A stretch of 64,000 nucleotides of DNA, from assembly GCA_963737265.1 (NCBI GenBank), contig CAVTRY010000016.1, positions 192,001-256,000 on the forward strand, in the 5' to 3' direction. Within the stretch, counting starts at the first letter, position 1. Each line of letters opens with the position of its first letter. Position numbers and translations under genes: made by a program. Positions 1-64,000 of the stretch are shown one piece after another. The stretch comes from an uncultured delta proteobacterium (GTDB lineage Bacteria; Myxococcota_A; Polyangia; Fen-1088). The notes beneath the pieces were generated by a model, which worked only from the letters and a program-made list of their open reading frames with translations, made no database searches and was not told the origin of the DNA.

Positions 1-2
1 GC

Positions 3-1427
3 AAGCGTTGGGCGTGGCTCTTGGTTCCGCTGGTCGCCTTGTGGGCCAACCTTCATGCCGGCGCTTTTCTTGCGCCGGTCCTACTCGGATTGGCAGGCGT
101 TGGCGCCGTCCTCGACCGTTCAGGCCTGCGCGCCTCCGCGCGAATTTTCGTCGCCGGCCTTCTTTGCGCCACCGCCCTTTTGGCGACGCCGGTCGGGCCG
201 GGACTCTTCCGCTACCTGGCCTTTCACGTCGGCATCTTCGCCGTTCATCCGGTCGACGAATTCCGCGGCCTGACCTGGCGCTCGGACGCGTCGTTCGTCG
301 TCTTGGCGCTGGGCGCGCTGGTCGTGCTCGCGGTTTCGCGGCGTGGAAGCTGGAGCCTTCGCTTGCCCGCGCTTGGATTGTTCGCGCTGGCGGCATGGCA
401 CGTTCGCTTCGGCGCCGACGCCATTCTGGTCCTGGCCGTGGTCACCGCGCCAGCACTCGGCGCCTTGATCGACCGCTTCACCCTGGCTCCATCGCGCGCC
501 TGGCATGCCGGGCTGGCTATCGCCCTCGTCGCTCTCGCCGTCGCGCCACGCATTGCCGAAGCCAGCCGCGGTGGACGCTTCTTGGCAATCGGTCTCGACG
601 AAAGCGCGCTGCCGCTCGACGCCCTTCACTTTGCCGAGCAACACGACCTGCGCGAGCGCATGTACAACGATTTCGAAACCGGCGCCTACCTGCTCTGGCA
701 AGGCTATCCGCGCTACCGCGTGTTCATCGATCCGCGTTTGCCGGCCTATCCCATCGCGTTTCATCGGCTCCTCGGCCGCATGGACATTTCACGCGACGAA
801 TGGAGTCGGGCGATGGACAGCCTCGGCATCGACACCGCCTTGCTCGAATACGCCGGCATCAACCGCCGCGTGTCCTTCTGGGATCCCGAGCGCTGGGCGC
901 TGGTTTTTCGGGCCAAGGACAGCCGCGTCTTCGTACGCCGGCTGCCCAAGTGGCGCACCTTCATCGCCGCATTCGAGATCCCGGCGACCTTCGACTTCAC
1001 CGTCGAAAACGGCGCCATCACGCAGCCGCTTGTGGCTCCACCCGCGGCGTCGCCTGTGCCCGCATGCGAATGGCAGTTCCACCTCGGCGAGCTGTACTTC
1101 GATCTTGACCGTGGACCAAGCGAGCGTGCCATCGCGGCCTACCGTTCGGCGCTCACCGCGCCCGCCGGTTGTCTGCCACCTGACCATGAGCTTTCGGCGT
1201 CGGCCTGGATCGGGGCGCTCGATGTGTCAGCCCACCGATTCGAGCAAGCGCTGCCCCTTCTCGGCCGCGCGCTGATTCTCTCGCCCGACGACACCGCGGT
1301 GCTCACCCAGCGTGCGCTCGCGCTCGAGGGTCTCGGACGCGGCAGCGAGGCGCACGACGTTTGGAGGCGCATCGCTACGCTGGCGGCAGGCACCGATCTG
1401 GGCGCGCGAGCGGCGAGCTTCCGCTGA
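3..1427 (+). CDS. Multi-TM membrane protein (GT-C/STT3-like fold candidate) with C-terminal TPR; 5' end lies outside the window
   Basis: Frame open from base 3; hydrophobic segments with LWANLHAG motif; soluble domain with YNDFETGAYLLW..VFIDPR; TPR-like helices at the C-terminus. Confidence 0.6.
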   Translation, partial: KRWAWLLVPLVALWANLHAGAFLAPVLLGLAGVGAVLDRSGLRASARIFVAGLLCATALLATPVGPGLFRYLAFHVGIFAVHPVDEFRGLTWRSDASFVVLALGALVVLAVSRRGSWSLRLPALGLFALAAWHVRFGADAILVLAVVTAPALGALIDRFTLAPSRAWHAGLAIALVALAVAPRIAEASRGGRFLAIGLDESALPLDALHFAEQHDLRERMYNDFETGAYLLWQGYPRYRVFIDPRLPAYPIAFHRLLGRMDISRDEWSRAMDSLGIDTALLEYAGINRRVSFWDPERWALVFRAKDSRVFVRRLPKWRTFIAAFEIPATFDFTVENGAITQPLVAPPAASPVPACEWQFHLGELYFDLDRGPSERAIAAYRSALTAPAGCLPPDHELSASAWIGALDVSAHRFEQALPLLGRALILSPDDTAVLTQRALALEGLGRGSEAHDVWRRIATLAAGTDLGARAASFR

Positions 1428-1499
1428 CCTGGGCGGGGCCACCAATGTGCTGTGACCACGCCCGCCCGCAGCGAACCCGGCTTCATGCAACGCAACCGA

Positions 1500-1537
1500 G
1501 GATGGCGAGGATGGCGTGGATGGCGTGGATGGCGTGG
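1500..1537. repeat. 9-bp tandem repeat (GGATGGCG[A/T]) x4
   Basis: Read directly: ggatggcga ggatggcgt ggatggcgt ggatggcgt gg. Confidence 0.9.
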
Positions 1538-1751
1538 TGCTCGTAAGAAAAGATGGGCCGTGCTAGTTTCGCCCAGGAGGAGAATCATGATGAAGGGCGT
1601 TCCTCGATGGCAGCGGCCGGGAGATCATTCCGTGACCGCCCGAACGACGAAACCCGCAATGACTGTCCCCTCTCACTGGCTCCGAGGGCACATGGGCGCA
1701 GGCGCAAATCCTCGCGCCGGTTCTCGGCGACCCGACGTCATTGTAGCGCGC

Positions 1752-4328
1752 ATGGGTTGGCGAGTGGCTGGAGCGCTCGCGGTGTTGTCGATCGCGCCCT
1801 GCCTGGGTTGCTCTTCGGGAAGCACGCGGCCCTTGGGGACCGGCGTCTCGTCGGCCGGCGGGAACTCCGCTCCGAGCACCGGCTCGGGCAGCGGGGGCTC
1901 GTCCGGCAGCAGGGGTGGGAGCTCCGCTCCGAACCCCGGCTCCGGCAGCGGCGGCTCGTCCGGCACCGGCGGCGGAAGCTCCACTCCAAACACCGGCTCC
2001 GGCAGCGGTGGCTCGTCCGGCACCGGGGGCGGGATGTCGGCGTCGCAGGGGGGCAGCTCGCCCAACGGCGGCTCGGGAACAGACGCGAGCGCGACCGCGG
2101 GATCCGGCGCGGGCGGCTCCGGATCGGGCGCGAACGACGCGGCCGCGCCGGCCGACGGTCCATCAGGCGTACCTGTGCGCGGCTCGCAGCCGATGGTCAT
2201 ACCGGCCGAGGCTTGGAGCCGCGATCTCACGGCGACCGGCTATAAGGACGGGGTTCCCATTGGCGGCTTCGGTGCGGGATCGATGACGTGGCGCTATGAT
2301 GGCGTCTTCTACAAGGATCGTCTCCACACCGGCGTGAAGACTCAGACGCCCGATCCTGATTCCAGCTTCTACCTTTACGAGAAGTGCGGCACCGGCGCCG
2401 CCGTGTGGAAGAAGCTCGTTGCCACGGCCGTGACGGGCGCGGGTCAGGTCACCTATCGTGCGCTCTTTCCCAAGGCCTGGTTCGACTACAGCGGGCTCAC
2501 GGGCTTCGACGCGAAGGTGAAGGTTGCCCAGTGGAGCCCGGTCATCGCGGGAGACTACCAGCGCAGCAGCTACCCGGTGGCCGCGTACGAGTGGGAGTTT
2601 TCCAATCCTTCCGCGGCTGCTTGCGACGTCGCCGTGATGTTCCTGTTCAGGAACGACTCGGGCGTCTCAGCGCAGTCGGTCAGCACGCCCACGACGGCCG
2701 GAATCAAGCTCGCGCGCGCCGGGACCGCGAATGCGGCCAGCGAGAACGACGCCGAGATCACGCTGGCCGCCGCCCCTCCGGCGGGCGCCACGTCGTCGAT
2801 CCAGTCCGCCGCCAAGGCCGCGGACCTCGAGGCGCAGTTCGGCCAAGCCGGCGTGCTCTCGAACGCGGTCGGGGCCCAGGGGCTGGGCGCGATCGCCGTC
2901 AAGGTGCAGGTTGCTCCGAAGGGCCGCGTCGAGTTCCCGATGGTTCTCGCCTGGGAGATTCCCATCACCAAGCCAGGGGGTGGGAATGCCTGGTATCGCG
3001 AGTACACTCGCTATTTCGGCCGAACGGGGCTGCATTCGTGGGACATCGCCAGCGAGACGCTGGCCAACTACGCCGCGTGGGGAGACGCGATCGACGCGTG
3101 GCAGGGAGAGATCCTCGCCAATCCCAAGTATCCCGCCTGGCTGAAGACCTCGATGTTCAACGAGCTTTACTACTACATCGTCGGAGGCACGATGTGGGAG
3201 GCGGGCGCGGCTTCCGGGCAAACGGACAATCCGGACGAGGACATGTTCAGCAGTCTGGAGTGCTTCGACTATCCTGGCTACGGTACGTCGGATGTGCGGT
3301 TCTACGGTTCGTGGCCGCTGGCGCTCTACTGGCCGGCGATCGACAAGCAAGAGGTCGAGCAGTTCTGCGACAGCGTCACCACCACGCGCACCGATCGACC
3401 GAAACCGATCGGGACGACGGCCCACGATTTCGGCACGCTCAACGACGTGTTCGCGACGTGGAACTGGTACACCTATCGAGACAGCACCGTGTGGAAGGAT
3501 CTGAATTCGAAGTTAGCGCTCATGGTCTATCGTGACTGGGCTCTGACCGGGAAAAACGACCAGAAGTTCCTCAGCTATTGCTGGCCCGCGGTCAAAATCG
3601 CGATGGCCAAGGTGAAAGGCCAGGACAGCGACGGCGACGGGCTGCCGAACAGCAACGGGATCGACCAGACCTACGACAACATGGCCCTGGCCGGCAACAC
3701 CGCCTATTGCGGTACCCTGTTCTTGGCGGCCACCGAGGCAGCGCAGGAGATGGCGACCGCGATGGGCGATCCCACGCAGGCGGCCACTTATCAGGCCTGG
3801 CTCGATCTCGGCAAGTCCAGCCTCGAAAAGGAGCTGTGGAACGGAACGTACTATCGCATGGACACCAATCCGGTCGCGGCGCAAGCCAACCGCATCATGT
3901 CGGATCAGCTGGCCGGCGAGTGGTACGCGAAGGCCTGCGGGCTTCCCGGCATCGTTCCGGCGGCTCACGCCACGTCGGCATTTCAGACCGTCTATGCCAA
4001 CAACTTCATGAAGTTCGACAACGGCACCCACGGCGTTGTGAACGTCGTGCTGGCCGACGGCAGCCGCGACTCGTCTTCGCCGCAAGCGCTCGAATCCTGG
4101 GTCGGCGTGAGCTGGGGCGTCGTGGCAGGGATGATTCAAGAGGGTCTGGCGACGCAGGCCGATGCCGTCGGCAACAGCATCTACAACACGATTTGGCAGA
4201 ACAACCAGCTCTGGTTCCGGACGCCGGAGGCATGGCAGTCGGGCGTCACCAACCTGCGCGCGATGTATTACATGCGTACGAACGCCGTCTGGGCCGTCAA
4301 GCGCGCCTACGACGTCGCGCTGCCGTAG
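1752..4328 (+). CDS. GH116 beta-glucosidase/glucosylceramidase-family lipoprotein with Gly/Ser linker
   Basis: GVPIGGFGAG; LECFDY (nucleophile region); GIDQTYD (acid/base region); DQLAGEWY; FRTPEAW; YMR; lipobox CLGC. Start placed at ATG 1752 (ORF track gives 1452). Confidence 0.88.
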   Translation: MGWRVAGALAVLSIAPCLGCSSGSTRPLGTGVSSAGGNSAPSTGSGSGGSSGSRGGSSAPNPGSGSGGSSGTGGGSSTPNTGSGSGGSSGTGGGMSASQGGSSPNGGSGTDASATAGSGAGGSGSGANDAAAPADGPSGVPVRGSQPMVIPAEAWSRDLTATGYKDGVPIGGFGAGSMTWRYDGVFYKDRLHTGVKTQTPDPDSSFYLYEKCGTGAAVWKKLVATAVTGAGQVTYRALFPKAWFDYSGLTGFDAKVKVAQWSPVIAGDYQRSSYPVAAYEWEFSNPSAAACDVAVMFLFRNDSGVSAQSVSTPTTAGIKLARAGTANAASENDAEITLAAAPPAGATSSIQSAAKAADLEAQFGQAGVLSNAVGAQGLGAIAVKVQVAPKGRVEFPMVLAWEIPITKPGGGNAWYREYTRYFGRTGLHSWDIASETLANYAAWGDAIDAWQGEILANPKYPAWLKTSMFNELYYYIVGGTMWEAGAASGQTDNPDEDMFSSLECFDYPGYGTSDVRFYGSWPLALYWPAIDKQEVEQFCDSVTTTRTDRPKPIGTTAHDFGTLNDVFATWNWYTYRDSTVWKDLNSKLALMVYRDWALTGKNDQKFLSYCWPAVKIAMAKVKGQDSDGDGLPNSNGIDQTYDNMALAGNTAYCGTLFLAATEAAQEMATAMGDPTQAATYQAWLDLGKSSLEKELWNGTYYRMDTNPVAAQANRIMSDQLAGEWYAKACGLPGIVPAAHATSAFQTVYANNFMKFDNGTHGVVNVVLADGSRDSSSPQALESWVGVSWGVVAGMIQEGLATQADAVGNSIYNTIWQNNQLWFRTPEAWQSGVTNLRAMYYMRTNAVWAVKRAYDVALP
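1857..2027 (+). repeat. 3 x 57-bp (19-aa) tandem repeat encoding the GH116 linker
   Basis: Units begin at 1857, 1914 and 1971: GGxSxPxxGSGSGGSSGxx. Confidence 0.85.
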
Positions 4329-4399
4329 CCGCTTCACTGCTCCTTGCCTCCGGCCCGAATCCGCTGCGAACGGCCCGGTCCGGCTTCCACCACGACCTG

Positions 4400-6472
4400 C
4401 TAGAGTGCGCTGGTGCTTTCGAATGCCTTGAATTCCACGATGCTCACGCGGTCGGCATAGTCGGTTTGAAGAATGGTGCGGATCTCTCCTGAGGCAGTGG
4501 GAAGGTTCGCCGAAAGCACAGTGACCTTCAAGTAGCGGGCCGTGAAGGGACCAACATCCGCCACGGGGGAAAGATTCGCCGTATTGCCTGAGCGATCGGC
4601 ATACATGTGCCACGCCGTGGAAGACTGGGCAGCCGAGAGGCTGGCGGCTTCAGCCTGAGCCAGGTACTCGATGCGGTATTTGTAGACCCGCAAGACGTAT
4701 TCGAACGTCGTTTCACACCTGCCGACAGAAAGATCCGCCCCCAGATCCACAATGAGGCTCCCCGGAAGCGTCGTTGGTGCCCAGCGGGTTCCATTGTTGT
4801 AGTCCACGGCATATCGAGCGGCGTAGAAGCCCTTTATGGCGGGGAATGTCTCGGTGATGTTGCCCGACACGCCACCCTGGTAGTCGCTTTCGCTCAACGC
4901 CACGACGGGCCTGGCGAATGCGAGATCGGTTTCCGACGAAGCGAGTCCTCTGCTTACGAGGGTTTCGAGGGCACCCGTACCGGCGAAAACACCTTCCTGG
5001 GTTTGAACGCCAGCAGAGATGGTGCTGCCGTTGACGACAATTCGGTCGATAGCGGTCTGGCGCTTGACGTCGACGTAGGGGTAGTGCTGCCGGTGGTAGA
5101 CAATATAGGAATCGCCACCGTATTGCAGAATCGAATTGTGCCCTGGACCGAGTATGTTCTTGGTGTTGTCGCGCTGAACAACCATCCCGGCCGCGTGGGT
5201 GAAGGGACCAACGGGCGAGGTCGCCACGGCATATTGTACGTTGTAGTTCTGACAGGCACTGTTCGAATAGGCGAGGAAGTACTGCGTACCACTCTTGAAC
5301 ATGACGGATCCTTCGAGATAGTTGGTGAGGCCCGTCAATTGCTTGAACTTGTGAACCGTCCCGTTGGTCATCCTGGTGTCCGTGTTGTCGATGGCGGCGG
5401 AAAGATCCGAACCGAATGCGAGGGTGGCGATGCCGCAAGCCCCCCCACCACCAAAGGTCATGTAGACGGTGCTGCCGTCGACGAAGAACTGAGCATCGAA
5501 CCAGTCGTTGCCACCCCACATTTGCCCGTTGTTGTAAAGTGGCGCGGTCGCGGTGGTCGTGCCGGCGGTGGCATTGATCCACGGGCCGAGCGGAGATGTC
5601 GATCGGGCGATGCACGTGCCAATGCCGCCGCACGCATAGATCAAATAGTACTGGCCGTTGCTCGGATGCTTCATGACCGAGGGCGCCCACAGCTCTTGCT
5701 TGGGCCAGGTCGATGGCAGCGTGAGAGGCTGCGACTTCCAATGCACGAAATCGGTCGAATACCAAACCGTGGGCTCGGCGCTGTAGGCGATCCAATTGCC
5801 GTCGGTCGTCGCGAAGAGATAGAAGGTCTTGGTGTCGGCGTCGTAGAAGATCGAAGGGTCGGCAAAATAGCCGGGAATGAAGGGATTGCCATTGTTCAGG
5901 TTGTTCCAGGCGGCCGTACCGCCCATCGTCGCCCCGCCGGCCCCCTTCGCTCCGCCCGAGGCGCTGCCGCCGGACCCTGTCGTCGCCCCGCCGGTAGCAC
6001 TGCCACCGAGGGCCGCCGTGACCCCGCCGGCCAATGCGGTGGCGCCACCTGCGCCCGGCGTAGCGCCGCCGGTGCTGGACCTTGCGCCCCCAGCGAACGC
6101 CGTCGCGCCGCCGGTGGCTCCTGTGGCGCCACCCGCGCTTGTCGTCGTCCCGCCGGTGGCCGTCGTCACCCCTCCGACAGCCGTGATGGTGCCACCACCG
6201 CCCGCTGCGCCGCCCTTTCCTGTCGCCACAGCTCCGCCACCCGTGCCTGCCACGGAATCCGCGGCGGCATCTCGAACGCCGCCTGTTGCCTGATTCGCAG
6301 ATCCACCGGTGCCACCCGTCGACGGTCTGCTGGCATCCGTGGCGCTCTTGTTGGTTGTGCAGGCATGGCCCAGTGCGAACACAAGACCGGCAAGAATCAC
6401 TCGACCAAGAATCGAAGAATGCGCAGATGTTAGCACAGTGAGCAGGTTACGCCCCGTCGGCCGGGGCGACAA
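4400..6472 (-). CDS. GH43 glycoside hydrolase lipoprotein with C-terminal F5/8-type (CBM32-like) domain
   Basis: FADPSI, LWAPSV, WFDAQ, YLEGS, GPGHNS, IVYHR; C-terminal AVDYNNGTRW..VDLG..ARYLKV; Gly/Thr/Ala linker; start uncertain. Confidence 0.85.
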   Translation of the reverse strand: MSPRPTGRNLLTVLTSAHSSILGRVILAGLVFALGHACTTNKSATDASRPSTGGTGGSANQATGGVRDAAADSVAGTGGGAVATGKGGAAGGGGTITAVGGVTTATGGTTTSAGGATGATGGATAFAGGARSSTGGATPGAGGATALAGGVTAALGGSATGGATTGSGGSASGGAKGAGGATMGGTAAWNNLNNGNPFIPGYFADPSIFYDADTKTFYLFATTDGNWIAYSAEPTVWYSTDFVHWKSQPLTLPSTWPKQELWAPSVMKHPSNGQYYLIYACGGIGTCIARSTSPLGPWINATAGTTTATAPLYNNGQMWGGNDWFDAQFFVDGSTVYMTFGGGGACGIATLAFGSDLSAAIDNTDTRMTNGTVHKFKQLTGLTNYLEGSVMFKSGTQYFLAYSNSACQNYNVQYAVATSPVGPFTHAAGMVVQRDNTKNILGPGHNSILQYGGDSYIVYHRQHYPYVDVKRQTAIDRIVVNGSTISAGVQTQEGVFAGTGALETLVSRGLASSETDLAFARPVVALSESDYQGGVSGNITETFPAIKGFYAARYAVDYNNGTRWAPTTLPGSLIVDLGADLSVGRCETTFEYVLRVYKYRIEYLAQAEAASLSAAQSSTAWHMYADRSGNTANLSPVADVGPFTARYLKVTVLSANLPTASGEIRTILQTDYADRVSIVEFKAFESTSAL

Positions 6473-6620
6473 GCCTTCGCGAATTTCGGCGAAGGCATTT
6501 CGTTCTTTGCGCCGTTAGGTGCGCAATTGCAATGTTGGCCAGGGGAATGCTCAACAGCCGCCATTGCGATTGAAAGTGTGGCAACATCGCGTAGCTCGCG
6601 CCGGCTTTGAACGGAGGAAC

Positions 6621-8015
6621 ATGCATTCAACGTCTCCGCCAGTGGTCACAAGGTTCGGCCTGCTCCTGTTCTTGGGTGCGGTAGGGTGTAGCTCGGCGGC
6701 GGTCCCGCAGGCCTCCACGAAGGCCGATGCCGGTGCCGTCGCAACGGGCGCTGCGACGATCGCGAGTAGCGGCGGTGGAGCGCCGGGCAGCGGCGGCGCG
6801 ACGGGCGGCCGCCCAAGCACGGGTGGCACCTTGGCGAGCACGGGCGGCCACGGCGCTGACACCACCCCCACCGGGGGAACCGCAACTGGCGGTTCCGCGG
6901 TCGGCGGGGGCACCGGGAGCTCGGGCGGGGTCGTGGGATCGGGTGGCGCGGCCGCTTCCAGAGGGGGTGCGAACAGCGTGGGCGGCGCTGCCGCATCCGG
7001 CGGAAACAGCGGCGACGCTGGCGCACCGCTCGACGCACGCGGTGCAAGCGATGCTCCCAGAGACGTCGCCCTGGAGGTTGACGGCGTTCCCGACGCTGCC
7101 GCTGCCATCCAGGGACCGCAAACCTTCCATTGCGTGAACTGGGCCGACCCAAGGGACAACTTCGTCAATGGCTTGCTCGCCCTGTCCGGCCTGTCTTCCA
7201 GCACGGACAACTACGCAACGGTTCAGACCAAGGCTGGCGACATCCTTTCCGAGTTTCGGACCAAGCTGAAGGCCAACGCCGTGCGAATCCCCGTCAACGA
7301 GCCAACGGTTTCCGGCGCGTGGTGGAACGCCTACAAAGCCGTCATCGACACGGCCGTGGGCAAGGGCATGAAGGTCATCGTCGCGTACTGGGCATATCAA
7401 AACGGTAAGCCCAACGACGCGGCCGCGTTCAAGGCCATGTGGCAAGTCGTTGTTACTGCCTACCAGAGCAACAACCTGGTCTATTTCGACATCCACAACG
7501 AACCCTACGGATACGGCAGCGCGTGGAACGATGCCGCCGCGCAATGGCTGGCCGACTTTCCGACCGTGCCCAGGGGCCGCGTGATCGTCGCCGGAACCGG
7601 CTACGACGACACCGTGGTCCCGGTAGGCAACGATTCGCGCTTTGCTGGTTGCATCTTGCAGCTGCACATCTACGGGTTCTGGCACGACACGTGGGCGACC
7701 CAGAAACAATGGAGCGACAGCATGACGTCGGCGCTCGGCAGCTACGCCACGCGCACCATCGTCGGCGAATGGGGCGCGGCGATGACGACTGGTATGGACT
7801 ACGGCGTCAATACGGACGGCGACGCCTACCGATCCTACATAAGAGCAGTATCGGACATCATGCACGACAACGGCATGGGCAGCTGCTATTGGCCGGGCCT
7901 GCGCAACGGCGACAGCTACTCCATGACCACGCTGAGCACCGGCGACAGTCCCCTTGCGTTGACGGTCACCAACGCTTCCGGGCTCGCTCGTCTGCAATGG
8001 GCTTGGCAGATGTAG
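6621..8015 (+). CDS. GH5 family glycoside hydrolase lipoprotein
   Basis: GGAGG RBS before ATG 6621; lipobox AVGC; AVRIP, HNEP (acid/base), IVGEWG (nucleophile), CYWPG. Confidence 0.85.
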   Translation: MHSTSPPVVTRFGLLLFLGAVGCSSAAVPQASTKADAGAVATGAATIASSGGGAPGSGGATGGRPSTGGTLASTGGHGADTTPTGGTATGGSAVGGGTGSSGGVVGSGGAAASRGGANSVGGAAASGGNSGDAGAPLDARGASDAPRDVALEVDGVPDAAAAIQGPQTFHCVNWADPRDNFVNGLLALSGLSSSTDNYATVQTKAGDILSEFRTKLKANAVRIPVNEPTVSGAWWNAYKAVIDTAVGKGMKVIVAYWAYQNGKPNDAAAFKAMWQVVVTAYQSNNLVYFDIHNEPYGYGSAWNDAAAQWLADFPTVPRGRVIVAGTGYDDTVVPVGNDSRFAGCILQLHIYGFWHDTWATQKQWSDSMTSALGSYATRTIVGEWGAAMTTGMDYGVNTDGDAYRSYIRAVSDIMHDNGMGSCYWPGLRNGDSYSMTTLSTGDSPLALTVTNASGLARLQWAWQM

Positions 8016-8113
8016 TTTGCCTTTCAAAAGGCCGAATCCGCAAAACGTCAGATCACAGAAAAATGGCAAAGCGAGCTTCCACTTTGGGCGCAAATTGGGT
8101 TCTAGTAAGAGCC

Positions 8114-8962
8114 ATGCGGATAGTTGTTGCGCTCGCCGTTGCCGCCCTTGTCGCACTTGTGATTACATGTGGACCTTCGCCAGACGCGCATTTGCCGGGG
8201 TATATTACCGGATCCGGAGGCAGCACTTCTGATATGGGTGGGCAGCCGGGCGTCGGTGGCGCGACGGGAATGGGCGGTGCCATCAATGGTGGTGTGACGG
8301 GAACAGGCGGCGCCGGCGCGGGCGGTGTTGGTGGTGCGGCCGTCGGCACGGGCGGCGGCGGCGCTTCCCCCGTCGGGGATGGCGCTCTTGCGGCGACCTG
8401 CAACGATGGCTTCAAGAATCAGGATGAGACCGACACCGACTGCGGTGGCGCCACCTGCACGGCTCGCTGCGTTGCTGGGAGACGCTGTTTGGTCAACAGC
8501 GACTGTGCCGTAACCACACCACCCCTTGCATGCGACCCCACCACGAATTGGTGCACCGACGCGTGCCAGGACAACAAAATGGATCGGGACGAGACGGGTG
8601 TCGACTGCGGCGGCAGCTGTCCGTTCAAGTGCACCGACGACCCGTGCACCGATGGCACCCAGTGCCAGAGCGGCACTTGTGACGCCACGTTAGGCACTTG
8701 CAAGGCGCCCGAGCACCCGCTGGCCAATATCGATCAGACCTGCTGGGACGGGATCGCCGGCTTCAATCCCGGCGACAAGACGGGCGCGCTCACCAGCATT
8801 GTCCCTTGCATGATCGCCAACTCTTGCTGCAAGTTGCCTCAACCCTTCTGCAGCGAGACCTGCTTCACCAGCAACGACGGTGCTTGCGGCGTCAACAAGA
8901 CAGGCGGCGGCATGGGCCCGCACGACTTCATCCTCGCCTACTACAAGAAGTGCGTGCCGTAG
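8114..8962 (+). CDS. Cys-rich secreted/lipoprotein with CxDGxKNxDETDxDCGG repeats
   Basis: Signal peptide MRIVVALAVAALVALVITC; Gly linker; two ETD/GxDCGG modules typical of myxobacterial surface proteins. Confidence 0.75.
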   Translation: MRIVVALAVAALVALVITCGPSPDAHLPGYITGSGGSTSDMGGQPGVGGATGMGGAINGGVTGTGGAGAGGVGGAAVGTGGGGASPVGDGALAATCNDGFKNQDETDTDCGGATCTARCVAGRRCLVNSDCAVTTPPLACDPTTNWCTDACQDNKMDRDETGVDCGGSCPFKCTDDPCTDGTQCQSGTCDATLGTCKAPEHPLANIDQTCWDGIAGFNPGDKTGALTSIVPCMIANSCCKLPQPFCSETCFTSNDGACGVNKTGGGMGPHDFILAYYKKCVP

Positions 8963-9004
8963 CGCGAAGTCTGCGGTGAGAATTGTTCGTAGAAAGGTGT
9001 TGTA

Positions 9005-10087
9005 ATGCAATTCGTCAAGCGTGAGTCTGCTTTTCAGGCCGCGTCGATCATCGCGTTCGTGGCCATGCTGGCCTGTTCGGGATGCAGCGCGAGCGGAACC
9101 GTCGCCATCGGCGGCCTCGGCGGCAGCGGGTCGGTCACGATCTCGGGCGCAGGCGGAATCGCCACGGGCGCGGGCGGCGCGATCATTGTCACGCTCACCT
9201 CCTCTGACGCAGGCAGCGGTGCGGGCGGCACATCGGGCACCACGGCCACTACCGAAGTTTGGCCGCCGCCAGGCTACCTCAACGTCACCAATGCCTCCTA
9301 CGGCGCGTACGCGCTTGGTCCCGAGATAGACTCGCCGAGCGCACCTGCAAGTGGCTCGGGCGGCACATCGGGCGCCGGAGGCAGCACGGCAGCCGCCTCC
9401 GGAATTTGCGGCGGGCTCTACGGCGTGGTCCGGGATTTCAAAATGAGCAGCATGCCGGGCGGGCACCCGGATTTCGAGCACGACCCGCAAGGCGGCGAAA
9501 CCGGCATCGTTCAGAAAGCCCTGGGAAGCGATGGCAAGCCCGTTTATGGCGACCACCCGACGGGAACGCTGACGACCACAGGAAAGACCTACTTCGACCA
9601 GTGGTACCGCGACGTCCCCGGCGTGAACCGAACCTACCTCGTGGGCTTGCACTTCGTGCAGAACGGGAATGTCGTCACGTTTGCGGCATCTATGAACAAC
9701 AAAGGCGTTTCGGACTCGTCCTATTTCCCCCTCGACAATGCGGGATTTGGCAATCAGGGCTACGACCACAATTTCAGCTTCACCACCGAAATCCACACCA
9801 ATTTCACCTACAACGGCGGCGAGGTCTTCACGTTTCAAGGCGACGACGACGTGTTCGTCTTCATCAACGGCCAGCTTGCCATCGACATGGGCGGGATCCA
9901 CCCACAGGACACCAAGACCGTCGATCTCGACGCGCAGGCGAGCACCCTTGGGATCTCCAAGGGTCAAATCTACCCGCTCGCCGTGTTCAATGCCGAACGC
10001 CACACCTCGCAATCGAACTTTCGCGTGGACACGACCATGGCATTCACGGACTGCGGCCAGGTCAACGGCCAACCCGTCATCTATTAG
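9005..10087 (+). CDS. Fibro-slime (PA14-like) domain lipoprotein
   Basis: VRDF..HPDFE, FDQWYRD, HNFSFTTE, FTFQGDDDVFVFING.LAIDMGGIH, FNAERH..SNFR. Confidence 0.9.
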   Translation: MQFVKRESAFQAASIIAFVAMLACSGCSASGTVAIGGLGGSGSVTISGAGGIATGAGGAIIVTLTSSDAGSGAGGTSGTTATTEVWPPPGYLNVTNASYGAYALGPEIDSPSAPASGSGGTSGAGGSTAAASGICGGLYGVVRDFKMSSMPGGHPDFEHDPQGGETGIVQKALGSDGKPVYGDHPTGTLTTTGKTYFDQWYRDVPGVNRTYLVGLHFVQNGNVVTFAASMNNKGVSDSSYFPLDNAGFGNQGYDHNFSFTTEIHTNFTYNGGEVFTFQGDDDVFVFINGQLAIDMGGIHPQDTKTVDLDAQASTLGISKGQIYPLAVFNAERHTSQSNFRVDTTMAFTDCGQVNGQPVIY

Positions 10088-10160
10088 GGTCCACCTCGAC
10101 GGGCACGAGTTGGCTCGCGGGACCACCCCCGATGACCAGGAGATCCAGAAGGCTGGCCGC

Positions 10161-10928
10161 TCAGCGCTTGTCGTACTCGTCATGACGGCGCCACCAGAGT
10201 CCCGTCTCGTTGCGTCCCTTGGGCGTGCGATCGAGCCACTGGTACATGCCCCAGAGGCCGTCCAGCCCGCGCGCGTAGGTGGAGTAGGTGTGGTAAACGA
10301 CGCCGTCCTCGAGCGCGAACGCGCTCATGCCCGGCCGCTCGCGGAAGAACGTCGGCCAGTCGGTTCCGACGCCGGCGGCGATCGCGGCGCCGATGGTACC
10401 TCCGCCCGACTCGGCGATCGCCTTCTCGTCCTGGGGTGTGAAGTTGTACTCCCCAACACGCAGCCGCTGCTGCTCTTCGGTGATCCCGACCCCGAAGTCG
10501 TGGTTGAAGTCGCTTCCGAATGACGACGCCCACGGGAAGCTCCAGCCCATGCGGCGCTTGTAGGCTTGTACCTTCGCCAGCGGCGCCCGCGACACGGCGG
10601 TGAGCATGACGTCGTGATTCGCTAGGTGGACGGCGAAGCCGTCGAAGCCGTCCGCAATCGCCGAGCACGACGGGCAGCCGGCCTGGTAGTCGGGCCCGAG
10701 CATGAAGTGGTAGACGAGGAGCTGCGACCGCCCCTGGAAGAGGTCGGCCAGCCTAGCGCTCCCGTCGTCGATTTCGAATCGGTACTCCTTGTCGATCCGG
10801 ACCCAGGGCAGCTCCTGCCGTCGGCGCGCCAGCTCGTCGCTCTGCCGGGTGAGCGCCTTCTCCTCCTTGAGCAGCTCGAGCCGGGCCGCGCGCCATTCTT
10901 GCCGTGTCCCTATCTTGTGGTTCATCAT
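10161..10928 (-). CDS. DUF899 family (thioredoxin-like) protein
   Basis: RRRQELPWV, LADLFQGRSQLLVYHFM, GCPSCS, YHTYSTYARG, LDRTPKGRNE, RRHDEY. Confidence 0.92.
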   Translation of the reverse strand: MMNHKIGTRQEWRAARLELLKEEKALTRQSDELARRRQELPWVRIDKEYRFEIDDGSARLADLFQGRSQLLVYHFMLGPDYQAGCPSCSAIADGFDGFAVHLANHDVMLTAVSRAPLAKVQAYKRRMGWSFPWASSFGSDFNHDFGVGITEEQQRLRVGEYNFTPQDEKAIAESGGGTIGAAIAAGVGTDWPTFFRERPGMSAFALEDGVVYHTYSTYARGLDGLWGMYQWLDRTPKGRNETGLWWRRHDEYDKR

Positions 10929-11120
10929 GAGTCCTCTCCGTCTGGTCGTCGTGTTGGTCTGACCGAGAAGGGTGGAATCCAGTTCACCTTCATGGGTAGA
11001 TCCCGAACGTCAGATGCCTCAAGCGGCAGTCGCGTTACCGATGAAGTGCGGGTTCGTCCACCAGCGAATGCTTATGATCGCGGATCACGGGCGCGTCGAT
11101 CGCGAGACCCGCACCGGTGA

Positions 11121-12854
11121 ATGCGTGATAGATTGCACGTGATGACCGCGGCCAACGCCAACCGGCACCCCGCTGGCCTGGTGGGCTCGTTAGCCAGTGC
11201 CGCGATAGCCTCCTTCTTGTGTTTCGGGGCGTTGCAGCTCTTCATCCACCCCGCCTGCGCCTACGATGCGCAGCAACCGGTCTTCTTCGCCACGACCGAA
11301 TTTCTCGCCAATCATCTGGCGGTGCCGGGCGGTCCGAGTGAGTACCTCGGTCTCTTCCTCTCGCAAGCCTGGTACTTTGGCGCTCTCGGCTCTGCGGTTT
11401 CCGCTCTCGTCATCTTCCTGATCCTCGGCGCCTACGGCGTCGCTGTCAGAATGATGTCGTGGCGCGCTCGGCCGCTGCTCTCGATCTTGCCGGCGGTTCC
11501 GCTCATCTGCATGCACTGTTCGTACTACCACCCGATGAAGGCCGACATCGTTGTGCTGTTTACTCTTTTGGGCGCCATTGGCTATTGTGCGCTGCGGACG
11601 TCGTCACCGGTCGCGAAGCGGTTCGCCTGGATGTCGTTCCTCTTGCTGGTGCTTTGGGCGGCTGGAAGCCTGGGCATGGTTCTGTTTGCCGCATTTTCGG
11701 TAGCGCTTGAGGCCCGGCCCTGGAGCAGAGGAGCCTGGCTTGCCATCACTTTCCAGATCGCCGCAGGCGCTTTGCTGCTTTGGGGCATCGGAGCGCTAGC
11801 CATCGCACGTCCATTCCAGGAATTGCTCTCGTTTTCCGCGATGGCCTCGGCCTGGCTGATCCCGTCCGTCCTCCTGGTGCTCGTGGTCACCTTGGCCCCG
11901 CTCATTGCGCTTTTACCGACCGTGACGGTGTCGCCTTGGCCGCCGACTTTGCGGACGATACTTGGCCATGGCGCGGTCTACATGCTGCTCGTGTGTGCCA
12001 GCGCGGCTGGCATTGAGCTTTGTCTTGATAGAGAGGCCCGGCGGCACTTTCTCTTCGACCGTCTTGCCCAAGAAGGAAAGTGGTCGGAAATCCTGCGCGA
12101 TGCCGCCCAGAGCGAGTCCGAACCACGTTCTTCGCAGCCGTTCGACAGTTTCTACACGACACGGGCTCTGTATCACAGCGGCAAGCTACTCGAAACACTG
12201 GTCTTTTCGCATCCTGCCAGCCCGTTAAACGGCCTTGCTTTTCCGCCACCGGAAGAAAACGGCGAAACGATCCTCGCCAATGGCGATCTGTTCTTTGAAA
12301 TGGGCGCGGTGGGGCACGCCATCCGATTTGCGAGCGAAGCGATTGCGTTCTACGGATATTCTCCGCGACTTCTGCAAAGACTGGCCCTCTGCTATGCGGC
12401 AGAAGGGAAGATCGAGATGGCCCGATCCATGACCGCCATGCTAAAGCGGACCCTCATCGAGCGCGCCTGGGCACTCTCTTTCGCAAGGCAACTCGACGAC
12501 GCCAAGGAACTCGCCGGGAACGCGACGATTGCTCGTTTGCGGCGGCTCAATCCGAGGTCGGTTTTCATATCTCAACCGACCACTCTTGCCTACGAATTCC
12601 GTCACATCTGGTCGAGCGGGGCGACCTACAACAGGATGGCAATGGAGTACTTCCTCGCATCGGCGCCCCAGCTCATCGGACAATATCTAGATTTTATGGC
12701 GCTGGCGAGTGATTGTAAAGTGGGCGACACACGGTCCTGTGAACGTTGCAAGTCCGAGTTTGGGCAGACGTTCTGGTACAACCAATTCACCCGTTTGCCT
12801 GATCTATTCGACCTGACTCCGACGGCCGGCGAAGGCGGCGACGCCGCGCTATGA
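11121..12854 (+). CDS. DUF6057-like multi-TM membrane protein with TPR-like C-terminal region
   Basis: QQPVFF..PGGPSEYLGLFLSQ N-terminal motif; MAMEYFLA; FGQTFWY at the C-terminus; overlaps the downstream propeller gene (ATGA). Confidence 0.7.
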   Translation: MRDRLHVMTAANANRHPAGLVGSLASAAIASFLCFGALQLFIHPACAYDAQQPVFFATTEFLANHLAVPGGPSEYLGLFLSQAWYFGALGSAVSALVIFLILGAYGVAVRMMSWRARPLLSILPAVPLICMHCSYYHPMKADIVVLFTLLGAIGYCALRTSSPVAKRFAWMSFLLLVLWAAGSLGMVLFAAFSVALEARPWSRGAWLAITFQIAAGALLLWGIGALAIARPFQELLSFSAMASAWLIPSVLLVLVVTLAPLIALLPTVTVSPWPPTLRTILGHGAVYMLLVCASAAGIELCLDREARRHFLFDRLAQEGKWSEILRDAAQSESEPRSSQPFDSFYTTRALYHSGKLLETLVFSHPASPLNGLAFPPPEENGETILANGDLFFEMGAVGHAIRFASEAIAFYGYSPRLLQRLALCYAAEGKIEMARSMTAMLKRTLIERAWALSFARQLDDAKELAGNATIARLRRLNPRSVFISQPTTLAYEFRHIWSSGATYNRMAMEYFLASAPQLIGQYLDFMALASDCKVGDTRSCERCKSEFGQTFWYNQFTRLPDLFDLTPTAGEGGDAAL

Positions 12855-13314
12855 AAAGGTCTCTCGTCACCTGGGGCCTCACCCCTTGCCTGATGATGGT
12901 CATTGCCAATCTCACAGGCTGCTCTGGAAAGGGTCCGGTAAGTCCGGTTGCGCTGGTGGATTCCTATCCATCGATCTTCCCCGACTATAACGGAACCGAG
13001 GTGCCGCCCAACATAGCGCCGCTCAACTTCGTCATCCAAGAGCGCGGGTACGAATTTCACGTGGTGCTAAAAGGCGCCGCAGGCGAGTCGCTTATCGTTC
13101 GATCGAGCAACCCCGTCATCCAGTTTCCCGCCGAAAAGTGGCACGCTCTGGTCAGCCGCTCTGCCGGCGCAAGCTTTGCCATGGAAATAAGTGTGCGACG
13201 GGAACAGGGTTGGGTCAGCTTCAAACCGTTGCGCAATGCCGTCGCGCGGGAGCCCATCGACCCGTACCTTGTTTACCGTCTGATCAATCCTGGCTATGAA
13301 GGGTGGTCCGAAAT

Positions 13315-14602
13315 CAGGGTCATCGCATCATCCCACATCGGGTTGGGCCATGAGGACTTGCAGAATGAAGTCCTGATCCCATGCCGCGCGCATTCGGCGA
13401 AGCCTGATGCTGAGCCTGCAGTCTTTGACTGATTTGAGGAGGTTGAGTGAGATGTGGCGCATCACTGCAAAGTTCTGGGCGGCGTTGCCGGCGCGAACAC
13501 GGCATTCGTCCTCACGGAAAGTGACGTCGAGAACCCAGTGCAATTCATTTTCGATTCCCCAGTGCTTCCGAGCGGCGTCGAGAGCGGCATCTGCTGGGAG
13601 GTTCTTTCGCGAACTGATGTAGTAGCGGCACTCGGTTGAAGTGTGCCCCGAGACCGTGCGCTCGGACTCGATCAATACCAAGCTGCTCAGACCCGTCCAT
13701 TCCTGGTACTGGGAGATGCTCTCGACCATGTTTGTGGTCCAGCACCGGCGAACCTCGGTTCGTCCGTGCCCAACATCGCGTGTCTCGTGAAAATCCACGT
13801 CCAATCCCGTCGGGTCGCGACGACAATGCGCGAAGATTGTCGTCACTTCAGCGCTGAGCGTGGGTTGGTTCTCCTTCACCGCGAGCAGGTAATCCGCGTC
13901 GGCGTCCTGGATATCTGCGGTGATCTGCTTCTGGCAGCCCATCGCATCGATAGTTACTAGACAGCCCTTGATCTTCAGGAGCTTGAGCAACCGCGGAATG
14001 GCAGTGATCTCGTTGGATTTCTCCTCTGTCTTGACCTGCCCAAGAACCACGTGGTTGTTGGTGGCCCAGGCACTAACCATGTGGACGAAAGCGTGGCTGC
14101 CGGCCTCTTGGAAGGATCGTCGCAGCGTCTTGCCGTCGATGGCCACGACCTCGCCTTTCGTGAGTCGCGCCACGCTCAAGATCCACTGCCGGAACCTCTC
14201 AGCCAGGGCATCTGGATTCAGGGCTGCAAACACCCTCCCGATGGTGTCGTGTGTGGGAATCCCGCCGCGCAGACCGATAAACGTTCGTAACCAGGCTTCT
14301 CTTGCCCGCCCATAGGTCTCGATAGCACAGAAGGAGTCAGCACCACAGACCACGGCACACAACGATAGCATCAGGATGTCCGTCAGCGCGTGGTGCCGCG
14401 TCCGCTCCACCCGCGGATCCGGCACCGACGCGAAGTACTCCAGGATCGATGCCGCCAGCTCTTCCTTTTCTCGTTCCGCCACGGTTGTTCGCTTCATGAC
14501 TTACGAACAAGCCACGATATCGCCCTTCAATCAAAAAACGTTCCTCTCTGGTGCGCCGGCTATACCGCGAAGATCGTTCGGGATTTAGATGCGATGACCC
14601 TG
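13315..14602 (-). mobile_element. ISAs1-family insertion sequence (1288 bp)
   Basis: 15-bp perfect TIRs CAGGGTCATCGCATC (13315-13329, 14588-14602); 10-bp TSD GGTCCGAAAT (13305-13314, 14603-14612). Confidence 0.95.
13328..14497 (-). CDS. ISAs1-family transposase
   Basis: VPDPR, IPTHDT, AIDGKTLR, KSNEITAIP, TIDAMGCQ, VKENQ, GHGRTE, HWGIENELHWVLDVTFRED. Confidence 0.96.
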   Translation of the reverse strand: MKRTTVAEREKEELAASILEYFASVPDPRVERTRHHALTDILMLSLCAVVCGADSFCAIETYGRAREAWLRTFIGLRGGIPTHDTIGRVFAALNPDALAERFRQWILSVARLTKGEVVAIDGKTLRRSFQEAGSHAFVHMVSAWATNNHVVLGQVKTEEKSNEITAIPRLLKLLKIKGCLVTIDAMGCQKQITADIQDADADYLLAVKENQPTLSAEVTTIFAHCRRDPTGLDVDFHETRDVGHGRTEVRRCWTTNMVESISQYQEWTGLSSLVLIESERTVSGHTSTECRYYISSRKNLPADAALDAARKHWGIENELHWVLDVTFREDECRVRAGNAAQNFAVMRHISLNLLKSVKDCRLSIRLRRMRAAWDQDFILQVLMAQPDVG

Positions 14603-15777
14603 GGTCCGAAATGGGGATCTACCAGCGCGACCTGGAATCCTTCAGCGAGACACCGATTCTGAAAAACGATGCCATCGATCACGCTTGCATCAATTGCCAC
14701 TCGTTCCGCGGCAACGATCCAGCCACGATGACCCTGCAATTGCGGAAGGCTCACGCTGGCACCCTGGTCTGCCGAAACAACCAGGTCGAGAAGATAGACA
14801 CGAAGAACGAGCACATGCCGGGCCCAGGGGCCTACTCCTCGTGGCATCCGAGCGGCTCGGCGATAGCGTTCTCTACCAACAGCATCGCCCAGGTCTTCCC
14901 TTCGAGCGCGGCGTGGCACATCGAAGTGTTCGATAAGGCGTCCGACCTCATGGTGTATGACGTGATTTCGGGTACAGCTTCAACTTCGGCATCGATATCG
15001 ACACCGGGCCTCGAAAATCTGCCTGCGTGGTCACCCGATGGGAAGTATCTCTACTATTGTCGCGCGGCCCGCCCGCAGAGCCCGAGATTCGTCATCGATA
15101 AAGCTTCGGGTGGCATCTTGGTCGAGCAGTCGAACGGATCCTGGGAGAGCGACAGCGCGGATCCCCAGGACGAAAGCCCTGGAGATGTGTGGGTCAAGGA
15201 TTTCAAGCAGCGGCAGTACGATCTGATGCGGATCCCCTACGCCGTCGACTCGAAGACCTGGGGGACTCCCGAGCCTGTGCTGCTGGCGCGAGACGCCGGC
15301 AAGAGCATCGCATTCCCACGCGTGTCGCCCGACGGTCGGTACCTCATGTTCGTCATGTCGGCCTTCGGCTATTTCACCATTCACCATGCGGATGCCGACC
15401 TGTACCTGATGGACCTGACCACCCGGAGCTATCGGCGTCTCGACGAGGTGAACAGCGACGATGTGGAAAGCTTCCACTCGTGGTCATCGAACGGCCGCTG
15501 GTTCGTGTTTAGCAGCAAGCGGCTCGACGGGATACGCGCCAGGCCGTTTTTGGCGTACTTCGATTCGGCGGGTGTGGCGCGCAAGCCTTTCCTTCTGCCT
15601 CAGAAGGATCCGGGCACCTATTCCGCGACTTCCATGACCTACAATATTCCCGAGCTCGTCACCGGAAAGGTGCCCTTTTCGGAACGCCTGCTTCGTGACC
15701 GTGCCATCGGACCGGCCAGGCCCGTTGCGCTAGTGCAATAGGGGCGGTCGTCACGGAGACGGCATGCGAGCGCTACT

Positions 15778-17025
15778 TCAAGAAACTTTCCAGCGCCCCC
15801 AAATGGTGCTCCGAAAGCCGCCGGTTGCGCGGCCCGCAACCATCACAGCCTTGCGGCCGGGATGCGCGGCTGCGCCCGGACTGGCCCCGACTGGCACCCT
15901 GGTCAGAATGCGGGTCAGTTCGCCGAGGTCGAGAGCTGTCGGCACCGCGCACGTGCGCCAGTGCCCGCAGCCGGAGGATTCGAGCAGAACGCACTGGGCA
16001 GGCAGGCCTTGCGCGCGAGCTCGCCAGCCAGCGCCCACCAATCCGGGGACGCAGGCCACGCCGACGATCCCAACGTTGCCCCCAGCCAACGCGGGCGAGC
16101 GAAGGAATCTGCCAAAATCCGAGCCGTGCAGAACGGCCAGGGCCCGGGCACCGACGCGGGCCGCGACGGCGGTCGCATCGGATACCGTGCAGCCCTCGGT
16201 ACAGCCCGTGCAGCTTAGCTCTGTGTCCGAGCGGCGGGCAGCACACTCGGCGTCCATTCGGCGGCGCGCGCAGCCGGGTAGCACCACCACGTGGCGCCCG
16301 CAGGCGAGAAAGTCTTCGCGCCAGGCGCGATTGAGGATCTCGGCACCCACCATGTTGAAATGGTACTCCACACGACGGCGCGAGCACTGAACGGTATCTT
16401 CGCGCTGGCCACGCAGGGGTAGCGTGCGGCGGAGAAAGCGATCCACGCGGGCAGTGAAGATGCCAAGGGTGCTTTCGCTGGCCGTTTCGAATTGGATGGC
16501 AAAGGCCACCAGCGCGCGCAGGAACACGCCTGCCCATGTGGGATGGGCGGCGAAGAAGGCTTGCCACCCCGCGAGACGCCCAAGCTCGTCATCGTATTCG
16601 CCCGAGGCGAGGAGCCACTCGGCGAGGCGGGCAAAATCCGCGACGCTAGGGTCGCTTCGGCCAGCCGTGAAGGGTGCATCGAGCGCGAGAAGCGCCGCCC
16701 TGGATCCGTCGCGCCGACGGCCACAGCCCGCGCGCCGCTCGCCCGCCAGCTCCTCGACCCAAGCGTTGCGTTTGCGATCCTCCGCCGTGGCTTCGTGTCC
16801 GCGTGCCCGCCAAAGCACGCCTACCATGAGCGCTTCCAGCACATACTCCTCATGAGATCGTCGCCGCTCTCGTCCGGTCGCCTCGACCAATCGACCGTAG
16901 GCGTCGAGGAAAGCGCGCAATGGCTCGCTTTGGGCAAGGACCTCATCGGCGAGGGCAGCGACTGCCTTCTGGTAAGCGCCAGGAGCGGCGGCAATAGGAC
17001 GGAGCGTGTAGGTTGGGTGGTCCAT
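15778..17025 (-). CDS. DUF116-domain Cys-rich protein
   Basis: VVLPGCAR..CAA..CTGCTEGCTV; IVGVAC; GCGHW; start ATG 17025 downstream of a sigma54 promoter. Confidence 0.7.
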   Translation of the reverse strand: MDHPTYTLRPIAAAPGAYQKAVAALADEVLAQSEPLRAFLDAYGRLVEATGRERRRSHEEYVLEALMVGVLWRARGHEATAEDRKRNAWVEELAGERRAGCGRRRDGSRAALLALDAPFTAGRSDPSVADFARLAEWLLASGEYDDELGRLAGWQAFFAAHPTWAGVFLRALVAFAIQFETASESTLGIFTARVDRFLRRTLPLRGQREDTVQCSRRRVEYHFNMVGAEILNRAWREDFLACGRHVVVLPGCARRRMDAECAARRSDTELSCTGCTEGCTVSDATAVAARVGARALAVLHGSDFGRFLRSPALAGGNVGIVGVACVPGLVGAGWRARAQGLPAQCVLLESSGCGHWRTCAVPTALDLGELTRILTRVPVGASPGAAAHPGRKAVMVAGRATGGFRSTIWGRWKVS

Positions 17026-17047
17026 CGTGGGCCTCGCTGCTTCACCT

Positions 17048-17063
17048 AGCACGGACGATGCCA
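17048..17063 (-). promoter_or_regulatory. sigma54 -24/-12 promoter for the DUF116 gene
   Basis: Minus strand TGGCATCGTCCGTGCT (GG-N10-GC). Confidence 0.7.
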
Positions 17064-17099
17064 GTGCGAAGCCGCGCAACTCCGAGGGGTTGCAGCGCC

Positions 17100-17131
17100 C
17101 CGGACACTTGTCCGCGTCCGGTGCGGACAGG
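17100..17131. promoter_or_regulatory. Putative enhancer-binding-protein site (TGTCCG/CGGACA boxes), left copy
   Basis: CCGGACACTTGTCCGCGTCCGGTGCGGACAGG; near-identical inverted copy at 17516-17546. Confidence 0.6.
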
Positions 17132-17155
17132 TGCTCGGGAGCCCTGGCATTCTCT

Positions 17156-17490
17156 TCAGCGCACGCGGCGTTCGAAGGAAAGGCCCAGTCGCTCCATGCG
17201 CCGGTAAAGGGCCTGCCTGGAAAGCCCCATCTCGGCCGCCGCGCGCGACACAACGCCGCGCGCGCGGCCCAGCGCCTCTTCGATGGCGGCCCGCTCGGCA
17301 GCGTCGGCGCTGTTCGTTGGCGTAGCGGCGGCTGGCTTGGCTGTCGGCGCAGATGTTGACACCGGAGCTCGCGAAAGTCGGCTGATTTCAACATCGCCCG
17401 TCGGCAACGCCAGCGCCGCCGCGCCAATGCGCAGCCCGGCCTCGACCAGCACTGCGCGCTGGATGCGATTCTGTAACTCGCGCACGTCTA
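17156..17490 (-). pseudogene. C-terminal remnant of a sigma54-dependent activator (end of AAA domain + Fis HTH)
   Basis: VRELQNRIQRAVL and IEEAL..GVVSRAAAEMGLSRQALYRRMERLGL; no Walker A or GAFTGA upstream. Confidence 0.8.
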
Positions 17491-17515
17491 CCCCGGTCAC
17501 TTGTTCACTTCGCCG

Positions 17516-17546
17516 CCTGTCCGCCCGGACGCGGACAAATGTCCGG
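17516..17546. promoter_or_regulatory. Putative enhancer-binding-protein site, right copy
   Basis: CCTGTCCGCCCGGACGCGGACAAATGTCCGG, inverted relative to 17100-17131. Confidence 0.6.
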
Positions 17547-17589
17547 CTCTGCTCGGCAAGAGATCCGCAGCTTTACGCCAAGCTGGCTT

Positions 17590-17605
17590 TGGCATAGTGC
17601 GTGCT
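17590..17605 (+). promoter_or_regulatory. sigma54 -24/-12 promoter
   Basis: TGGCATAGTGCGTGCT (GG-N10-GC), followed by AAGGAG RBS and ATG 17631. Confidence 0.7.
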
Positions 17606-17630
17606 GTACGTCAGTCGCACAAGGAGAACC

Positions 17631-17855
17631 ATGGACACCAGCACGCTCAAGGATCGCACCGCCATCTGTGGAATCGACTGCTTCAACTGCGAGTTCTTTC
17701 ACACCAATATCGATGCATTCCTTGCCAATATGCCGCCCGAACGAAAACGCGGCTTCGAAGCACGCGGCATGACCATCGAGAAGGTACGCTGCAACTTCAC
17801 CTCGTCCTGTCGATCGCGGCAAGGCCATCCTTCGCTTCCGAATAGTCTGGCCTGA
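17631..17855 (+). pseudogene. Truncated DUF3795-like Cys-rich protein
   Basis: AICGIDCFNC motif; similarity appears to end at KVRC (~17795), where the frame runs into the convergent gene. Confidence 0.55.
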
Positions 17856-19923
17856 CGCGAATTGCCTCCTTGTAGAACCGCTTGGCCTCGGTCCGTTGAC
17901 CGAGCCGTTCATGGACCTTTCCGAGGAGATAGCAGAGCACTGCATTGTTCGGGTCCTGGCGGTGTACCTCGGTGAGATGGACAAGCGCAGCAGGATACTT
18001 GTCGGCCGCCAGATAGCACTGCCCCAGGTTGAGGTGGGCGTAGATATTGCCAGGCTCTAACTTCAGGGCGGCCTCGTACTGCCCAATCGCCTGCAAACGC
18101 TCTCCCCGCTTCAAGAAGACGTTACCGACGTTGATATGCCCGATTGCGGAAGCGGAATCGAGGCGGATGGCTTCGTTGTAGTGGATCATGGCCTCGTCGC
18201 TGTTACTCGCTTCCAGCGAATTGCCAAGACCGATGTGTGCCTTGACATTGCTCGGGTTGAGCTTCAGCGCTTCCCTAAACCGCTCTGCTGCGGCCGGGAG
18301 ATCCCCGGCCTCCATGAGCGCCATGCCCGAGCGCCAAAGCGAGACATCGTCGATGAAGCGCGGGCTGATGTGCTCGATGGCTCCCGGCGCGGCGGAAACG
18401 AATTCCGGAATATTGGCCGCGCGGTCGGGCGTGGCGAAGTGTTCCAGAAGCACGGCCGGCGCGTCGATCCCATTCTCGTCAATGTGCGCGACGAAGAGCT
18501 GGGTATAGGCCGAATTGGCCTTTGAAGAAAAAATGAGCCACCTGCTATTCGAAGACCAACTGTGCCAGGAGTTCATTCGCGCGGTATTGCACCGCAATAG
18601 CCGCGGCTCGCCTCCGGCGGTGGGCATGATGTAGAGCCTACTGTCCGGCTGCAGGAGCATGAAGCTGTTCGCCCTGCAAAACACAATCCACCGACCATCG
18701 GGTGAGAATCGGGCGAAATAGTTACTCATGCCGTTGCCAGACGCGCCTACAAGCGGCTCGGCAACGCCACCTTTGCCGCCATTGAACGGGATACGGTACA
18801 GGTCGAATCTAAAAAGAGTCTGGCCGTCGACGAACTCCTTGCACTCCTCGGGCGTGAGAAGCGCGTTCTGCTTGCTGTGGAGATTCTTGAGCTGATAGGC
18901 GGCACTGCGCGCAAACACGATGGATTGGCCGTCAGGACTCCAGACCGGGTTTGATTGTACAAAAGCGCTATCGTCGGCACCTGGAAGCGAGCTGAAGGTC
19001 TTCGTCGTACTGTCATAAACGGCCAGGATCCCTTGAATTGGGAAGAAGAGCTGCGAGAACGCAAGATTGGGTCGGGCCACGAATACCGAGCGATCCTTCA
19101 CCGTGCTCACCACGAATCTACCGTCCGGCGAGACCTGGGAGAGCAGACCAAAAGTCGGAGTGTCTGGGTCGCGCTTGTAATCGCTCCACGTGATGATGTC
19201 GCTTGTTACGAGGTTCATCTCCTTGGCTACCCTGGACAGGGTATAGGCGGCCTTGTCGTTCCCATAGTCGACATCCATGCCCAGCACCTTGCCGTCTGCG
19301 GAAAACGAGTGGCAGTTGCCACACACCGGCAGGTTCTCCAGGACCACCGGTGGCGGGCTGTCGTTTGCTATAGAGCCGTAACGCCAGCGAATGCGCGTAG
19401 GGTCCTTGACCGCGTCGCTGAAAGGCAGGACGACCTCCCGGTAGAAAACCGAGTCGCTCAAAGGGTCTTTGCTCGTAGTGAAGGAAACCGTGCCCTGCGA
19501 GTAAGTATCGGTGCCCTTGTGCAAACCGCCACCCGTCACGCTAACCACCGCCTTTCCATCCGCCGAGTTCCTCTTCATCAATTCCCACTGCTCGGGCGAG
19601 GGCCTCCAGGTCGGCGTACGAACAAAACTCTCGAGCTGCGCCTTCGACCGGTCGAATCTGACCGTCACGAGCCACTCGTGTGCCGCGGATTCGGAATCGG
19701 TCCAGCGAAACCGTGGCGCGACAATTTCTCTGGGGAATATGGCGTTGTCAAAAGGATAGGTGATGGTCAGCGCGTTCAAAGGCTGACGTTGTGTAATCGC
19801 TCGACGTATCCGGTAGGCCCTCAAGCGGTCTTGTTGCGACACGAAGCCGACGGCCAACAACGTGCCAACGAGAGCGACGAGCAGCAGGAGCCATGGCTTG
19901 CGGCGGTTTCTGGTTCCTCGCAT
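17797..19923 (-). CDS. TolB-like PD40 beta-propeller protein with CxxCH motif and C-terminal TPRs
   Basis: N-terminal TM; ITYPFDNAIFP; CGNCHSFS; VSPDG, VWSPDG, FSPDG, HSWSSNS; AANIPEF; several TPRs. Confidence 0.85.
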   Translation of the reverse strand: MRGTRNRRKPWLLLLVALVGTLLAVGFVSQQDRLRAYRIRRAITQRQPLNALTITYPFDNAIFPREIVAPRFRWTDSESAAHEWLVTVRFDRSKAQLESFVRTPTWRPSPEQWELMKRNSADGKAVVSVTGGGLHKGTDTYSQGTVSFTTSKDPLSDSVFYREVVLPFSDAVKDPTRIRWRYGSIANDSPPPVVLENLPVCGNCHSFSADGKVLGMDVDYGNDKAAYTLSRVAKEMNLVTSDIITWSDYKRDPDTPTFGLLSQVSPDGRFVVSTVKDRSVFVARPNLAFSQLFFPIQGILAVYDSTTKTFSSLPGADDSAFVQSNPVWSPDGQSIVFARSAAYQLKNLHSKQNALLTPEECKEFVDGQTLFRFDLYRIPFNGGKGGVAEPLVGASGNGMSNYFARFSPDGRWIVFCRANSFMLLQPDSRLYIMPTAGGEPRLLRCNTARMNSWHSWSSNSRWLIFSSKANSAYTQLFVAHIDENGIDAPAVLLEHFATPDRAANIPEFVSAAPGAIEHISPRFIDDVSLWRSGMALMEAGDLPAAAERFREALKLNPSNVKAHIGLGNSLEASNSDEAMIHYNEAIRLDSASAIGHINVGNVFLKRGERLQAIGQYEAALKLEPGNIYAHLNLGQCYLAADKYPAALVHLTEVHRQDPNNAVLCYLLGKVHERLGQRTEAKRFYKEAIRVRPDYSEAKDGLAAIDRTR

Positions 19924-20120
19924 GACGTCTCGATTCCCAGCACGTCCGGCTGACCCGGTTTGTTGGACGAGCTTCTTATGCCGCGATTGAGGCCTGATAG
20001 GCAAGCACTATTGAAGACATGCCGTGCGAGTAGCCAGGCCCACGCCGCCGCGTCAGTCGCGGGCGACAAAGGTGAAGTGAACGCGGCCGTCGGCAGGCGA
20101 AAGCGCGGGCGCATCCCAGG

Positions 20121-20768
20121 TCACGTCGACATCGGCTTCGCTGCGCGGGTCGTCGGCTTCGACGGGGGCATCCTCCTCGAAAACCGAGGGGGCGGCGGGC
20201 TTGCGGTGACTTGCACGATCCCCGGACCAAGCCGGCCGGCCGAGACCGAGTCGATGCGAGCCGCTCCGGCGAACGCGCGGTAGGCACCGACGATGAGGAT
20301 CGTCCCGACCACGGCGGCCACGATGGTCGTCCGCCGCGTCGTGCTTGGCACCAGAATGGATCTCGTCATCACGACCAAGTTCAGACACAGGATCATGACG
20401 AAGTCGGGACGGAACCCGATGGGGAGCATGGCCGCCATGGCGGTATAGAAGACCGCCGTCAAAATGATGGCTGCGTTTTCCAGGCCACGGATGGTGCGCA
20501 AGGCGTAGTGCCCTCGCCGGGCGATAAGCCAAACCGCAAAGTAGGTCGCCATGCCGATCACATGCGTGATCATGCTGGGATGGACGAGGGAGAGGCGGCC
20601 AGCCGCGAGTGAGCTGCCGACCCGAAAGACAAGGAAGGTCAACCCGAGCAGGAGGCCGGCAAGCGCGAACAGGGCCACGCGTTGCTGGAGGAACGCTTGG
20701 CTGTGCGTGGAGCCGCCAGCCGAATCATCATCGGCTGCTTCAGAGCGGTCGGTGGCAGAGACATGCAT
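20121..20768 (-). pseudogene. Truncated membrane sensor region resembling the N-terminus of myxobacterial membrane Ser/Thr kinases
   Basis: AFLQQRVALF followed by ~5 TM helices and RSILVPST; no kinase domain follows and the sequence turns unrelated near 20210. Confidence 0.4.
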
Positions 20769-21942
20769 GATCGGGCATTCAAGCTCGTGAATTTCGCGAT
20801 ACCCTCGCAGCGTATCCTGGCCGCGGTCGAATGTGAAGCGAGGGGATGGCGAGGAGGATGGCTCGCGGTCGTCACGGGGACGGCGCCCGCTGACGAGCTC
20901 TTGCAAAGAGAAGCCGCAGCCCCATGTCGCTCGTTTCATTGACCGGATACCTGGAAAGCAAGTCGTCAATAGAAGCAATGTCTCCCAATTGCAGCGCGGC
21001 GAGCATTGCGGCGGACAGTTGCCAGGGCTCGGCGATTCCCGGCTTGTCCGTGCGCGAGAGGCTGGCGCCCGCAATCTCGCGGACGGTGCGAAAGTCGCCC
21101 TGGTTGATTGCCGAAAGGAGCGACCACAGCTGGCCCGCAGACGGCGGAAGCACGCCAAGGTCGGCATGCGAACGGATGGTCCGCAAGAGGGTTTCCACAT
21201 CTTCGTTGGTCAGGTAGGAAGCCGTTGCAGTCCACAGCCATTCGAGGGCGGACATCCACGCTTGGGCACCGACGGCGATGCCTTCAGGGCTGGCCGACGG
21301 ATCGCGTCCGGGCGGTTCTACAAGTATTTGCAGTGCATTCTGCACCCTGAAAGCCGACTGCGGCAGCGGGGTCTTGGTCGTGAGGTAATCGAAGAGCATG
21401 CGTGCGCGCACCGCCGCCTCTTCGTTTGTGCTGGGCGAACGACCGGAGCGGCGCCGGTCTTCCAGAATATCGACCAGCGGAAGCCAATAGTGGCGCAAAC
21501 TGCTCAGCTTCGTGTAACTGTCGCCTTGACCCAGGACCATGGCCTTGAATGCCAGCAAATCGAGCAGCGGATGGTAATCCGAATTGGCGGGAAGTTGGTA
21601 GGATTCGAACAGGGGATGGAGCGACCGTCTGCTTCCTAAGTAGTGCGCTCGAAGATCCCCGCGATTGTCGATGCCGTTTTCATGCAGGAATCTCGAAACG
21701 CCAGGAACAAACAGGGTCGAATCGCTGACCCGATCATAGGAAACATCGTTGCCCGCCACGATGATCATGAAGTACCCGGCGTTGAAGATGCTGTAGTCGC
21801 GAAAATTCTGTCCGAGGGCCTTCATGACGGAAGCTAGCAGCGGCATGCTCGTGGGATGAATCCACTGAACGAACACGCCGCCGGGGGACACGTGCCGGCG
21901 AATCAATTGGTAGAACTCTTTCGAGAAGAGACCGGCGACCCC

Positions 21943-23370
21943 CATAGGCATTAACCCAAAAACTTGCGATTTCTCCAAGAACGCCCGCATATGCTCGGGA
22001 TGGACAACATAGCGAAGGACAGCACCACGGGCGACTGGCCAATGATTGCGGCGCAGCTTCCATCCGGATGGGAGGATCTGGCGGTCGAGATGGGCGTGGT
22101 CTACACGAAGTTTCCGGCGCACATGGGCACGAAGGTGACCGAGGCGGCACATTTGCTGCAGCCGATTCTGTACCAGGTGGCGACGAACTCGTCGCTGGCC
22201 GTGACGGTGGCGATGGCGGCGGCGGCCGGGGTGATCAAGATGTCGGCAGTCGGGCTGCACAAGCGAATGAGAACCATTGGTCCCTACCTGGCGCGACTGG
22301 TGACGCTGATGACGGATGCCGAGGCTTCGTTCGCAGCGGAGCGATGGGCGGGCTACGACGTGGTGATCGTGGACGGCTCTTCGGTGTCGCGGCCAGGAGC
22401 CGAGGGCACCACGGCTCGCGTTCACTATGCGCTGCGCTTGAGCACGTTGCGGCCTGTGCAAATCGAGGTCACGGATGACAAGGGCGGCGAGACGTTCAGA
22501 AACTTCGATGCCGAGGCGGGACAACTGTGGATGGGCGACCGCGGCTACTCGAACCCGCCTGGCATAGCGGCGATCATGGCGGCGGATGCCGACGTACTGG
22601 TCCGATACAACCGTGGCTCGCTTCCTCTGTACGGCATGAACGGGCAGCTACTCGACGTTCAGCGAATGCTGGCTCGCCTCAAGCATCCGGGGGTTGCACG
22701 CGAATGGTACGCAGAGGTCCATCCGCAGGGTGGCAAGGCGATCGCTGGCCGGCTGTGCGCGTTGCTCTTGCCGCCCGACAAAGCAGAGGAGGCTCGGCAG
22801 CGCGCGCGACGGGAACAAGGTCCGTCTGTGACTGAGGAAACCCTTGCGGCCGCGCAGTACGTGGTGGTGTTCACGACCGTACCGAGGTCGCGGCTGACCG
22901 CCGCCCTGGTCATGGAACTATACGGCCTCCGCTGGCAAATCGAGCTTCACATCAAGCGGGACAAATCCATCGCAGGGCTCGACCGACTGCCCAACTTTCG
23001 CAACGACACTGTCTATTCCTGGATTTGCGCCAAGATGCTGCTTACCCAGATCGCCCGCAAACTTGCTACACCCAACGTGGCTATTCCCCCCTGTGGAGAA
23101 CTCGACTGGTTCGGCATCCGACGAGCCGCAGAAAGGCGTCAGGGCCGGACTCAGGCGATCAAAGCACCGGGTCGTAGCCGAGCCATGGCGTCTCATGACC
23201 GTCCTCTGGCAAACCGTATGCGCGGCGCTCACGCCGATCAGCGCCAGTCGGTTTCCCGATTTCTTGCAGGCATTCCTTGACCACCTTCAACTCCAAGTCC
23301 CGCGCAAGCGTCTACGCAGCGCCGTTAAGTTCCAGCAACATCTTGCGGAGGAATTGGGTTAATGCCTATG
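21943..23370 (+). mobile_element. IS4-family insertion sequence (1428 bp)
   Basis: 17-bp perfect TIRs CATAGGCATTAACCCAA (21943-21959, 23354-23370); 11-bp TSD CCGGCGACCCC (21932-21942, 23371-23381). Confidence 0.93.
22000..23280 (+). CDS. IS4-family DDE transposase (possible frameshift near 23085)
   Basis: VDGSSV, GDRGY, YGLRWQIELHIKRDKS (YREK signature); start approximate. Confidence 0.88.
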   Translation: MDNIAKDSTTGDWPMIAAQLPSGWEDLAVEMGVVYTKFPAHMGTKVTEAAHLLQPILYQVATNSSLAVTVAMAAAAGVIKMSAVGLHKRMRTIGPYLARLVTLMTDAEASFAAERWAGYDVVIVDGSSVSRPGAEGTTARVHYALRLSTLRPVQIEVTDDKGGETFRNFDAEAGQLWMGDRGYSNPPGIAAIMAADADVLVRYNRGSLPLYGMNGQLLDVQRMLARLKHPGVAREWYAEVHPQGGKAIAGRLCALLLPPDKAEEARQRARREQGPSVTEETLAAAQYVVVFTTVPRSRLTAALVMELYGLRWQIELHIKRDKSIAGLDRLPNFRNDTVYSWICAKMLLTQIARKLATPNVAIPPCGELDWFGIRRAAERRQGRTQAIKAPGRSRAMASHDRPLANRMRGAHADQRQSVSRFLAGIP

Positions 23371-25396
23371 CCGGCGACCCCGCTGACCCAGACGTAGCTG
23401 ATATCGGCGACGACAATATCGAACTGGGTGTTCTTCCACGAAAAGAACGACTTGGCATCCTCGACGAAGAGATGGCAGCGCGGGTCGGCGTAGACGTCCG
23501 AGACCCAAGGGGCAAGGTATTTGGCGCCCTCGAACATTTGCTCTTCGATTTCTATGACGTCCACCGACTGAATGGCCGGATCGGAGAGAAAGACGCGTGC
23601 ATTGAAGCCCGTTCCTACGCCGAAGGTCGCGACGGTTCGGGGATTTTGGGTCATGGCAACAGGAATTGCGGCCAGCAGGGTGGAGTTGAGGGTGATGAGA
23701 TTGGGGCCGTCGCCGATGAGCCCGACCGACATACCGTTGGTGGAAATGCCGACGGTGCCGTCCTGCGGGTAGCGAATGACGTCGATGGAAGCCGTCTTAC
23801 CGTCTTTGTGGAATAGAACGGTCTTGTCGAGCTGACTGCTATTGGAGTCGGTAAACAGAAGGGAGGACATTCGCTTCGTGTCGAACTTCGCCGACCATGC
23901 CACGAGCATGACGACGCTCAAGGAAAAGATGGCGGCGACGGGAGCCCAGCGCTTGCGTCGTCCCTTTCCCACGAATAGCGTGACGCCGATGGCCATATCG
24001 ATCGCGCCGCCGAGGAGCATGAGTGCCTTGAGGCCGAGCAGCGGGAGAACGACCTGTACGGACAGCGCGACGCCAACAATGGCCCCTAACGTATTGGCGG
24101 CATACACGGCGCCGATAGATCGCTCCCCGTATCGCGTCGCCAAGAGATGGCGCGTGATGAGAGGCAACGTCATTCCGGCGCAGATGGTGGCAGGGAGCAT
24201 GATGGCCAAGGCCAGCCCTTGACTGGACAATTGAAGCAAGAGGTAGCGCGAGTCGGGCCGAAGCCGACCGATGGAGCCGTACAGTGCTCCCATCCAGTCG
24301 AAGGTCGTGTTGTACAGGGCGATAGTCGCCAGGGCCAGGGCACCCATCGCCAATTGAATGAAGGCGAGAGCGCTTCTTCGATCGGACAGAGAATCAATCG
24401 TCCTGTGAATGAGGAGGCTGCCAATGGCAAGCCCCAAGATGAAGGCACTGAGCATGAGCTCGAACGCATGCGTGTACGTTCCCACCACGAGGCCGAGCAT
24501 GCGGATCCAACCGATCTCGTACATGAACGAAGAGGCTCCGGTGAGCGCCGCCACAGCGAGATACTTGTAAAGCGCCTCCCTCCCGGTCTTTGCATCCCCT
24601 TCGGGCACGATGGTCGGTGCCTGCGCTGTCGGGACGTCGGCGCGGCATAGTGCCCAAACCGCGGCCGCGATCGCAAGGTTCAGTGCTCCTGCGACGGCCA
24701 GGGTGCCAGGATACCCGAGGGCAGCGAGCAGCACATAGCCACAGACCAGGACGCCGACGGCGCCGCCGAGGCTGTTGGTGAAGTAGAGAATGGCGAGGGT
24801 ACGACCGGGCTTTTCGGGAGAAGCTCGGAGGAGCCCGCAGCTCATCAAGGGAAAGGTCGTGCCAAGGAGGATCGATTGCGGCACGATGAGCAGGGCCGCG
24901 AGCCCCCACTTGTAGAGGTGCAGCAGACCGGGCCGATGCAGATGAGGGAGGACGGCCCGGTAGGAACCATCGGTCACGAAGACGTAGACCGGATGAAAGA
25001 ACATGGCGAGAAGACCGATCGTCGCCTCGCAGAGGGCGTAGTAGAGAAGGGGACGGCGAATACGCTCACCGCGCGGCACGATCGAGAACGCACCCAGGGC
25101 CATGCCTCCCATGAAGATCATCAGCACCAGCATCTGGGCGTATGCGGCATGACCAAGGAAGAGCTTCAGATAGTGGCTCCACAGCGACTCGTACATCACA
25201 CCGGAGAAGCCAGAGAGACCGAAGAGGATGAAATAGAGCGACTTTTTCGACATCGGCGGCTCTTTCGCGGGATGCGGGCGGTGAAGTGCAGGACGAAGTG
25301 GAGAATGGGCCAGGTGCGACCCGACGACACTACTACGCCCATGCCGGCGATGGTGCATTCATCGAAGCGGCGCTCTCGGCCACTGAAGATTGCTTC

Positions 25397-25759
25397 CTAC
25401 TGCCGGCCTCGTTTTTCAGCGACGCGTGCCTCGATCAACTTGCGCACGAGCGCTGCCGGCAACGGCTCGTCGGGATGGAAATGAAGGGAGGACTTGGTTT
25501 GGCCGTATGCCCTGAGATCCTCGGCCAGCGCGCCCAGCGTCGACCCACTGAACGGGAAGTACGAACATCCCTTCGCCGTCGCGCAGAATCCGGCGACCAC
25601 GACCCCGTCGAGGCGGAACGCCGGGATTCTGTAGCTTATGCATTCCTCGGCCGCGGGAATGATCGATCGAATCGTGTTGCGGAGCTTGCCCAGCACCGCC
25701 CGCTTCTCGCTGCTCAAGGGTGCAAGGTACTCATCTATGGTCCTGGGCTTACCTGACAT
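25397..25759 (-). CDS. DUF1801 (YdhG-like) protein
   Basis: TIDEYLA..LRNTI..AEECISYRIPAF..TKSSLHF..PLP.ALVRKLI. Confidence 0.85.
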   Translation of the reverse strand: MSGKPRTIDEYLAPLSSEKRAVLGKLRNTIRSIIPAAEECISYRIPAFRLDGVVVAGFCATAKGCSYFPFSGSTLGALAEDLRAYGQTKSSLHFHPDEPLPAALVRKLIEARVAEKRGRQ

Positions 25760-25870
25760 CGGCAACTTCCCTTTCGATGCCGGTCCCCCGCTTAGGTCAC
25801 GGGATCCCCAAGGACACATAAGACGTCCCGACCTGTTGCGGGTCGCCTCGGGTTGTGCGATGCAAGTCCC

Positions 25871-26881
25871 ATGCGTCGATCGCTTCGTCCACTCCTCTGC
25901 TTTCTCGTCCCGCTTCTCGTTCCGGCCTGCAAAGTCAAAACCCAACCCGACAGCAAGGGCGCCGTGGGACCACAGACCATTCTCGCGCGGATTGACGACG
26001 TTCCCATCACGACCGGGGACATGAAGGAATTGCTCGCGCGTTACGCCAGCCAGCCGTTCGTGCTCGCGCGCTACTCGTCGATCGAAAAGAAGAAGGAGCT
26101 GCTCGACAGCCTCATCCGCTACGACGTGCTCGCCCTGGAAGCTCGCAAGCGAGGCTACGAGCGCGACCCCGAGGTGCAGCGCGTGGCCAAGGACAAGATG
26201 GTCAAGCTGTTCACCCAGCAGCAGATCTTCGATAGGGTAAAGCTGTCGGACGTGCCCGATGCGGATGTGGAGAAATACTACAAGGATCACCCGACGGAGT
26301 ACCTGCGGCCCGAGACCGTGCGCGTGAGCCAGATCCTTGTCAAAGACAAGGCAAAGGCGCTGAAGATCCTGGCCGAGGTCAAAGCCCTGCCCAAGCTCGA
26401 CTGGAAGGCCTTCCGCGATCTCGTGGCGAAATATTCCGAGGACGCCGATTCCAAACCGCGCGGCGGCGACTTGACCCAATTCGACCGCACCTCCACCCAG
26501 CACCCGCAACCCGTGGTAGCGGCGGCGTTCGCGCTGAAGGACGTCGGCGACGTCTCCGAGTTGGTGGCCGTCAACACGGGCTTCGCACTTCTCAAGCTGG
26601 CCGAGCATCATCCCGCGCTTTCGCGCTCCCTCGAAGACGCAAAGCTCGAGATTCAGAAGCGCCTGCTGGTCGACCTGCGCACGAAACGGAAGAACGAGTT
26701 CGTTGAAGCGGCCCGCAAGGATGTCAACGTGGAAATCTACGAGGACGAATTAGCCAAGCTGGATCTCGCCGGCGCCAGCTCCGTCGACGGCGGTGCCACG
26801 GCCGGCCCCGCTGCCGCCCTAGCGCCAGGCAGAGAACGAGCCGGGCACGACGCCGGCGCCGTGGTAAAAACCCTGCCATGA
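25871..26881 (+). CDS. PpiC/parvulin-type peptidyl-prolyl isomerase lipoprotein
   Basis: Lipobox VPAC; ILARID; VRVSQILVK; LVAKYSED..SKPRGGDL. Confidence 0.85.
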   Translation: MRRSLRPLLCFLVPLLVPACKVKTQPDSKGAVGPQTILARIDDVPITTGDMKELLARYASQPFVLARYSSIEKKKELLDSLIRYDVLALEARKRGYERDPEVQRVAKDKMVKLFTQQQIFDRVKLSDVPDADVEKYYKDHPTEYLRPETVRVSQILVKDKAKALKILAEVKALPKLDWKAFRDLVAKYSEDADSKPRGGDLTQFDRTSTQHPQPVVAAAFALKDVGDVSELVAVNTGFALLKLAEHHPALSRSLEDAKLEIQKRLLVDLRTKRKNEFVEAARKDVNVEIYEDELAKLDLAGASSVDGGATAGPAAALAPGRERAGHDAGAVVKTLP

Positions 26882-27847
26882 AGCACCTTCGCACCCCCGC
26901 TGCGGCGCTAGGCATGGTCTTGCTGGGCACGGCCAGCACGGCCCAAGCCCGCGTCGTGGAGAAAATCGTCGCCCTGGTGGGGGACGACATCGTTCTGCAG
27001 AGCGAGGTCGAGGACCGCGCAACGCCCCTCATGGCGGAAATCGCGGCCATCGCCAACCCGACCGAACGCGAGGCGCGCACCAACGCCATTCGCCGCGAAG
27101 TCTTGGAGCGACTCATCGACGATCAACTGCTGGCCCAACAGGCGACGGAGCTCAAGCTGACCGTCGGCAGCGACGAGATCGATCGAGCCATCGCGCAAAT
27201 CAAGCGGGACTACAGCCTGACCGACGATCAGCTCAAGGATGAGCTGCGCAAGCAGGGCCTCAGCATGGCGGCCTACCGCATGAACACCAAGAAAGAGATT
27301 CTCAAGTACCGCGTGCTCAACATCGCCGTCGGGTCCAAGATCAACGTCGGCGACAGCGAAGTGCAGAGCTACTACGACCGCCACATGAAATCGGCCAACG
27401 TGCAAATGCGCGCCAGCCACATCTTCATCGCCATTCCCGATGGCGCCGACAATGCGACCCTGGTTCGAGCGCGAGAAGCTGGCCAAGTCGTTGCTTGCCC
27501 GGGCTCAACAAGGCGAGGACTTCGCCAAGCTGGCGCGCGAATATTCCGAAGACGCGGGCACGCGCGCCGAGGGCGGCGACCTGGGATTCATCGGGCGCGA
27601 CATCCTGCCCAAGCCCATCGAAGAGCTCGTATTCTCCATGCGCGTGGGCGACATCCGCGGCCCCGTGCGCGCCGATCGCGGCTACCACGTCATCAAGCTG
27701 GTGGACAAACGCATCGGGGCCGCCAAGCCGCTGGCCGACGTTCAGGACGATATCCGCATTCGGCTGCGCCAGCGCGAGATGGAGCGACAAACCAAGATCT
27801 ACCTCGGCGATCTGCGCAAGAAGATCCTCGTCGACGTGCGGCTGTAG
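26878..27847 (+). CDS. surA: SurA-family chaperone/PPIase with an apparent 1-nt insertion at ~27464
   Basis: VEKIVALVGDDIVLQSEV (SurA N domain); MRASHIFI; rotamase motifs FAKLAREYSED..GGDLG..GYHVIKL continue in the 27440-27847 frame. Confidence 0.75.
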
Positions 27848-27854
27848 CCGACGC

Positions 27855-29039
27855 TCACAGCAGAACGAGAAAAAGCGCCGCCCACAGCATGCCTTGGTCG
27901 GCGAAGTACAGGCCCGCTCGTCCTCGGTAGGGACGCCCCGCGCTGGTGTAGAGCTCGAGAAAATTCTGGTCGCGCTCGACCACGGCGGCGACGGCACGCC
28001 GGTGCGATGCAAAGCTGTCGCCATCGACGTCGCGCAGAAGACCGAGATAGACGGGCCCGATTTGCATCCAGCTGGTGTCGCCCTGGTAGTTGGGGGCAAA
28101 CAGACGCGGAATGATGAGCTCGCTCTCGGGTAGCCGACGTTGAAAATAGCGCAGCGGCACGGGCTTGGTGAAGCCGAGCCGATCGAGGCTCGCCAGCGCC
28201 CGCCGTTTCATTTCGGGATCGGTTTCCACCTCGAAAAAGAAAGGCCAAATGTTGGCGTCGCCCGAAGGCTCGTCGCGATCGAGCGCGTCCCTGAAATAGT
28301 CGCCGCGCCAGAAGCTCTCGCGAATTCGGCTGGCCACGTTGGATCCGTGCAGCGGGTTCGGCAGGACGTCCTGATGGTCGAGCAGGCGTTCCAGCAAGGC
28401 CAGCATGGTGTTGGCGAAAGCGGTCGATCGCCCGGTGATGCAGTCGCGGGGCGCGGAAAAGTAACGGTCGCCGCGCGCGAGACCCGACTCGGGATCGAAG
28501 ACGGTTGCGACGTAGCGCTCGACTTCCAAGGCCAGGAAATCGCGGTGCCGCGGCACGAGGTCGTGCGCCCCGGCTTGCTCCAGCCCGAACAGCAGCATGG
28601 GCAACGAGTCGCACGCGTAGCTGTACACATCACGCGGGTAGCGGCCAGCGAAAATGGTCGTGGTCAGTCGCCGCGCGCGCGCGAAGGTCGCCAGCGCCCA
28701 GGTCCAAGACTTTAGAACCTTGTCGCGGTAACCGAGGCGGCACAACGCCCCGGTGCACATGGCCAGATCGCGCGTCCAGAACTGATGAAAGTGGCCAGCC
28801 GATCCGGCAAAGAACTGGCCGGTCCAACAGTCGTCGATCACCGCGCGGCAGATGGCCTCGACGCTGCCCGAGTAGCGTTTCCACCCGAGCGTTCTGCGCA
28901 GAAGGGAAAGCACCGCCACGCGCACGCCGGCCGCGATGAGTACCGGATCGAAGGGCAACGGTGCCGACTGGTACGGAATAAGCTCGTGCCCCGCCGAAGG
29001 CGTGGGCGCCAAAGCCACCGAATCTTTCGCCGTGGACAT
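27855..29039 (-). CDS. Six-hairpin glycosidase-like protein
   Basis: HFHQFWTRDL motif; PNYQGDTSW; NFLELY; start ATG 29039 (the ORF-track extension lies inside the IS). Confidence 0.6.
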   Translation of the reverse strand: MSTAKDSVALAPTPSAGHELIPYQSAPLPFDPVLIAAGVRVAVLSLLRRTLGWKRYSGSVEAICRAVIDDCWTGQFFAGSAGHFHQFWTRDLAMCTGALCRLGYRDKVLKSWTWALATFARARRLTTTIFAGRYPRDVYSYACDSLPMLLFGLEQAGAHDLVPRHRDFLALEVERYVATVFDPESGLARGDRYFSAPRDCITGRSTAFANTMLALLERLLDHQDVLPNPLHGSNVASRIRESFWRGDYFRDALDRDEPSGDANIWPFFFEVETDPEMKRRALASLDRLGFTKPVPLRYFQRRLPESELIIPRLFAPNYQGDTSWMQIGPVYLGLLRDVDGDSFASHRRAVAAVVERDQNFLELYTSAGRPYRGRAGLYFADQGMLWAALFLVLL

Positions 29040-29130
29040 GTCGTTTGGATACAGCGAATGGGGTTTGGGATCCTTCTGGCGGCGAAAATTGCCACTAAAG
29101 ACGGCTAACCGCAATCCCGCGACCAGCACC

Positions 29131-30912
29131 GGGTGGGTTGCACGGGTCCGGGTTTCATGACTGGGCGGCCTGGGCTTGGGTGTGAGGCCAGAGGGCGAGC
29201 CAGGCCCCCGGGTTGTAGAAGGCAACCCTGAGCGCGACCATGGCTTCAAGGCCGACCTCGCTCCAGAGCATGCCGCCTTGCTTGCAGCGCCGGCCGACGA
29301 GGCGCTTGTTGGTGCTTTCGATGGCGGCACTGGCCAGCGGATAGCCGGCAGCATGGTATGCGGGGTAGTCCATCATGTGCTTGTGGCGGCTCAGGTAGCC
29401 GGTCAAGTCGTCGAGGGCTTTGACCGCTTGGCTGCCGGTGGAGCGCTGCCGCTCTTGGGCGAGGCCCGAGAGCACCTGGTCGACCTTGCCGTCCATGATG
29501 GCCTCGGTACGTGGCAAGACCCAAGATGGCACTGCTTTCTTGTCCGGCACGACCTTGTGACCTGCCTCCCAGACATGCTGCTTGGCGTGCTGGCAGTCGA
29601 GGATGCCAAGCAACGGCTGGTCGCAGAAGATCTCGTCGCTGTGCTCGATGAAGTAAGCGCCACCGTCGGAGACACGGACTACCTTCTGGCGAGACAGCAC
29701 GCCCTGGGTCGTGGCGGCGGCGTGCAGCTTGTGCCAAAAGCCGTCTCGGTCGTTGAGTGTTGCGACGTAGCGCCGGTCCAGCAAGACGCCTCGGCCGGGG
29801 CTCTCCTCGCAGGCGTGTTCCCCGAGGTAGGTCAGTCCCATGCACACCTCGCGGCCGGCGACCCGTGGTGAGCGCCCGGTGGGCCCCATGGGCGAGCCAG
29901 CGACCTCGGACAGGGTACTCGGCGCCTGATGGCGAAGGGCACGTTCGCCGGTCTCGCTGACCGCTGCCGACTGTGTGGCGTTCGGGACCGCAGACGGCGC
30001 CTTCGCCTCGTCGGTCGCTTTGCGCCGTGGCTCTTGTCCTGGTTTCCAGGTCAGGACGTGAACACCGTCAACCTCGATCACGCCGAAGCCCTCTGTACGC
30101 TTGGGCGCACACAGGTCACCGCGAGCCTGGGCGTGCACCTGTTGGTCGTACTTGCTCCAATGGGCTTCGGCATCGGCCTGGGCGGCCTGGGCGGCACGCG
30201 TTCCATCTTCGGTCACCCATCGTTTGGCGGTGCTCCCGTCGGGAGCCACGGCCCACAGGTAACGGAGTTCCTCGACGGCCTCGTCGAAGCTGCCCATCCG
30301 GCAGGCCAGCCTTTCGGTCGCCTCGCGCACATCGTCGGCGTATTCGCCCGCAGGAAGGCCCCAAGCCTCGTCAAAGGCAAACCAGCTGCGGCCGCAAACA
30401 CACTCGTTGCGTCGACGATCGGCTTCCACCCGACCGAATCTCGCCACGAACGTCGTTCTCTCAAATCCTCTAGATTTGGCTTGCTTTCCACAGGTGCAGA
30501 CTTGTCCAGGTCCATGAGCCCGCGCGGCCTGTTGGATGACCAGTTCCATGGCTCTTCGGCCCACAGCCGACAACGTCGTCGCCAGCGCAGCCCCCAGCGT
30601 CGCCACGGACATGCCATCGCCGCGCAGCGCTTGTTGTTCGAGCTCGTTCAATTTCTGGACGAGCGGTTCCAGAGCCTGCAAAGTCAATCCTGCGACATTG
30701 GGTCGTCTCATGGCGGTGCCTCCTTCTTGGATAGCTGAAGGCATCGCCATGAATCTCCTTCCTACGCAAATTCCTTCCATTTTGGGAACCACGCCAGGGC
30801 CCGTTTTCCGAGCGCGCCACCCACCAACTCGCCCTCGAATCAACGTCCCGTAGCGCGCTCGGAAAACGGGCCCTTCAGCCGCCACCAGAACCCGGGCCCG
30901 TGCAACCCACCC
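29131..30912 (-). mobile_element. ISKra4/ISLre2-type (mutator-like) IS, copy 1 (1782 bp)
   Basis: TIRs GGGTGGGTTGCACGGG / CCCGTGCAACCCACCC; flanks ACCAGCACC vs TACAGCACC (7/9 match); near-identical to 39273-41054. Confidence 0.9.
29155..30711 (-). CDS. ISKra4/ISLre2-type transposase
   Basis: EVDG, SDGG, LDCQHAKQH, GYPLASAAIES..RCKQGGMLW; GGAGG RBS before ATG 30711. Confidence 0.88.
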   Translation of the reverse strand: MRRPNVAGLTLQALEPLVQKLNELEQQALRGDGMSVATLGAALATTLSAVGRRAMELVIQQAARAHGPGQVCTCGKQAKSRGFERTTFVARFGRVEADRRRNECVCGRSWFAFDEAWGLPAGEYADDVREATERLACRMGSFDEAVEELRYLWAVAPDGSTAKRWVTEDGTRAAQAAQADAEAHWSKYDQQVHAQARGDLCAPKRTEGFGVIEVDGVHVLTWKPGQEPRRKATDEAKAPSAVPNATQSAAVSETGERALRHQAPSTLSEVAGSPMGPTGRSPRVAGREVCMGLTYLGEHACEESPGRGVLLDRRYVATLNDRDGFWHKLHAAATTQGVLSRQKVVRVSDGGAYFIEHSDEIFCDQPLLGILDCQHAKQHVWEAGHKVVPDKKAVPSWVLPRTEAIMDGKVDQVLSGLAQERQRSTGSQAVKALDDLTGYLSRHKHMMDYPAYHAAGYPLASAAIESTNKRLVGRRCKQGGMLWSEVGLEAMVALRVAFYNPGAWLALWPHTQAQAAQS

Positions 30913-31153
30913 TACAGCACCTTCGCGGGCCCGTCTTCAGATCGGGATAGACCCCGCCACCCGGGGCGAAATCAGCCGTCGCGGGAATATCCTCGATTCG
31001 TGGAAAAAGTCCTTCGATGTGCGCTTTCACGTCCGCGGCTGCCATGGTGACCTCGCAAGCTTGAGTTCTGGGCCGCATGGTACACGGCTTGTCGCCGCAA
31101 CTTCAACGCAAGCCCGGAAGCGGCCGAAGCGAAATACCCTCGACACAGGACGT

Positions 31154-31182
31154 TTGACCGAGCCTCCCGTCTTGTCTATCCT
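31154..31182 (+). promoter_or_regulatory. Putative sigma70 promoter for the SBP-OmpA / phosphatase operon
   Basis: TTGACC-N17-TATCCT. Confidence 0.5.
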
Positions 31183-31224
31183 CGCTGTGCCACCGGCTTC
31201 GATGGCTTGCGGCCAAGGAGAACC

Positions 31225-32748
31225 ATGCGATTCACGGCTCTGTCAAAATTCCTGATTCTTGTCGTCGTCCTAGGCGCCATGGGAGCAGCGGTTTATCGCT
31301 GGCGGCACACGCTTCCAGACCACACCCCGGCGACACCAGGGACTGCGGGGGAAGCGCCCCAAGGCACCACGCCCGGCAAGGGCAAGCGCATCGTCGTTGG
31401 CGTCAATGATTTTGGCGGCGCCTATCCCGGACTGGTTGCCAACGACGGCACTCTGGCCGGACCGGCATCCGCGTTCGCCAAGGCGGGTCTCGACGTCGAG
31501 ATTCGGTTGGTCAAAGGTTCCAAGGAACGGCTCGACCAGTTCGATTCCGGCCAAATCGACGTCATGCTGCTGACCCTCGACTACCTGGCCAATCTTTTTC
31601 CCGAATACCAGGCGAAGAACGTCGACGTGCAAGCCTTCCTGATGGCCGACTGGTCGCGGGGAAACATGGGCGTGGTGACCAAGCCCGAGTTCACGACCAT
31701 CGAATCGCTCAAAAAGGCCCGCATCACTACCACGCGCAACACGCCCACGCACTACTTCCTGCTGACCCTCTTCGATCGCTCGAACCTCAAGCCGAGTGAG
31801 ATTGAAATCATCAAGAGTTCCTTCGTCTTCGCCAAGAAGACCCCACTGGCCGGCGAACTGTTCCAGCGTGGCGAGGTCGATGCCGTCGCCATCTGGGAGC
31901 CCTACCTCTCGCGTGCCGTCGGCGAGGCTAAGGGGCGACTTCTAGTGTCGACGGCCACGGCCACCAATCTCGTCGCGGATGTGCTCTTCGCGCGCGCTAG
32001 CTTCCTCGATGCCAACGCGGACGTGATGCCGGCCTTTATTCGCGCGTGGTTCGAGGGGGCGAGAAAACTTCGCGAGGACAAGCAGTCGTCGGTCGCAGTC
32101 ATTGCCAAGGCCTTCGCGCAAACCACCGAGGAGACGGCCGCGATCCTGAGCAAGATCAAACCGGCCACCTTTGCCGACAATCGAGCCTTCTTTGGCCTGG
32201 AAACCGAGACCTCGCCCTATGCCACGCTGTTTACGGAAGCCGCCGAGATCTGGAAGCGCGAAGGCGTGATCAAGGAGATCCCCAATCCGCGCAAAGCCGT
32301 CCGCACCAAGTTCCTGGAGGCCGTTGCCCCGGACTACGCCGGAGAAACGGTCCAAGAAGACTTCACCTTTGCGGCCAAGGGGGCCAAGGGCGAGGCGCTG
32401 CTTTCCAAGAGCATGTCGATCTATTTTCGCTCCGGCTCGGCCGAGCTGGATCCCAACGCCCGCCGGGTTGTGGACGCCTTCGTCGAACGCGTGGTGGGTG
32501 TGTTCCAGAACGCCTACCTGCGCGTGGAAGGAAACACTGACAACGTGGGCAATCGAAAGTCGAACGTGGCACTGTCGCGCCAGCGCGCCGAGGCCGTGGT
32601 CGACTACCTTGTCACCCGGCACCGGTTCCTTCCGGCCCGCTTCGTGGCGGTCGGCAACGGACCGGACCGGCCGGTGTCCGACAACAAGACAGACCAAGGG
32701 CGCGAATGGAACCGGCGCACAGATTTCCGTGTGGTGCCCAACTTCTAG
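31225..32748 (+). CDS. Membrane-anchored NMT1/SsuA-like substrate-binding protein fused to an OmpA/MotB C-terminal peptidoglycan-binding domain
   Basis: AAGGAG RBS; N-terminal TM; DWSRG, GEVDAVAIWEP, ADVLF; IYFRSGS..VEGNTDNVG..NVALSRQRA..NRRTDF. Confidence 0.88.
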   Translation: MRFTALSKFLILVVVLGAMGAAVYRWRHTLPDHTPATPGTAGEAPQGTTPGKGKRIVVGVNDFGGAYPGLVANDGTLAGPASAFAKAGLDVEIRLVKGSKERLDQFDSGQIDVMLLTLDYLANLFPEYQAKNVDVQAFLMADWSRGNMGVVTKPEFTTIESLKKARITTTRNTPTHYFLLTLFDRSNLKPSEIEIIKSSFVFAKKTPLAGELFQRGEVDAVAIWEPYLSRAVGEAKGRLLVSTATATNLVADVLFARASFLDANADVMPAFIRAWFEGARKLREDKQSSVAVIAKAFAQTTEETAAILSKIKPATFADNRAFFGLETETSPYATLFTEAAEIWKREGVIKEIPNPRKAVRTKFLEAVAPDYAGETVQEDFTFAAKGAKGEALLSKSMSIYFRSGSAELDPNARRVVDAFVERVVGVFQNAYLRVEGNTDNVGNRKSNVALSRQRAEAVVDYLVTRHRFLPARFVAVGNGPDRPVSDNKTDQGREWNRRTDFRVVPNF

Positions 32749-32769
32749 CGACTGAAAAGAACCAAAGCC

Positions 32770-34491
32770 ATGAAGCGAATCGTACTTGCCCTTCTTGCCG
32801 TCCACCTTTCCCCAACCGCGCGGGCGCAATCCGCGAACGACCCCATCCCGCTCGACACCATTGCCAGACCCGCCAACCAGACCACTGGACACGGCGGACG
32901 CAAGTCGGCGCGCGCACTGCCTGGCGAAAACCAGAACAAGTTGGTCGTGTTGTTGGTGGCGGACATGTTCCGCGCGGATTACTTGACCCGCTATGCTGCC
33001 GACTTTGGTGCCGGTGGATTCAAACGCTTGCTGGGTGACGGCGCGGTTTTCCTCGGCCGATACCAACAGCAGAACACCTATACGGCGGTGGGCCACGCCA
33101 TCATCGCCTCGGGTGCGTACCCGTACGTGAATGGAATCGTGCAAAACAGGTACTACAATCGCGAGCGGAAACAGGTCGAATCGATGCTCTTCGATCCCGC
33201 GTCCAAGCTGCCGGGGTCGCAAAGTACGCCCGAGGATGAAACTTCGCCGCGAAACCTTCTGGGATCGACCGTGGGGGACGAGCTCAGGCTGGCTTCTCCG
33301 TCGTCCAAGGTTGTTGCGGCTGCCATCAAGGATCGCGGGTCCATTCTGCTTGGGGGTCATCTTGGCCAGGCGTACTTCATGGCCGACGCCACCGGCGACA
33401 TGATCACCAGCAGTTACTACGCGGCGAAACTGCCCGATTGGGTCCAGGCCTTCAACGCGCGCAAGGTAGCCGATGCGGTCCTCGGCAAGACCTGGCAACG
33501 ACTGCTGCCCGCCGATCGCTACCATGAACCCGACGACTACCGCATGGAATTCGATGGCAAGGGCCTGGGGCGAGTTTTTCCGCACCAACTGACGGCCAAG
33601 GAAAAGCACCTTGGCGCGGACTACTACGCGGCCTTCACGCACACGCCGTTCGCGCTCGACTACACCTTCGAATTTGCGCGCGCGGCGCTTGACGGCGAGC
33701 AATTGGGCAAACGGGGCGTCACCGACATCTTGGCGATTTCTATTACGCCAACGGACATTGCGGGGCACGCCTTTGGTCCCTACAGTCAGGAGATGCACGA
33801 CATGGTGGTGCGGCTCGACCGTGGTTTGGCCGCCTTCCTGCCCGAACTCGACCGGCGGTTCAAAGCCGGCGAGGTCACGGTTGTGTTCACCGCGGATCAC
33901 GGGGCCGCGCCCATTCCAGAATGGAGCGACGAACACAAGCTCGGCGGTGTGCGCATCAAGAAAGCCACCATCAAGAAGCAAGTCGAAACCACGCTTGCCA
34001 CCCGCTATGGCGAGGGCAACTGGGTGCTTGCCTTGGAAGATCCCAGCGTGTACTTGAACCGCGAACTCATGGCGCAAAAAAAGCTCGACCCGGCCGAGGT
34101 AGAGCGAACCGCGGGGGAAGCCATCTTGGCCCTACCAGGATTTCTTGGGTACTTTACGCGAACGCAGATCCAGAACGGATGGATCCCGCCCACCCGCTTG
34201 GCCCAGTCCGTGGTGCGTTCGTATGCCAATCGCAGCAGCGGCGACGTCATCACCGTGGCCGCGCCATTTTCATTCTGGGGCAAGTACGCAGAGAAAGACT
34301 GGGGCACGACCCACGGAAGCCCCTATCGCTACGACACCGATGTGCCGCTCATTTTGATGGGAAAGCCATTCCGCCCCGGCTACTACGGCGAAACCAGCAT
34401 GGTGGACCTGGCCGCCACCTTGTCCGAAGTGCTGCGCCTGGCACGGCCATCCGGATGCGAGGGCGAGCCCCTGAGCGCGGCCCTGAGGTAG
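32770..34491 (+). CDS. Alkaline phosphatase family protein (PafA/PhoK-like, Thr nucleophile)
   Basis: ADMFRAD, TYTAVGHA, KDRGSIL, DIAGHAFGP, TADHG, THGSPY.YD..VPL. Confidence 0.9.
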   Translation: MKRIVLALLAVHLSPTARAQSANDPIPLDTIARPANQTTGHGGRKSARALPGENQNKLVVLLVADMFRADYLTRYAADFGAGGFKRLLGDGAVFLGRYQQQNTYTAVGHAIIASGAYPYVNGIVQNRYYNRERKQVESMLFDPASKLPGSQSTPEDETSPRNLLGSTVGDELRLASPSSKVVAAAIKDRGSILLGGHLGQAYFMADATGDMITSSYYAAKLPDWVQAFNARKVADAVLGKTWQRLLPADRYHEPDDYRMEFDGKGLGRVFPHQLTAKEKHLGADYYAAFTHTPFALDYTFEFARAALDGEQLGKRGVTDILAISITPTDIAGHAFGPYSQEMHDMVVRLDRGLAAFLPELDRRFKAGEVTVVFTADHGAAPIPEWSDEHKLGGVRIKKATIKKQVETTLATRYGEGNWVLALEDPSVYLNRELMAQKKLDPAEVERTAGEAILALPGFLGYFTRTQIQNGWIPPTRLAQSVVRSYANRSSGDVITVAAPFSFWGKYAEKDWGTTHGSPYRYDTDVPLILMGKPFRPGYYGETSMVDLAATLSEVLRLARPSGCEGEPLSAALR

Positions 34492-34555
34492 GGCACGCAC
34501 GGGTCCCCTCCGATGAAGGGTCGCGGCGAGGCAAGACGGTCTTAGCTCGAGCCAG

Positions 34556-35251
34556 TCAATCCTTCTGCCGATCCATGATGACGAGTTTTTGCCAGATTTT
34601 GCCGATGAGACCTGCTGTGAGATCTTCAAGGTCATCAACGGCGTCGAGAATGACGGGGTCGGCAAGCCCTTCGGCGTACAGCGCCGCTACCTTGCCAACC
34701 AGAGCCAACAGCTCGCAGGAATAGTCGAGGTAGCGCCGAAGCTCGACCTCGCCGAGAGTCCGTTTCGGCGACGAGGCGGTCGGGGGCGCCCCCACCAGGA
34801 TAGCCTTGGGATCCTTGGTGAGCTGATGCATGTCAACGATATGGGCGACGGTTCTCAACTTGTGAACCATCCGAAGCGTGCGGGTACGCTTCAAGCGATC
34901 CTCGATCTTAAAAAGGAAAAAGATGCCGGTGCCGAGAAAAAACAGGGTACCCAAGGTCGCCTCGCTTGCCTGGATCAGCTCCGCGAGGGCCGTGACCTGA
35001 AAGTTTACGTGCAGGTGGCGCACGGCAATGGCAAGCACGGACAAACCGGCAAGGAGGAGGAGTGAGACGCCGACTCGCAGGGGGATGTTTGGGCGTCGCA
35101 GTCGGTCGACCTCGGTGATGGAGTCGCGGGTGATCTCGGCGAGTCGGGCCGCCAGTTTGCTGAGACTCGCGTCGGGAAAGCGCTCGCGGATGCGCTGTCC
35201 GAGGCGCTCTGTCGTTCTCAGGATCTCGCCTGCGTCCAGTCGTTCGTACAT
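34556..35251 (-). CDS. Conserved-looking 2-TM hypothetical protein
   Basis: Clean ORF with two TM segments; motifs RIRERFP, AHIVDMHQLTKDP, RYLDYSCELL, KIWQK. Confidence 0.7.
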   Translation of the reverse strand: MYERLDAGEILRTTERLGQRIRERFPDASLSKLAARLAEITRDSITEVDRLRRPNIPLRVGVSLLLLAGLSVLAIAVRHLHVNFQVTALAELIQASEATLGTLFFLGTGIFFLFKIEDRLKRTRTLRMVHKLRTVAHIVDMHQLTKDPKAILVGAPPTASSPKRTLGEVELRRYLDYSCELLALVGKVAALYAEGLADPVILDAVDDLEDLTAGLIGKIWQKLVIMDRQKD

Positions 35252-35331
35252 GGTGTTACGCAGGAAGCTAGGCCCAAGTCAGGCTGGTCAAGCTGCCGCC
35301 CCCTCTATATTCCCGCGAGATTCCCACCCAC

Positions 35332-35919
35332 TCAGGCTGGACCGGGCTTCACGTCGCCCACGGCACCGAAGAAAACGCGCGCACCTTGCAAACGCCCCTC
35401 CTCGGCCGCGCACTTGCTGCGCACGGATTCGAGGTCGCGCTTTAGCGTTTCCACGGCCGAGCGCTGCTCGTCGATCTGGCGCTGCAGATTGCTCATGGCA
35501 GCCTGGCGCTCGCTGGACGCCTTTTCGACGTCGGCGCGCTTGGCGTCGGCCACGGCACGCACCACGACGATCTTGCGGGCAGCGTCCCGCAGCACGTCGG
35601 TGGGCGCCTTGCCGATAGCGCCGAGAAAGGCCTTGGCCGCGGCCAGCTTCGAGGCTTGCGGCAAGCTCTCGTCGAGTCCGTGCAAAAAGCGTTCGAGCGC
35701 CTCGACTTCGTCGGTGTTGGGAATGCCCGCTTGATCGTAAAGGGCCTGGAAATCGAGTTCGCCCTGCGCCACTACCTGGGCGGGCCCGGCAAAGCTCGTC
35801 GCATCCGCGCCAGGGTCCTCGGGAACCTGGCATTTTTCGAGTTCGGCCATGGCCGCGCTCGTGGCCTCCTGGCCGGTGTCGGTTTCAACGAAGAGGGATT
35901 TGAGTTTGTTCCATGCCAT
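35332..35919 (-). CDS. Coiled-coil protein with N-terminal amphipathic helix
   Basis: [11 protein letters not shown] start; long heptad C-terminal half; divergent from pspA. Confidence 0.75.
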
Positions 35920-35994
35920 GGGAGCCTCGCCTGCGCGGCGGATTATAGGTTAGACTCATCCTTTGACCCAGCCCGAGTGAACAAGGAGCGAGAT

Positions 35995-36705
35995 ATGTCC
36001 GAAGGCGGTGGATTCTTCAAGCGACTTTCGAACCTGCTGAGCGGCTTCATGAGCCTGTGGATCTCCGACGTGGAGAAGGAGCATCCGGAGATCGCCTACG
36101 AAAACGCCATCAACGCCATGGTGGAGAAATACGCCAGGCTCAAGCGCGCCACCGCCGCCATCATCCGCCGCCGCGACGAAGTCAACGAGCGCTACACGAA
36201 CCAGGCCAAAGAGCTGGCCGAGGTCACGTCGGATCTGGACGTCGCGGTGCAAACCGCCAAGGACGATCTCGCCCTCATTCTCATCCAGAAAAAGAACCAG
36301 CTGGAAAAGGAAGTCGCCGATCTCAAGACCGACCTCGAAACCGCCGGCACGGACGCAGGCAGCGCCAAGGCTTCGCTGTTGCAGGTACAGGCCGAGATTA
36401 AGAAGTTGCAGGCCGAGAAGGACAACATGCTGGCTAAGATGGAAAGCGCCAAGGCGCGCATCCGCATTCAGGAACAGCTGGACGGCCTGAGCGTGGATGC
36501 CGAGGTCAAGGCCCTCGAAAACGTGCGCGGCCACATCAAGAACACCATCGCCGAGGCCAACCTCGGCAAGGAGCTGTCCGAGTCGACGCTCGATCAGAAG
36601 CTCAAGGCCCTGCGCGCCCAGACCGGCGACGTGACCGCGCGCAGCCAGCTTGACGAGATGAAAGCCAAGATGGCGGCGAAAAAAGCCGCGGTCAAGACTC
36701 TTTGA
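35995..36705 (+). CDS. PspA/IM30 (bacterial ESCRT-III) family protein
   Basis: AAGGAG RBS; [13 protein letters not shown] amphipathic helix; EHPE..AI; DDLA; [10 protein letters not shown]; ~236 aa coiled coil. Confidence 0.85.
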
Positions 36706-36743
36706 TTTCTTAAAGACCCCGCTTGAAGTCGCAGGAGCCGCGC

Positions 36744-38579
36744 ATGCACCCAGCTTGGGCCGAAGAACTTCGACAACGTTACCGGCGCGGCGAGGCCAGC
36801 CAGTTCATCCTGCACGGCAATGTCTTCGATGTCGTTGCCTGGGACGGCAAGCTCATTCCGCTCGGCACCTATCTGGCCGAGAACCTGCTCGGCGAAACCA
36901 AGGACATCGTGGCGGTCTTCAATCTCGCCAGCGGCGGCACCTTGGTTCGCCGCAAGGCCGACCTGGGCGGATTCGAGGATCTGGTGGTGCAGCGCCAGCC
37001 GAGCAAGTTTCTGCCCGCCATGGAGCGCATCCTCAAGACGCGCACCAAGGTCGCCTTGGTGGTCGAGTACGCCGAGACGCTGGCCCCGGCCGCCGACGCC
37101 GCCATGATGAGCGAGGAAGATCGCACCGCGGTCGTGACCCTGCACCGCTGGTCGCTTTCGCCCGAGATCGCCGACTCGGACAACGTGGTGTTGCTGCTGG
37201 CGGAAAACCTGTCCGAGCTTCATCCCAAGCTGGTGTCCAATCCACGCATCGCCACCGTGCGCATCCCCATGCCCGACGAGGCCACCCGCCGCACCGTCGT
37301 GGATCTAGTCATGCCGGGCGCCGACGCCGCGTATGCCGCACGACTGGCCAACGTCACCGCGGGACTGCGCGCGGTGCAGATCCAGACCATCTTGCAACCC
37401 CCGCCAGCGGGCGCCGAGGACGGCGAAGAAGATCGCTTCAAGTTCATCCACGGCCTGCTGGGAGCCACGGACGCCGCCGTGCCCAGGGCGCGCAAGCTGG
37501 CCGCCATCACCAAGGGCATGGGCCGCGACGAGATCCGCGTGGTGGTGGCGCCCGACGCCGCCCAGGGAACGCCCGACGACGTCGCCAAGCGCGAACGCGA
37601 CGAAATCGACAGAATCATCACCCGGCGCAAACGCGAGATCATCGAGCGCGAATGCTACGGACTTATCGAATTCGTCGAATCGAGCCACGACTTTCGCGTG
37701 GTGGGCGGTATCGAGGGCGTGAAAACCGAGCTCGTGCGCATCGCCAAGGCCATTCGCGAAGGCCACACCGAGCGCGTGCCCATGGGCATTTTGTTCACCG
37801 GCCCCATGGGCGCGGGCAAGACCTTCGTGGCCGAGGCCTTCGCCAAGGAATCCGGGCTGACCACCATCAAGCTCAAGAGCTTCAGGTCGAAATGGGTCGG
37901 CGCCACCGAGGCGAATCTCGAACGCATCTTGCAAGTGATCCAGGCCATCGGCCAGGTGGTAGTCATCATCGACGAAGGCGACCGCTCGTTCGGCAACCAG
38001 AGCGACGGCGAGGGCGATGGTGGAACCTCGTCTCGGGTCATCGCGCGCCTCAAGGAGTTCATGTCGGACACCAGCAACCGTGGCCGCATCCTCTTCATCT
38101 TGATGACTAACCGGCCCGACAAGCTAGACGTGGACATCAAACGCGCCGGCCGCCTCGACCGCAAGGTGCCGCTGCTGTACGCCCAGACCGCCGAGGAAGT
38201 CGAAGCCGTGCTGCTGGCCCAGGTCCGCAAGCACAAGCTGACCTGGGATGTGACCTTTCCCGCGGATCGTATCGAGATTTCGCAACCCATGCTTGGACTT
38301 TCCAACGCCGACTTCGAGGCCATCACGCTGCTGGCCGCGGAATACGCCGCTGGACCCGAGATGGATCTCGTCGTCCGCATCGGCAAAGTCCACATGGTGC
38401 AAGCCATGGCGGACTACCTGCCCTCGCGCGACGGCAAGATGCTCGAATACATGGAGCTCTTGGCCGTGTTCGAGGCGTCCAATCGCCAGATGCTTCCCAA
38501 GAAATACCAAAACATGACTGCCCAGGAATTGCAGGCGCGCCTTGATGTCTTGCGCCTGGAATGCGGACAGCGGCGATGA
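36744..38579 (+). CDS. Classic-clade AAA ATPase with a degenerate N-terminal AAA-like domain
   Basis: Walker A GPMGAGKT; pore loop SKWVG; Walker B IIDEGD; sensor 1 MTNRPD; Arg finger RAGRLD. Confidence 0.9.
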
Positions 38580-38594
38580 CCAAGGAGACGAGCC

Positions 38595-39053
38595 ATGGAA
38601 TTTTTCCCCGAGATCCCCATTAGCGATCAGCAGGCCCAAGCCATTGCCCGCGGCCTTTACACCCTAGCCGCCGTCGACGGCGTGCACGAACGCGAAGCAG
38701 CCCTCATCGCCAACTTCTACGGCACCACGGCCGGCGGCGAGGCGCACCCTATGACCAGCCTGGCCGAGATCGAGCGGCTCGGACCGCTTTCGCCCGCGGA
38801 GCTGGCGGCCGCCTTGGCCGGCGACGACCTGCGCCAGCTGTTCGTCAAAGCGGCGCTGCTGCTCGCCTATATCGACGGCACAGTGACCGCCTCCGAACGC
38901 GCCCAGATTGCGGCGTACAGTGCCGCCCTCGGCGTTTCGGCGGATCGGCAAGCGGCCCTCGAGGAATCCGTGCGCGACCACCTGATGCAGCCCCTATCCC
39001 GCCTGGACAACAGCGAGGAAGTGGGCAAAGTCGCCAAACAGCTCGGGCGGTAG
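38595..39053 (+). CDS. TerB-like protein
   Basis: LAAVDG.HERE and LAYIDG.VTASERAQI..ALGV duplicated TerB motifs; AAGGAG RBS. Confidence 0.75.
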   Translation: MEFFPEIPISDQQAQAIARGLYTLAAVDGVHEREAALIANFYGTTAGGEAHPMTSLAEIERLGPLSPAELAAALAGDDLRQLFVKAALLLAYIDGTVTASERAQIAAYSAALGVSADRQAALEESVRDHLMQPLSRLDNSEEVGKVAKQLGR

Positions 39054-39272
39054 GGCAACTGGCGGGGTGAACCTCATGAAGGCAGTGGACCTTGGCATCT
39101 CCAAGGTTCGTGTGGCGCTGCCGGGGCGTGGGTAGACACGTCTTGAGTTGACTTAGTCGACTGCTTAGTCCACCCGTGAGGCATGAAGTCGGTCAATGTT
39201 CACGACGCAAAGACCAGGTACTCCCGGCTGCTGGCGATGGTCGAGCGAGGTGTCCAGGTGCTCAGCTCCGAC

Positions 39273-41054
39273 GGGTGGGTTGCACGGGTCCGGGTTTCAT
39301 GACTGGGCGGCCTGGGCTTGGGTGTGAGGCCAGAGGGCGAGCCAGGCCCCCGGGTTGTAGAAGGCAACCCTGAGCGCGACCATGGCTTCAAGGCCGACCT
39401 CGCTCCAGAGCATGCCGCCTTGCTTGCAGCGCCGGCCGACGAGGCGCTTGTTGGTGCTTTCGATGGCGGCACTGGCCAGCGGATAGCCGGCAGCGTGGTA
39501 TGCGGGGTAGTCCATCATGTGCTTGTGGCGGCTCAGGTAGCCGGTCAAGTCGTCGAGGGCTTTGACCGCTTGGCTGCCGGTGGAGCGCTGCCGCTCTTGG
39601 GCGAGGCCCGAGAGCACCTGGTCGACCTTGCCGTCCATGATGGCCTCGGTACGTGGCAAGACCCAAGATGGCACTGCTTTCTTGTCCGGCACGACCTTGT
39701 GACCTGCCTCCCAGACATGCTGCTTGGCGTGCTGGCAGTCGAGGATGCCAAGCAACGGCTGGTCGCAGAAGATCTCGTCGCTGTGCTCGATGAAGTAAGC
39801 GCCACCGTCGGAGACACGGACTACCTTCTGGCGAGACAGCACGCCCTGGGTCGTGGCGGCGGCGTGCAGCTTGTGCCAAAAGCCGTCTCGGTCGTTGAGT
39901 GTTGCGACGTAGCGCCGGTCCAGCAAGACGCCTCGGCCGGGGCTCTCCTCGCAGGCGTGTTCCCCGAGGTAGGTCAGTCCCATGCACACCTCGCGGCCGG
40001 CGACCCGTGGTGAGCGCCCGGTGGGCCCCATGGGCGAGCCAGCGACCTCGGACAGGGTACTCGGCGCCTGATGGCGAAGGGCACGTTCGCCGGTCTCGCT
40101 GACCGCTGCCGACTGTGTGGCGTTCGGGACCGCAGACGGCGCCTTCGCCTCGTCGGTCGCTTTGCGCCGTGGCTCTTGTCCTGGTTTCCAGGTCAGGACG
40201 TGAACACCGTCAACCTCAATCACGCCGAAGCCCTCTGTACGCTTGGGCGCACACAGGTCACCGCGAGCCTGGGCGTGCACCTGTTGGTCGTACTTGCTCC
40301 AATGGGCTTCGGCATCGGCCTGGGCGGCCTGGGCGGCACGCGTTCCATCTTCGGTCACCCATCGCTTGGCGGTGCTCCCGTCGGGAGCCACGGCCCACAG
40401 GTAACGGAGTTCCTCGACGGCCTCGTCGAAGCTGCCCATCCGGCAGGCCAGCCTTTCGGTCGCCTCGCGCACATCGTCGGCGTATTCGCCCGCAGGAAGG
40501 CCCCAAGCCTCGTCAAAGGCAAACCAGCTGCGGCCGCAAACACACTCGTTGCGTCGACGATCGGCTTCCACCCGACCGAATCTCGCCACGAACGTCGTTC
40601 TCTCAAATCCTCTGGATTTGGCTTGCTTTCCACAGGTGCAGACTTGTCCAGGTCCATGAGCCCGCGCGGCCTGCTGGATGACCAGTTCCATGGCTCTTCG
40701 GCCCACAGTCGACAACGTCGTCGCCAGCGCAGCCCCCAGCGTCGCCACGGACATGCCATCGCCGCGCAGCGCTTGTTGTTCGAGCTCGTTCAATTTCTGG
40801 ACGAGCGGTTCCAGAGCCTGCAAAGTCAATCCTGCGACATTGGGTCGTCTCATGGCGGTGCCTCCTTCTTGGATAGCTGAAGGCATCGCCATGAATCTCC
40901 TTCCTACGCAAATTCCTTCCATTTTGGGAACCACGCCAGGGCCCGTTTTCCGAGCGCGCCACCCACCAACTCGCCCTCGAATCAACGTCCCGTAGCGCGC
41001 TCGGAAAACGGGCCCTTCAGCCGCCACCAGAACCCGGGCCCGTGCAACCCACCC
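39273..41054 (-). mobile_element. ISKra4/ISLre2-type IS, copy 2 (1782 bp)
   Basis: Same TIRs as copy 1; perfect 9-bp TSD AGCTCCGAC (39264-39272, 41055-41063). Confidence 0.93.
39297..40853 (-). CDS. ISKra4/ISLre2-type transposase, copy 2
   Basis: Nearly identical to 29155-30711 (one visible A/T amino-acid change). Confidence 0.88.
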   Translation of the reverse strand: MRRPNVAGLTLQALEPLVQKLNELEQQALRGDGMSVATLGAALATTLSTVGRRAMELVIQQAARAHGPGQVCTCGKQAKSRGFERTTFVARFGRVEADRRRNECVCGRSWFAFDEAWGLPAGEYADDVREATERLACRMGSFDEAVEELRYLWAVAPDGSTAKRWVTEDGTRAAQAAQADAEAHWSKYDQQVHAQARGDLCAPKRTEGFGVIEVDGVHVLTWKPGQEPRRKATDEAKAPSAVPNATQSAAVSETGERALRHQAPSTLSEVAGSPMGPTGRSPRVAGREVCMGLTYLGEHACEESPGRGVLLDRRYVATLNDRDGFWHKLHAAATTQGVLSRQKVVRVSDGGAYFIEHSDEIFCDQPLLGILDCQHAKQHVWEAGHKVVPDKKAVPSWVLPRTEAIMDGKVDQVLSGLAQERQRSTGSQAVKALDDLTGYLSRHKHMMDYPAYHAAGYPLASAAIESTNKRLVGRRCKQGGMLWSEVGLEAMVALRVAFYNPGAWLALWPHTQAQAAQS

Positions 41055-41366
41055 AGCTCCGACGGCCGGCTTGACCCCTACGGCATCCGGCGCCTGGCCC
41101 CGTAGCCGAATTCGTCTAGATGGCTAGTGCCGTCCGCCAGAATTTCAACCAGCACTTGGCTGCGTTGAACCTAAGTCGGGCTTGCCCGATGCGAAGGCGC
41201 CCAGGCCAGCGATGCGCCGCCCGCCACGTCCTCCCTGCATGACGTCGAAGGCGCGCACGCTCGCTTCCGTCGTCGAGCCGCGCATGAACCATCTTGGCCA
41301 TCTGGGAGCCTCCGTAGTACAAATGGCATTTCGTATGACAGGGCCGCGTCCGTCAAGCAGGGCAAC

Positions 41367-42176
41367 CTACAGCGCCTTGAATGCCTGCTTCACTTCGCGC
41401 TCGACCGCCGGGAAGCCGGGGTCGATTTCCAGATCGGGACGCCAGGCCAGGCCCATTTCGACCAGGTCGTAGGTCTTCTGGATACGGGCGCCGCTGACGA
41501 TTTTTCCCGCGGCGTCGCGGTCGCGGCCGAGCATGAAGAGCGTGTCGCTGATGAGCAGAGCAGAGCGAATGTCGTGCGTGACCAGCACGACCGTATTCAG
41601 CTCGTCCATGTTGGCGACCTCGATGATGAGCTTGGTAACGTCTTCCAAGGCGGCGGGATCGAGGCCGGAGAAGGGCTCGTCCATGAGCAGAAAGGTCTTC
41701 TGTTGGACCACTTGCTGTGCAATGGCCACGCGCTGGCGCTGGCCACCCGAAAGTTGCGCCGGAAAATAGCGGGCGCGTTCGCTCAGGCGAAAACGATCCA
41801 GTAGAGCCAAACCCTTGCTGCGCGCAAGGGTGCTGGAAAGGCCGTTGGCTTCACCCGCGACGAGCAGGTTGTCGAGCACGGTGCGGTGGGCGAGCAGGGG
41901 ATAGCTTTGCATCACGAAGCCCACCGAGCCGACCGGCAAGAGCGCGCCGCCTGGTCCGCGCACGCTGCCACGGTCGGGTTCGTCGAGGCCGGCAATGAGA
42001 CGCAGAAGGCGCGTCTTGCCCACGCCCGAGGGACCGAGCAAGCCCACCACCTGTCCGGTCACCACGCCGGGCCGCACCCGATCGCGAACGTCGAAAGTCA
42101 GGCCTTGCAGGATCTGAGCGTCGCCTAGCTTCTGCCAGACATCGCGAACCGACAGCAGAATGTCGCCAGCGGCCAT
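41367..42176 (-). CDS. ABC transporter ATP-binding protein (TauB/SsuB-like)
   Basis: GPSGVGKT, LSGGQRQR, LLMDEPFSGLD, VTHD. Confidence 0.93.
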   Translation of the reverse strand: MAAGDILLSVRDVWQKLGDAQILQGLTFDVRDRVRPGVVTGQVVGLLGPSGVGKTRLLRLIAGLDEPDRGSVRGPGGALLPVGSVGFVMQSYPLLAHRTVLDNLLVAGEANGLSSTLARSKGLALLDRFRLSERARYFPAQLSGGQRQRVAIAQQVVQQKTFLLMDEPFSGLDPAALEDVTKLIIEVANMDELNTVVLVTHDIRSALLISDTLFMLGRDRDAAGKIVSGARIQKTYDLVEMGLAWRPDLEIDPGFPAVEREVKQAFKAL

Positions 42177-43018
42177 CAGCGCCTCACCCTTTGCAGGAGA
42201 ACGTGCGGACAAAGAATCCGCACGGACACGGCCATGAGGTAGTCGAGCAGCAACCCGAACACGAGAATGGCGATGAGCACGGCATAGACCTCGGCCAGGT
42301 GAAAATGTTTGTTCTGGTTGAGAATGAGCGCTCCCACACCACCCTCGGCGCGCGAGATGCCCTCGACCATGGTAATCATGGCCCAGCCCATGGCCAGGTT
42401 CTGGCGTAGGGTATCGAGAGCCTTGTCCAAGGTGCCGCGCACCACGACTTCCCAGAAGATGCGTCCCTCGCCCGCGCCGAGCACGCGCATGTAGTCGTAC
42501 TGCTCGCGCGGGATCTCCAGCACCGCTTGCGCCATGGCGGTGACGAAAAAGGTCGACATGCCGAAGGTGAGCAGCCAGACCTTGAGGGTATAGCCGCCGC
42601 CCGTGAGCAGGGTGAACGGGAACACCAGACCGGTCAGCCCTAAGAAACGCAGCTTGCTGATGGCGTCGACCAAAGGCCTGAAAAAGGCGATGATGCTGGC
42701 GTAGGACAGTGCCATGGAAATGGCCACGGTCAGCAGGGTGGCGTGGCAGATGAGCTTGAGGGTGGAAAACAGTTCCGGCCCCATGCCTTGCTGCCACCAC
42801 AAAGTCCCGAAGGCGCGCAGCACTTCGCCCGGCCCGGGCAGGCTCGCCCACGGTGAAGCCGACCAGACGGTGAGCGCGATCGCCACCCAAAAAGCGGTGA
42901 CCATGAGCAAAAAGGGCCCGCCCAGCACCTGGTCGGGCAGAAACGCCCGCCGTACTAGGCCGAGACGAGTGCCCGCAGAGCGTGCTTCTTTCGCAGGCCG
43001 GGACGTTGTTGGCGCCAT
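42176..43018 (-). CDS. ABC transporter permease (TauC/SsuC-like)
   Basis: LPGPGEV; multiple TM; EAA-like loop DYMRVLGA; W..ITMVE..EGGVG. Confidence 0.88.
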   Translation of the reverse strand: MAPTTSRPAKEARSAGTRLGLVRRAFLPDQVLGGPFLLMVTAFWVAIALTVWSASPWASLPGPGEVLRAFGTLWWQQGMGPELFSTLKLICHATLLTVAISMALSYASIIAFFRPLVDAISKLRFLGLTGLVFPFTLLTGGGYTLKVWLLTFGMSTFFVTAMAQAVLEIPREQYDYMRVLGAGEGRIFWEVVVRGTLDKALDTLRQNLAMGWAMITMVEGISRAEGGVGALILNQNKHFHLAEVYAVLIAILVFGLLLDYLMAVSVRILCPHVLLQRVRR

Positions 43019-43035
43019 GGGGAAGATCGATTGCG

Positions 43036-44805
43036 CTACTGAGACAGGCCGAGGACGATCTCGACCCGGCGATTCTTGGCGCGGCCTTCGGCGCTGTCGT
43101 TGGCTTCCAGCGGCTCGGCCGATCCGTGGGCGAAGACCTTCACGCGGCCTTCGGGGAAGTTGGCCGACGACTGCTCTTCCAGCCATTTCTTGACGGCAAA
43201 GGCGCGCGACTCGGACAGATTCTGGTTCTTTTCGACCGAGCCGACGTTGTCGGTGTGACCGTGCACTTCGACGACGGTGCCGCTGGCCACGACCAGATCT
43301 TTGAACATGGCGCGCAGCTGGGTCTGGGCTGCCGGCAAGAACTTGTTGCTGCCCGAGGCAAACTTGATGTCCCACGCGCGGCGGCTGACCACCTGCTTGA
43401 CCCGCTCCCCGGTGAAGGTGGCCAGATCCGCCTGCGCGGCGGTCGCCTTCTGCGCGCCACCGGCCAGCTCTTTCACGAAGCTGGTGTCCAGGATATCCCC
43501 GACCGGGTAATACGCAGGCATGAGCTTGGGATACTGGGACTTCACGATCTCGGCGAACACCGTGTACGTGGCGGCGAAGATGTTCGTCGAGCCAGGCACC
43601 ATGCCGAAGAGCTGCTGATTGTCGGCCAGGTTATTCACCGCCGAGCCACCCAGTTCGACCTGCTGACCTTTCTTGTCGGCCTGGTTGACCACGCGGAAAT
43701 ACTTGTACCAGTAGGCGCCGTCCTTCTCGTTGTAGACCAGGGCCGACAGCGCGGCTGCGCGGCGCAAGGCATCTTCGTCCTTCTTGAGCACGTCGCCGGC
43801 GTCGAAGGTGGCCTCGAGCATGCCGGTGACCAACTTGCGATTGGCGGCCATCCACTTCTTGCTGCCGATGATCACGTTGGGCATCTGCGAGCGGTATTCC
43901 TTTGTCGACACGATGGAAACCAAGCCGCCCTTCTTTTCGGCCACAGTCACGTCGCCCGGGGTCCAGGTCACCACCGCATTCACGCAGTGCTTTTCCTTCT
44001 TGCCCGTCTTCACGTTCTTGAGCTCGGTGCAAAAGTCGCTGACATATTTCTGGGCGGCGTCGATGTAGTCGGAGGCATTGACCCAGTTGAGCGCGTCGGG
44101 ATCGTAGGTCGTCTCGTCGGGGTTGTTGGCAATGCCATTGTCGCCCAGCCACTTGAGGGCGATGTTCCAGTCGCCGTCGCGAAGCACGCCGGCCACCAGG
44201 CCCCCACGCGCGGCCTGCGGGTTCTGCTTCCAGGCCGCGGGGCCCATGAATTTGTCCTCGCCGCGGCTATAGCCGGCCGAACCGACCACCTGAGCCACGT
44301 AGTCCGGCCCGAGCTTGCGTAGCCTGTCGTTCAGCCCCTTGAGAAAGGGCGCCGAGCCGTCGCCCATGATGGCCACGAAGTGCGCGCCTTGCGCCGGGTT
44401 GGCTTCGCCCTTTTTCAGGCCCTCCGCAAAGGCGGCCATCAGGCTCGCCATCTGATCGGTGTTGTCCTCGCGGATGAGTTTCAAATTGACGCCGTTCTTG
44501 CACATCAAGCTGCCTTCGGCGGCTTGCTTGCCACCGGTGGCATAGATGAGCCCCATCTGTGCGTTCCACGCCCAATGGTAGAAGCGCACCTCGGGCTTGT
44601 CGGCGCAGCCGGGCGCAGCAGCCACCGGGACCGCCAGCGCTGGATCCGAAGGCAACTCCGCCTTGGGTGGCACCGCCGATCTCTGGTGCTCGGCTTCGGG
44701 CGCCAGCTGGGAGAGCTTGTCGCGGTTCTTGTAGACAGCAGCGCCGACCGCGCCAAGGACCAGCAAGGTGACGAGTGTCTTCGAGAGCGGTGTCAATTTG
44801 GCCAC
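43036..44805 (-). CDS. Second membrane-anchored substrate-binding protein - OmpA fusion
   Basis: GTG start with GGAG RBS; N-terminal TM; GYSRGED, TWTPGD; IKFASGS..HGHTDNVG..LSESRA..NRRVEI. Confidence 0.88.
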   Translation of the reverse strand: MAKLTPLSKTLVTLLVLGAVGAAVYKNRDKLSQLAPEAEHQRSAVPPKAELPSDPALAVPVAAAPGCADKPEVRFYHWAWNAQMGLIYATGGKQAAEGSLMCKNGVNLKLIREDNTDQMASLMAAFAEGLKKGEANPAQGAHFVAIMGDGSAPFLKGLNDRLRKLGPDYVAQVVGSAGYSRGEDKFMGPAAWKQNPQAARGGLVAGVLRDGDWNIALKWLGDNGIANNPDETTYDPDALNWVNASDYIDAAQKYVSDFCTELKNVKTGKKEKHCVNAVVTWTPGDVTVAEKKGGLVSIVSTKEYRSQMPNVIIGSKKWMAANRKLVTGMLEATFDAGDVLKKDEDALRRAAALSALVYNEKDGAYWYKYFRVVNQADKKGQQVELGGSAVNNLADNQQLFGMVPGSTNIFAATYTVFAEIVKSQYPKLMPAYYPVGDILDTSFVKELAGGAQKATAAQADLATFTGERVKQVVSRRAWDIKFASGSNKFLPAAQTQLRAMFKDLVVASGTVVEVHGHTDNVGSVEKNQNLSESRAFAVKKWLEEQSSANFPEGRVKVFAHGSAEPLEANDSAEGRAKNRRVEIVLGLSQ

Positions 44806-44938
44806 GATGAGTCTTCTCCAAAGTTTCGGTTGTTGACGACGAGTGGCTGTAGCGTCCACTCAAACCCAAGTCGCGTCAAGGTCAGAGCGGACCATGCTAA
44901 CATGTTCGCCAAAGGACTGACGCGCCAAGAACCGGGTC

Positions 44939-45763
44939 ATGACAGAACCATCGAAAGAAAAGGACAGCCCCTTCCGGCGCGCCTTTCTTAATCAGTACAA
45001 CGGCATCCTGATGGGTGCCGCTGGCCTGTTCGCGTTGGCCACGTTTTCCTGGCTACCGCTGGCGGTGGGGGTGGGCCTCGAGGTCTTGTGGATGACCTTC
45101 GTGCCCGACAGCAGCTTTTTCAAGCGCTGGGTTGGCTTGCAGCAGTCGCGCGAAGGCCAAGAACGCATCAAGCGCGAGACCGAGGCAATCCTCCAACACC
45201 TCGATCCGAGCTACGCCCAGCGCTTCGTCGAGCTACAGCAGGTGGCCGACGAGGTGCTGACCCTGTCCAAGGAGAACCAGTCCTTGGAGACGCGGCTGGT
45301 GGAGGACGAGCTGCAGAAGATTGGCCAGGTCCTGTTTTCGTTCCTGCGCATGGCGCGCGCCCACCAGCGCCTGGCCCATTTTCTCGGCGAAAATCCAGTC
45401 GGCGAGATCAAGTCCGATCAAGCCGAGTGCACTTCCGACCTGCGCCGCGAGCAGGATCCACGCGTGCAGGCCAGTCTCAAACAGGCACTTTCGCTGGCGG
45501 AAAAGCGCCTGCGCCAGCACGAGCAGATCGCCAACTCGGCGCGAGCTCTCGCGGTCCAGATGGAAACCTTGGAGAAGGCGCTGGGTTACCTCAAGTCGCA
45601 CATCGTGGCCATCGGTAGCCACGAAGAGTTGGCCAGCGAACTCGATGGCCTGGTCATGGGTGTCGATTCGGTCGAGCGGATGGAGGCCGAGACCGGCGAC
45701 GCCCTGGCCGAGCTGCACCACTTGGCCGACTACCGCGAGAAGCGGGTGGCGACCAAAGGCTAG
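44939..45763 (+). CDS. 2-TM membrane protein with long C-terminal coiled coil
   Basis: Two hydrophobic helices followed by ~200 aa of heptad-rich helix. Confidence 0.75.
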   Translation: MTEPSKEKDSPFRRAFLNQYNGILMGAAGLFALATFSWLPLAVGVGLEVLWMTFVPDSSFFKRWVGLQQSREGQERIKRETEAILQHLDPSYAQRFVELQQVADEVLTLSKENQSLETRLVEDELQKIGQVLFSFLRMARAHQRLAHFLGENPVGEIKSDQAECTSDLRREQDPRVQASLKQALSLAEKRLRQHEQIANSARALAVQMETLEKALGYLKSHIVAIGSHEELASELDGLVMGVDSVERMEAETGDALAELHHLADYREKRVATKG

Positions 45764-45780
45764 CAACACGGAAAGGAACC

Positions 45781-46065
45781 ATGACCACGATCCTTGCGAC
45801 GATCATCCCTGCTGCGGTTGTGCTGATCACCCTCTTCGGCCTCCTGGCCCGTGGCAACCCCAGGCCCGGGGGCGTGGCGCTGTTCTGGCGCGTGGGTTTG
45901 GTCGGCCTTGGCCTTGGCTTTGCCGTTTGGTATTTGACCTCGAAAAGCGGACTTCTGCCCGCCGTGCCGGAAGCCGTTCACCACGCCGACACGGGATTGC
46001 TCGTGGGCGCGTCCGCCATCGTCGTCATCGCGGCCCTGGGCTCTGCGCTCAAGCGCCAACGCTGA
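45781..46065 (+). CDS. Small 3-TM membrane protein
   Basis: AAAGGA RBS; 94 aa with three hydrophobic segments. Confidence 0.7.
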   Translation: MTTILATIIPAAVVLITLFGLLARGNPRPGGVALFWRVGLVGLGLGFAVWYLTSKSGLLPAVPEAVHHADTGLLVGASAIVVIAALGSALKRQR

Positions 46066-46104
46066 CCGTGCGCTTCCTGGCGGGCGAGAATTGCCACAAA
46101 AAAA

Positions 46105-46449
46105 CTAGCCCGGCGGCCAGGCGAGCAGTCGGCCTGCCAGCACATGCAGGTGAACGTGGGCCACGCTCTGGCCAGCGTCGGGACCGGCGTTCATCACCAC
46201 GCGGAAGCCGCTGTCGGCGAAGCCGGCCTCGCGGGCCAGCTTGGTCGCGACCACCATCAGTCTTCCAAGCAAGGCGGCGTCCTCGGGCTTGGCCTCGATC
46301 AGGCTGGCGAGGTGGCAAATCGGGATCACGAGTTGATGAAACGGCGCCTTGGGGCCGATGTCCTTGAAAGCAAGCACGTCATCGTCGCGATAGGTGATGG
46401 CGGCGGGAATTATTCCCTCGCAGATCTTGCAGAACAGGCAGTCAGTCAT
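46105..46449 (-). CDS. hinT: Histidine triad nucleotide-binding protein
   Basis: CLFCKI, AFKDI.P.AP.H.LVIP, AGQSVAHVHLHVLAGR. Confidence 0.92.
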   Translation of the reverse strand: MTDCLFCKICEGIIPAAITYRDDDVLAFKDIGPKAPFHQLVIPICHLASLIEAKPEDAALLGRLMVVATKLAREAGFADSGFRVVMNAGPDAGQSVAHVHLHVLAGRLLAWPPG

Positions 46450-46479
46450 GGTCACCTCCTTGGTCAGCTCCTTGTTTTT

Positions 46480-47838
46480 TCACAGCAATGCAAGCAAGCG
46501 CTTCCGCGTTTCTTCCGACGACGACCTCTCATGCGTTCCCTGGCGCAGGAATGCTGCAATTGCATCGATCTTGGCGATGGCCCGATCGGTGCGCGGGTCG
46601 GCGCCGGCTTGGTAAGCGCCGAGCAGAATCAAATCGCGCTTTTGCTCATAGCTGGCCAAAAGCTCGCGCACCTCGGCCGCCGCTTGGCGGTGCTCCTGGT
46701 CCACGACGAAGGGCATGACTCGCGAAAGCGAGGGCAACACGTCGATGGCGGGCCAGTGATTGCGGTCGGCGAGCACGCGCGACAGCACGATGTGTCCATC
46801 GAGAATCCCACGCGTCTCATCGGCGATCGGTTCTTCCATGTCGCCACCCGCGACCAGCACGGTGTAAAGGGCCGTGATCGACCCACGGCGCGCATTGCCG
46901 GTGCGTTCGAGCAGGCGCGGCAGCAGGGCAAACACGCTCGGCGGGTAGCCGTGGCGCGCTGGCGGCTCGCCCGCGGCCAGACCGACTTCGCGCTGGGCGC
47001 GGGCGAAGCGAGTCAGTGAATCCATCATCAGCAACACGCGCTGGCCTCGATCGCGGAACCATTCCGCGATGGCGGTCGCCACGAAGGCCGACTTCAGGCG
47101 GACCAAGCTCGGCGCATCGCTGGTCGCGCACACCACCACCGAACGAGCGCGGCCCTCGGGCCCCAGCGCATCCTCAAGAAATTCGGACACTTCACGCCCG
47201 CGCTCGCCGACCAAACAAATGACATTCACGTCCGCTTCGGTGTTGCGCGCGATCTGACCGAGCAAGGTGGACTTGCCCACACCCGATCCCGAAAACAGGC
47301 CCACGCGCTGGCCTTCGCCCACGGTAAGAAAGGCGTCGATGGCTCGCACGCCGAGCGCCAGCGGGCGCCGAATGCGCTGGCGCTCCAGCGGATCGGGGGC
47401 CGACCTGTCAACCGGCCAGTCTTGGGTGAAGCCGCGGATCGGGCCAGCGCCATCCACGGGTTCGCCGAGGCCGTTTAGCACGCGACCCCGCAGTCCTTCG
47501 CCGATCGGAATGACCAGGGATCTGCCCGTGGGACTCACCACCGCATCGGGACCGATGCCCGCCACCTCGCCAAGCGGCACGAGCACCACCTCGTCGCCAC
47601 GAAAGCCGACCACCTCGGCTTGCATGCGAACCGTCGGCCTTTTCGCGGAGTCGCCGGGCAAGGCATCGACATCAAGGTAGACCAGCTCTCCCACGCGGAC
47701 GCCGGGTACCCGGGCACGCACGACCAACCCAGTTACTTCGGTCACGCGACCCGCGACGCGCAGTGGGTTCACGCGGTCGAGCGCACTCAGCGCTTCGGAA
47801 ATCTCGACCAGCCTCGGTTCGCCATCGCTTTCAGACAC
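46480..47838 (-). CDS. sctN: Type III secretion ATPase (FliI/SctN family)
   Basis: GSGVGKST, LVGERGREV, DSLTRFARAQRE, GYPPSVF, ILDGHIVLSR, YQAGAD; start approximate. Confidence 0.93.
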   Translation of the reverse strand: MSESDGEPRLVEISEALSALDRVNPLRVAGRVTEVTGLVVRARVPGVRVGELVYLDVDALPGDSAKRPTVRMQAEVVGFRGDEVVLVPLGEVAGIGPDAVVSPTGRSLVIPIGEGLRGRVLNGLGEPVDGAGPIRGFTQDWPVDRSAPDPLERQRIRRPLALGVRAIDAFLTVGEGQRVGLFSGSGVGKSTLLGQIARNTEADVNVICLVGERGREVSEFLEDALGPEGRARSVVVCATSDAPSLVRLKSAFVATAIAEWFRDRGQRVLLMMDSLTRFARAQREVGLAAGEPPARHGYPPSVFALLPRLLERTGNARRGSITALYTVLVAGGDMEEPIADETRGILDGHIVLSRVLADRNHWPAIDVLPSLSRVMPFVVDQEHRQAAAEVRELLASYEQKRDLILLGAYQAGADPRTDRAIAKIDAIAAFLRQGTHERSSSEETRKRLLALL

Positions 47839-48361
47839 CGCGTTCACCTTTGGTTTGCGGCCAAACACCCCGCAATGCACGTTCCAAGGCATCGAGCTGC
47901 GTCTCTAGGCGCGCGTCGAGTCGCCCGACCGGCGTCTCGACCACACAGCCATGCCGGCCAACGGTTGTATCGGCAACCACGCGAACGTCCGCAGCGGCCG
48001 CAACCTTCGTCAACCAGTTTGGCCGCGCAAGCTCCACCGCCGCGCGGTCGTCGGGGTGAACGCGCAGCACGACCTGCCCGCCTTGCGCTCGGCTCGCCGC
48101 CAGGGCCTGCGCCGCGATTTCACCCATGACCGAAGGCGCAAGCTCCACCGCGCGACCCACGATCTTTTCGGCCATCTTGCGCGCCAACACCAGCGCCGCA
48201 TCCGTGGCCGCCGCTCGCTCCGCCTGCGCGGCCGCACGCGCCGCAACCAACAACTCGGTCACCTCGGCGCAGGCAGTCTCGCGGCTAGCCGTGGCCGCTT
48301 GGGTGGCCGGCACGGGTTGCGAACGATGCGCTAGCTCGGCTGCTTTCACGATGCGGCCCAT
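47831..48361 (-). CDS. sctL: T3SS stator (FliH/SctL family)
   Basis: MAEKIVG, LRVHPDD, GCVVETPVGRLDARLETQL; overlaps sctN. Confidence 0.85.
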   Translation of the reverse strand: MGRIVKAAELAHRSQPVPATQAATASRETACAEVTELLVAARAAAQAERAAATDAALVLARKMAEKIVGRAVELAPSVMGEIAAQALAASRAQGGQVVLRVHPDDRAAVELARPNWLTKVAAAADVRVVADTTVGRHGCVVETPVGRLDARLETQLDALERALRGVWPQTKGERGV

Positions 48362-48459
48362 GATCGGGTTTTTACCATCCGAGCATGGATCTTCCTAACC
48401 AAGCCAAACGCAACCTGCGCGGGCAGCAGGCCCGAGTTCAATCTTCATGCCGCGACCAA

Positions 48460-48520
48460 GGGCGCTGTCAAGGACGAGCAGGGCCGGCTCGCCTTGTGCA
48501 AATACATCCTGTGCCCCCAG
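48460..48520 (+). pseudogene. Short fragment resembling an IS91-like (Y2) transposase
   Basis: GAVKDEQGRLALCKYILCP resembles the ..L.RY..RPP motif. Confidence 0.35.
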
Positions 48521-48862
48521 CAATTACGCGACCGGCGTCCTTCGTTTCGCCATCAGCATAAACGGCCCCAGCCCAACCTACGAGCAAACCATCGACGGTC
48601 AGGCCGCACTCCCGACGGGGACTTGGGAGCACGTCGCTGTGGTTCTCGGTTCCAGCGGCGGCATTATGTATCTTAACGGCGTTCAAGTAGGCGCCAAATC
48701 CACGCTGACCCTTCGTCCGGCCGACCTCGGCAATCTTCAAAACTACTATATTGGGCGGTCGCAGTTCGCGGTGGATCCATATCTGGACGGTGACATCGAC
48801 GAATTCCGCGTCTACGACCGTGCGCTCGCCCCCAGCGAAATTCAGACCTTGGCGAACGGTGA
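48520..48862 (+). pseudogene. LamG-like jellyroll domain fragment
   Basis: WEHVAVV..MYLNGV..YIGRSQF.VDPYLDGDIDEFRVYDRALAPSEI; no start or N-terminus. Confidence 0.75.
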
Positions 48863-49032
48863 AGAACTGTCCAAAAATTGGACAGTTCTTCAGCAGCCGA
48901 GCCAAGGGCTCGGCCGCAGGTGGGGTGAAGTCCGCGAATTTACTTCGCGGACGAGGGGAGGGCAGCGGCCTGGGCAGCGGCCCTCCTTTCAAAAATCTTC
49001 AAGACGGGTCCATTTATGGACACGTCTTGAGT
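48860..49032. repeat. Cluster of palindromes/hairpins (REP- or MITE-like)
   Basis: TGAAGAACTGTCCAA-AAA-TTGGACAGTTCTTCA (48860-48892); three GC-rich hairpins; TCAAGACGGGTCCAT-TT-ATGGACACGTCTTGA (48999-49030). Confidence 0.75.
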
Positions 49033-49211
49033 GACCTGTCGCTGGCCGGGACCCCTCTCGCTCGCGTCTGCCACGCATGGTAAGGCCGGCACCGAAGAGG
49101 ACGATGGTGGCGGGCCGCGCATTGTTTCGAAGAATGCCGCGATTGCGCTCGGCCAGCGCGCGGCGTTCGGCCTCGGCCATCCGTCTGGCACCGACGTCGC
49201 ACCGTGGGTTC

Positions 49212-50088
49212 TTACCATCCAAGCATGGGTCTTCCCAAGGAAGCTGGCAGGCGCCCCGCGACTCTGAAAAGCGAGCCTGGGCTTTCCGCGGCGAGCTCGG
49301 ACTTGAGTGCGACCAAGCCGATGTGGAGCAATCGATCGCCGACCGTGCGTGCGGAAGGCGGAATCGTGGTGTTGGCATGGTCCGCGGCGGCCGAGCGATC
49401 TGCGCTGGACAAGGTTTCGAGAGACGCCTGCCCGATCGCGCGCGCCCACGGTTCGCCGGCCGATGCCATGGCCCGCGCGCGCAGGCCGGGAGCCGCGCCC
49501 GCGAGGGACTGGCCCACGGTTCGCGCACCATGGCGGGTGGCCTCCGCCAGCAACTCCTCGAATTGCAGATGGCAAAGCCTCCGCGCCACGGATTCCGCAA
49601 GCGCTCTCGCACAAGGGCTCAAGCCAACCGAAGGCCAAGCGCTCGATGTCGCGGTGAATTCCCGCTGACAGGCGCACCGGCGCGTCCATCGTCAGGCCGA
49701 CATCCGCGTCGAGCAACCCCTCGACAACTGCCCGCACAGAAACTGCCCCCGCAGCCTGCGGCAATCCGCTCCACAACGTGCGTAACAGGTACGCCGGCTC
49801 GCCCGCCAGTGCCTCGTGGATCCAGCTCGGATGCAATCGTTCAAGTCCCATGGGCAGCCCGCTCGCCGCCTCCCGCAGCCACTCGGCCCGAATCTGCGCC
49901 TGTGCTTCCACGCCCACGGCGCGCAGCGCCCGCCACGCCTTGGAACACGACTGGCGGCGATTTTCGTCCAGCGCGTCGAGGCTCGCTTCCTCGGCGCCCG
50001 TGGCGAGCATGAAGAGCAGAATGCCGCGCTCTTCGCGGCCAGTTTCTGCCAGGGTCGAAGCTCCCCTGGATGTCACGCCGTTCGCCAC
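49212..50088 (-). CDS. SctK-like T3SS accessory protein with an apparent 1-nt insertion at ~49593
   Basis: LERLHPSWI motif and position upstream of sctL; continues as ARRLCHLQFEELL..RLPASLGRPMLGW in another frame. Confidence 0.5.
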
Positions 50089-50215
50089 GCCCGCAGCCTA
50101 GCAGCCCGTGACGAAAGTCTCCACGCCGCCGCTCGGGCGTTTCGGGCGTGTCAGAGCCCCGCGCGCGACGAAAGCGACGCGAGGGCGACAGGAATGTCGT
50201 GTTTCGACTCCCCGC

Positions 50216-50398
50216 TTAAACTAGTCGACGTGCGCCGTCGCTATCCGACTGCTCGACCTGGGCAACCTCGAGGTAGCGAATGCGAAAGGCGTCGCCGCCG
50301 TAAGCGGTAAGGCCCCAATCCATCGCGTCTTCAAGGTCGGCGAAGAGCGCCGCCGGAGTATTTTGCCCGTCGGGAATGATTGCGAAGCAATGGATCAT
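50216..50398 (-). CDS. Small hypothetical protein (60 aa)
   Basis: Strong GGGGAGG RBS; protein-like composition. Confidence 0.55.
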   Translation of the reverse strand: MIHCFAIIPDGQNTPAALFADLEDAMDWGLTAYGGDAFRIRYLEVAQVEQSDSDGARRLV

Positions 50399-50575
50399 GG
50401 CCGACCTCCCCTTGAACCTCTAGTGGCGCCCTGATGAGTTTCCAGCATGGCTGGCGAAAACCGGACAGAGCCGACGAAAAGCTGACGGGCGGTGGTTGAA
50501 AATTCCTGCACGAGCGTCTCCTTGAAGAGGGTACACCCTGGGCGAAGCAAGCCGCGGACCAAGATCGCGCGGCGA

Positions 50576-51113
50576 TTATTGCCTCTTCTTTTCGGTCGCG
50601 CTCGGCGATCGCTTGAAGCCTAGCAGTCCCGGCGCGTCCTCAACGCGATAGAGCCTGACGCTAACCTTGTCGTTGCGATCCGCATAGAGACGCGTGTGAT
50701 GCGGTAAATAGCCATCCGCCCTGATCTCAAGATCGATCGGACCGCCGCCCCGCGGCCGCGTCAGCTCGGCATCCATATTGCCGGGCGAAAATTTGGCGAC
50801 TTGCTTCTGCCCCCACATCGCGACCGCTTTCACCGGCGGCGACACGCTCAGACGCAGGGTCACGTTTTCCGAGAACGGATTGGCCTCGCGCTCTTCGGTC
50901 TTCAGCTCTTCGGTTTTAGGCTCTTCGTGGTCGTCCTTGGCGACGTCTTTGACCGGCTCGAACGACCACCGGAGTCGGCTCGGCTGGCAACGCGCTTGGC
51001 TTGCTCGATTGCGATGTTGGCACCTCGCGGTTTTGCGGCGCGACCTTGTCGCCCGCGCTCGAACAGCTGCACAGGAGGACCAGCGCGATCGAAGATCGGC
51101 GACGCGCGCTCAC
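50576..51113 (-). CDS. Putative lipoprotein (beta-sandwich C-terminus) with an apparent 1-nt insertion at ~50961
   Basis: GTGA overlap with the upstream stop; lipobox LCSC; after the frameshift EPVKD..NPFSENVTLRL joins ORF 50576-50863. Confidence 0.6.
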
Positions 51114-53200
51114 TGGCCGCCTCCAGCTTTGCTGTCCGGGCCGCTGGACGCCGCCGGCGGTTTGCCGTCGCCGTATTTCACGCCCGGCTTGGGCACATAG
51201 CCCGCGATGGGCTGTTGCAGCTTGCCTTTGATTTTGCCCTTCAAGGTTTCGACCGGCACGGGCGGATCCAACTGGAAATAGAACCCGCGCGTTGGCAGGC
51301 GCATGTCGTAAACCTCGCCATCCCAGTAGAAGGTGCGACGGAAGCCGAGCGCCATCGGCCCCAGCACCTTGGCGCGATGGTGCCCAAGCACGAAGGAAAA
51401 CATGCGCACGGCCAGGTTGTTGTAGAGCCGGTGACAGCCGTGGGAAAAACGACCACGCAAAGACAGGTAGTCGAACGAGCCGTGGGTGCGAATCCCGTTG
51501 TCGAAGTAGGCGAGTTGGCTTCCGTGCCGGCGCAGCTGTTCGTGAATGCCGGCCACCAAGCCATAGGCCGAAAGGTAGCCGGGGCCGGTCTCGTCGTAGT
51601 TCACCACATGCGGATAGCCACCCGCGACCCATTTCGTCTTCACCATCGAGCCCATCGGCGACGACGTGGGCGGAAGCCACACCGGCGCGACCACGATGTG
51701 GCGCCATACCCGCGCGCCCACGTCGGAATCCTTGTAGCGGTAGTATTCCTCACCGTCCGAGGCAAGCTCCGAGCGCCAGCCGCCGATGGTGGTGCGCCAA
51801 TTGACCAGTGGCACTTTTTCCCCGCGCCACTTCACGAACAGCGTGAACGACGGGTAGCGCTCGCGCGGCTGCGATACGCGGTTGCCCTTGCTGTCGAAGG
51901 GAAAGTCGTACCAAATGTCGCCGCGATCGATCTCGGCCAGCAAATCCATGTGCGGGCCGTAATACTCGGGCAAGGCAGGAAAGCGCACGGCCGCACGCAG
52001 CGAACGAAAGTCTTTGTCGGGATGGCGGCGAAAAAAGGCCAGCGCGTCCTCGGCGGTCGACAAGCCTAGGCGCGCCAGGAGCGCGAGGGTTGCCTGGCCC
52101 ACCAAATCCGGCACTGGCACGTCGTCGCCGGCGGCATTCTTGTAGGTCGGCGGCCTGCGCTGCTCGCCTCGCTTGGGCAGAGGCATGGCATCGATGGCGC
52201 TGCCGTCCTCGATGATCCTGCCGGCGTGGGCCGCGCGTTCGGCCAGCACCCGTCGCAGGGCGAGAAAATCGTTTTGCAGCAGCGGCCGCGCCATGGCCTC
52301 GAGCGTTCCACGCGTGAGATCGGCCTGGGCGAAGACGGCATTCTTCTGCTGAAAATCCAGGGCGGCGGCGCGCATGGGACCATCGTAGGCGCCGGCGTGG
52401 TGTTTGCCTGCATCGAGTAGCCCTTCGCACATCAGGCGTTTTTCCACCTCGGCGAAGGCCGCGCGCTCGGCCTCGACGCGCAGGTGATCCTTCACGTCCT
52501 TGGCGTAGCGCTGATCCTTGCCGGCTAGCTCTTCCAACGTTGCGATGCCGGCCTTCTTCTGCGCGGCTTCCAGCCGCAGAGCGCGAAAGTGATGCTTGGC
52601 GGCTTCCTTCTTCTCGGTGCTCTTGCCCCAGGTCTCGATGCTGTCCACGGCCAGCAGCTTCGCCGCGTCCACCGCGCTTTCGCAGGTGCGTCCGGCGTCT
52701 TCGAGAAATCTTCTTCGCACCACCGACAGCGAGGGCGGAACGCCGTAAAGCTCCAAGTAATTGCGCTCGCCGGGCGGCAGCGGCTCGCCGTCTCCGTCGC
52801 TGCGGTCATTCGCCAGACCGACAAATACGGCGCGGTAGCGATTGGGCAACGGCGCACCGTCGGCGGCCTTGCCGTCTTGAAAGATGAACGGCGCGAAATC
52901 GTCGGAAAGGTCCACAATTGTCAGACCTCGGCTGCGCGCCACCGCAGCATCGACCAGGCGTTCTTTTCCGAAGGCGACTTGAATCGCGCGACGCTCGGGC
53001 GGAAGCCCCGATGAAGCTTCGGGCAAGGCATCGTCGTCGGGTTGGGAACTGACGGGAACCGCCGGGGAGGTTGCCGGACGCAAGGGCGGTTCGGCATGGT
53101 GCACGGCTTGCGGCGCGGGCGCGTCCTTGCCCCGGCACGAAATCGCGCCGCTCGCGGCGAGTAGAATTGGCAGTAGTGACTTGGTCGATTTGCGCTTCAC
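51110..53200 (-). CDS. L,D-transpeptidase (YkuD) family lipoprotein
   Basis: Lipobox AISC; APVWLPP; GIRTHGS..SHGCHRL catalytic motif; PG-binding-like AALDFQQKN. Confidence 0.8.
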   Translation of the reverse strand: MKRKSTKSLLPILLAASGAISCRGKDAPAPQAVHHAEPPLRPATSPAVPVSSQPDDDALPEASSGLPPERRAIQVAFGKERLVDAAVARSRGLTIVDLSDDFAPFIFQDGKAADGAPLPNRYRAVFVGLANDRSDGDGEPLPPGERNYLELYGVPPSLSVVRRRFLEDAGRTCESAVDAAKLLAVDSIETWGKSTEKKEAAKHHFRALRLEAAQKKAGIATLEELAGKDQRYAKDVKDHLRVEAERAAFAEVEKRLMCEGLLDAGKHHAGAYDGPMRAAALDFQQKNAVFAQADLTRGTLEAMARPLLQNDFLALRRVLAERAAHAGRIIEDGSAIDAMPLPKRGEQRRPPTYKNAAGDDVPVPDLVGQATLALLARLGLSTAEDALAFFRRHPDKDFRSLRAAVRFPALPEYYGPHMDLLAEIDRGDIWYDFPFDSKGNRVSQPRERYPSFTLFVKWRGEKVPLVNWRTTIGGWRSELASDGEEYYRYKDSDVGARVWRHIVVAPVWLPPTSSPMGSMVKTKWVAGGYPHVVNYDETGPGYLSAYGLVAGIHEQLRRHGSQLAYFDNGIRTHGSFDYLSLRGRFSHGCHRLYNNLAVRMFSFVLGHHRAKVLGPMALGFRRTFYWDGEVYDMRLPTRGFYFQLDPPVPVETLKGKIKGKLQQPIAGYVPKPGVKYGDGKPPAASSGPDSKAGGGQ

Positions 53201-53647
53201 GATGTGGCGCCCGTGGATCTACTGCGGTCGCGACCTCATGGCGAGATTTGTCTGGACCGCGGAGCACAAAGGCAAAATCCCATGAACTACTGTCCATGGC
53301 GGGCGAGGGGTTTCACCCATCCCCGAGCCGGGACACCAAGAAACGCCTGGATTCGGCGGCAGTGCTGCGCGGGCTGCGAAATTGCTCCATCGGCTCAGCC
53401 CAGGTTTGGTGCCATCTGGGACAAACTCGTCGGCGAATGGTACGGGGGACCGGCCCAGCCTTGGCCAGAGTACCTTCAAGCCGTGTTCGCAGACGTGAGA
53501 CGCGAGCCAACCAAGGATGCTCTTCTCGCGATCCAGCGTGAGTGTAAACAGCGCCTGACGGTGCTACGAATCTGGGAGGTTAGTCCGTGGTCTGCGCCGG
53601 TAGCGCCGACTGCGTGCCCCGTGTAAATTGGGCTGCGGGAGTAACCC

Positions 53648-54979
53648 ATGATGAATCTGTCGCCACCGCGCGGTTTTCTCGCCGGTCTCTGCTTGCTTGA
53701 AATGTTCACGACCTCGGGCTGCGGCAGCGATACCGGCGCGCCACCGGTCTACGCGCCAAACCTCAAGCTCTTGGTGCTCTCCGACCCGCACTACTTCGAT
53801 CCCTCGCTCGGCACCTCGGGTGCGGCGTTCGAGGCCTACCTGGCAACCGACCGCAAACTCATCGCAGAGAGTGACGCCATCATGCAGGCCATGGTCGCCC
53901 AGGTGCAGGCAGAAAATCCGCAAGTCGTCCTCATCTCCGGCGATCTCACCAAAGACGGCGAGCTGCTTTCGCACCAATCTGTGGCGCGCTACCTGCACCA
54001 GATGCAGTCCGGCGGGACCAGTGTCTTCGTCGTGCCCGGCAATCACGACATCGAGAACACAGGCGCAATGAGCTATTCAGGCGATAGTCAAACCCCCGTT
54101 CCGACCATCTCGGCTTCCGACTTCGCCACCATCTACAACGATTTCGGCTACGGCAACGCCATCTCTCGCGACAGCCAATCGCTGAGCTACGTGGCCGAGT
54201 TGGTGCCCGGGCTCTGGCTTCTGGCACTCGATTCGTGCATCTACACCGATGCGCTGGGCGGCTCGCAGGTATCGGGGCGCTTTCAGGACAGCACCATGGT
54301 TTGGATCAAAGCCCAGCTCAACGAGGCACGGAAGGTCGGCATCCGAGTCATCGGCATGATGCACCACGGAGTCCTTGAGCACTTCACCGACCAAGCGCTG
54401 ATTTTTCCCGAATACCTGGTGAACGACCGCGCAACCGTGGGCAGCATGTTTTCGAATGGCGGCATGGGAGCGGTTTTCACCGGACACTTCCACGCCAATG
54501 ACATCACCCAGGGAGCGCCGAGCGGTGCCACCAAGTCCATCTACGACATCGAGACCGGCTCGACTGTCACCTATCCCTGTCCCTACCGCATCGTCAACCT
54601 CGCCAGCGACGTCCTCACCATCACCACGAAGCACGTCACCAGTATCGACTACGACCTCAACGGCGCACCGGATTTTCAGACCTACGCGCACGACAGCCTG
54701 CGCGTTGGACTGGAAGGGCTCATTACCGGCCTCATCGAGCAGCCGCCCTATTCGCTTTCTGCCAGCGATGCCGCGGCGTTGGCACCCTGGCTCGGCGACG
54801 GCCTGGTGGTTCACTACGCTGGCGACGAGGTCATGCCCGCCGATGTCCTGGCCGAGAGCCAGACGCTGCTCGCCGCGACCGACTTCGTTCATCAACTTTC
54901 GGGGGCGATGCTACAAAGCATCTACACCGACTTGCCGCCGCCCGATAACAACGTGACCTTAGATCTGTCTGCGCGGTGA
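53648..54979 (+). CDS. Calcineurin-like metallophosphoesterase lipoprotein
   Basis: SDPH, GDLT, GNHD, MHH, GHFH; lipobox TSGC. Confidence 0.9.
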   Translation: MMNLSPPRGFLAGLCLLEMFTTSGCGSDTGAPPVYAPNLKLLVLSDPHYFDPSLGTSGAAFEAYLATDRKLIAESDAIMQAMVAQVQAENPQVVLISGDLTKDGELLSHQSVARYLHQMQSGGTSVFVVPGNHDIENTGAMSYSGDSQTPVPTISASDFATIYNDFGYGNAISRDSQSLSYVAELVPGLWLLALDSCIYTDALGGSQVSGRFQDSTMVWIKAQLNEARKVGIRVIGMMHHGVLEHFTDQALIFPEYLVNDRATVGSMFSNGGMGAVFTGHFHANDITQGAPSGATKSIYDIETGSTVTYPCPYRIVNLASDVLTITTKHVTSIDYDLNGAPDFQTYAHDSLRVGLEGLITGLIEQPPYSLSASDAAALAPWLGDGLVVHYAGDEVMPADVLAESQTLLAATDFVHQLSGAMLQSIYTDLPPPDNNVTLDLSAR

Positions 54980-55259
54980 ACAGACAGAGGCCCATTGTTT
55001 GGGTGAGGTGAACCATGATAGTCTGAGGCTTTGGCGATGCTCCGCGACGAGTGTGTCGACAGTCCGTGCCAGTGCCCGCCCTACTGGCAGGCTCGCCATC
55101 TGCGCCACAGGCCCCAGGCGCAGACCGAACTGTTCGACGTTTAAGCCGTCCCCGGCCGGCCCCAGCCTCATGCCAGCCGGCCCAGCCTCATGCCGCACGC
55201 TCAGGCGGGTAGGCCAGGCGCCCGTCTGCCCAGGCGTCCCAATTGTGGGTAGGTTACCG

Positions 55260-55595
55260 ATAGAGAAGCTGATTCCGTTGATTCCCCGCCCTCGCTGCCA
55301 TCTTGTCCGATACCACGGCATCCTCGGTCCAGCGGCCAAGGATCGCCCCAAGGTGGTGCCGACCCCGCCTGCGCCGCCCGCTCCAGGTGCGGCGAGCGCC
55401 GAAGCGGCAGGCGCCGACAAGGTGGGCGAAGGCGAGTCGCGCGAGATCGATCTCAACAAGCTACCAAGAGTCAGCCGACTACCTTGGGCCCTTCTTCTCA
55501 AACGCGTGTTCCTGACAGACGCGCTGAAATGCTCGAAGTGCCAAGGCCGCATGAAGATCCTGGCTGCGATCACACAGCCAGAAGCGATACGCGGC
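55260..55595 (+). pseudogene. C-terminal fragment of an IS91-like (Y2) transposase
   Basis: LIPRPRCHLVRYHGILGP; WALLLKRVF.D.L.C..C.GRMKILAAI. Confidence 0.75.
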
Positions 55596-55609
55596 ACTGG
55601 TTTCACCTG

Positions 55610-56338
55610 TCAGTCGCCCTGTGTGAGATCGATTTCCTTGCCGGCGTCGAAGGAGGCGTAGCCGATGGGAACGGATGGCAGCGCCGCATCGTCGCCGGAC
55701 GGGGGAATGCTCTCGACCCGATCGACGGCGAAGCGTTCGATCCACTCGCCCTTGGGGCCTTGCGTGCGGATAGCGAGAGGCGCACCCCATTGGGCGGACC
55801 AGCAGATGCGCGCGTGATCGGTCATATTCTTGTCGCCGCTGACGAGAAGCCGCCACGAACAGTCCATTCGATTTTGCCGATCCTGTCGTGCACCTCGCTC
55901 GTTTTTCAGGGGCGCAATCGCTCGCACCACGAACTCGGACTTGGGTCGGTCGAGAACGTGGGCCAAGCCGAACCAATCCGAAAACACGCCAATGCGGTAA
56001 AGCTGGTTGCGCTTGACGTCCAGCGAGAGTCGCCTGCGATGATCGATCAAACGATAGGCGTAATCGCCGCGCGTTCCCGCCTGGCTCAGGTAGAGATCCA
56101 GGACTCCGTCGGTGCGCCGGTGCAGAAACTCGGTACCGTGTCGCCAGAGTTGCAGCCGATGGGACGCACCGTCGCTGCCCAAATAGTGAGCTTCGAGGTA
56201 CACATGCTTGGCGGCGGATTCGACCGGAAACGCAGCTTCCCAGTCGAGCGCGGCCTGGCTGGCGAATGCGGAAGCGCAACAAACACCGGCGACGGCACAG
56301 GCGACCAGCGAGCACCAGCGCCGTTTCGGTCGTGTCAT
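55610..56338 (-). CDS. Secreted hypothetical protein co-transcribed with the NPP-family gene
   Basis: Signal peptide; ATGA overlap with the upstream stop. Confidence 0.7.
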   Translation of the reverse strand: MTRPKRRWCSLVACAVAGVCCASAFASQAALDWEAAFPVESAAKHVYLEAHYLGSDGASHRLQLWRHGTEFLHRRTDGVLDLYLSQAGTRGDYAYRLIDHRRRLSLDVKRNQLYRIGVFSDWFGLAHVLDRPKSEFVVRAIAPLKNERGARQDRQNRMDCSWRLLVSGDKNMTDHARICWSAQWGAPLAIRTQGPKGEWIERFAVDRVESIPPSGDDAALPSVPIGYASFDAGKEIDLTQGD

Positions 56339-58692
56339 TGCCTGGTTGCCTTCGCCTTGTCGAAGTAGGTTTCGCTGGTGTTGTTGTCCATGAGCAGTAC
56401 CTTCGTCGTGAGGGTCATGGAGTACTGGGTTTCGCTCGCCGGGGAAGCACAGGCGACGTCGTCAGGATTGCAGACCATGGGCAAGGTGACTGGACCCGCT
56501 TGGCCCGTCGACGGCGTTACCGTGTAATTGACGGTTGTGCCGCGTAGAAGAGCTTCCTTGAGAACTCGGCCATCGGCCTGCGACATGCTGAGACCCAGCA
56601 GATAGGCCGCGGTCGGCGCGACATCCACGTTACCGCTCGGGTACGTGTCCGAGAACCCGGACTTGAAGTCGGGGCCGCCGGCGATCAGCGTGTTGTGCAC
56701 GTCGATCGGGCTGAAGGACCCGTGCATGCCGCGGTAGTTCTGCGCGCTCTCATATTCGGTCCCTGGAACGGCCGCGTTCGACGCGGTCGCGGCAGTGTCG
56801 TTCCAATCGAAGCTGACGACGATGTCCGGCGTGGGCGGAGAATTGCGGGTCGCGCCTTCCACCTTGATGTCCTTGAGCGACATCGTCCCCGGTACCGCGC
56901 CGTAGTTGCTGCGCACGAAGATGGCGCCGTACTGTTTGCGCTCTTGCAGCGCCGTCACGATCGAGGCCACGAGGGTCCCTTGGTGGCTCGGAACGTACAG
57001 ATAGTCGGAGCCGCCGTTGGCCGCGATAATCACGGCATCCGAAGGCACCGTCGCCGGCACCAAGAACGCTCCGGTCGTGTACTTGAAATTGGCGCCCTTG
57101 CCGCACGCGGTTCCGGTCGCATCGTCCATTTGCACGGGATAGAGCGGATCGCCGGTGGTCTTGATGCCTGATATGACCGGATCCGACGTGCAGCCGACAC
57201 CGTCGTAGACATGGGCGAAACCGGCTCGTGTGAGAAGGTCCGCCGTGCGCACGTCGCCAGAGACCGAATAGCCCTGAGGATCGGCGGCGCCCACCACGCC
57301 CGCGCCGCCGTCCGGCCCGCTGGCAATGGCCCGCAGGGGGAAGAAAGCAGGATCACCCGCGACGATGCTGTGGCCGTGGTCGGAGACCACGATGACGTCG
57401 GTCGTGGCGTCCAGCCCCAGCAGCGTGATTTCAGCCTGCAGCTGCCCCAAAAGCTTGTCCTGGTCGCGCAAAGCATCCACGCAATCAGGCGACCCAGGAC
57501 CGAAGGTGTGTTCGGTACTGTCGGGATTGCGGAACCAAATCAGACTGAGGTCGGGCTGCAATCGAGGCAAAATGTAGCCGGTGTAAATCCCCATCATGTA
57601 TTCATTCTTGGCGTTGTGGGGCGAGCCTAGGGCCGAGCGCGGGTCGGAGGTCACGCCATCCGCCAGATAGACGATGTCGGCGTTGGTGGTTCCGGTCGGA
57701 TTGCCGTTGCCGGCATCCAGCGTGATGACGCCGCCGTCGTAAGGGACGTGGGTGGTGTTGGCCGGAAGCGCGAAACCGGCGCCGAGCAAGGCCGTGGCGA
57801 ACGATCGCGGGAAGGCCATGTTCTCGTCGAGAATCACACCGCCGCTTCCGTCTTCGCGATAGTCTTGCAAGTAGGCGGGGCCTGACTTGCCCACCGCCGC
57901 GGTCTTGAGGCCCGCGCGGTGTGCAGCCTGAAAGAGCGTATCGACCAGGAAGAGCGCGCTGTTGTTCTGACCCACGTAGTAGTTGTCCAAATCATGGAGG
58001 ATGGACCAGTCTTCGGTGAACACAGGCTGGCCGAAATTCACGGCGGTGCCGGTCGCGTCGTTGCCGGTCGGGCCGGGCTGGAATTCGGTATTGCCGTAGA
58101 ATCCATGTGTCCCTGGGTACGAACCGGTCGCAAAGGCCGCACCATTCATCATGGTGAAAGTGGGAAAGACCGAATGGTTGTCCGTGAAATTCACCCCGGT
58201 TTGGTCGCGCAGCTTGGCCAGGTTGGGCGTGTTCTGCGTCGTGACCGAGTCTGGACGAAGTCCGTCCCACACAAAAATGATGACCTTCTTCGTCTGCGCA
58301 ATCGAGCCATCCGTGGCGCCGTCGACGGACGGTGACGAACCATCGACTCCGCGTCCGTCGACGACAACACTGCCATCGGCGACAAGCGGCGCATCGGGTA
58401 CCTTGGCGTCCGCCGCCGGCACGTCGGATCCGGCCGCGTCCGTGGCGACGGCACCGCCCGCACTCACGGCCCCTCCTGCACCGAGCGCCCCGCCCGAGCC
58501 GACGGAGCCATCCGGACCGCCGAGACTGCCGCCTGCCCCATGGACAGCCCCATCCTGGCTGCCGCCGGTGGCACCCGATGTTCCACCCGTTCCCGGACTT
58601 CCTCCGGTGTCGGAGCCGCAAGCTGCGACGGAGAGAGTAAGGGCCACTGCAAGGAGCTTCAAGGCCGACGAACGAAGAAGAGTGATTTTCAC
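56335..58692 (-). CDS. Alkaline phosphatase superfamily (nucleotide pyrophosphatase/phosphodiesterase) lipoprotein
   Basis: GGAGG RBS; lipobox VAAC; WDGLRPD, PTFTMMN, PDSTEH, SDHGH, GMHGS. Confidence 0.9.
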   Translation of the reverse strand: MKITLLRSSALKLLAVALTLSVAACGSDTGGSPGTGGTSGATGGSQDGAVHGAGGSLGGPDGSVGSGGALGAGGAVSAGGAVATDAAGSDVPAADAKVPDAPLVADGSVVVDGRGVDGSSPSVDGATDGSIAQTKKVIIFVWDGLRPDSVTTQNTPNLAKLRDQTGVNFTDNHSVFPTFTMMNGAAFATGSYPGTHGFYGNTEFQPGPTGNDATGTAVNFGQPVFTEDWSILHDLDNYYVGQNNSALFLVDTLFQAAHRAGLKTAAVGKSGPAYLQDYREDGSGGVILDENMAFPRSFATALLGAGFALPANTTHVPYDGGVITLDAGNGNPTGTTNADIVYLADGVTSDPRSALGSPHNAKNEYMMGIYTGYILPRLQPDLSLIWFRNPDSTEHTFGPGSPDCVDALRDQDKLLGQLQAEITLLGLDATTDVIVVSDHGHSIVAGDPAFFPLRAIASGPDGGAGVVGAADPQGYSVSGDVRTADLLTRAGFAHVYDGVGCTSDPVISGIKTTGDPLYPVQMDDATGTACGKGANFKYTTGAFLVPATVPSDAVIIAANGGSDYLYVPSHQGTLVASIVTALQERKQYGAIFVRSNYGAVPGTMSLKDIKVEGATRNSPPTPDIVVSFDWNDTAATASNAAVPGTEYESAQNYRGMHGSFSPIDVHNTLIAGGPDFKSGFSDTYPSGNVDVAPTAAYLLGLSMSQADGRVLKEALLRGTTVNYTVTPSTGQAGPVTLPMVCNPDDVACASPASETQYSMTLTTKVLLMDNNTSETYFDKAKATRQ

Positions 58693-58737
58693 GCTGTACC
58701 TCCGAGTTCCTCCTTAGCAACTGCCACGACATCTGCT

Positions 58738-58777
58738 GTGACCGTCGCGTGACAATTTGGCTTACTTCTGGTTACGG
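58738..58777 (-). promoter_or_regulatory. Pho box array upstream of the NPP gene
   Basis: Minus strand CCGTAAC-N4-AGTAAGC-N4-TTGTCAC-N4-CGGTCAC, 11-nt period. Confidence 0.65.
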
Positions 58778-58996
58778 AAATATCCTTGGATTGGCTTCGA
58801 CATTTTCTGAATCCTTTCGGCTCGGCCGAAATCGAAACCACGCAGCACCAAAGTCTGAGCGTGAATTGACACAAGGTTCATGGACGAATCGTCAATGATC
58901 AGGATAACTCGCATGACCACAGGTCTTCGGCACGTGAACGACGCATCGCACTACTACGATGCCAAACGACGAGCCCTGGGTCATCTCTCAAGATCT

Positions 58997-59014
58997 TTGT
59001 CACGAGAATGTCAC
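58997..59014 (+). promoter_or_regulatory. Pho box
   Basis: TTGTCAC-GAGA-ATGTCAC. Confidence 0.7.
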
Positions 59015-59136
59015 CGGGCTCAAGGCGATTAGGGCGAGATTGCTGCTGTCTGGTCGCTCGGCAGCCCGTTGACCTCGCTTTACGGCGACCTGTCGCATTG
59101 GCAATGCCATCGTCCGAGAACGATTGCTGCCGCGAT

Positions 59137-59154
59137 TGTTCACACAATCGTCAC
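59137..59154 (+). promoter_or_regulatory. Pho box proximal to the porin-pst operon
   Basis: TGTTCAC-ACAA-TCGTCAC. Confidence 0.6.
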
Positions 59155-59188
59155 AGTATTCTTCTCTCGCCTGAGTATGTTGCCACGC

Positions 59189-60733
59189 ATGACAAACACG
59201 ATACGCGCAGTCCTGTATCCGTCGCTTTTTGCATCATGTCTGCTGAACTCGACCTTCGCGCATGCTCAAACAGACAGCGCGACGCTTGGAGGACAGCACC
59301 AAGGAGAACCAACTGTCGGTGCCAGCCCGAGTTATCCACCCATGGAGTCGGCCGCGCCAATTCCGCCTGCCGCTCCCGCGCTTCCACCTGCGCCCACGCT
59401 CGTTGCGGCGAGCCCGGCTCAGCCCGCGCCTCCGAGCCCTCCGTCGGTCACGTCAAAATTCAGCGCGACTTTCTACGGATTCGTCGAATTCGATGCCATC
59501 CACGACTCGACCCAAAGTTTCAACGATCTGGCAGGAAATGCGACGATTGCGCCAAGCGGTTCTTTCGCCGCGAGCCACGACCGCATGATCTTCGGCGCGC
59601 GCAACTCGCGCCTGGGCTTCAAGCTCAAGGGGCCCGAAACCGAGACGATCAAGTCTTCGGGTATCGCCGAGATGGACTTCCTGGGCAATCAGCCGCAAGG
59701 ATCGCCCAGCCCGGCGGGTTCTCCAGCGGTGTCCGAGTCGGCCTATTTCGCCAGTCCGACCTTCCGTATCCGTCACATGGCGCTCAAGCTCGAAACGCCC
59801 TTCGTGGACATCCTGGCTGGACAGTACTGGCAGCTCTTCGGGTGGCAGTCCAATTTTCATCCAAGCAGCGTCGATATTCAGGGATTGCCGGGACAGGTCT
59901 ACTCCCGTGCGCCCCAGTTGCGACTGTCCCACACGGTGAAGACCGACATGGTGAATGTCGAAATTGCAGTCGCTGCCTCGCGTCCGCCTCAACGTGACTC
60001 GGGCCTGCCCGACGGACAGGCAGGCTTGCGCCTCATCATCAACGATTGGAAGGGCATGCGCACCGCTGGCGGAACGGGCACATCGGTCGATCCGGCTTCC
60101 ATCGGTGTGTCCGGCGTCGCTCGCAGGTTTCGCCTGCCGGAGTACGCCAATGCGCCCGTCCAGACCCAGACCATCAACGGCTACGGCATCTCTGTCGACG
60201 GCCTTATTCCGGTCGTTCCCGCTACCGCCAGCAATTGGGACAATGCTTTAACGCTGACAGGTTCCTTCGCGCGTGGTCAGGCCATCGCAGATTTGTTCAC
60301 GGGGCTGACGGGCGGAGTAGGCCTCAACCCACTTCCAGCGGACTCAACTGGGAAGGCATCAAGCTTCGCCATGGACATCGACAATGGTCTCGTGATCTTC
60401 GATGCCAACGGTCAGATGCACGCCATTCGCTGGCAAGCGGTACTGGTCGGATTGCAGTACTACTTCCCCACCAGCCCGTTTCGCATGTGGGTTGCCGCGA
60501 ACTATTCACATATGAGCTCAAGCGATATCCAGAACATCGTCGTCGGCACGAGCGGGTCCAATGTCAACGGCAAGATCTTCAACAAGTCCGATTTCGCCGA
60601 CGGCAATCTCTTCGTCGACGCCACCCAATCCATTCGCTTCGGTCTGGAGTACGCGTGGTTCCGGCAGACTTACCTCAACGGTGTCAAGGGGACCAACCAC
60701 CGCGTCCAGCTCTCAGGCTTCTATTTGTTCTAG
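59189..60733 (+). CDS. Outer-membrane porin-like protein (DcaP-like)
   Basis: Signal peptide; Pro-rich linker; FYGFVEFD, ARNSRLG, EMDF, RIRH, AGQYW, RAPQLR; C-terminal YLF. Confidence 0.75.
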   Translation: MTNTIRAVLYPSLFASCLLNSTFAHAQTDSATLGGQHQGEPTVGASPSYPPMESAAPIPPAAPALPPAPTLVAASPAQPAPPSPPSVTSKFSATFYGFVEFDAIHDSTQSFNDLAGNATIAPSGSFAASHDRMIFGARNSRLGFKLKGPETETIKSSGIAEMDFLGNQPQGSPSPAGSPAVSESAYFASPTFRIRHMALKLETPFVDILAGQYWQLFGWQSNFHPSSVDIQGLPGQVYSRAPQLRLSHTVKTDMVNVEIAVAASRPPQRDSGLPDGQAGLRLIINDWKGMRTAGGTGTSVDPASIGVSGVARRFRLPEYANAPVQTQTINGYGISVDGLIPVVPATASNWDNALTLTGSFARGQAIADLFTGLTGGVGLNPLPADSTGKASSFAMDIDNGLVIFDANGQMHAIRWQAVLVGLQYYFPTSPFRMWVAANYSHMSSSDIQNIVVGTSGSNVNGKIFNKSDFADGNLFVDATQSIRFGLEYAWFRQTYLNGVKGTNHRVQLSGFYLF

Positions 60734-60756
60734 TCGAACCTCGAAAGGAGACAGTG

Positions 60757-61785
60757 ATGAAGACTATCGGATTGCTTGCTACTGCGGCAGTAACGCTGTG
60801 GAGTGCCTCGGGCACGGCACAGACCTTGGTGAACGGCGCGGGGGCCACGTTCCCATACCCGATCTATTCGAAGTGGTTCTACCAGTACCACAAGCTTCAC
60901 CCGGACATCCAGCTCAACTACCAGTCGATTGGCTCGGGCGGCGGCATCAAGCAAGCCACCGAAGGAACCGTCGACTTCGGGGCCAGCGACGGCCCGATGA
61001 ACGACGCGCAGTTGGCTGACTTCACCAAGAAACGTGGGTGTGGCGTGCTGCACTTCCCGACCGTGCTTGGTGCGGACGTGCCAACCTATAATATTCCCGG
61101 GCTCAAGACCGAGTTAAACTTCACGCCCGCGGCCCTAGCGGGAATTTTTCTTGGCCGCATCACCAAGTGGAATGACCCGGAGCTTGTGAAGCACAATCCG
61201 GGAGTCACGCTACCCAACCAGGACATCGTCGTGGTCCACCGTTCGGATGGAAGCGGAACCACCTACGTCTGGGTCGACTACCTTGCCAAGATCAGCGCCG
61301 AGTGGAAGAGCAAGGTCGGCGTGGGTACTTCGGTCAACTGGCCGGTCGGGCTGGGAGGCAAGGGGAACGAAGGCGTCTCAGGCCAGATTCGACAGACCGA
61401 CTATTCGATCGGGTACGTGGAGTTGGTCTATGCCGTGCAGAACAAGCTCAGCCACGGGAAGGTGCAAAATCAGGCCGGAAAGTTCGTGCGGGCCGATCTT
61501 GCGTCGGTCACGGCGGCGGCGGCCGGGGCCGCGAAGGCCATGCCCGAGGATTTCCGGGTTTCGATCACCAACGCACCCGGCGCCGAGTCCTATCCTGTCT
61601 CCAGCTTCACCTGGCTGCTCATCCCTTCCAAGATTTCCGATCCGAAAAAGCGAGAGATCTTGGTGGGCTTCCTCAAGTGGATGCTGCACGACGGACAGAA
61701 GATGACGGAGGCCCTCTCCTACGCCCAGCTTCCGCAGACGGTCATCGCCAAGGAAGAAAAGGCCATCGGGCTTATTCAACCGTGA
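60757..61785 (+). CDS. pstS: Phosphate ABC transporter substrate-binding protein
   Basis: GAGATFPYP, YQSIGSGGG, DFGASD, RSDGSGTT, GKGNEG. Confidence 0.97.
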   Translation: MKTIGLLATAAVTLWSASGTAQTLVNGAGATFPYPIYSKWFYQYHKLHPDIQLNYQSIGSGGGIKQATEGTVDFGASDGPMNDAQLADFTKKRGCGVLHFPTVLGADVPTYNIPGLKTELNFTPAALAGIFLGRITKWNDPELVKHNPGVTLPNQDIVVVHRSDGSGTTYVWVDYLAKISAEWKSKVGVGTSVNWPVGLGGKGNEGVSGQIRQTDYSIGYVELVYAVQNKLSHGKVQNQAGKFVRADLASVTAAAAGAAKAMPEDFRVSITNAPGAESYPVSSFTWLLIPSKISDPKKREILVGFLKWMLHDGQKMTEALSYAQLPQTVIAKEEKAIGLIQP

Positions 61786-62771
61786 CCAACGCGACCACCC
61801 CACTCGGAACCTCCCCGTCAACGGAGACGGGGGACGCTCGGACGAGCTTCGTCGCTCGCCTGCGCGATGGGGATCAGATTGCCCGCTTGGTCGTGTCGCT
61901 GGCCGCTGCGACCATCTTCCTAATCACCGCCGTCATTTTCGCCGAACTGGTCTTGCAGTCAAATCCGGCCAGGCACCAGTTCGGCTGGCGCTTCCTCATC
62001 ACCAGCACCTGGGATCCGGTCGCGGGGGACTTCGGGGCGCTGCCGTTCATCTACGGGACCATCGTGACCTCCGCGGTGGCCCTGGTCATCGCGGTTCCCC
62101 AAGGGGTGGCATCGGCCGTTTTCCTCGCCGAGCTGGCTCCGCGCCGACTTTCGGATGCGCTGACTTTCCTGATCGAGCTGCTCGCCGCGGTTCCAAGCGT
62201 CCTCTACGGACTGCTTGGGATCTTCATCGTCGTGCCGTTCCTGCAGCAACACGTGGTGCCTATCTTGAAGTCGACCCTGGGCTTTTTGCCCATCTTCTCG
62301 GGCGCCTTCTATGGCGTCAGCTACTTTTCCGCGGGCGTGGTTCTTTCGGTGATGGTCGTGCCCTTCATAGTCTCGGTTTCACGTGAAGTGCTCTTGGCGG
62401 TCCCGAGGGAGCAGCGAGAAGCGTCGCTGGCGCTCGGAGCCAGCCGCTGGCAGACCACCTGGCGAGTCGTATGGCCGAACGCCGCGCGCGGTATTCTCGG
62501 CTCGGTGTTCCTGGCGCTGGCGCGCGCCCTAGGGGAAACCATGGCGGTGACCATGGTCATCGGGAACACGCCGCGCATCTCGGCTTCGTTGCTGGCGCCG
62601 GGATACTCAATCGCCGCGGTCATCGCCAACGAGTTCACGGAAGCGACCGGCGACCTCTATCTCTCGGCGCTGATCGAGCTGGGGCTGGTTCTCTTCGCGG
62701 TGACCTTCATCATCAACGGCCTGGCCAGGATTCTGATCCTAGCGGCGTCCCGCAAATGGGTGGCGGCATGA
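61782..62771 (+). CDS. pstC: Phosphate ABC transporter permease
   Basis: WDPV..FGALPFIYGT, ELLAAVPSVLYG, ARALGETMAV. Confidence 0.96.
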   Translation: MTNATTPLGTSPSTETGDARTSFVARLRDGDQIARLVVSLAAATIFLITAVIFAELVLQSNPARHQFGWRFLITSTWDPVAGDFGALPFIYGTIVTSAVALVIAVPQGVASAVFLAELAPRRLSDALTFLIELLAAVPSVLYGLLGIFIVVPFLQQHVVPILKSTLGFLPIFSGAFYGVSYFSAGVVLSVMVVPFIVSVSREVLLAVPREQREASLALGASRWQTTWRVVWPNAARGILGSVFLALARALGETMAVTMVIGNTPRISASLLAPGYSIAAVIANEFTEATGDLYLSALIELGLVLFAVTFIINGLARILILAASRKWVAA

Positions 62772-63616
62772 TTTCCTTCGAGACCCGCAAAGCCGCGGCC
62801 AACGTCGCGATGGTTGTGGTGACCGGGCTTGCGGCCCTGGTGACAACGGGCACCCTGCTAGGGATTCTCGGCTACCTTGTCTGGCATGGGGCGCACAGCC
62901 TTAGCTTCACCTTCTTCACCGAGCTTCCGACTCCCGTTGGGGAAACCGGAGGTGGAATGGCGAACGCAATCGTGGGCAGCGCCAAGGTGCTAGCGCTGGC
63001 AACGCTTTTGGGGCTTCCCGTAGGGTTCCTTGGCGGCGTCTTTCTTTCCGAGTACGCCAGCGCGGGACCCGCCTTTGTTTTGCGCTACGTGACCGACCTG
63101 CTCAACGGTGTTCCCTCCATCGTGATCGGCATCGTCGCCTATGCACTCGTGGTCAGGCGTCTGGGGCACTTCTCCACCTTCGCGGGAGGCATCGCCCTTG
63201 GGGTAATGATGATTCCCATCGCGGTGAGGAGCGCCGAAGAATATCTTCACGCGGTTCCACAGATGCTTCGCGAGGGCGGGCTGGCGCTTGGAAGGCCGAA
63301 GTGGAGAGTCATCGCCACGGTGGTCATCCCCGCCGCATTCCGCGGCATCCTCTCGGGGGTCATGCTCGATTTGGCGCGAGTCGCTGGAGAAACCGCGCCG
63401 CTTTTGTTCACCGCCCTCAACAACCAATTCTGGAGCCCGGGATGGAATCAACCCACGGCCACCTTGCCAGTTATGATTTTCACCTACGCGATATCGCCCT
63501 ATCCAGATTGGCACCAACAGGCATGGGCTGCGGGCTTCGTCCTTCTGATGGTGATTCTGCTGGTCAACATCCTGGCCCGACTCACCCTCGCTCGCGGGCA
63601 CGCTGCCCATGGTTGA
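62768..63616 (+). CDS. pstA: Phosphate ABC transporter permease
   Basis: [33 protein letters not shown]. Confidence 0.96.
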
Positions 63617-63662
63617 TGACCTTGATGAGCCGCCCTCACACGCCAACGGAGATCTCGCTGCC

Positions 63663-64000
63663 ATGACCGATCCTCTCGCACCGCAAATCGAACCGGGCCC
63701 CGCGCCCGCCAAGGATCATTCTCGTGAAGGCTCCGATCCGGCCCGTGGTATCGTGGTTTCTTCGCTCAGTTTCTACTACGGCCAGACCCAGGCGCTCTTC
63801 GGCATCGATATCTCGTTTCCTTCGAAGAAAGTATCGGCGCTTATCGGGCCGTCGGGATGTGGCAAGTCCACGTTTCTTCGTACCCTGAATCGCATGAACG
63901 AGACGGTGAAAGGCGTGCGTTGCGAAGGTAGCGTCACGCTGGACGGGCAGGACATCTTCAAGTGCGATGTCAACAAGCTCCGTCGCCGGGTCGGAATGGT
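63663..64000 (+). CDS. pstB: Phosphate ABC transporter ATPase, runs off the window (alternative start 63609)
   Basis: Manual translation: [37 protein letters not shown]. Confidence 0.93.

Follow-up and report, generated by a model that had tools for sequence, protein, structure and literature searches.

The closest described system is that of Ravi et al. 2024 (mSystems, PMC11237479), whose survey contains operons in which PspA and a two-AAA+ ATPase are joined by three further components: an ABC ATPase, a permease and a PBPB+OmpA protein. The functional guess offered in the main text of that paper is ATP-dependent membrane remodelling linked to transport. The caution in the first-pass annotation of the present locus, that comparative surveys may already hold such neighbourhoods, was therefore well placed. 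We found no bench study of the PspA-AAA-ABC gene set in the literature. As to the AAA component, reviews consider Vps4-type partners to be absent from bacteria (PMC7619361, PMC10936438).

Here we describe such a locus from Polyangia (Myxococcota). Its gene content, the conservation and order of its genes across phyla and its intact catalytic motifs are observed in the sequence. In our opinion, and with modest confidence, the locus represents a single chromosomal module, conserved and devoted to envelope maintenance. With about the same degree of conviction we would assign to its core PspA, a dedicated AAA+ ATPase of apparently two domains, two family-less partner proteins (CC195, a soluble coiled-coil protein, and TMCC274, which has a membrane hairpin) and a TauT/NitT-type importer, to which Myxococcota add a TerB-like protein.

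Gene content of the locus

All 12 genes listed in the first-pass annotation are present at positions 31225-46065 of the window, i.e. of the whole 64,000-nucleotide stretch that was analysed. So are the two divergent gene pairs that it reported. In one, the gene for the 195-aa coiled-coil protein CC195 (35332..35919, minus strand) is 75 bp away from pspA (35995..36705, plus strand); in the other, 79 bp separate the gene for SBP-OmpA #2 (43036..44859, minus strand) from that for the 274-aa membrane/helical protein TMCC274 (44939..45763, plus strand). Inside the units, neighbouring genes are between -1 and 38 nt apart. The window copy of the module consists of two adjacent divergent units, on opposite strands and with one insertion sequence (IS) between them, rather than of a single operon.

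The PspA/IM30 protein (236 aa) matches PF04012 of Pfam at 7.7e-18, with 65.3 bits against a curated cut-off of 33.9 and hence above it. Its start was set at 35995; an alternative long ORF from 35656 was judged too long. Profile positions 5-225 match residues 2-217 of Vipp1 (6zvr) with an E-value of 2.9e-14, and identity to orthologues in two phyla is 61-82%. Judging by these matches, the protein is a Vipp1-like member of PspA/IM30, the bacterial ESCRT-III superfamily.

The AAA+ ATPase (36744..38579, plus strand, 611 aa) is 56-73% identical to its orthologues. PF00004 is matched at residues 356-482 (1.2e-26), and there is a p97 D2 match of 1.3e-38. Invariant across 15 AAA sequences are GPMGxGKT, DE, KWVG, N456 and R467/R470, which we take to be Walker A, Walker B, the pore loop, a sensor and the arginines, respectively. 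Given these intact motifs, the C-terminal AAA domain is predicted to be catalytically active; it belongs to the classical clade and carries an aromatic pore loop. The N-terminal domain appears to be a degenerate AAA-like domain with its ATP-binding motifs replaced: FILHGNVFD stands at the expected place of Walker A, and EYAE is aligned with Walker B. A comparison of the two domains by hhalign gave an E-value of 7e-4 over 154 columns with a probability of only 25.7%, and the best PDB match of the N-terminal domain, Pch2, is weak (E 0.062). The possibility that this ATPase is a Vps4 orthologue was considered and rejected, because Pfam gives AAA-type families only, with no MIT or Vps4_C match, and because the best families are CDC48, PAN and FtsH. 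The CdvC model NF041006 does match (4.5e-11), restricted to the AAA core and at 42 bits, below the cut-off of 650.

The gene for the TerB-like protein (38595..39053, plus strand, 152 aa) starts 15 nt past the AAA gene. The window protein itself stays below the PF05099 cut-off (22.3 against 24.4 bits), and the tentative assignment was made via its orthologues, 20 of 20 of which match PF05099 at E<=0.01 (best 3.1e-10). No terA, terC, terD, terE or terZ gene is among the Pfam results at the locus.

All parts of a NitT/TauT-type importer were found, namely an SsuA/TauA/NMT1-like binding protein, a BPD_transp_1 permease and an ABC ATPase, and in the window the ATPase, the permease and an OmpA-fused binding protein are all encoded less than 10 kb from pspA. 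The importer-type ATP-binding protein (41367..42176, minus strand; PF00005 3.2e-22) has CysA, PhnT2, PotA and TauB types as its top NCBIfam matches. The start of its gene overlaps by 1 nt the stop of the permease gene (42176..43018, minus strand; PF00528 6.3e-8), whose product has several hydrophobic segments and weak matches to SsuC, TauC and NtrB types.

There are two binding proteins of unusual construction. SBP-OmpA #1 (type 1; 31225..32748, plus strand) has an N-terminal membrane anchor (hydrophobic segment 6-33), an SsuA/TauA/NMT1-like solute-binding domain and a C-terminal OmpA-like peptidoglycan-binding domain. Its Pfam matches are NMT1_2 (9.3e-10) and OmpA (1.7e-18), that to TIGR01728 SsuA_fam is 6.5e-28, and in the PDB it resembles SsuA 2x26 (1.2e-8) and TauA 6ssy (5.1e-7). 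This is the kind present in the operons of Acidobacteriota; in the window it is not paired with a permease or an ATPase. SBP-OmpA #2 (type 2, 607 aa) has an N-terminal anchor, a divergent and enlarged binding domain and an OmpA-like domain, of which Pfam detects the OmpA domain only (1.4e-16). We infer the binding domain via paralogy, since the full-length identity to #1 is 24% (E 2e-14). Orthologues of #2 occur in loci L016, L017, L031 and L076, with 820-933 bits. The importer binding protein is thus predicted to be held in the inner membrane by its N-terminal helix and at the peptidoglycan by its OmpA domain.

The remaining two partners have no family assignment. CC195 combines an N-terminus that is disordered with a small helical domain, a long helix at 105-182 and a C-terminal FFG motif (AF2 model, pLDDT 79). 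With a profile built from 19 orthologues it is found in 51/80 loci, nearly always directly upstream of PspA. TMCC274 has, according to AF2 (pLDDT 88, pTM 0.75), a short helical hairpin at 19-57 followed by a predicted cytoplasmic helical bundle; its profile finds it in 65/80 loci, mostly immediately before the AAA gene. Neither protein matches a PDB fold at E<=0.001, and hhalign probabilities against PspA are 5.7% for CC195 and 0.2% for TMCC274, so that we rejected the idea that either is a recognisable ESCRT-III protein. A language model gave a lead from the TMCC family to Rv2743c/PspM (0.87), and Pfam showed PspM in 0 of 37 members.

Conservation and phyletic pattern

Conservation was assessed with the AAA gene as anchor: out of at least 567 matches the best 80 were taken, each a species-level locus, and this sample is heavy in Pyrinomonadaceae. 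Of the 80 loci, 52 have at least 6.5 kb upstream of the AAA gene and were regarded as evaluable. PspA is present in 51/52 evaluable loci and TMCC in 44/52. The first-pass annotation had made its grouping depend on the SBP-OmpA/ABC genes co-occurring with pspA-AAA-terB in other genomes, and as regards pspA-AAA this is what we see: binding protein, permease and ABC ATPase occur together in 42 of the 52 loci and are absent within 10 kb in the other 10. Moreover, 33 of 35 evaluable Acidobacteriota loci have the co-directional order CC195, PspA, SBP-OmpA, permease, ABC ATPase, TMCC, AAA in one operon. Because the two sets co-occur and are interleaved in a single operon, we treat them as one functional unit. 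The arrangement is far beyond chance, because dozens of species from other phyla have this gene set as well. All other gene families are found in at most 13 of the 80 loci.

The cassette largely follows phylum in the AAA tree. The Acidobacteriota-type order together with TerB is found in one locus of Bdellovibrionota (L062) and one of Myxococcota (L080), and the split layout of the window is shared by three Kofleriaceae loci (L016, L017, L031). Where a locus has neither ABC nor TMCC genes, as is the case in L004, L005 and L024, pspA lies immediately before the AAA gene. Among Myxococcota, the ABC module lies within 10 kb in 5/16 evaluable loci under a stricter filter, a count that rises to 7/16 when L007 and L029, whose ATPases score 71-72 bits, are included. 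Since few Myxococcota loci keep it, PspA-AAA-TerB can stand without a nearby ABC module.

TerB had been presented as an integral part of the system, and here we disagree. The TerB-like gene is found in 25/80 loci, namely in 23 of 25 from Myxococcota and in L062 and L069; the clade of Acidobacteriota is without it. It is, therefore, an accessory nearly confined to Myxococcota. L069 is titled Acidobacteriota, yet it is placed among Kofleriaceae.

Local additions and insertion sequences

The proposal of a 12-gene system stands only in part: the core genes recur, while three of the twelve match nothing in 80 loci (0/80), which is why we consider them local additions. These are a PafA-like alkaline phosphatase/phosphodiesterase, a 231-aa protein and a 94-aa protein. 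The phosphatase gene (32770..34491, plus strand) begins 21 nt after SBP-OmpA #1; its product matches NF042991 at 1.7e-126, with 422.9 bits against a cut-off of 650 and thus below it, and PF01663 at 1.1e-26. The window carries a spare SBP-OmpA paralogue, #1, beside a phosphatase. The 231-aa protein (34556..35251, minus strand, downstream of CC195) has two hydrophobic segments by hydropathy, 55-82 and 98-116, and no family in Pfam, NCBIfam or PADLOC. The 94-aa membrane protein (45781..46065, plus strand, 17 nt after TMCC274) has three hydrophobic segments and no Pfam or NCBIfam family.

Two ISKra4-like IS copies, neither being part of the system, are present as claimed: direct copies of 1783 bp each, 99.66% identical, at 29130..30912 (copy A, minus strand, transposase ORF 29155-30885) and 39272..41054 (copy B, minus strand). 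The transposase matches ISKra4-family NF033572 at 5e-52, below the curated cut-off. Copy A has terminal inverted repeats of ~24 bp, and its flanking 9-mers agree at 7/9 positions. Copy B lies where terB and the ABC ATPase gene converge, and either flank shows the 9-bp target duplication AGCTCCGAC without a mismatch, which means that the terB and ABC genes adjoined before the insertion. With each copy having its own flanking duplication, we believe that the two are independent simple insertions and do not form a composite transposon. The toxin-antitoxin debris mentioned in the earlier description could not be recovered; the IS-flanking gaps contain four small ORFs with 0 Pfam families.

Proposed mechanism and alternative explanations

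The most likely mechanism, as we infer it, is that the AAA ATPase acts on PspA as its substrate. PspA would polymerise on the stressed inner membrane, and the AAA hexamer would extract subunits of PspA by threading them through its pore loop, KWVG, whereby the polymer would be recycled or remodelled, much as Vps4 does for ESCRT-III. TMCC274 and CC195 may recruit or gate this PspA/AAA cycle at the membrane, and the wall-tethered ABC importer may either supply a solute or signal to the cytoplasmic part what state periplasm and wall are in. One may go further and speculate that the locus encodes a bacterial counterpart of ESCRT-III/Vps4, a PspA polymer with its own AAA+ disassemblase, wired through a TMCC adaptor and a CC195 regulator to an ABC transporter that gauges the geometry of the envelope or damage to it and does not serve nutrient import. 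The role of gauge is suggested by the fact that the binding protein is tied to both inner membrane and wall. We regard this extended version as rather doubtful; if true, an AAA+ disassemblase for PspA would go against the current view that bacteria have none.

One alternative to PspA as the substrate, which we would still call unlikely, is that the AAA ATPase is a quality-control or assembly chaperone for membrane proteins, extracting or unfolding TMCC, the transporter or damaged membrane proteins, while PspA only seals the membrane meanwhile. Its nearest families are indeed CDC48, PAN and FtsH rather than Vps4, the gene right before it is usually that of TMCC and not pspA, and the main text of Ravi et al. 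leans towards PspA partners that act in assembly, in the manner of chaperones (PMC11237479). However, PspA is the most constant neighbour of the ATPase (51/52), the two are unusually conserved together, and pspA adjoins the AAA gene where ABC and TMCC genes are absent, as in the three loci named above. Much harder to accept is a role in anti-phage defence or abortive infection. TerB and AAA ATPases do occur in defence loci and IS elements are close by, but the PADLOC matches are weak and limited to shared domains (ZorB to the OmpA domains, IetA at 3.3e-10 and TRIP13 to the AAA domain, mad3 and AriA to the ABC ATPase), with no system-specific model set, so that the defence reading of the first-pass annotation found no backing there. 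Further, the sequence and order of the cassette are highly conserved across phyla and it largely tracks phylum, unlike fast-turning defence islands, and the Acidobacteriota clade does without the TerB-like gene. We give this explanation very little credence.

It may also be argued that there is no single module. On that argument a PspA-AAA-TerB stress unit would merely neighbour a nutrient importer of the sulfonate/nitrate type, with no functional coupling; their separate transcription from opposite strands on either side of an IS, the 10 loci that have no ABC module nearby and the likeness of binding protein, permease and ATPase to ordinary SsuABC/TauABC parts can all be read in this way. It is nevertheless improbable in our judgement, given that in 33/35 Acidobacteriota loci the transporter genes are flanked by pspA and the AAA gene, that the binding protein always has the unusual membrane anchor and OmpA domain, and that TMCC travels with either unit. 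A further alternative makes the ABC adjacency an accident of transposition, the 8.4-kb stretch between the IS copies being the cargo of a composite transposon. Two direct and nearly identical copies do bracket SBP-OmpA #1 through terB, but their own duplications (9/9 for copy B, 7/9 for copy A) and the recurrence of the split layout in the three Kofleriaceae loci, where this IS was not noticed (no dedicated search for it being made), leave it a very slim chance.

Comparison with known systems

Our preferred reading, a module in which the AAA ATPase acts on PspA, can be set against four known systems. The classical Psp systems (E. coli pspF-pspABC; B. subtilis liaIHGFSR; M. tuberculosis clgR-pspAMN) share with it a PspA/IM30 effector with small membrane partners alongside. 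Unlike them, the window has no PspF, PspB, PspC or Lia part among the ORFs scanned with Pfam (a subset of all ORFs), in agreement with the earlier remark that pspF/B/C and liaRS are missing. Nor does it have a sigma-54 site: no -24/-12 site was found in three intergenic regions of the window or in 44 related upstream regions (0/44), and no riboswitch was found as a regulatory clue.

The transporter resembles SsuABC/TauABC (NitT/TauT) in its SsuA/TauA/NMT1-like binding domain, BPD_transp_1 permease and importer-type ATPase, with one gene each. It differs from them in that the binding protein is membrane-anchored and OmpA-fused and the transporter genes form part of a pspA operon.

With respect to the operon of Ravi et al. 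(PMC11237479), the window copy differs in its two divergent units, its IS and its additional SBP-OmpA paralogue, which adjoins a phosphatase gene. The main text of that paper names no CC195-, TMCC- or TerB-like partner, although its supplement may. What we add are these three partners, which are conserved, together with the phyletic pattern and evidence for the independent simple insertion of both IS copies.

Finally, the likeness to ESCRT-III/Vps4 (CdvB/CdvC) lies in a gene for an ESCRT-III-superfamily polymer standing beside one for a classical-clade AAA protein with an aromatic pore loop. Unlike Vps4/CdvC, the window ATPase has neither MIT nor Vps4 C-terminal domain, and its N-terminus appears to be a degenerate AAA domain. 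What the two systems likely have in common, by analogy, is their logic, i.e. polymer turnover through the extraction of subunits.

Gene content of the locus

Because the window has a G+C content of about 63%, genes were chosen first on third-position G+C and afterwards through family searches. All 12 genes listed in the first-pass annotation are present between 31225 and 46065. SBP-OmpA #1 (31225-32748, +), in which an NMT1/SsuA-like domain and an OmpA domain follow an N-terminal hydrophobic anchor, precedes a PafA-like phosphatase (32770-34491, +), and these are followed by a 231-aa protein with two hydrophobic segments (34556-35251, -) and a 195-aa coiled-coil protein that we call CC195 (35332-35919, -). 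PspA (35995-36705, +), a 611-aa AAA ATPase (36744-38579, +) and a TerB-like protein (38595-39053, +) come next. The transporter genes encode an ABC ATPase (41367-42176, -), a permease (42176-43018, -) and SBP-OmpA #2 (43036-44859, -), and the series closes with TMCC274, a 274-aa membrane/helical protein (44939-45763, +; TMCC when its relatives are meant), and a 94-aa membrane protein (45781-46065, +). Spacing within the units is -1 to 38 nt, and the two divergent pairs are indeed there, with gaps of 75 and 79 bp. The 'TA debris' also reported did not hold up, as four small gap ORFs tested gave no Pfam family.

The TerB-like protein of the window is a weak match (22.3 bits against a cut-off of 24.4). 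Since a TerB match is found in 20 of 20 of its orthologues (best 3.1e-10), the assignment appears sound at the family level and weak for the window copy alone. SBP-OmpA #1, the type-1 protein, is an orphan in the window, without a permease or ATPase of its own and with the phosphatase 21 nt downstream (31225-34491); no such pairing occurs in the 80 loci of other species analysed below.

No regulator gene was found for the locus. Sites from the sigma-70 promoter scan and from the terminator scan were no commoner than in shuffled sequence, no sigma-54 motif was found, and searches of the window for Rfam families, riboswitches included, and for tRNA genes gave no match.

Insertion sequences and flanking genes

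Two direct ISKra4-like copies lie at 29130-30912 (copy A) and 39272-41054 (copy B). Each is 1783 bp long with inverted ends of about 24 bp, and they are 99.66% identical, differing at 6 of 1783 positions. One could take the region between them for the cargo of a composite transposon. This is contradicted by the target duplications, because each copy has its own: copy B is bounded by a perfect 9-bp duplication, AGCTCCGAC, and that of copy A agrees at 7 of 9 positions. The copies are thus separate simple insertions. Copy B sits between the converging terB and ABC ATPase genes, which were about 0.5 kb apart before it arrived. A 499-aa ORF without a family (27855-29354, -) overlaps copy A by 225 nt, and the element may thus have replaced the 5' end of this ORF. 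The region is IS-rich, with two more DDE transposase genes of other types at 13328-14497 (-) and 21964-23280 (+).

Several neighbours deserve mention. At 23325-25358 (-), roughly 6 kb away with two rotamase genes and an IS in between, a gene encodes a 677-aa protein in which an MFS transporter-like domain is fused to a spermine/spermidine synthase domain; among the partners that Ravi et al. (PMC11237479) list for other PspA operons is a fusion of a transporter-like part with spermine synthase. Immediately past the locus (46105-48361, -) are a HIT-family gene and a FliH / FliI-type (T3SS ATPase) pair, and the next large ORFs, at 48940-50088 and 51110-53200, gave no Pfam family. A calcineurin-like phosphoesterase (53648-54979, +) and a second Phosphodiest-family protein of 785 aa (56335-58692, -) make, with the PafA-like gene, three phosphatase-type genes within 26 kb. 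Within a GH116 glycoside hydrolase gene (1452-4328), adjoined by genes for GH43 and GH5 hydrolases, three tandem 57-nt repeats that are 84% identical (1857-2027) probably encode a Gly/Ser-rich linker.

Conservation of the gene set

A 39-sequence AAA alignment proved too diverse for the locus scan and a 15-sequence alignment was used instead. Against one genome per species it gave at least 599 matching stretches, 567 of them confirmed, and the loci analysed are the best 80 of at least 567 confirmed matches. By record title they comprise 54 Acidobacteriota, 24 Myxococcota, one Bdellovibrionota and one unclassified 'delta proteobacterium', which we counted with Myxococcota; titles of MAGs were accepted as given. 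The 12 window proteins were compared with every stop-to-stop ORF of these loci.

All loci were sampled through the AAA gene. Where 6.5 kb of sequence or more precedes that gene, as in 52 loci, PspA is present in 51, TMCC and SBP-OmpA in 44 each, the ABC ATPase in 43 and the permease in 42. The three transporter components occur jointly in 42 of the 52, and thus the proposed co-occurrence of PspA/AAA with SBP-OmpA/ABC in other genomes is borne out. With profiles built from orthologues, TMCC was found in 65 of the 80 loci, CC195 in 51, its gene almost always immediately upstream of pspA, and the TerB-like protein in 25. CC195 and TMCC, neither of which belongs to a known family, are core parts. 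Three of the 12 listed genes, those for the phosphatase, the 231-aa protein and the 94-aa protein, are bystanders, each found in 0 of 80 loci. All-against-all clustering of the loci revealed no other family in more than 13 of the 80. The largest extra cluster (13 loci) consists of TPR Ser/Thr kinases, which form a common family of paralogues, and the second largest was discarded as GC-rich off-frame noise.

Architectures and phylogeny

In Acidobacteriota, 33 of 35 evaluable loci have their genes on a single strand in the order CC195 > PspA > SBP-OmpA (type 1) > permease > ABC ATPase > TMCC > AAA; one of the other two has no transporter. The second exception, L019 from Pyrinomonadaceae, reads PspA > AAA > type-2 SBP-OmpA > permease > ABC > TMCC (9141-17782), so that a type-2 transporter/TMCC block downstream of AAA replaces the upstream type-1 block; because of this substitution the two transporter types look like interchangeable modules. 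The canonical Acidobacteriota order, with TerB added, is also found in a Bdellovibrionota locus (L062) and in one from Myxococcota (L080).

Gene order is more fluid in the 16 evaluable Myxococcota loci. Three from Kofleriaceae (L016, L017 and L031) share the layout of the window, <TMCC >SBP-OmpA #2 >permease >ABC ... <CC195 >PspA >AAA >TerB. Another Myxococcota locus, L076, has all parts co-directional, and several retain only PspA > (TMCC) > AAA > TerB. By the stricter filter, 5 of the 16 have a transporter within 10 kb, a count that rises to 7 if L007 and L029 are included. Among the 25 Myxococcota loci, 23 have TerB after the AAA gene, and one of the two negatives has no downstream sequence. 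TerB is also present in L062 and L069, as compared with 0 of the 53 remaining Acidobacteriota-titled loci; in essence, the TerB-like gene is an accessory of the Myxococcota.

The AAA tree, for which only midpoint rooting was used, places the window within a six-row Polyangia clade (support 100) and the 53 Acidobacteriota rows in a single clade (support 100) beside a Myxococcota subclade, with L069 nested in Kofleriaceae. This last contig, although titled Acidobacteriota, shows the Myxococcota layout <CC195 >PspA >AAA >TerB (L069:1-3340), and it is either mis-binned or the result of transfer. The window locus is an ordinary, slightly rearranged copy of the gene set, which has a wide distribution among soil Acidobacteriota and Myxococcota. 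Of 8000 candidates scored, 3978 were relatives of the AAA protein at E<=0.001, and the best named of these are Polyangia and Myxococcales MAGs. A search of 1.84 billion cluster representatives gave 837 at E<=1e-30, many of them full-length two-part matches of 550-630 aa, and distant full-length relatives occur in Rhodoferax and other Burkholderiales.

Properties of the conserved proteins

The PspA profile matches Vipp1/PspA structures end to end. With orthologues 61-82% identical to the window copy and a mean column identity of 75%, this PspA is unusually conserved. The C-terminal domain of the AAA ATPase belongs to the classical clade (p97 D2 match at 1.3e-38), and CDC48, PAN and FtsH score above CdvC in the family ranking. 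Invariant in the 15-sequence alignment are GPMGxGKT, DE, KWVG, N456 and R467/R470, which we take to be Walker A, Walker B, the pore loop, the sensor and the arginine fingers. Pfam finds no MIT or Vps4_C domain. In the first 300 residues hhalign aligned 154 columns with the AAA core (E 7e-4, probability 25.7%), the nucleotide motifs being replaced, and the closest PDB match is a weak one to Pch2 (E 0.062). This alignment is compatible with, though no proof of, the inactive N-terminal AAA copy in the description by Ravi et al. (PMC11237479). A complex prediction for AAA and PspA scored 0.00 against a mark of 0.32, which counts neither for nor against binding.

Both SBP-OmpA proteins have an N-terminal hydrophobic anchor and no lipoprotein box. 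Type 1 resembles SsuA and TauA; type 2 is a longer paralogue, 24% identical to it. CC195 and TMCC have no family in Pfam, NCBIfam or PADLOC. The AF2 model of TMCC274 is confident (pLDDT 88, pTM 0.75) and consists of two short helices (19-35 and 39-57) followed by a long-helix bundle; that of CC195 (pLDDT 79) has a small helical domain and a 78-residue helix. Foldseek returned no PDB fold match at E<=0.001 for either, the top rows being BAR and designed helical bundles, and the TMCC profile gave nothing under E 0.18 against PDB sequences. We considered whether TMCC274 or CC195 could be a hidden ESCRT-III/Snf7-like protein and rejected this for lack of support (hhalign probability against the PspA profile 0.2% and 5.7%, no fold match). 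Homology of TMCC to PspM (Rv2743c) was likewise set aside: it had a feature lead of 0.87 only, the Rv2743c family was not seen among the 25 of 53 matched families listed in the Pfam results of 37 TMCC members, and the likeness is an analogy at most.

Interpretation

What we observe is one conserved gene set with its catalytic motifs intact, interleaved in a single operon in many species. In our opinion, it probably forms one functional unit. PspA would polymerise on stressed membrane, and the AAA hexamer would pull out PspA subunits so that the polymer is recycled or remodelled, working in the manner of Vps4 without being a Vps4 orthologue. TMCC, as a membrane hairpin, and CC195 may position or gate this cycle. 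The ABC importer, its binding protein attached to membrane and wall alike, might import a solute needed in repair or report the state of the envelope.

Adjacency of the PspA/AAA and ABC genes by chance is contradicted by the Acidobacteriota operon, where the transporter genes are interleaved with the others. A defence system, which the first-pass annotation had also entertained, is unsupported: PADLOC gave matches to shared domains only, and the cassette is strongly conserved. Of that interpretation the co-conserved unit is supported; the defence role and the membership of the three bystander genes are not. The reading of the AAA protein as a chaperone for membrane proteins other than PspA is a real alternative, and we regard action of the AAA protein on PspA as an evenly balanced proposition. 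Any specific role of the transporter is more tentative still.

Relation to known systems

According to Ravi et al. 2024 (mSystems, PMC11237479), PspA in bacteria is occasionally accompanied by a protein that has two AAA+ domains, of which the N-terminal is inactive. A PBPB+OmpA protein, a permease and an ABC ATPase may also belong to such operons, and the authors propose that remodelling driven by ATP is tied to transport. Hence this operon class is already in print as a comparative-genomic prediction, and the window locus is a rearranged, not previously described copy of a known but uncharacterised kind of operon. The passages found in Popp et al. 2022 (PMC9239133) make no mention of this operon context, and full-text literature searches found no bench study of the operon.

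According to a passage of a 2025 review (PMC7619361), a Vps4-like ATPase "appears absent in bacteria", and the survey of Makarova et al. 2024 (PMC10936438) confines to archaea and eukaryotes those ESCRT systems that have both parts. For the disassembly of bacterial PspA/Vipp1 polymers the operon offers a concrete test case, in that it combines a highly conserved PspA with a dedicated AAA+ protein of the classical type, its motifs intact, and with two partners without known family. Compared with the usual ABC importers, a binding protein tethered doubly, to membrane and wall, is an unusual design, and if it senses the state between wall and membrane, it would represent a new mode of envelope-stress sensing.
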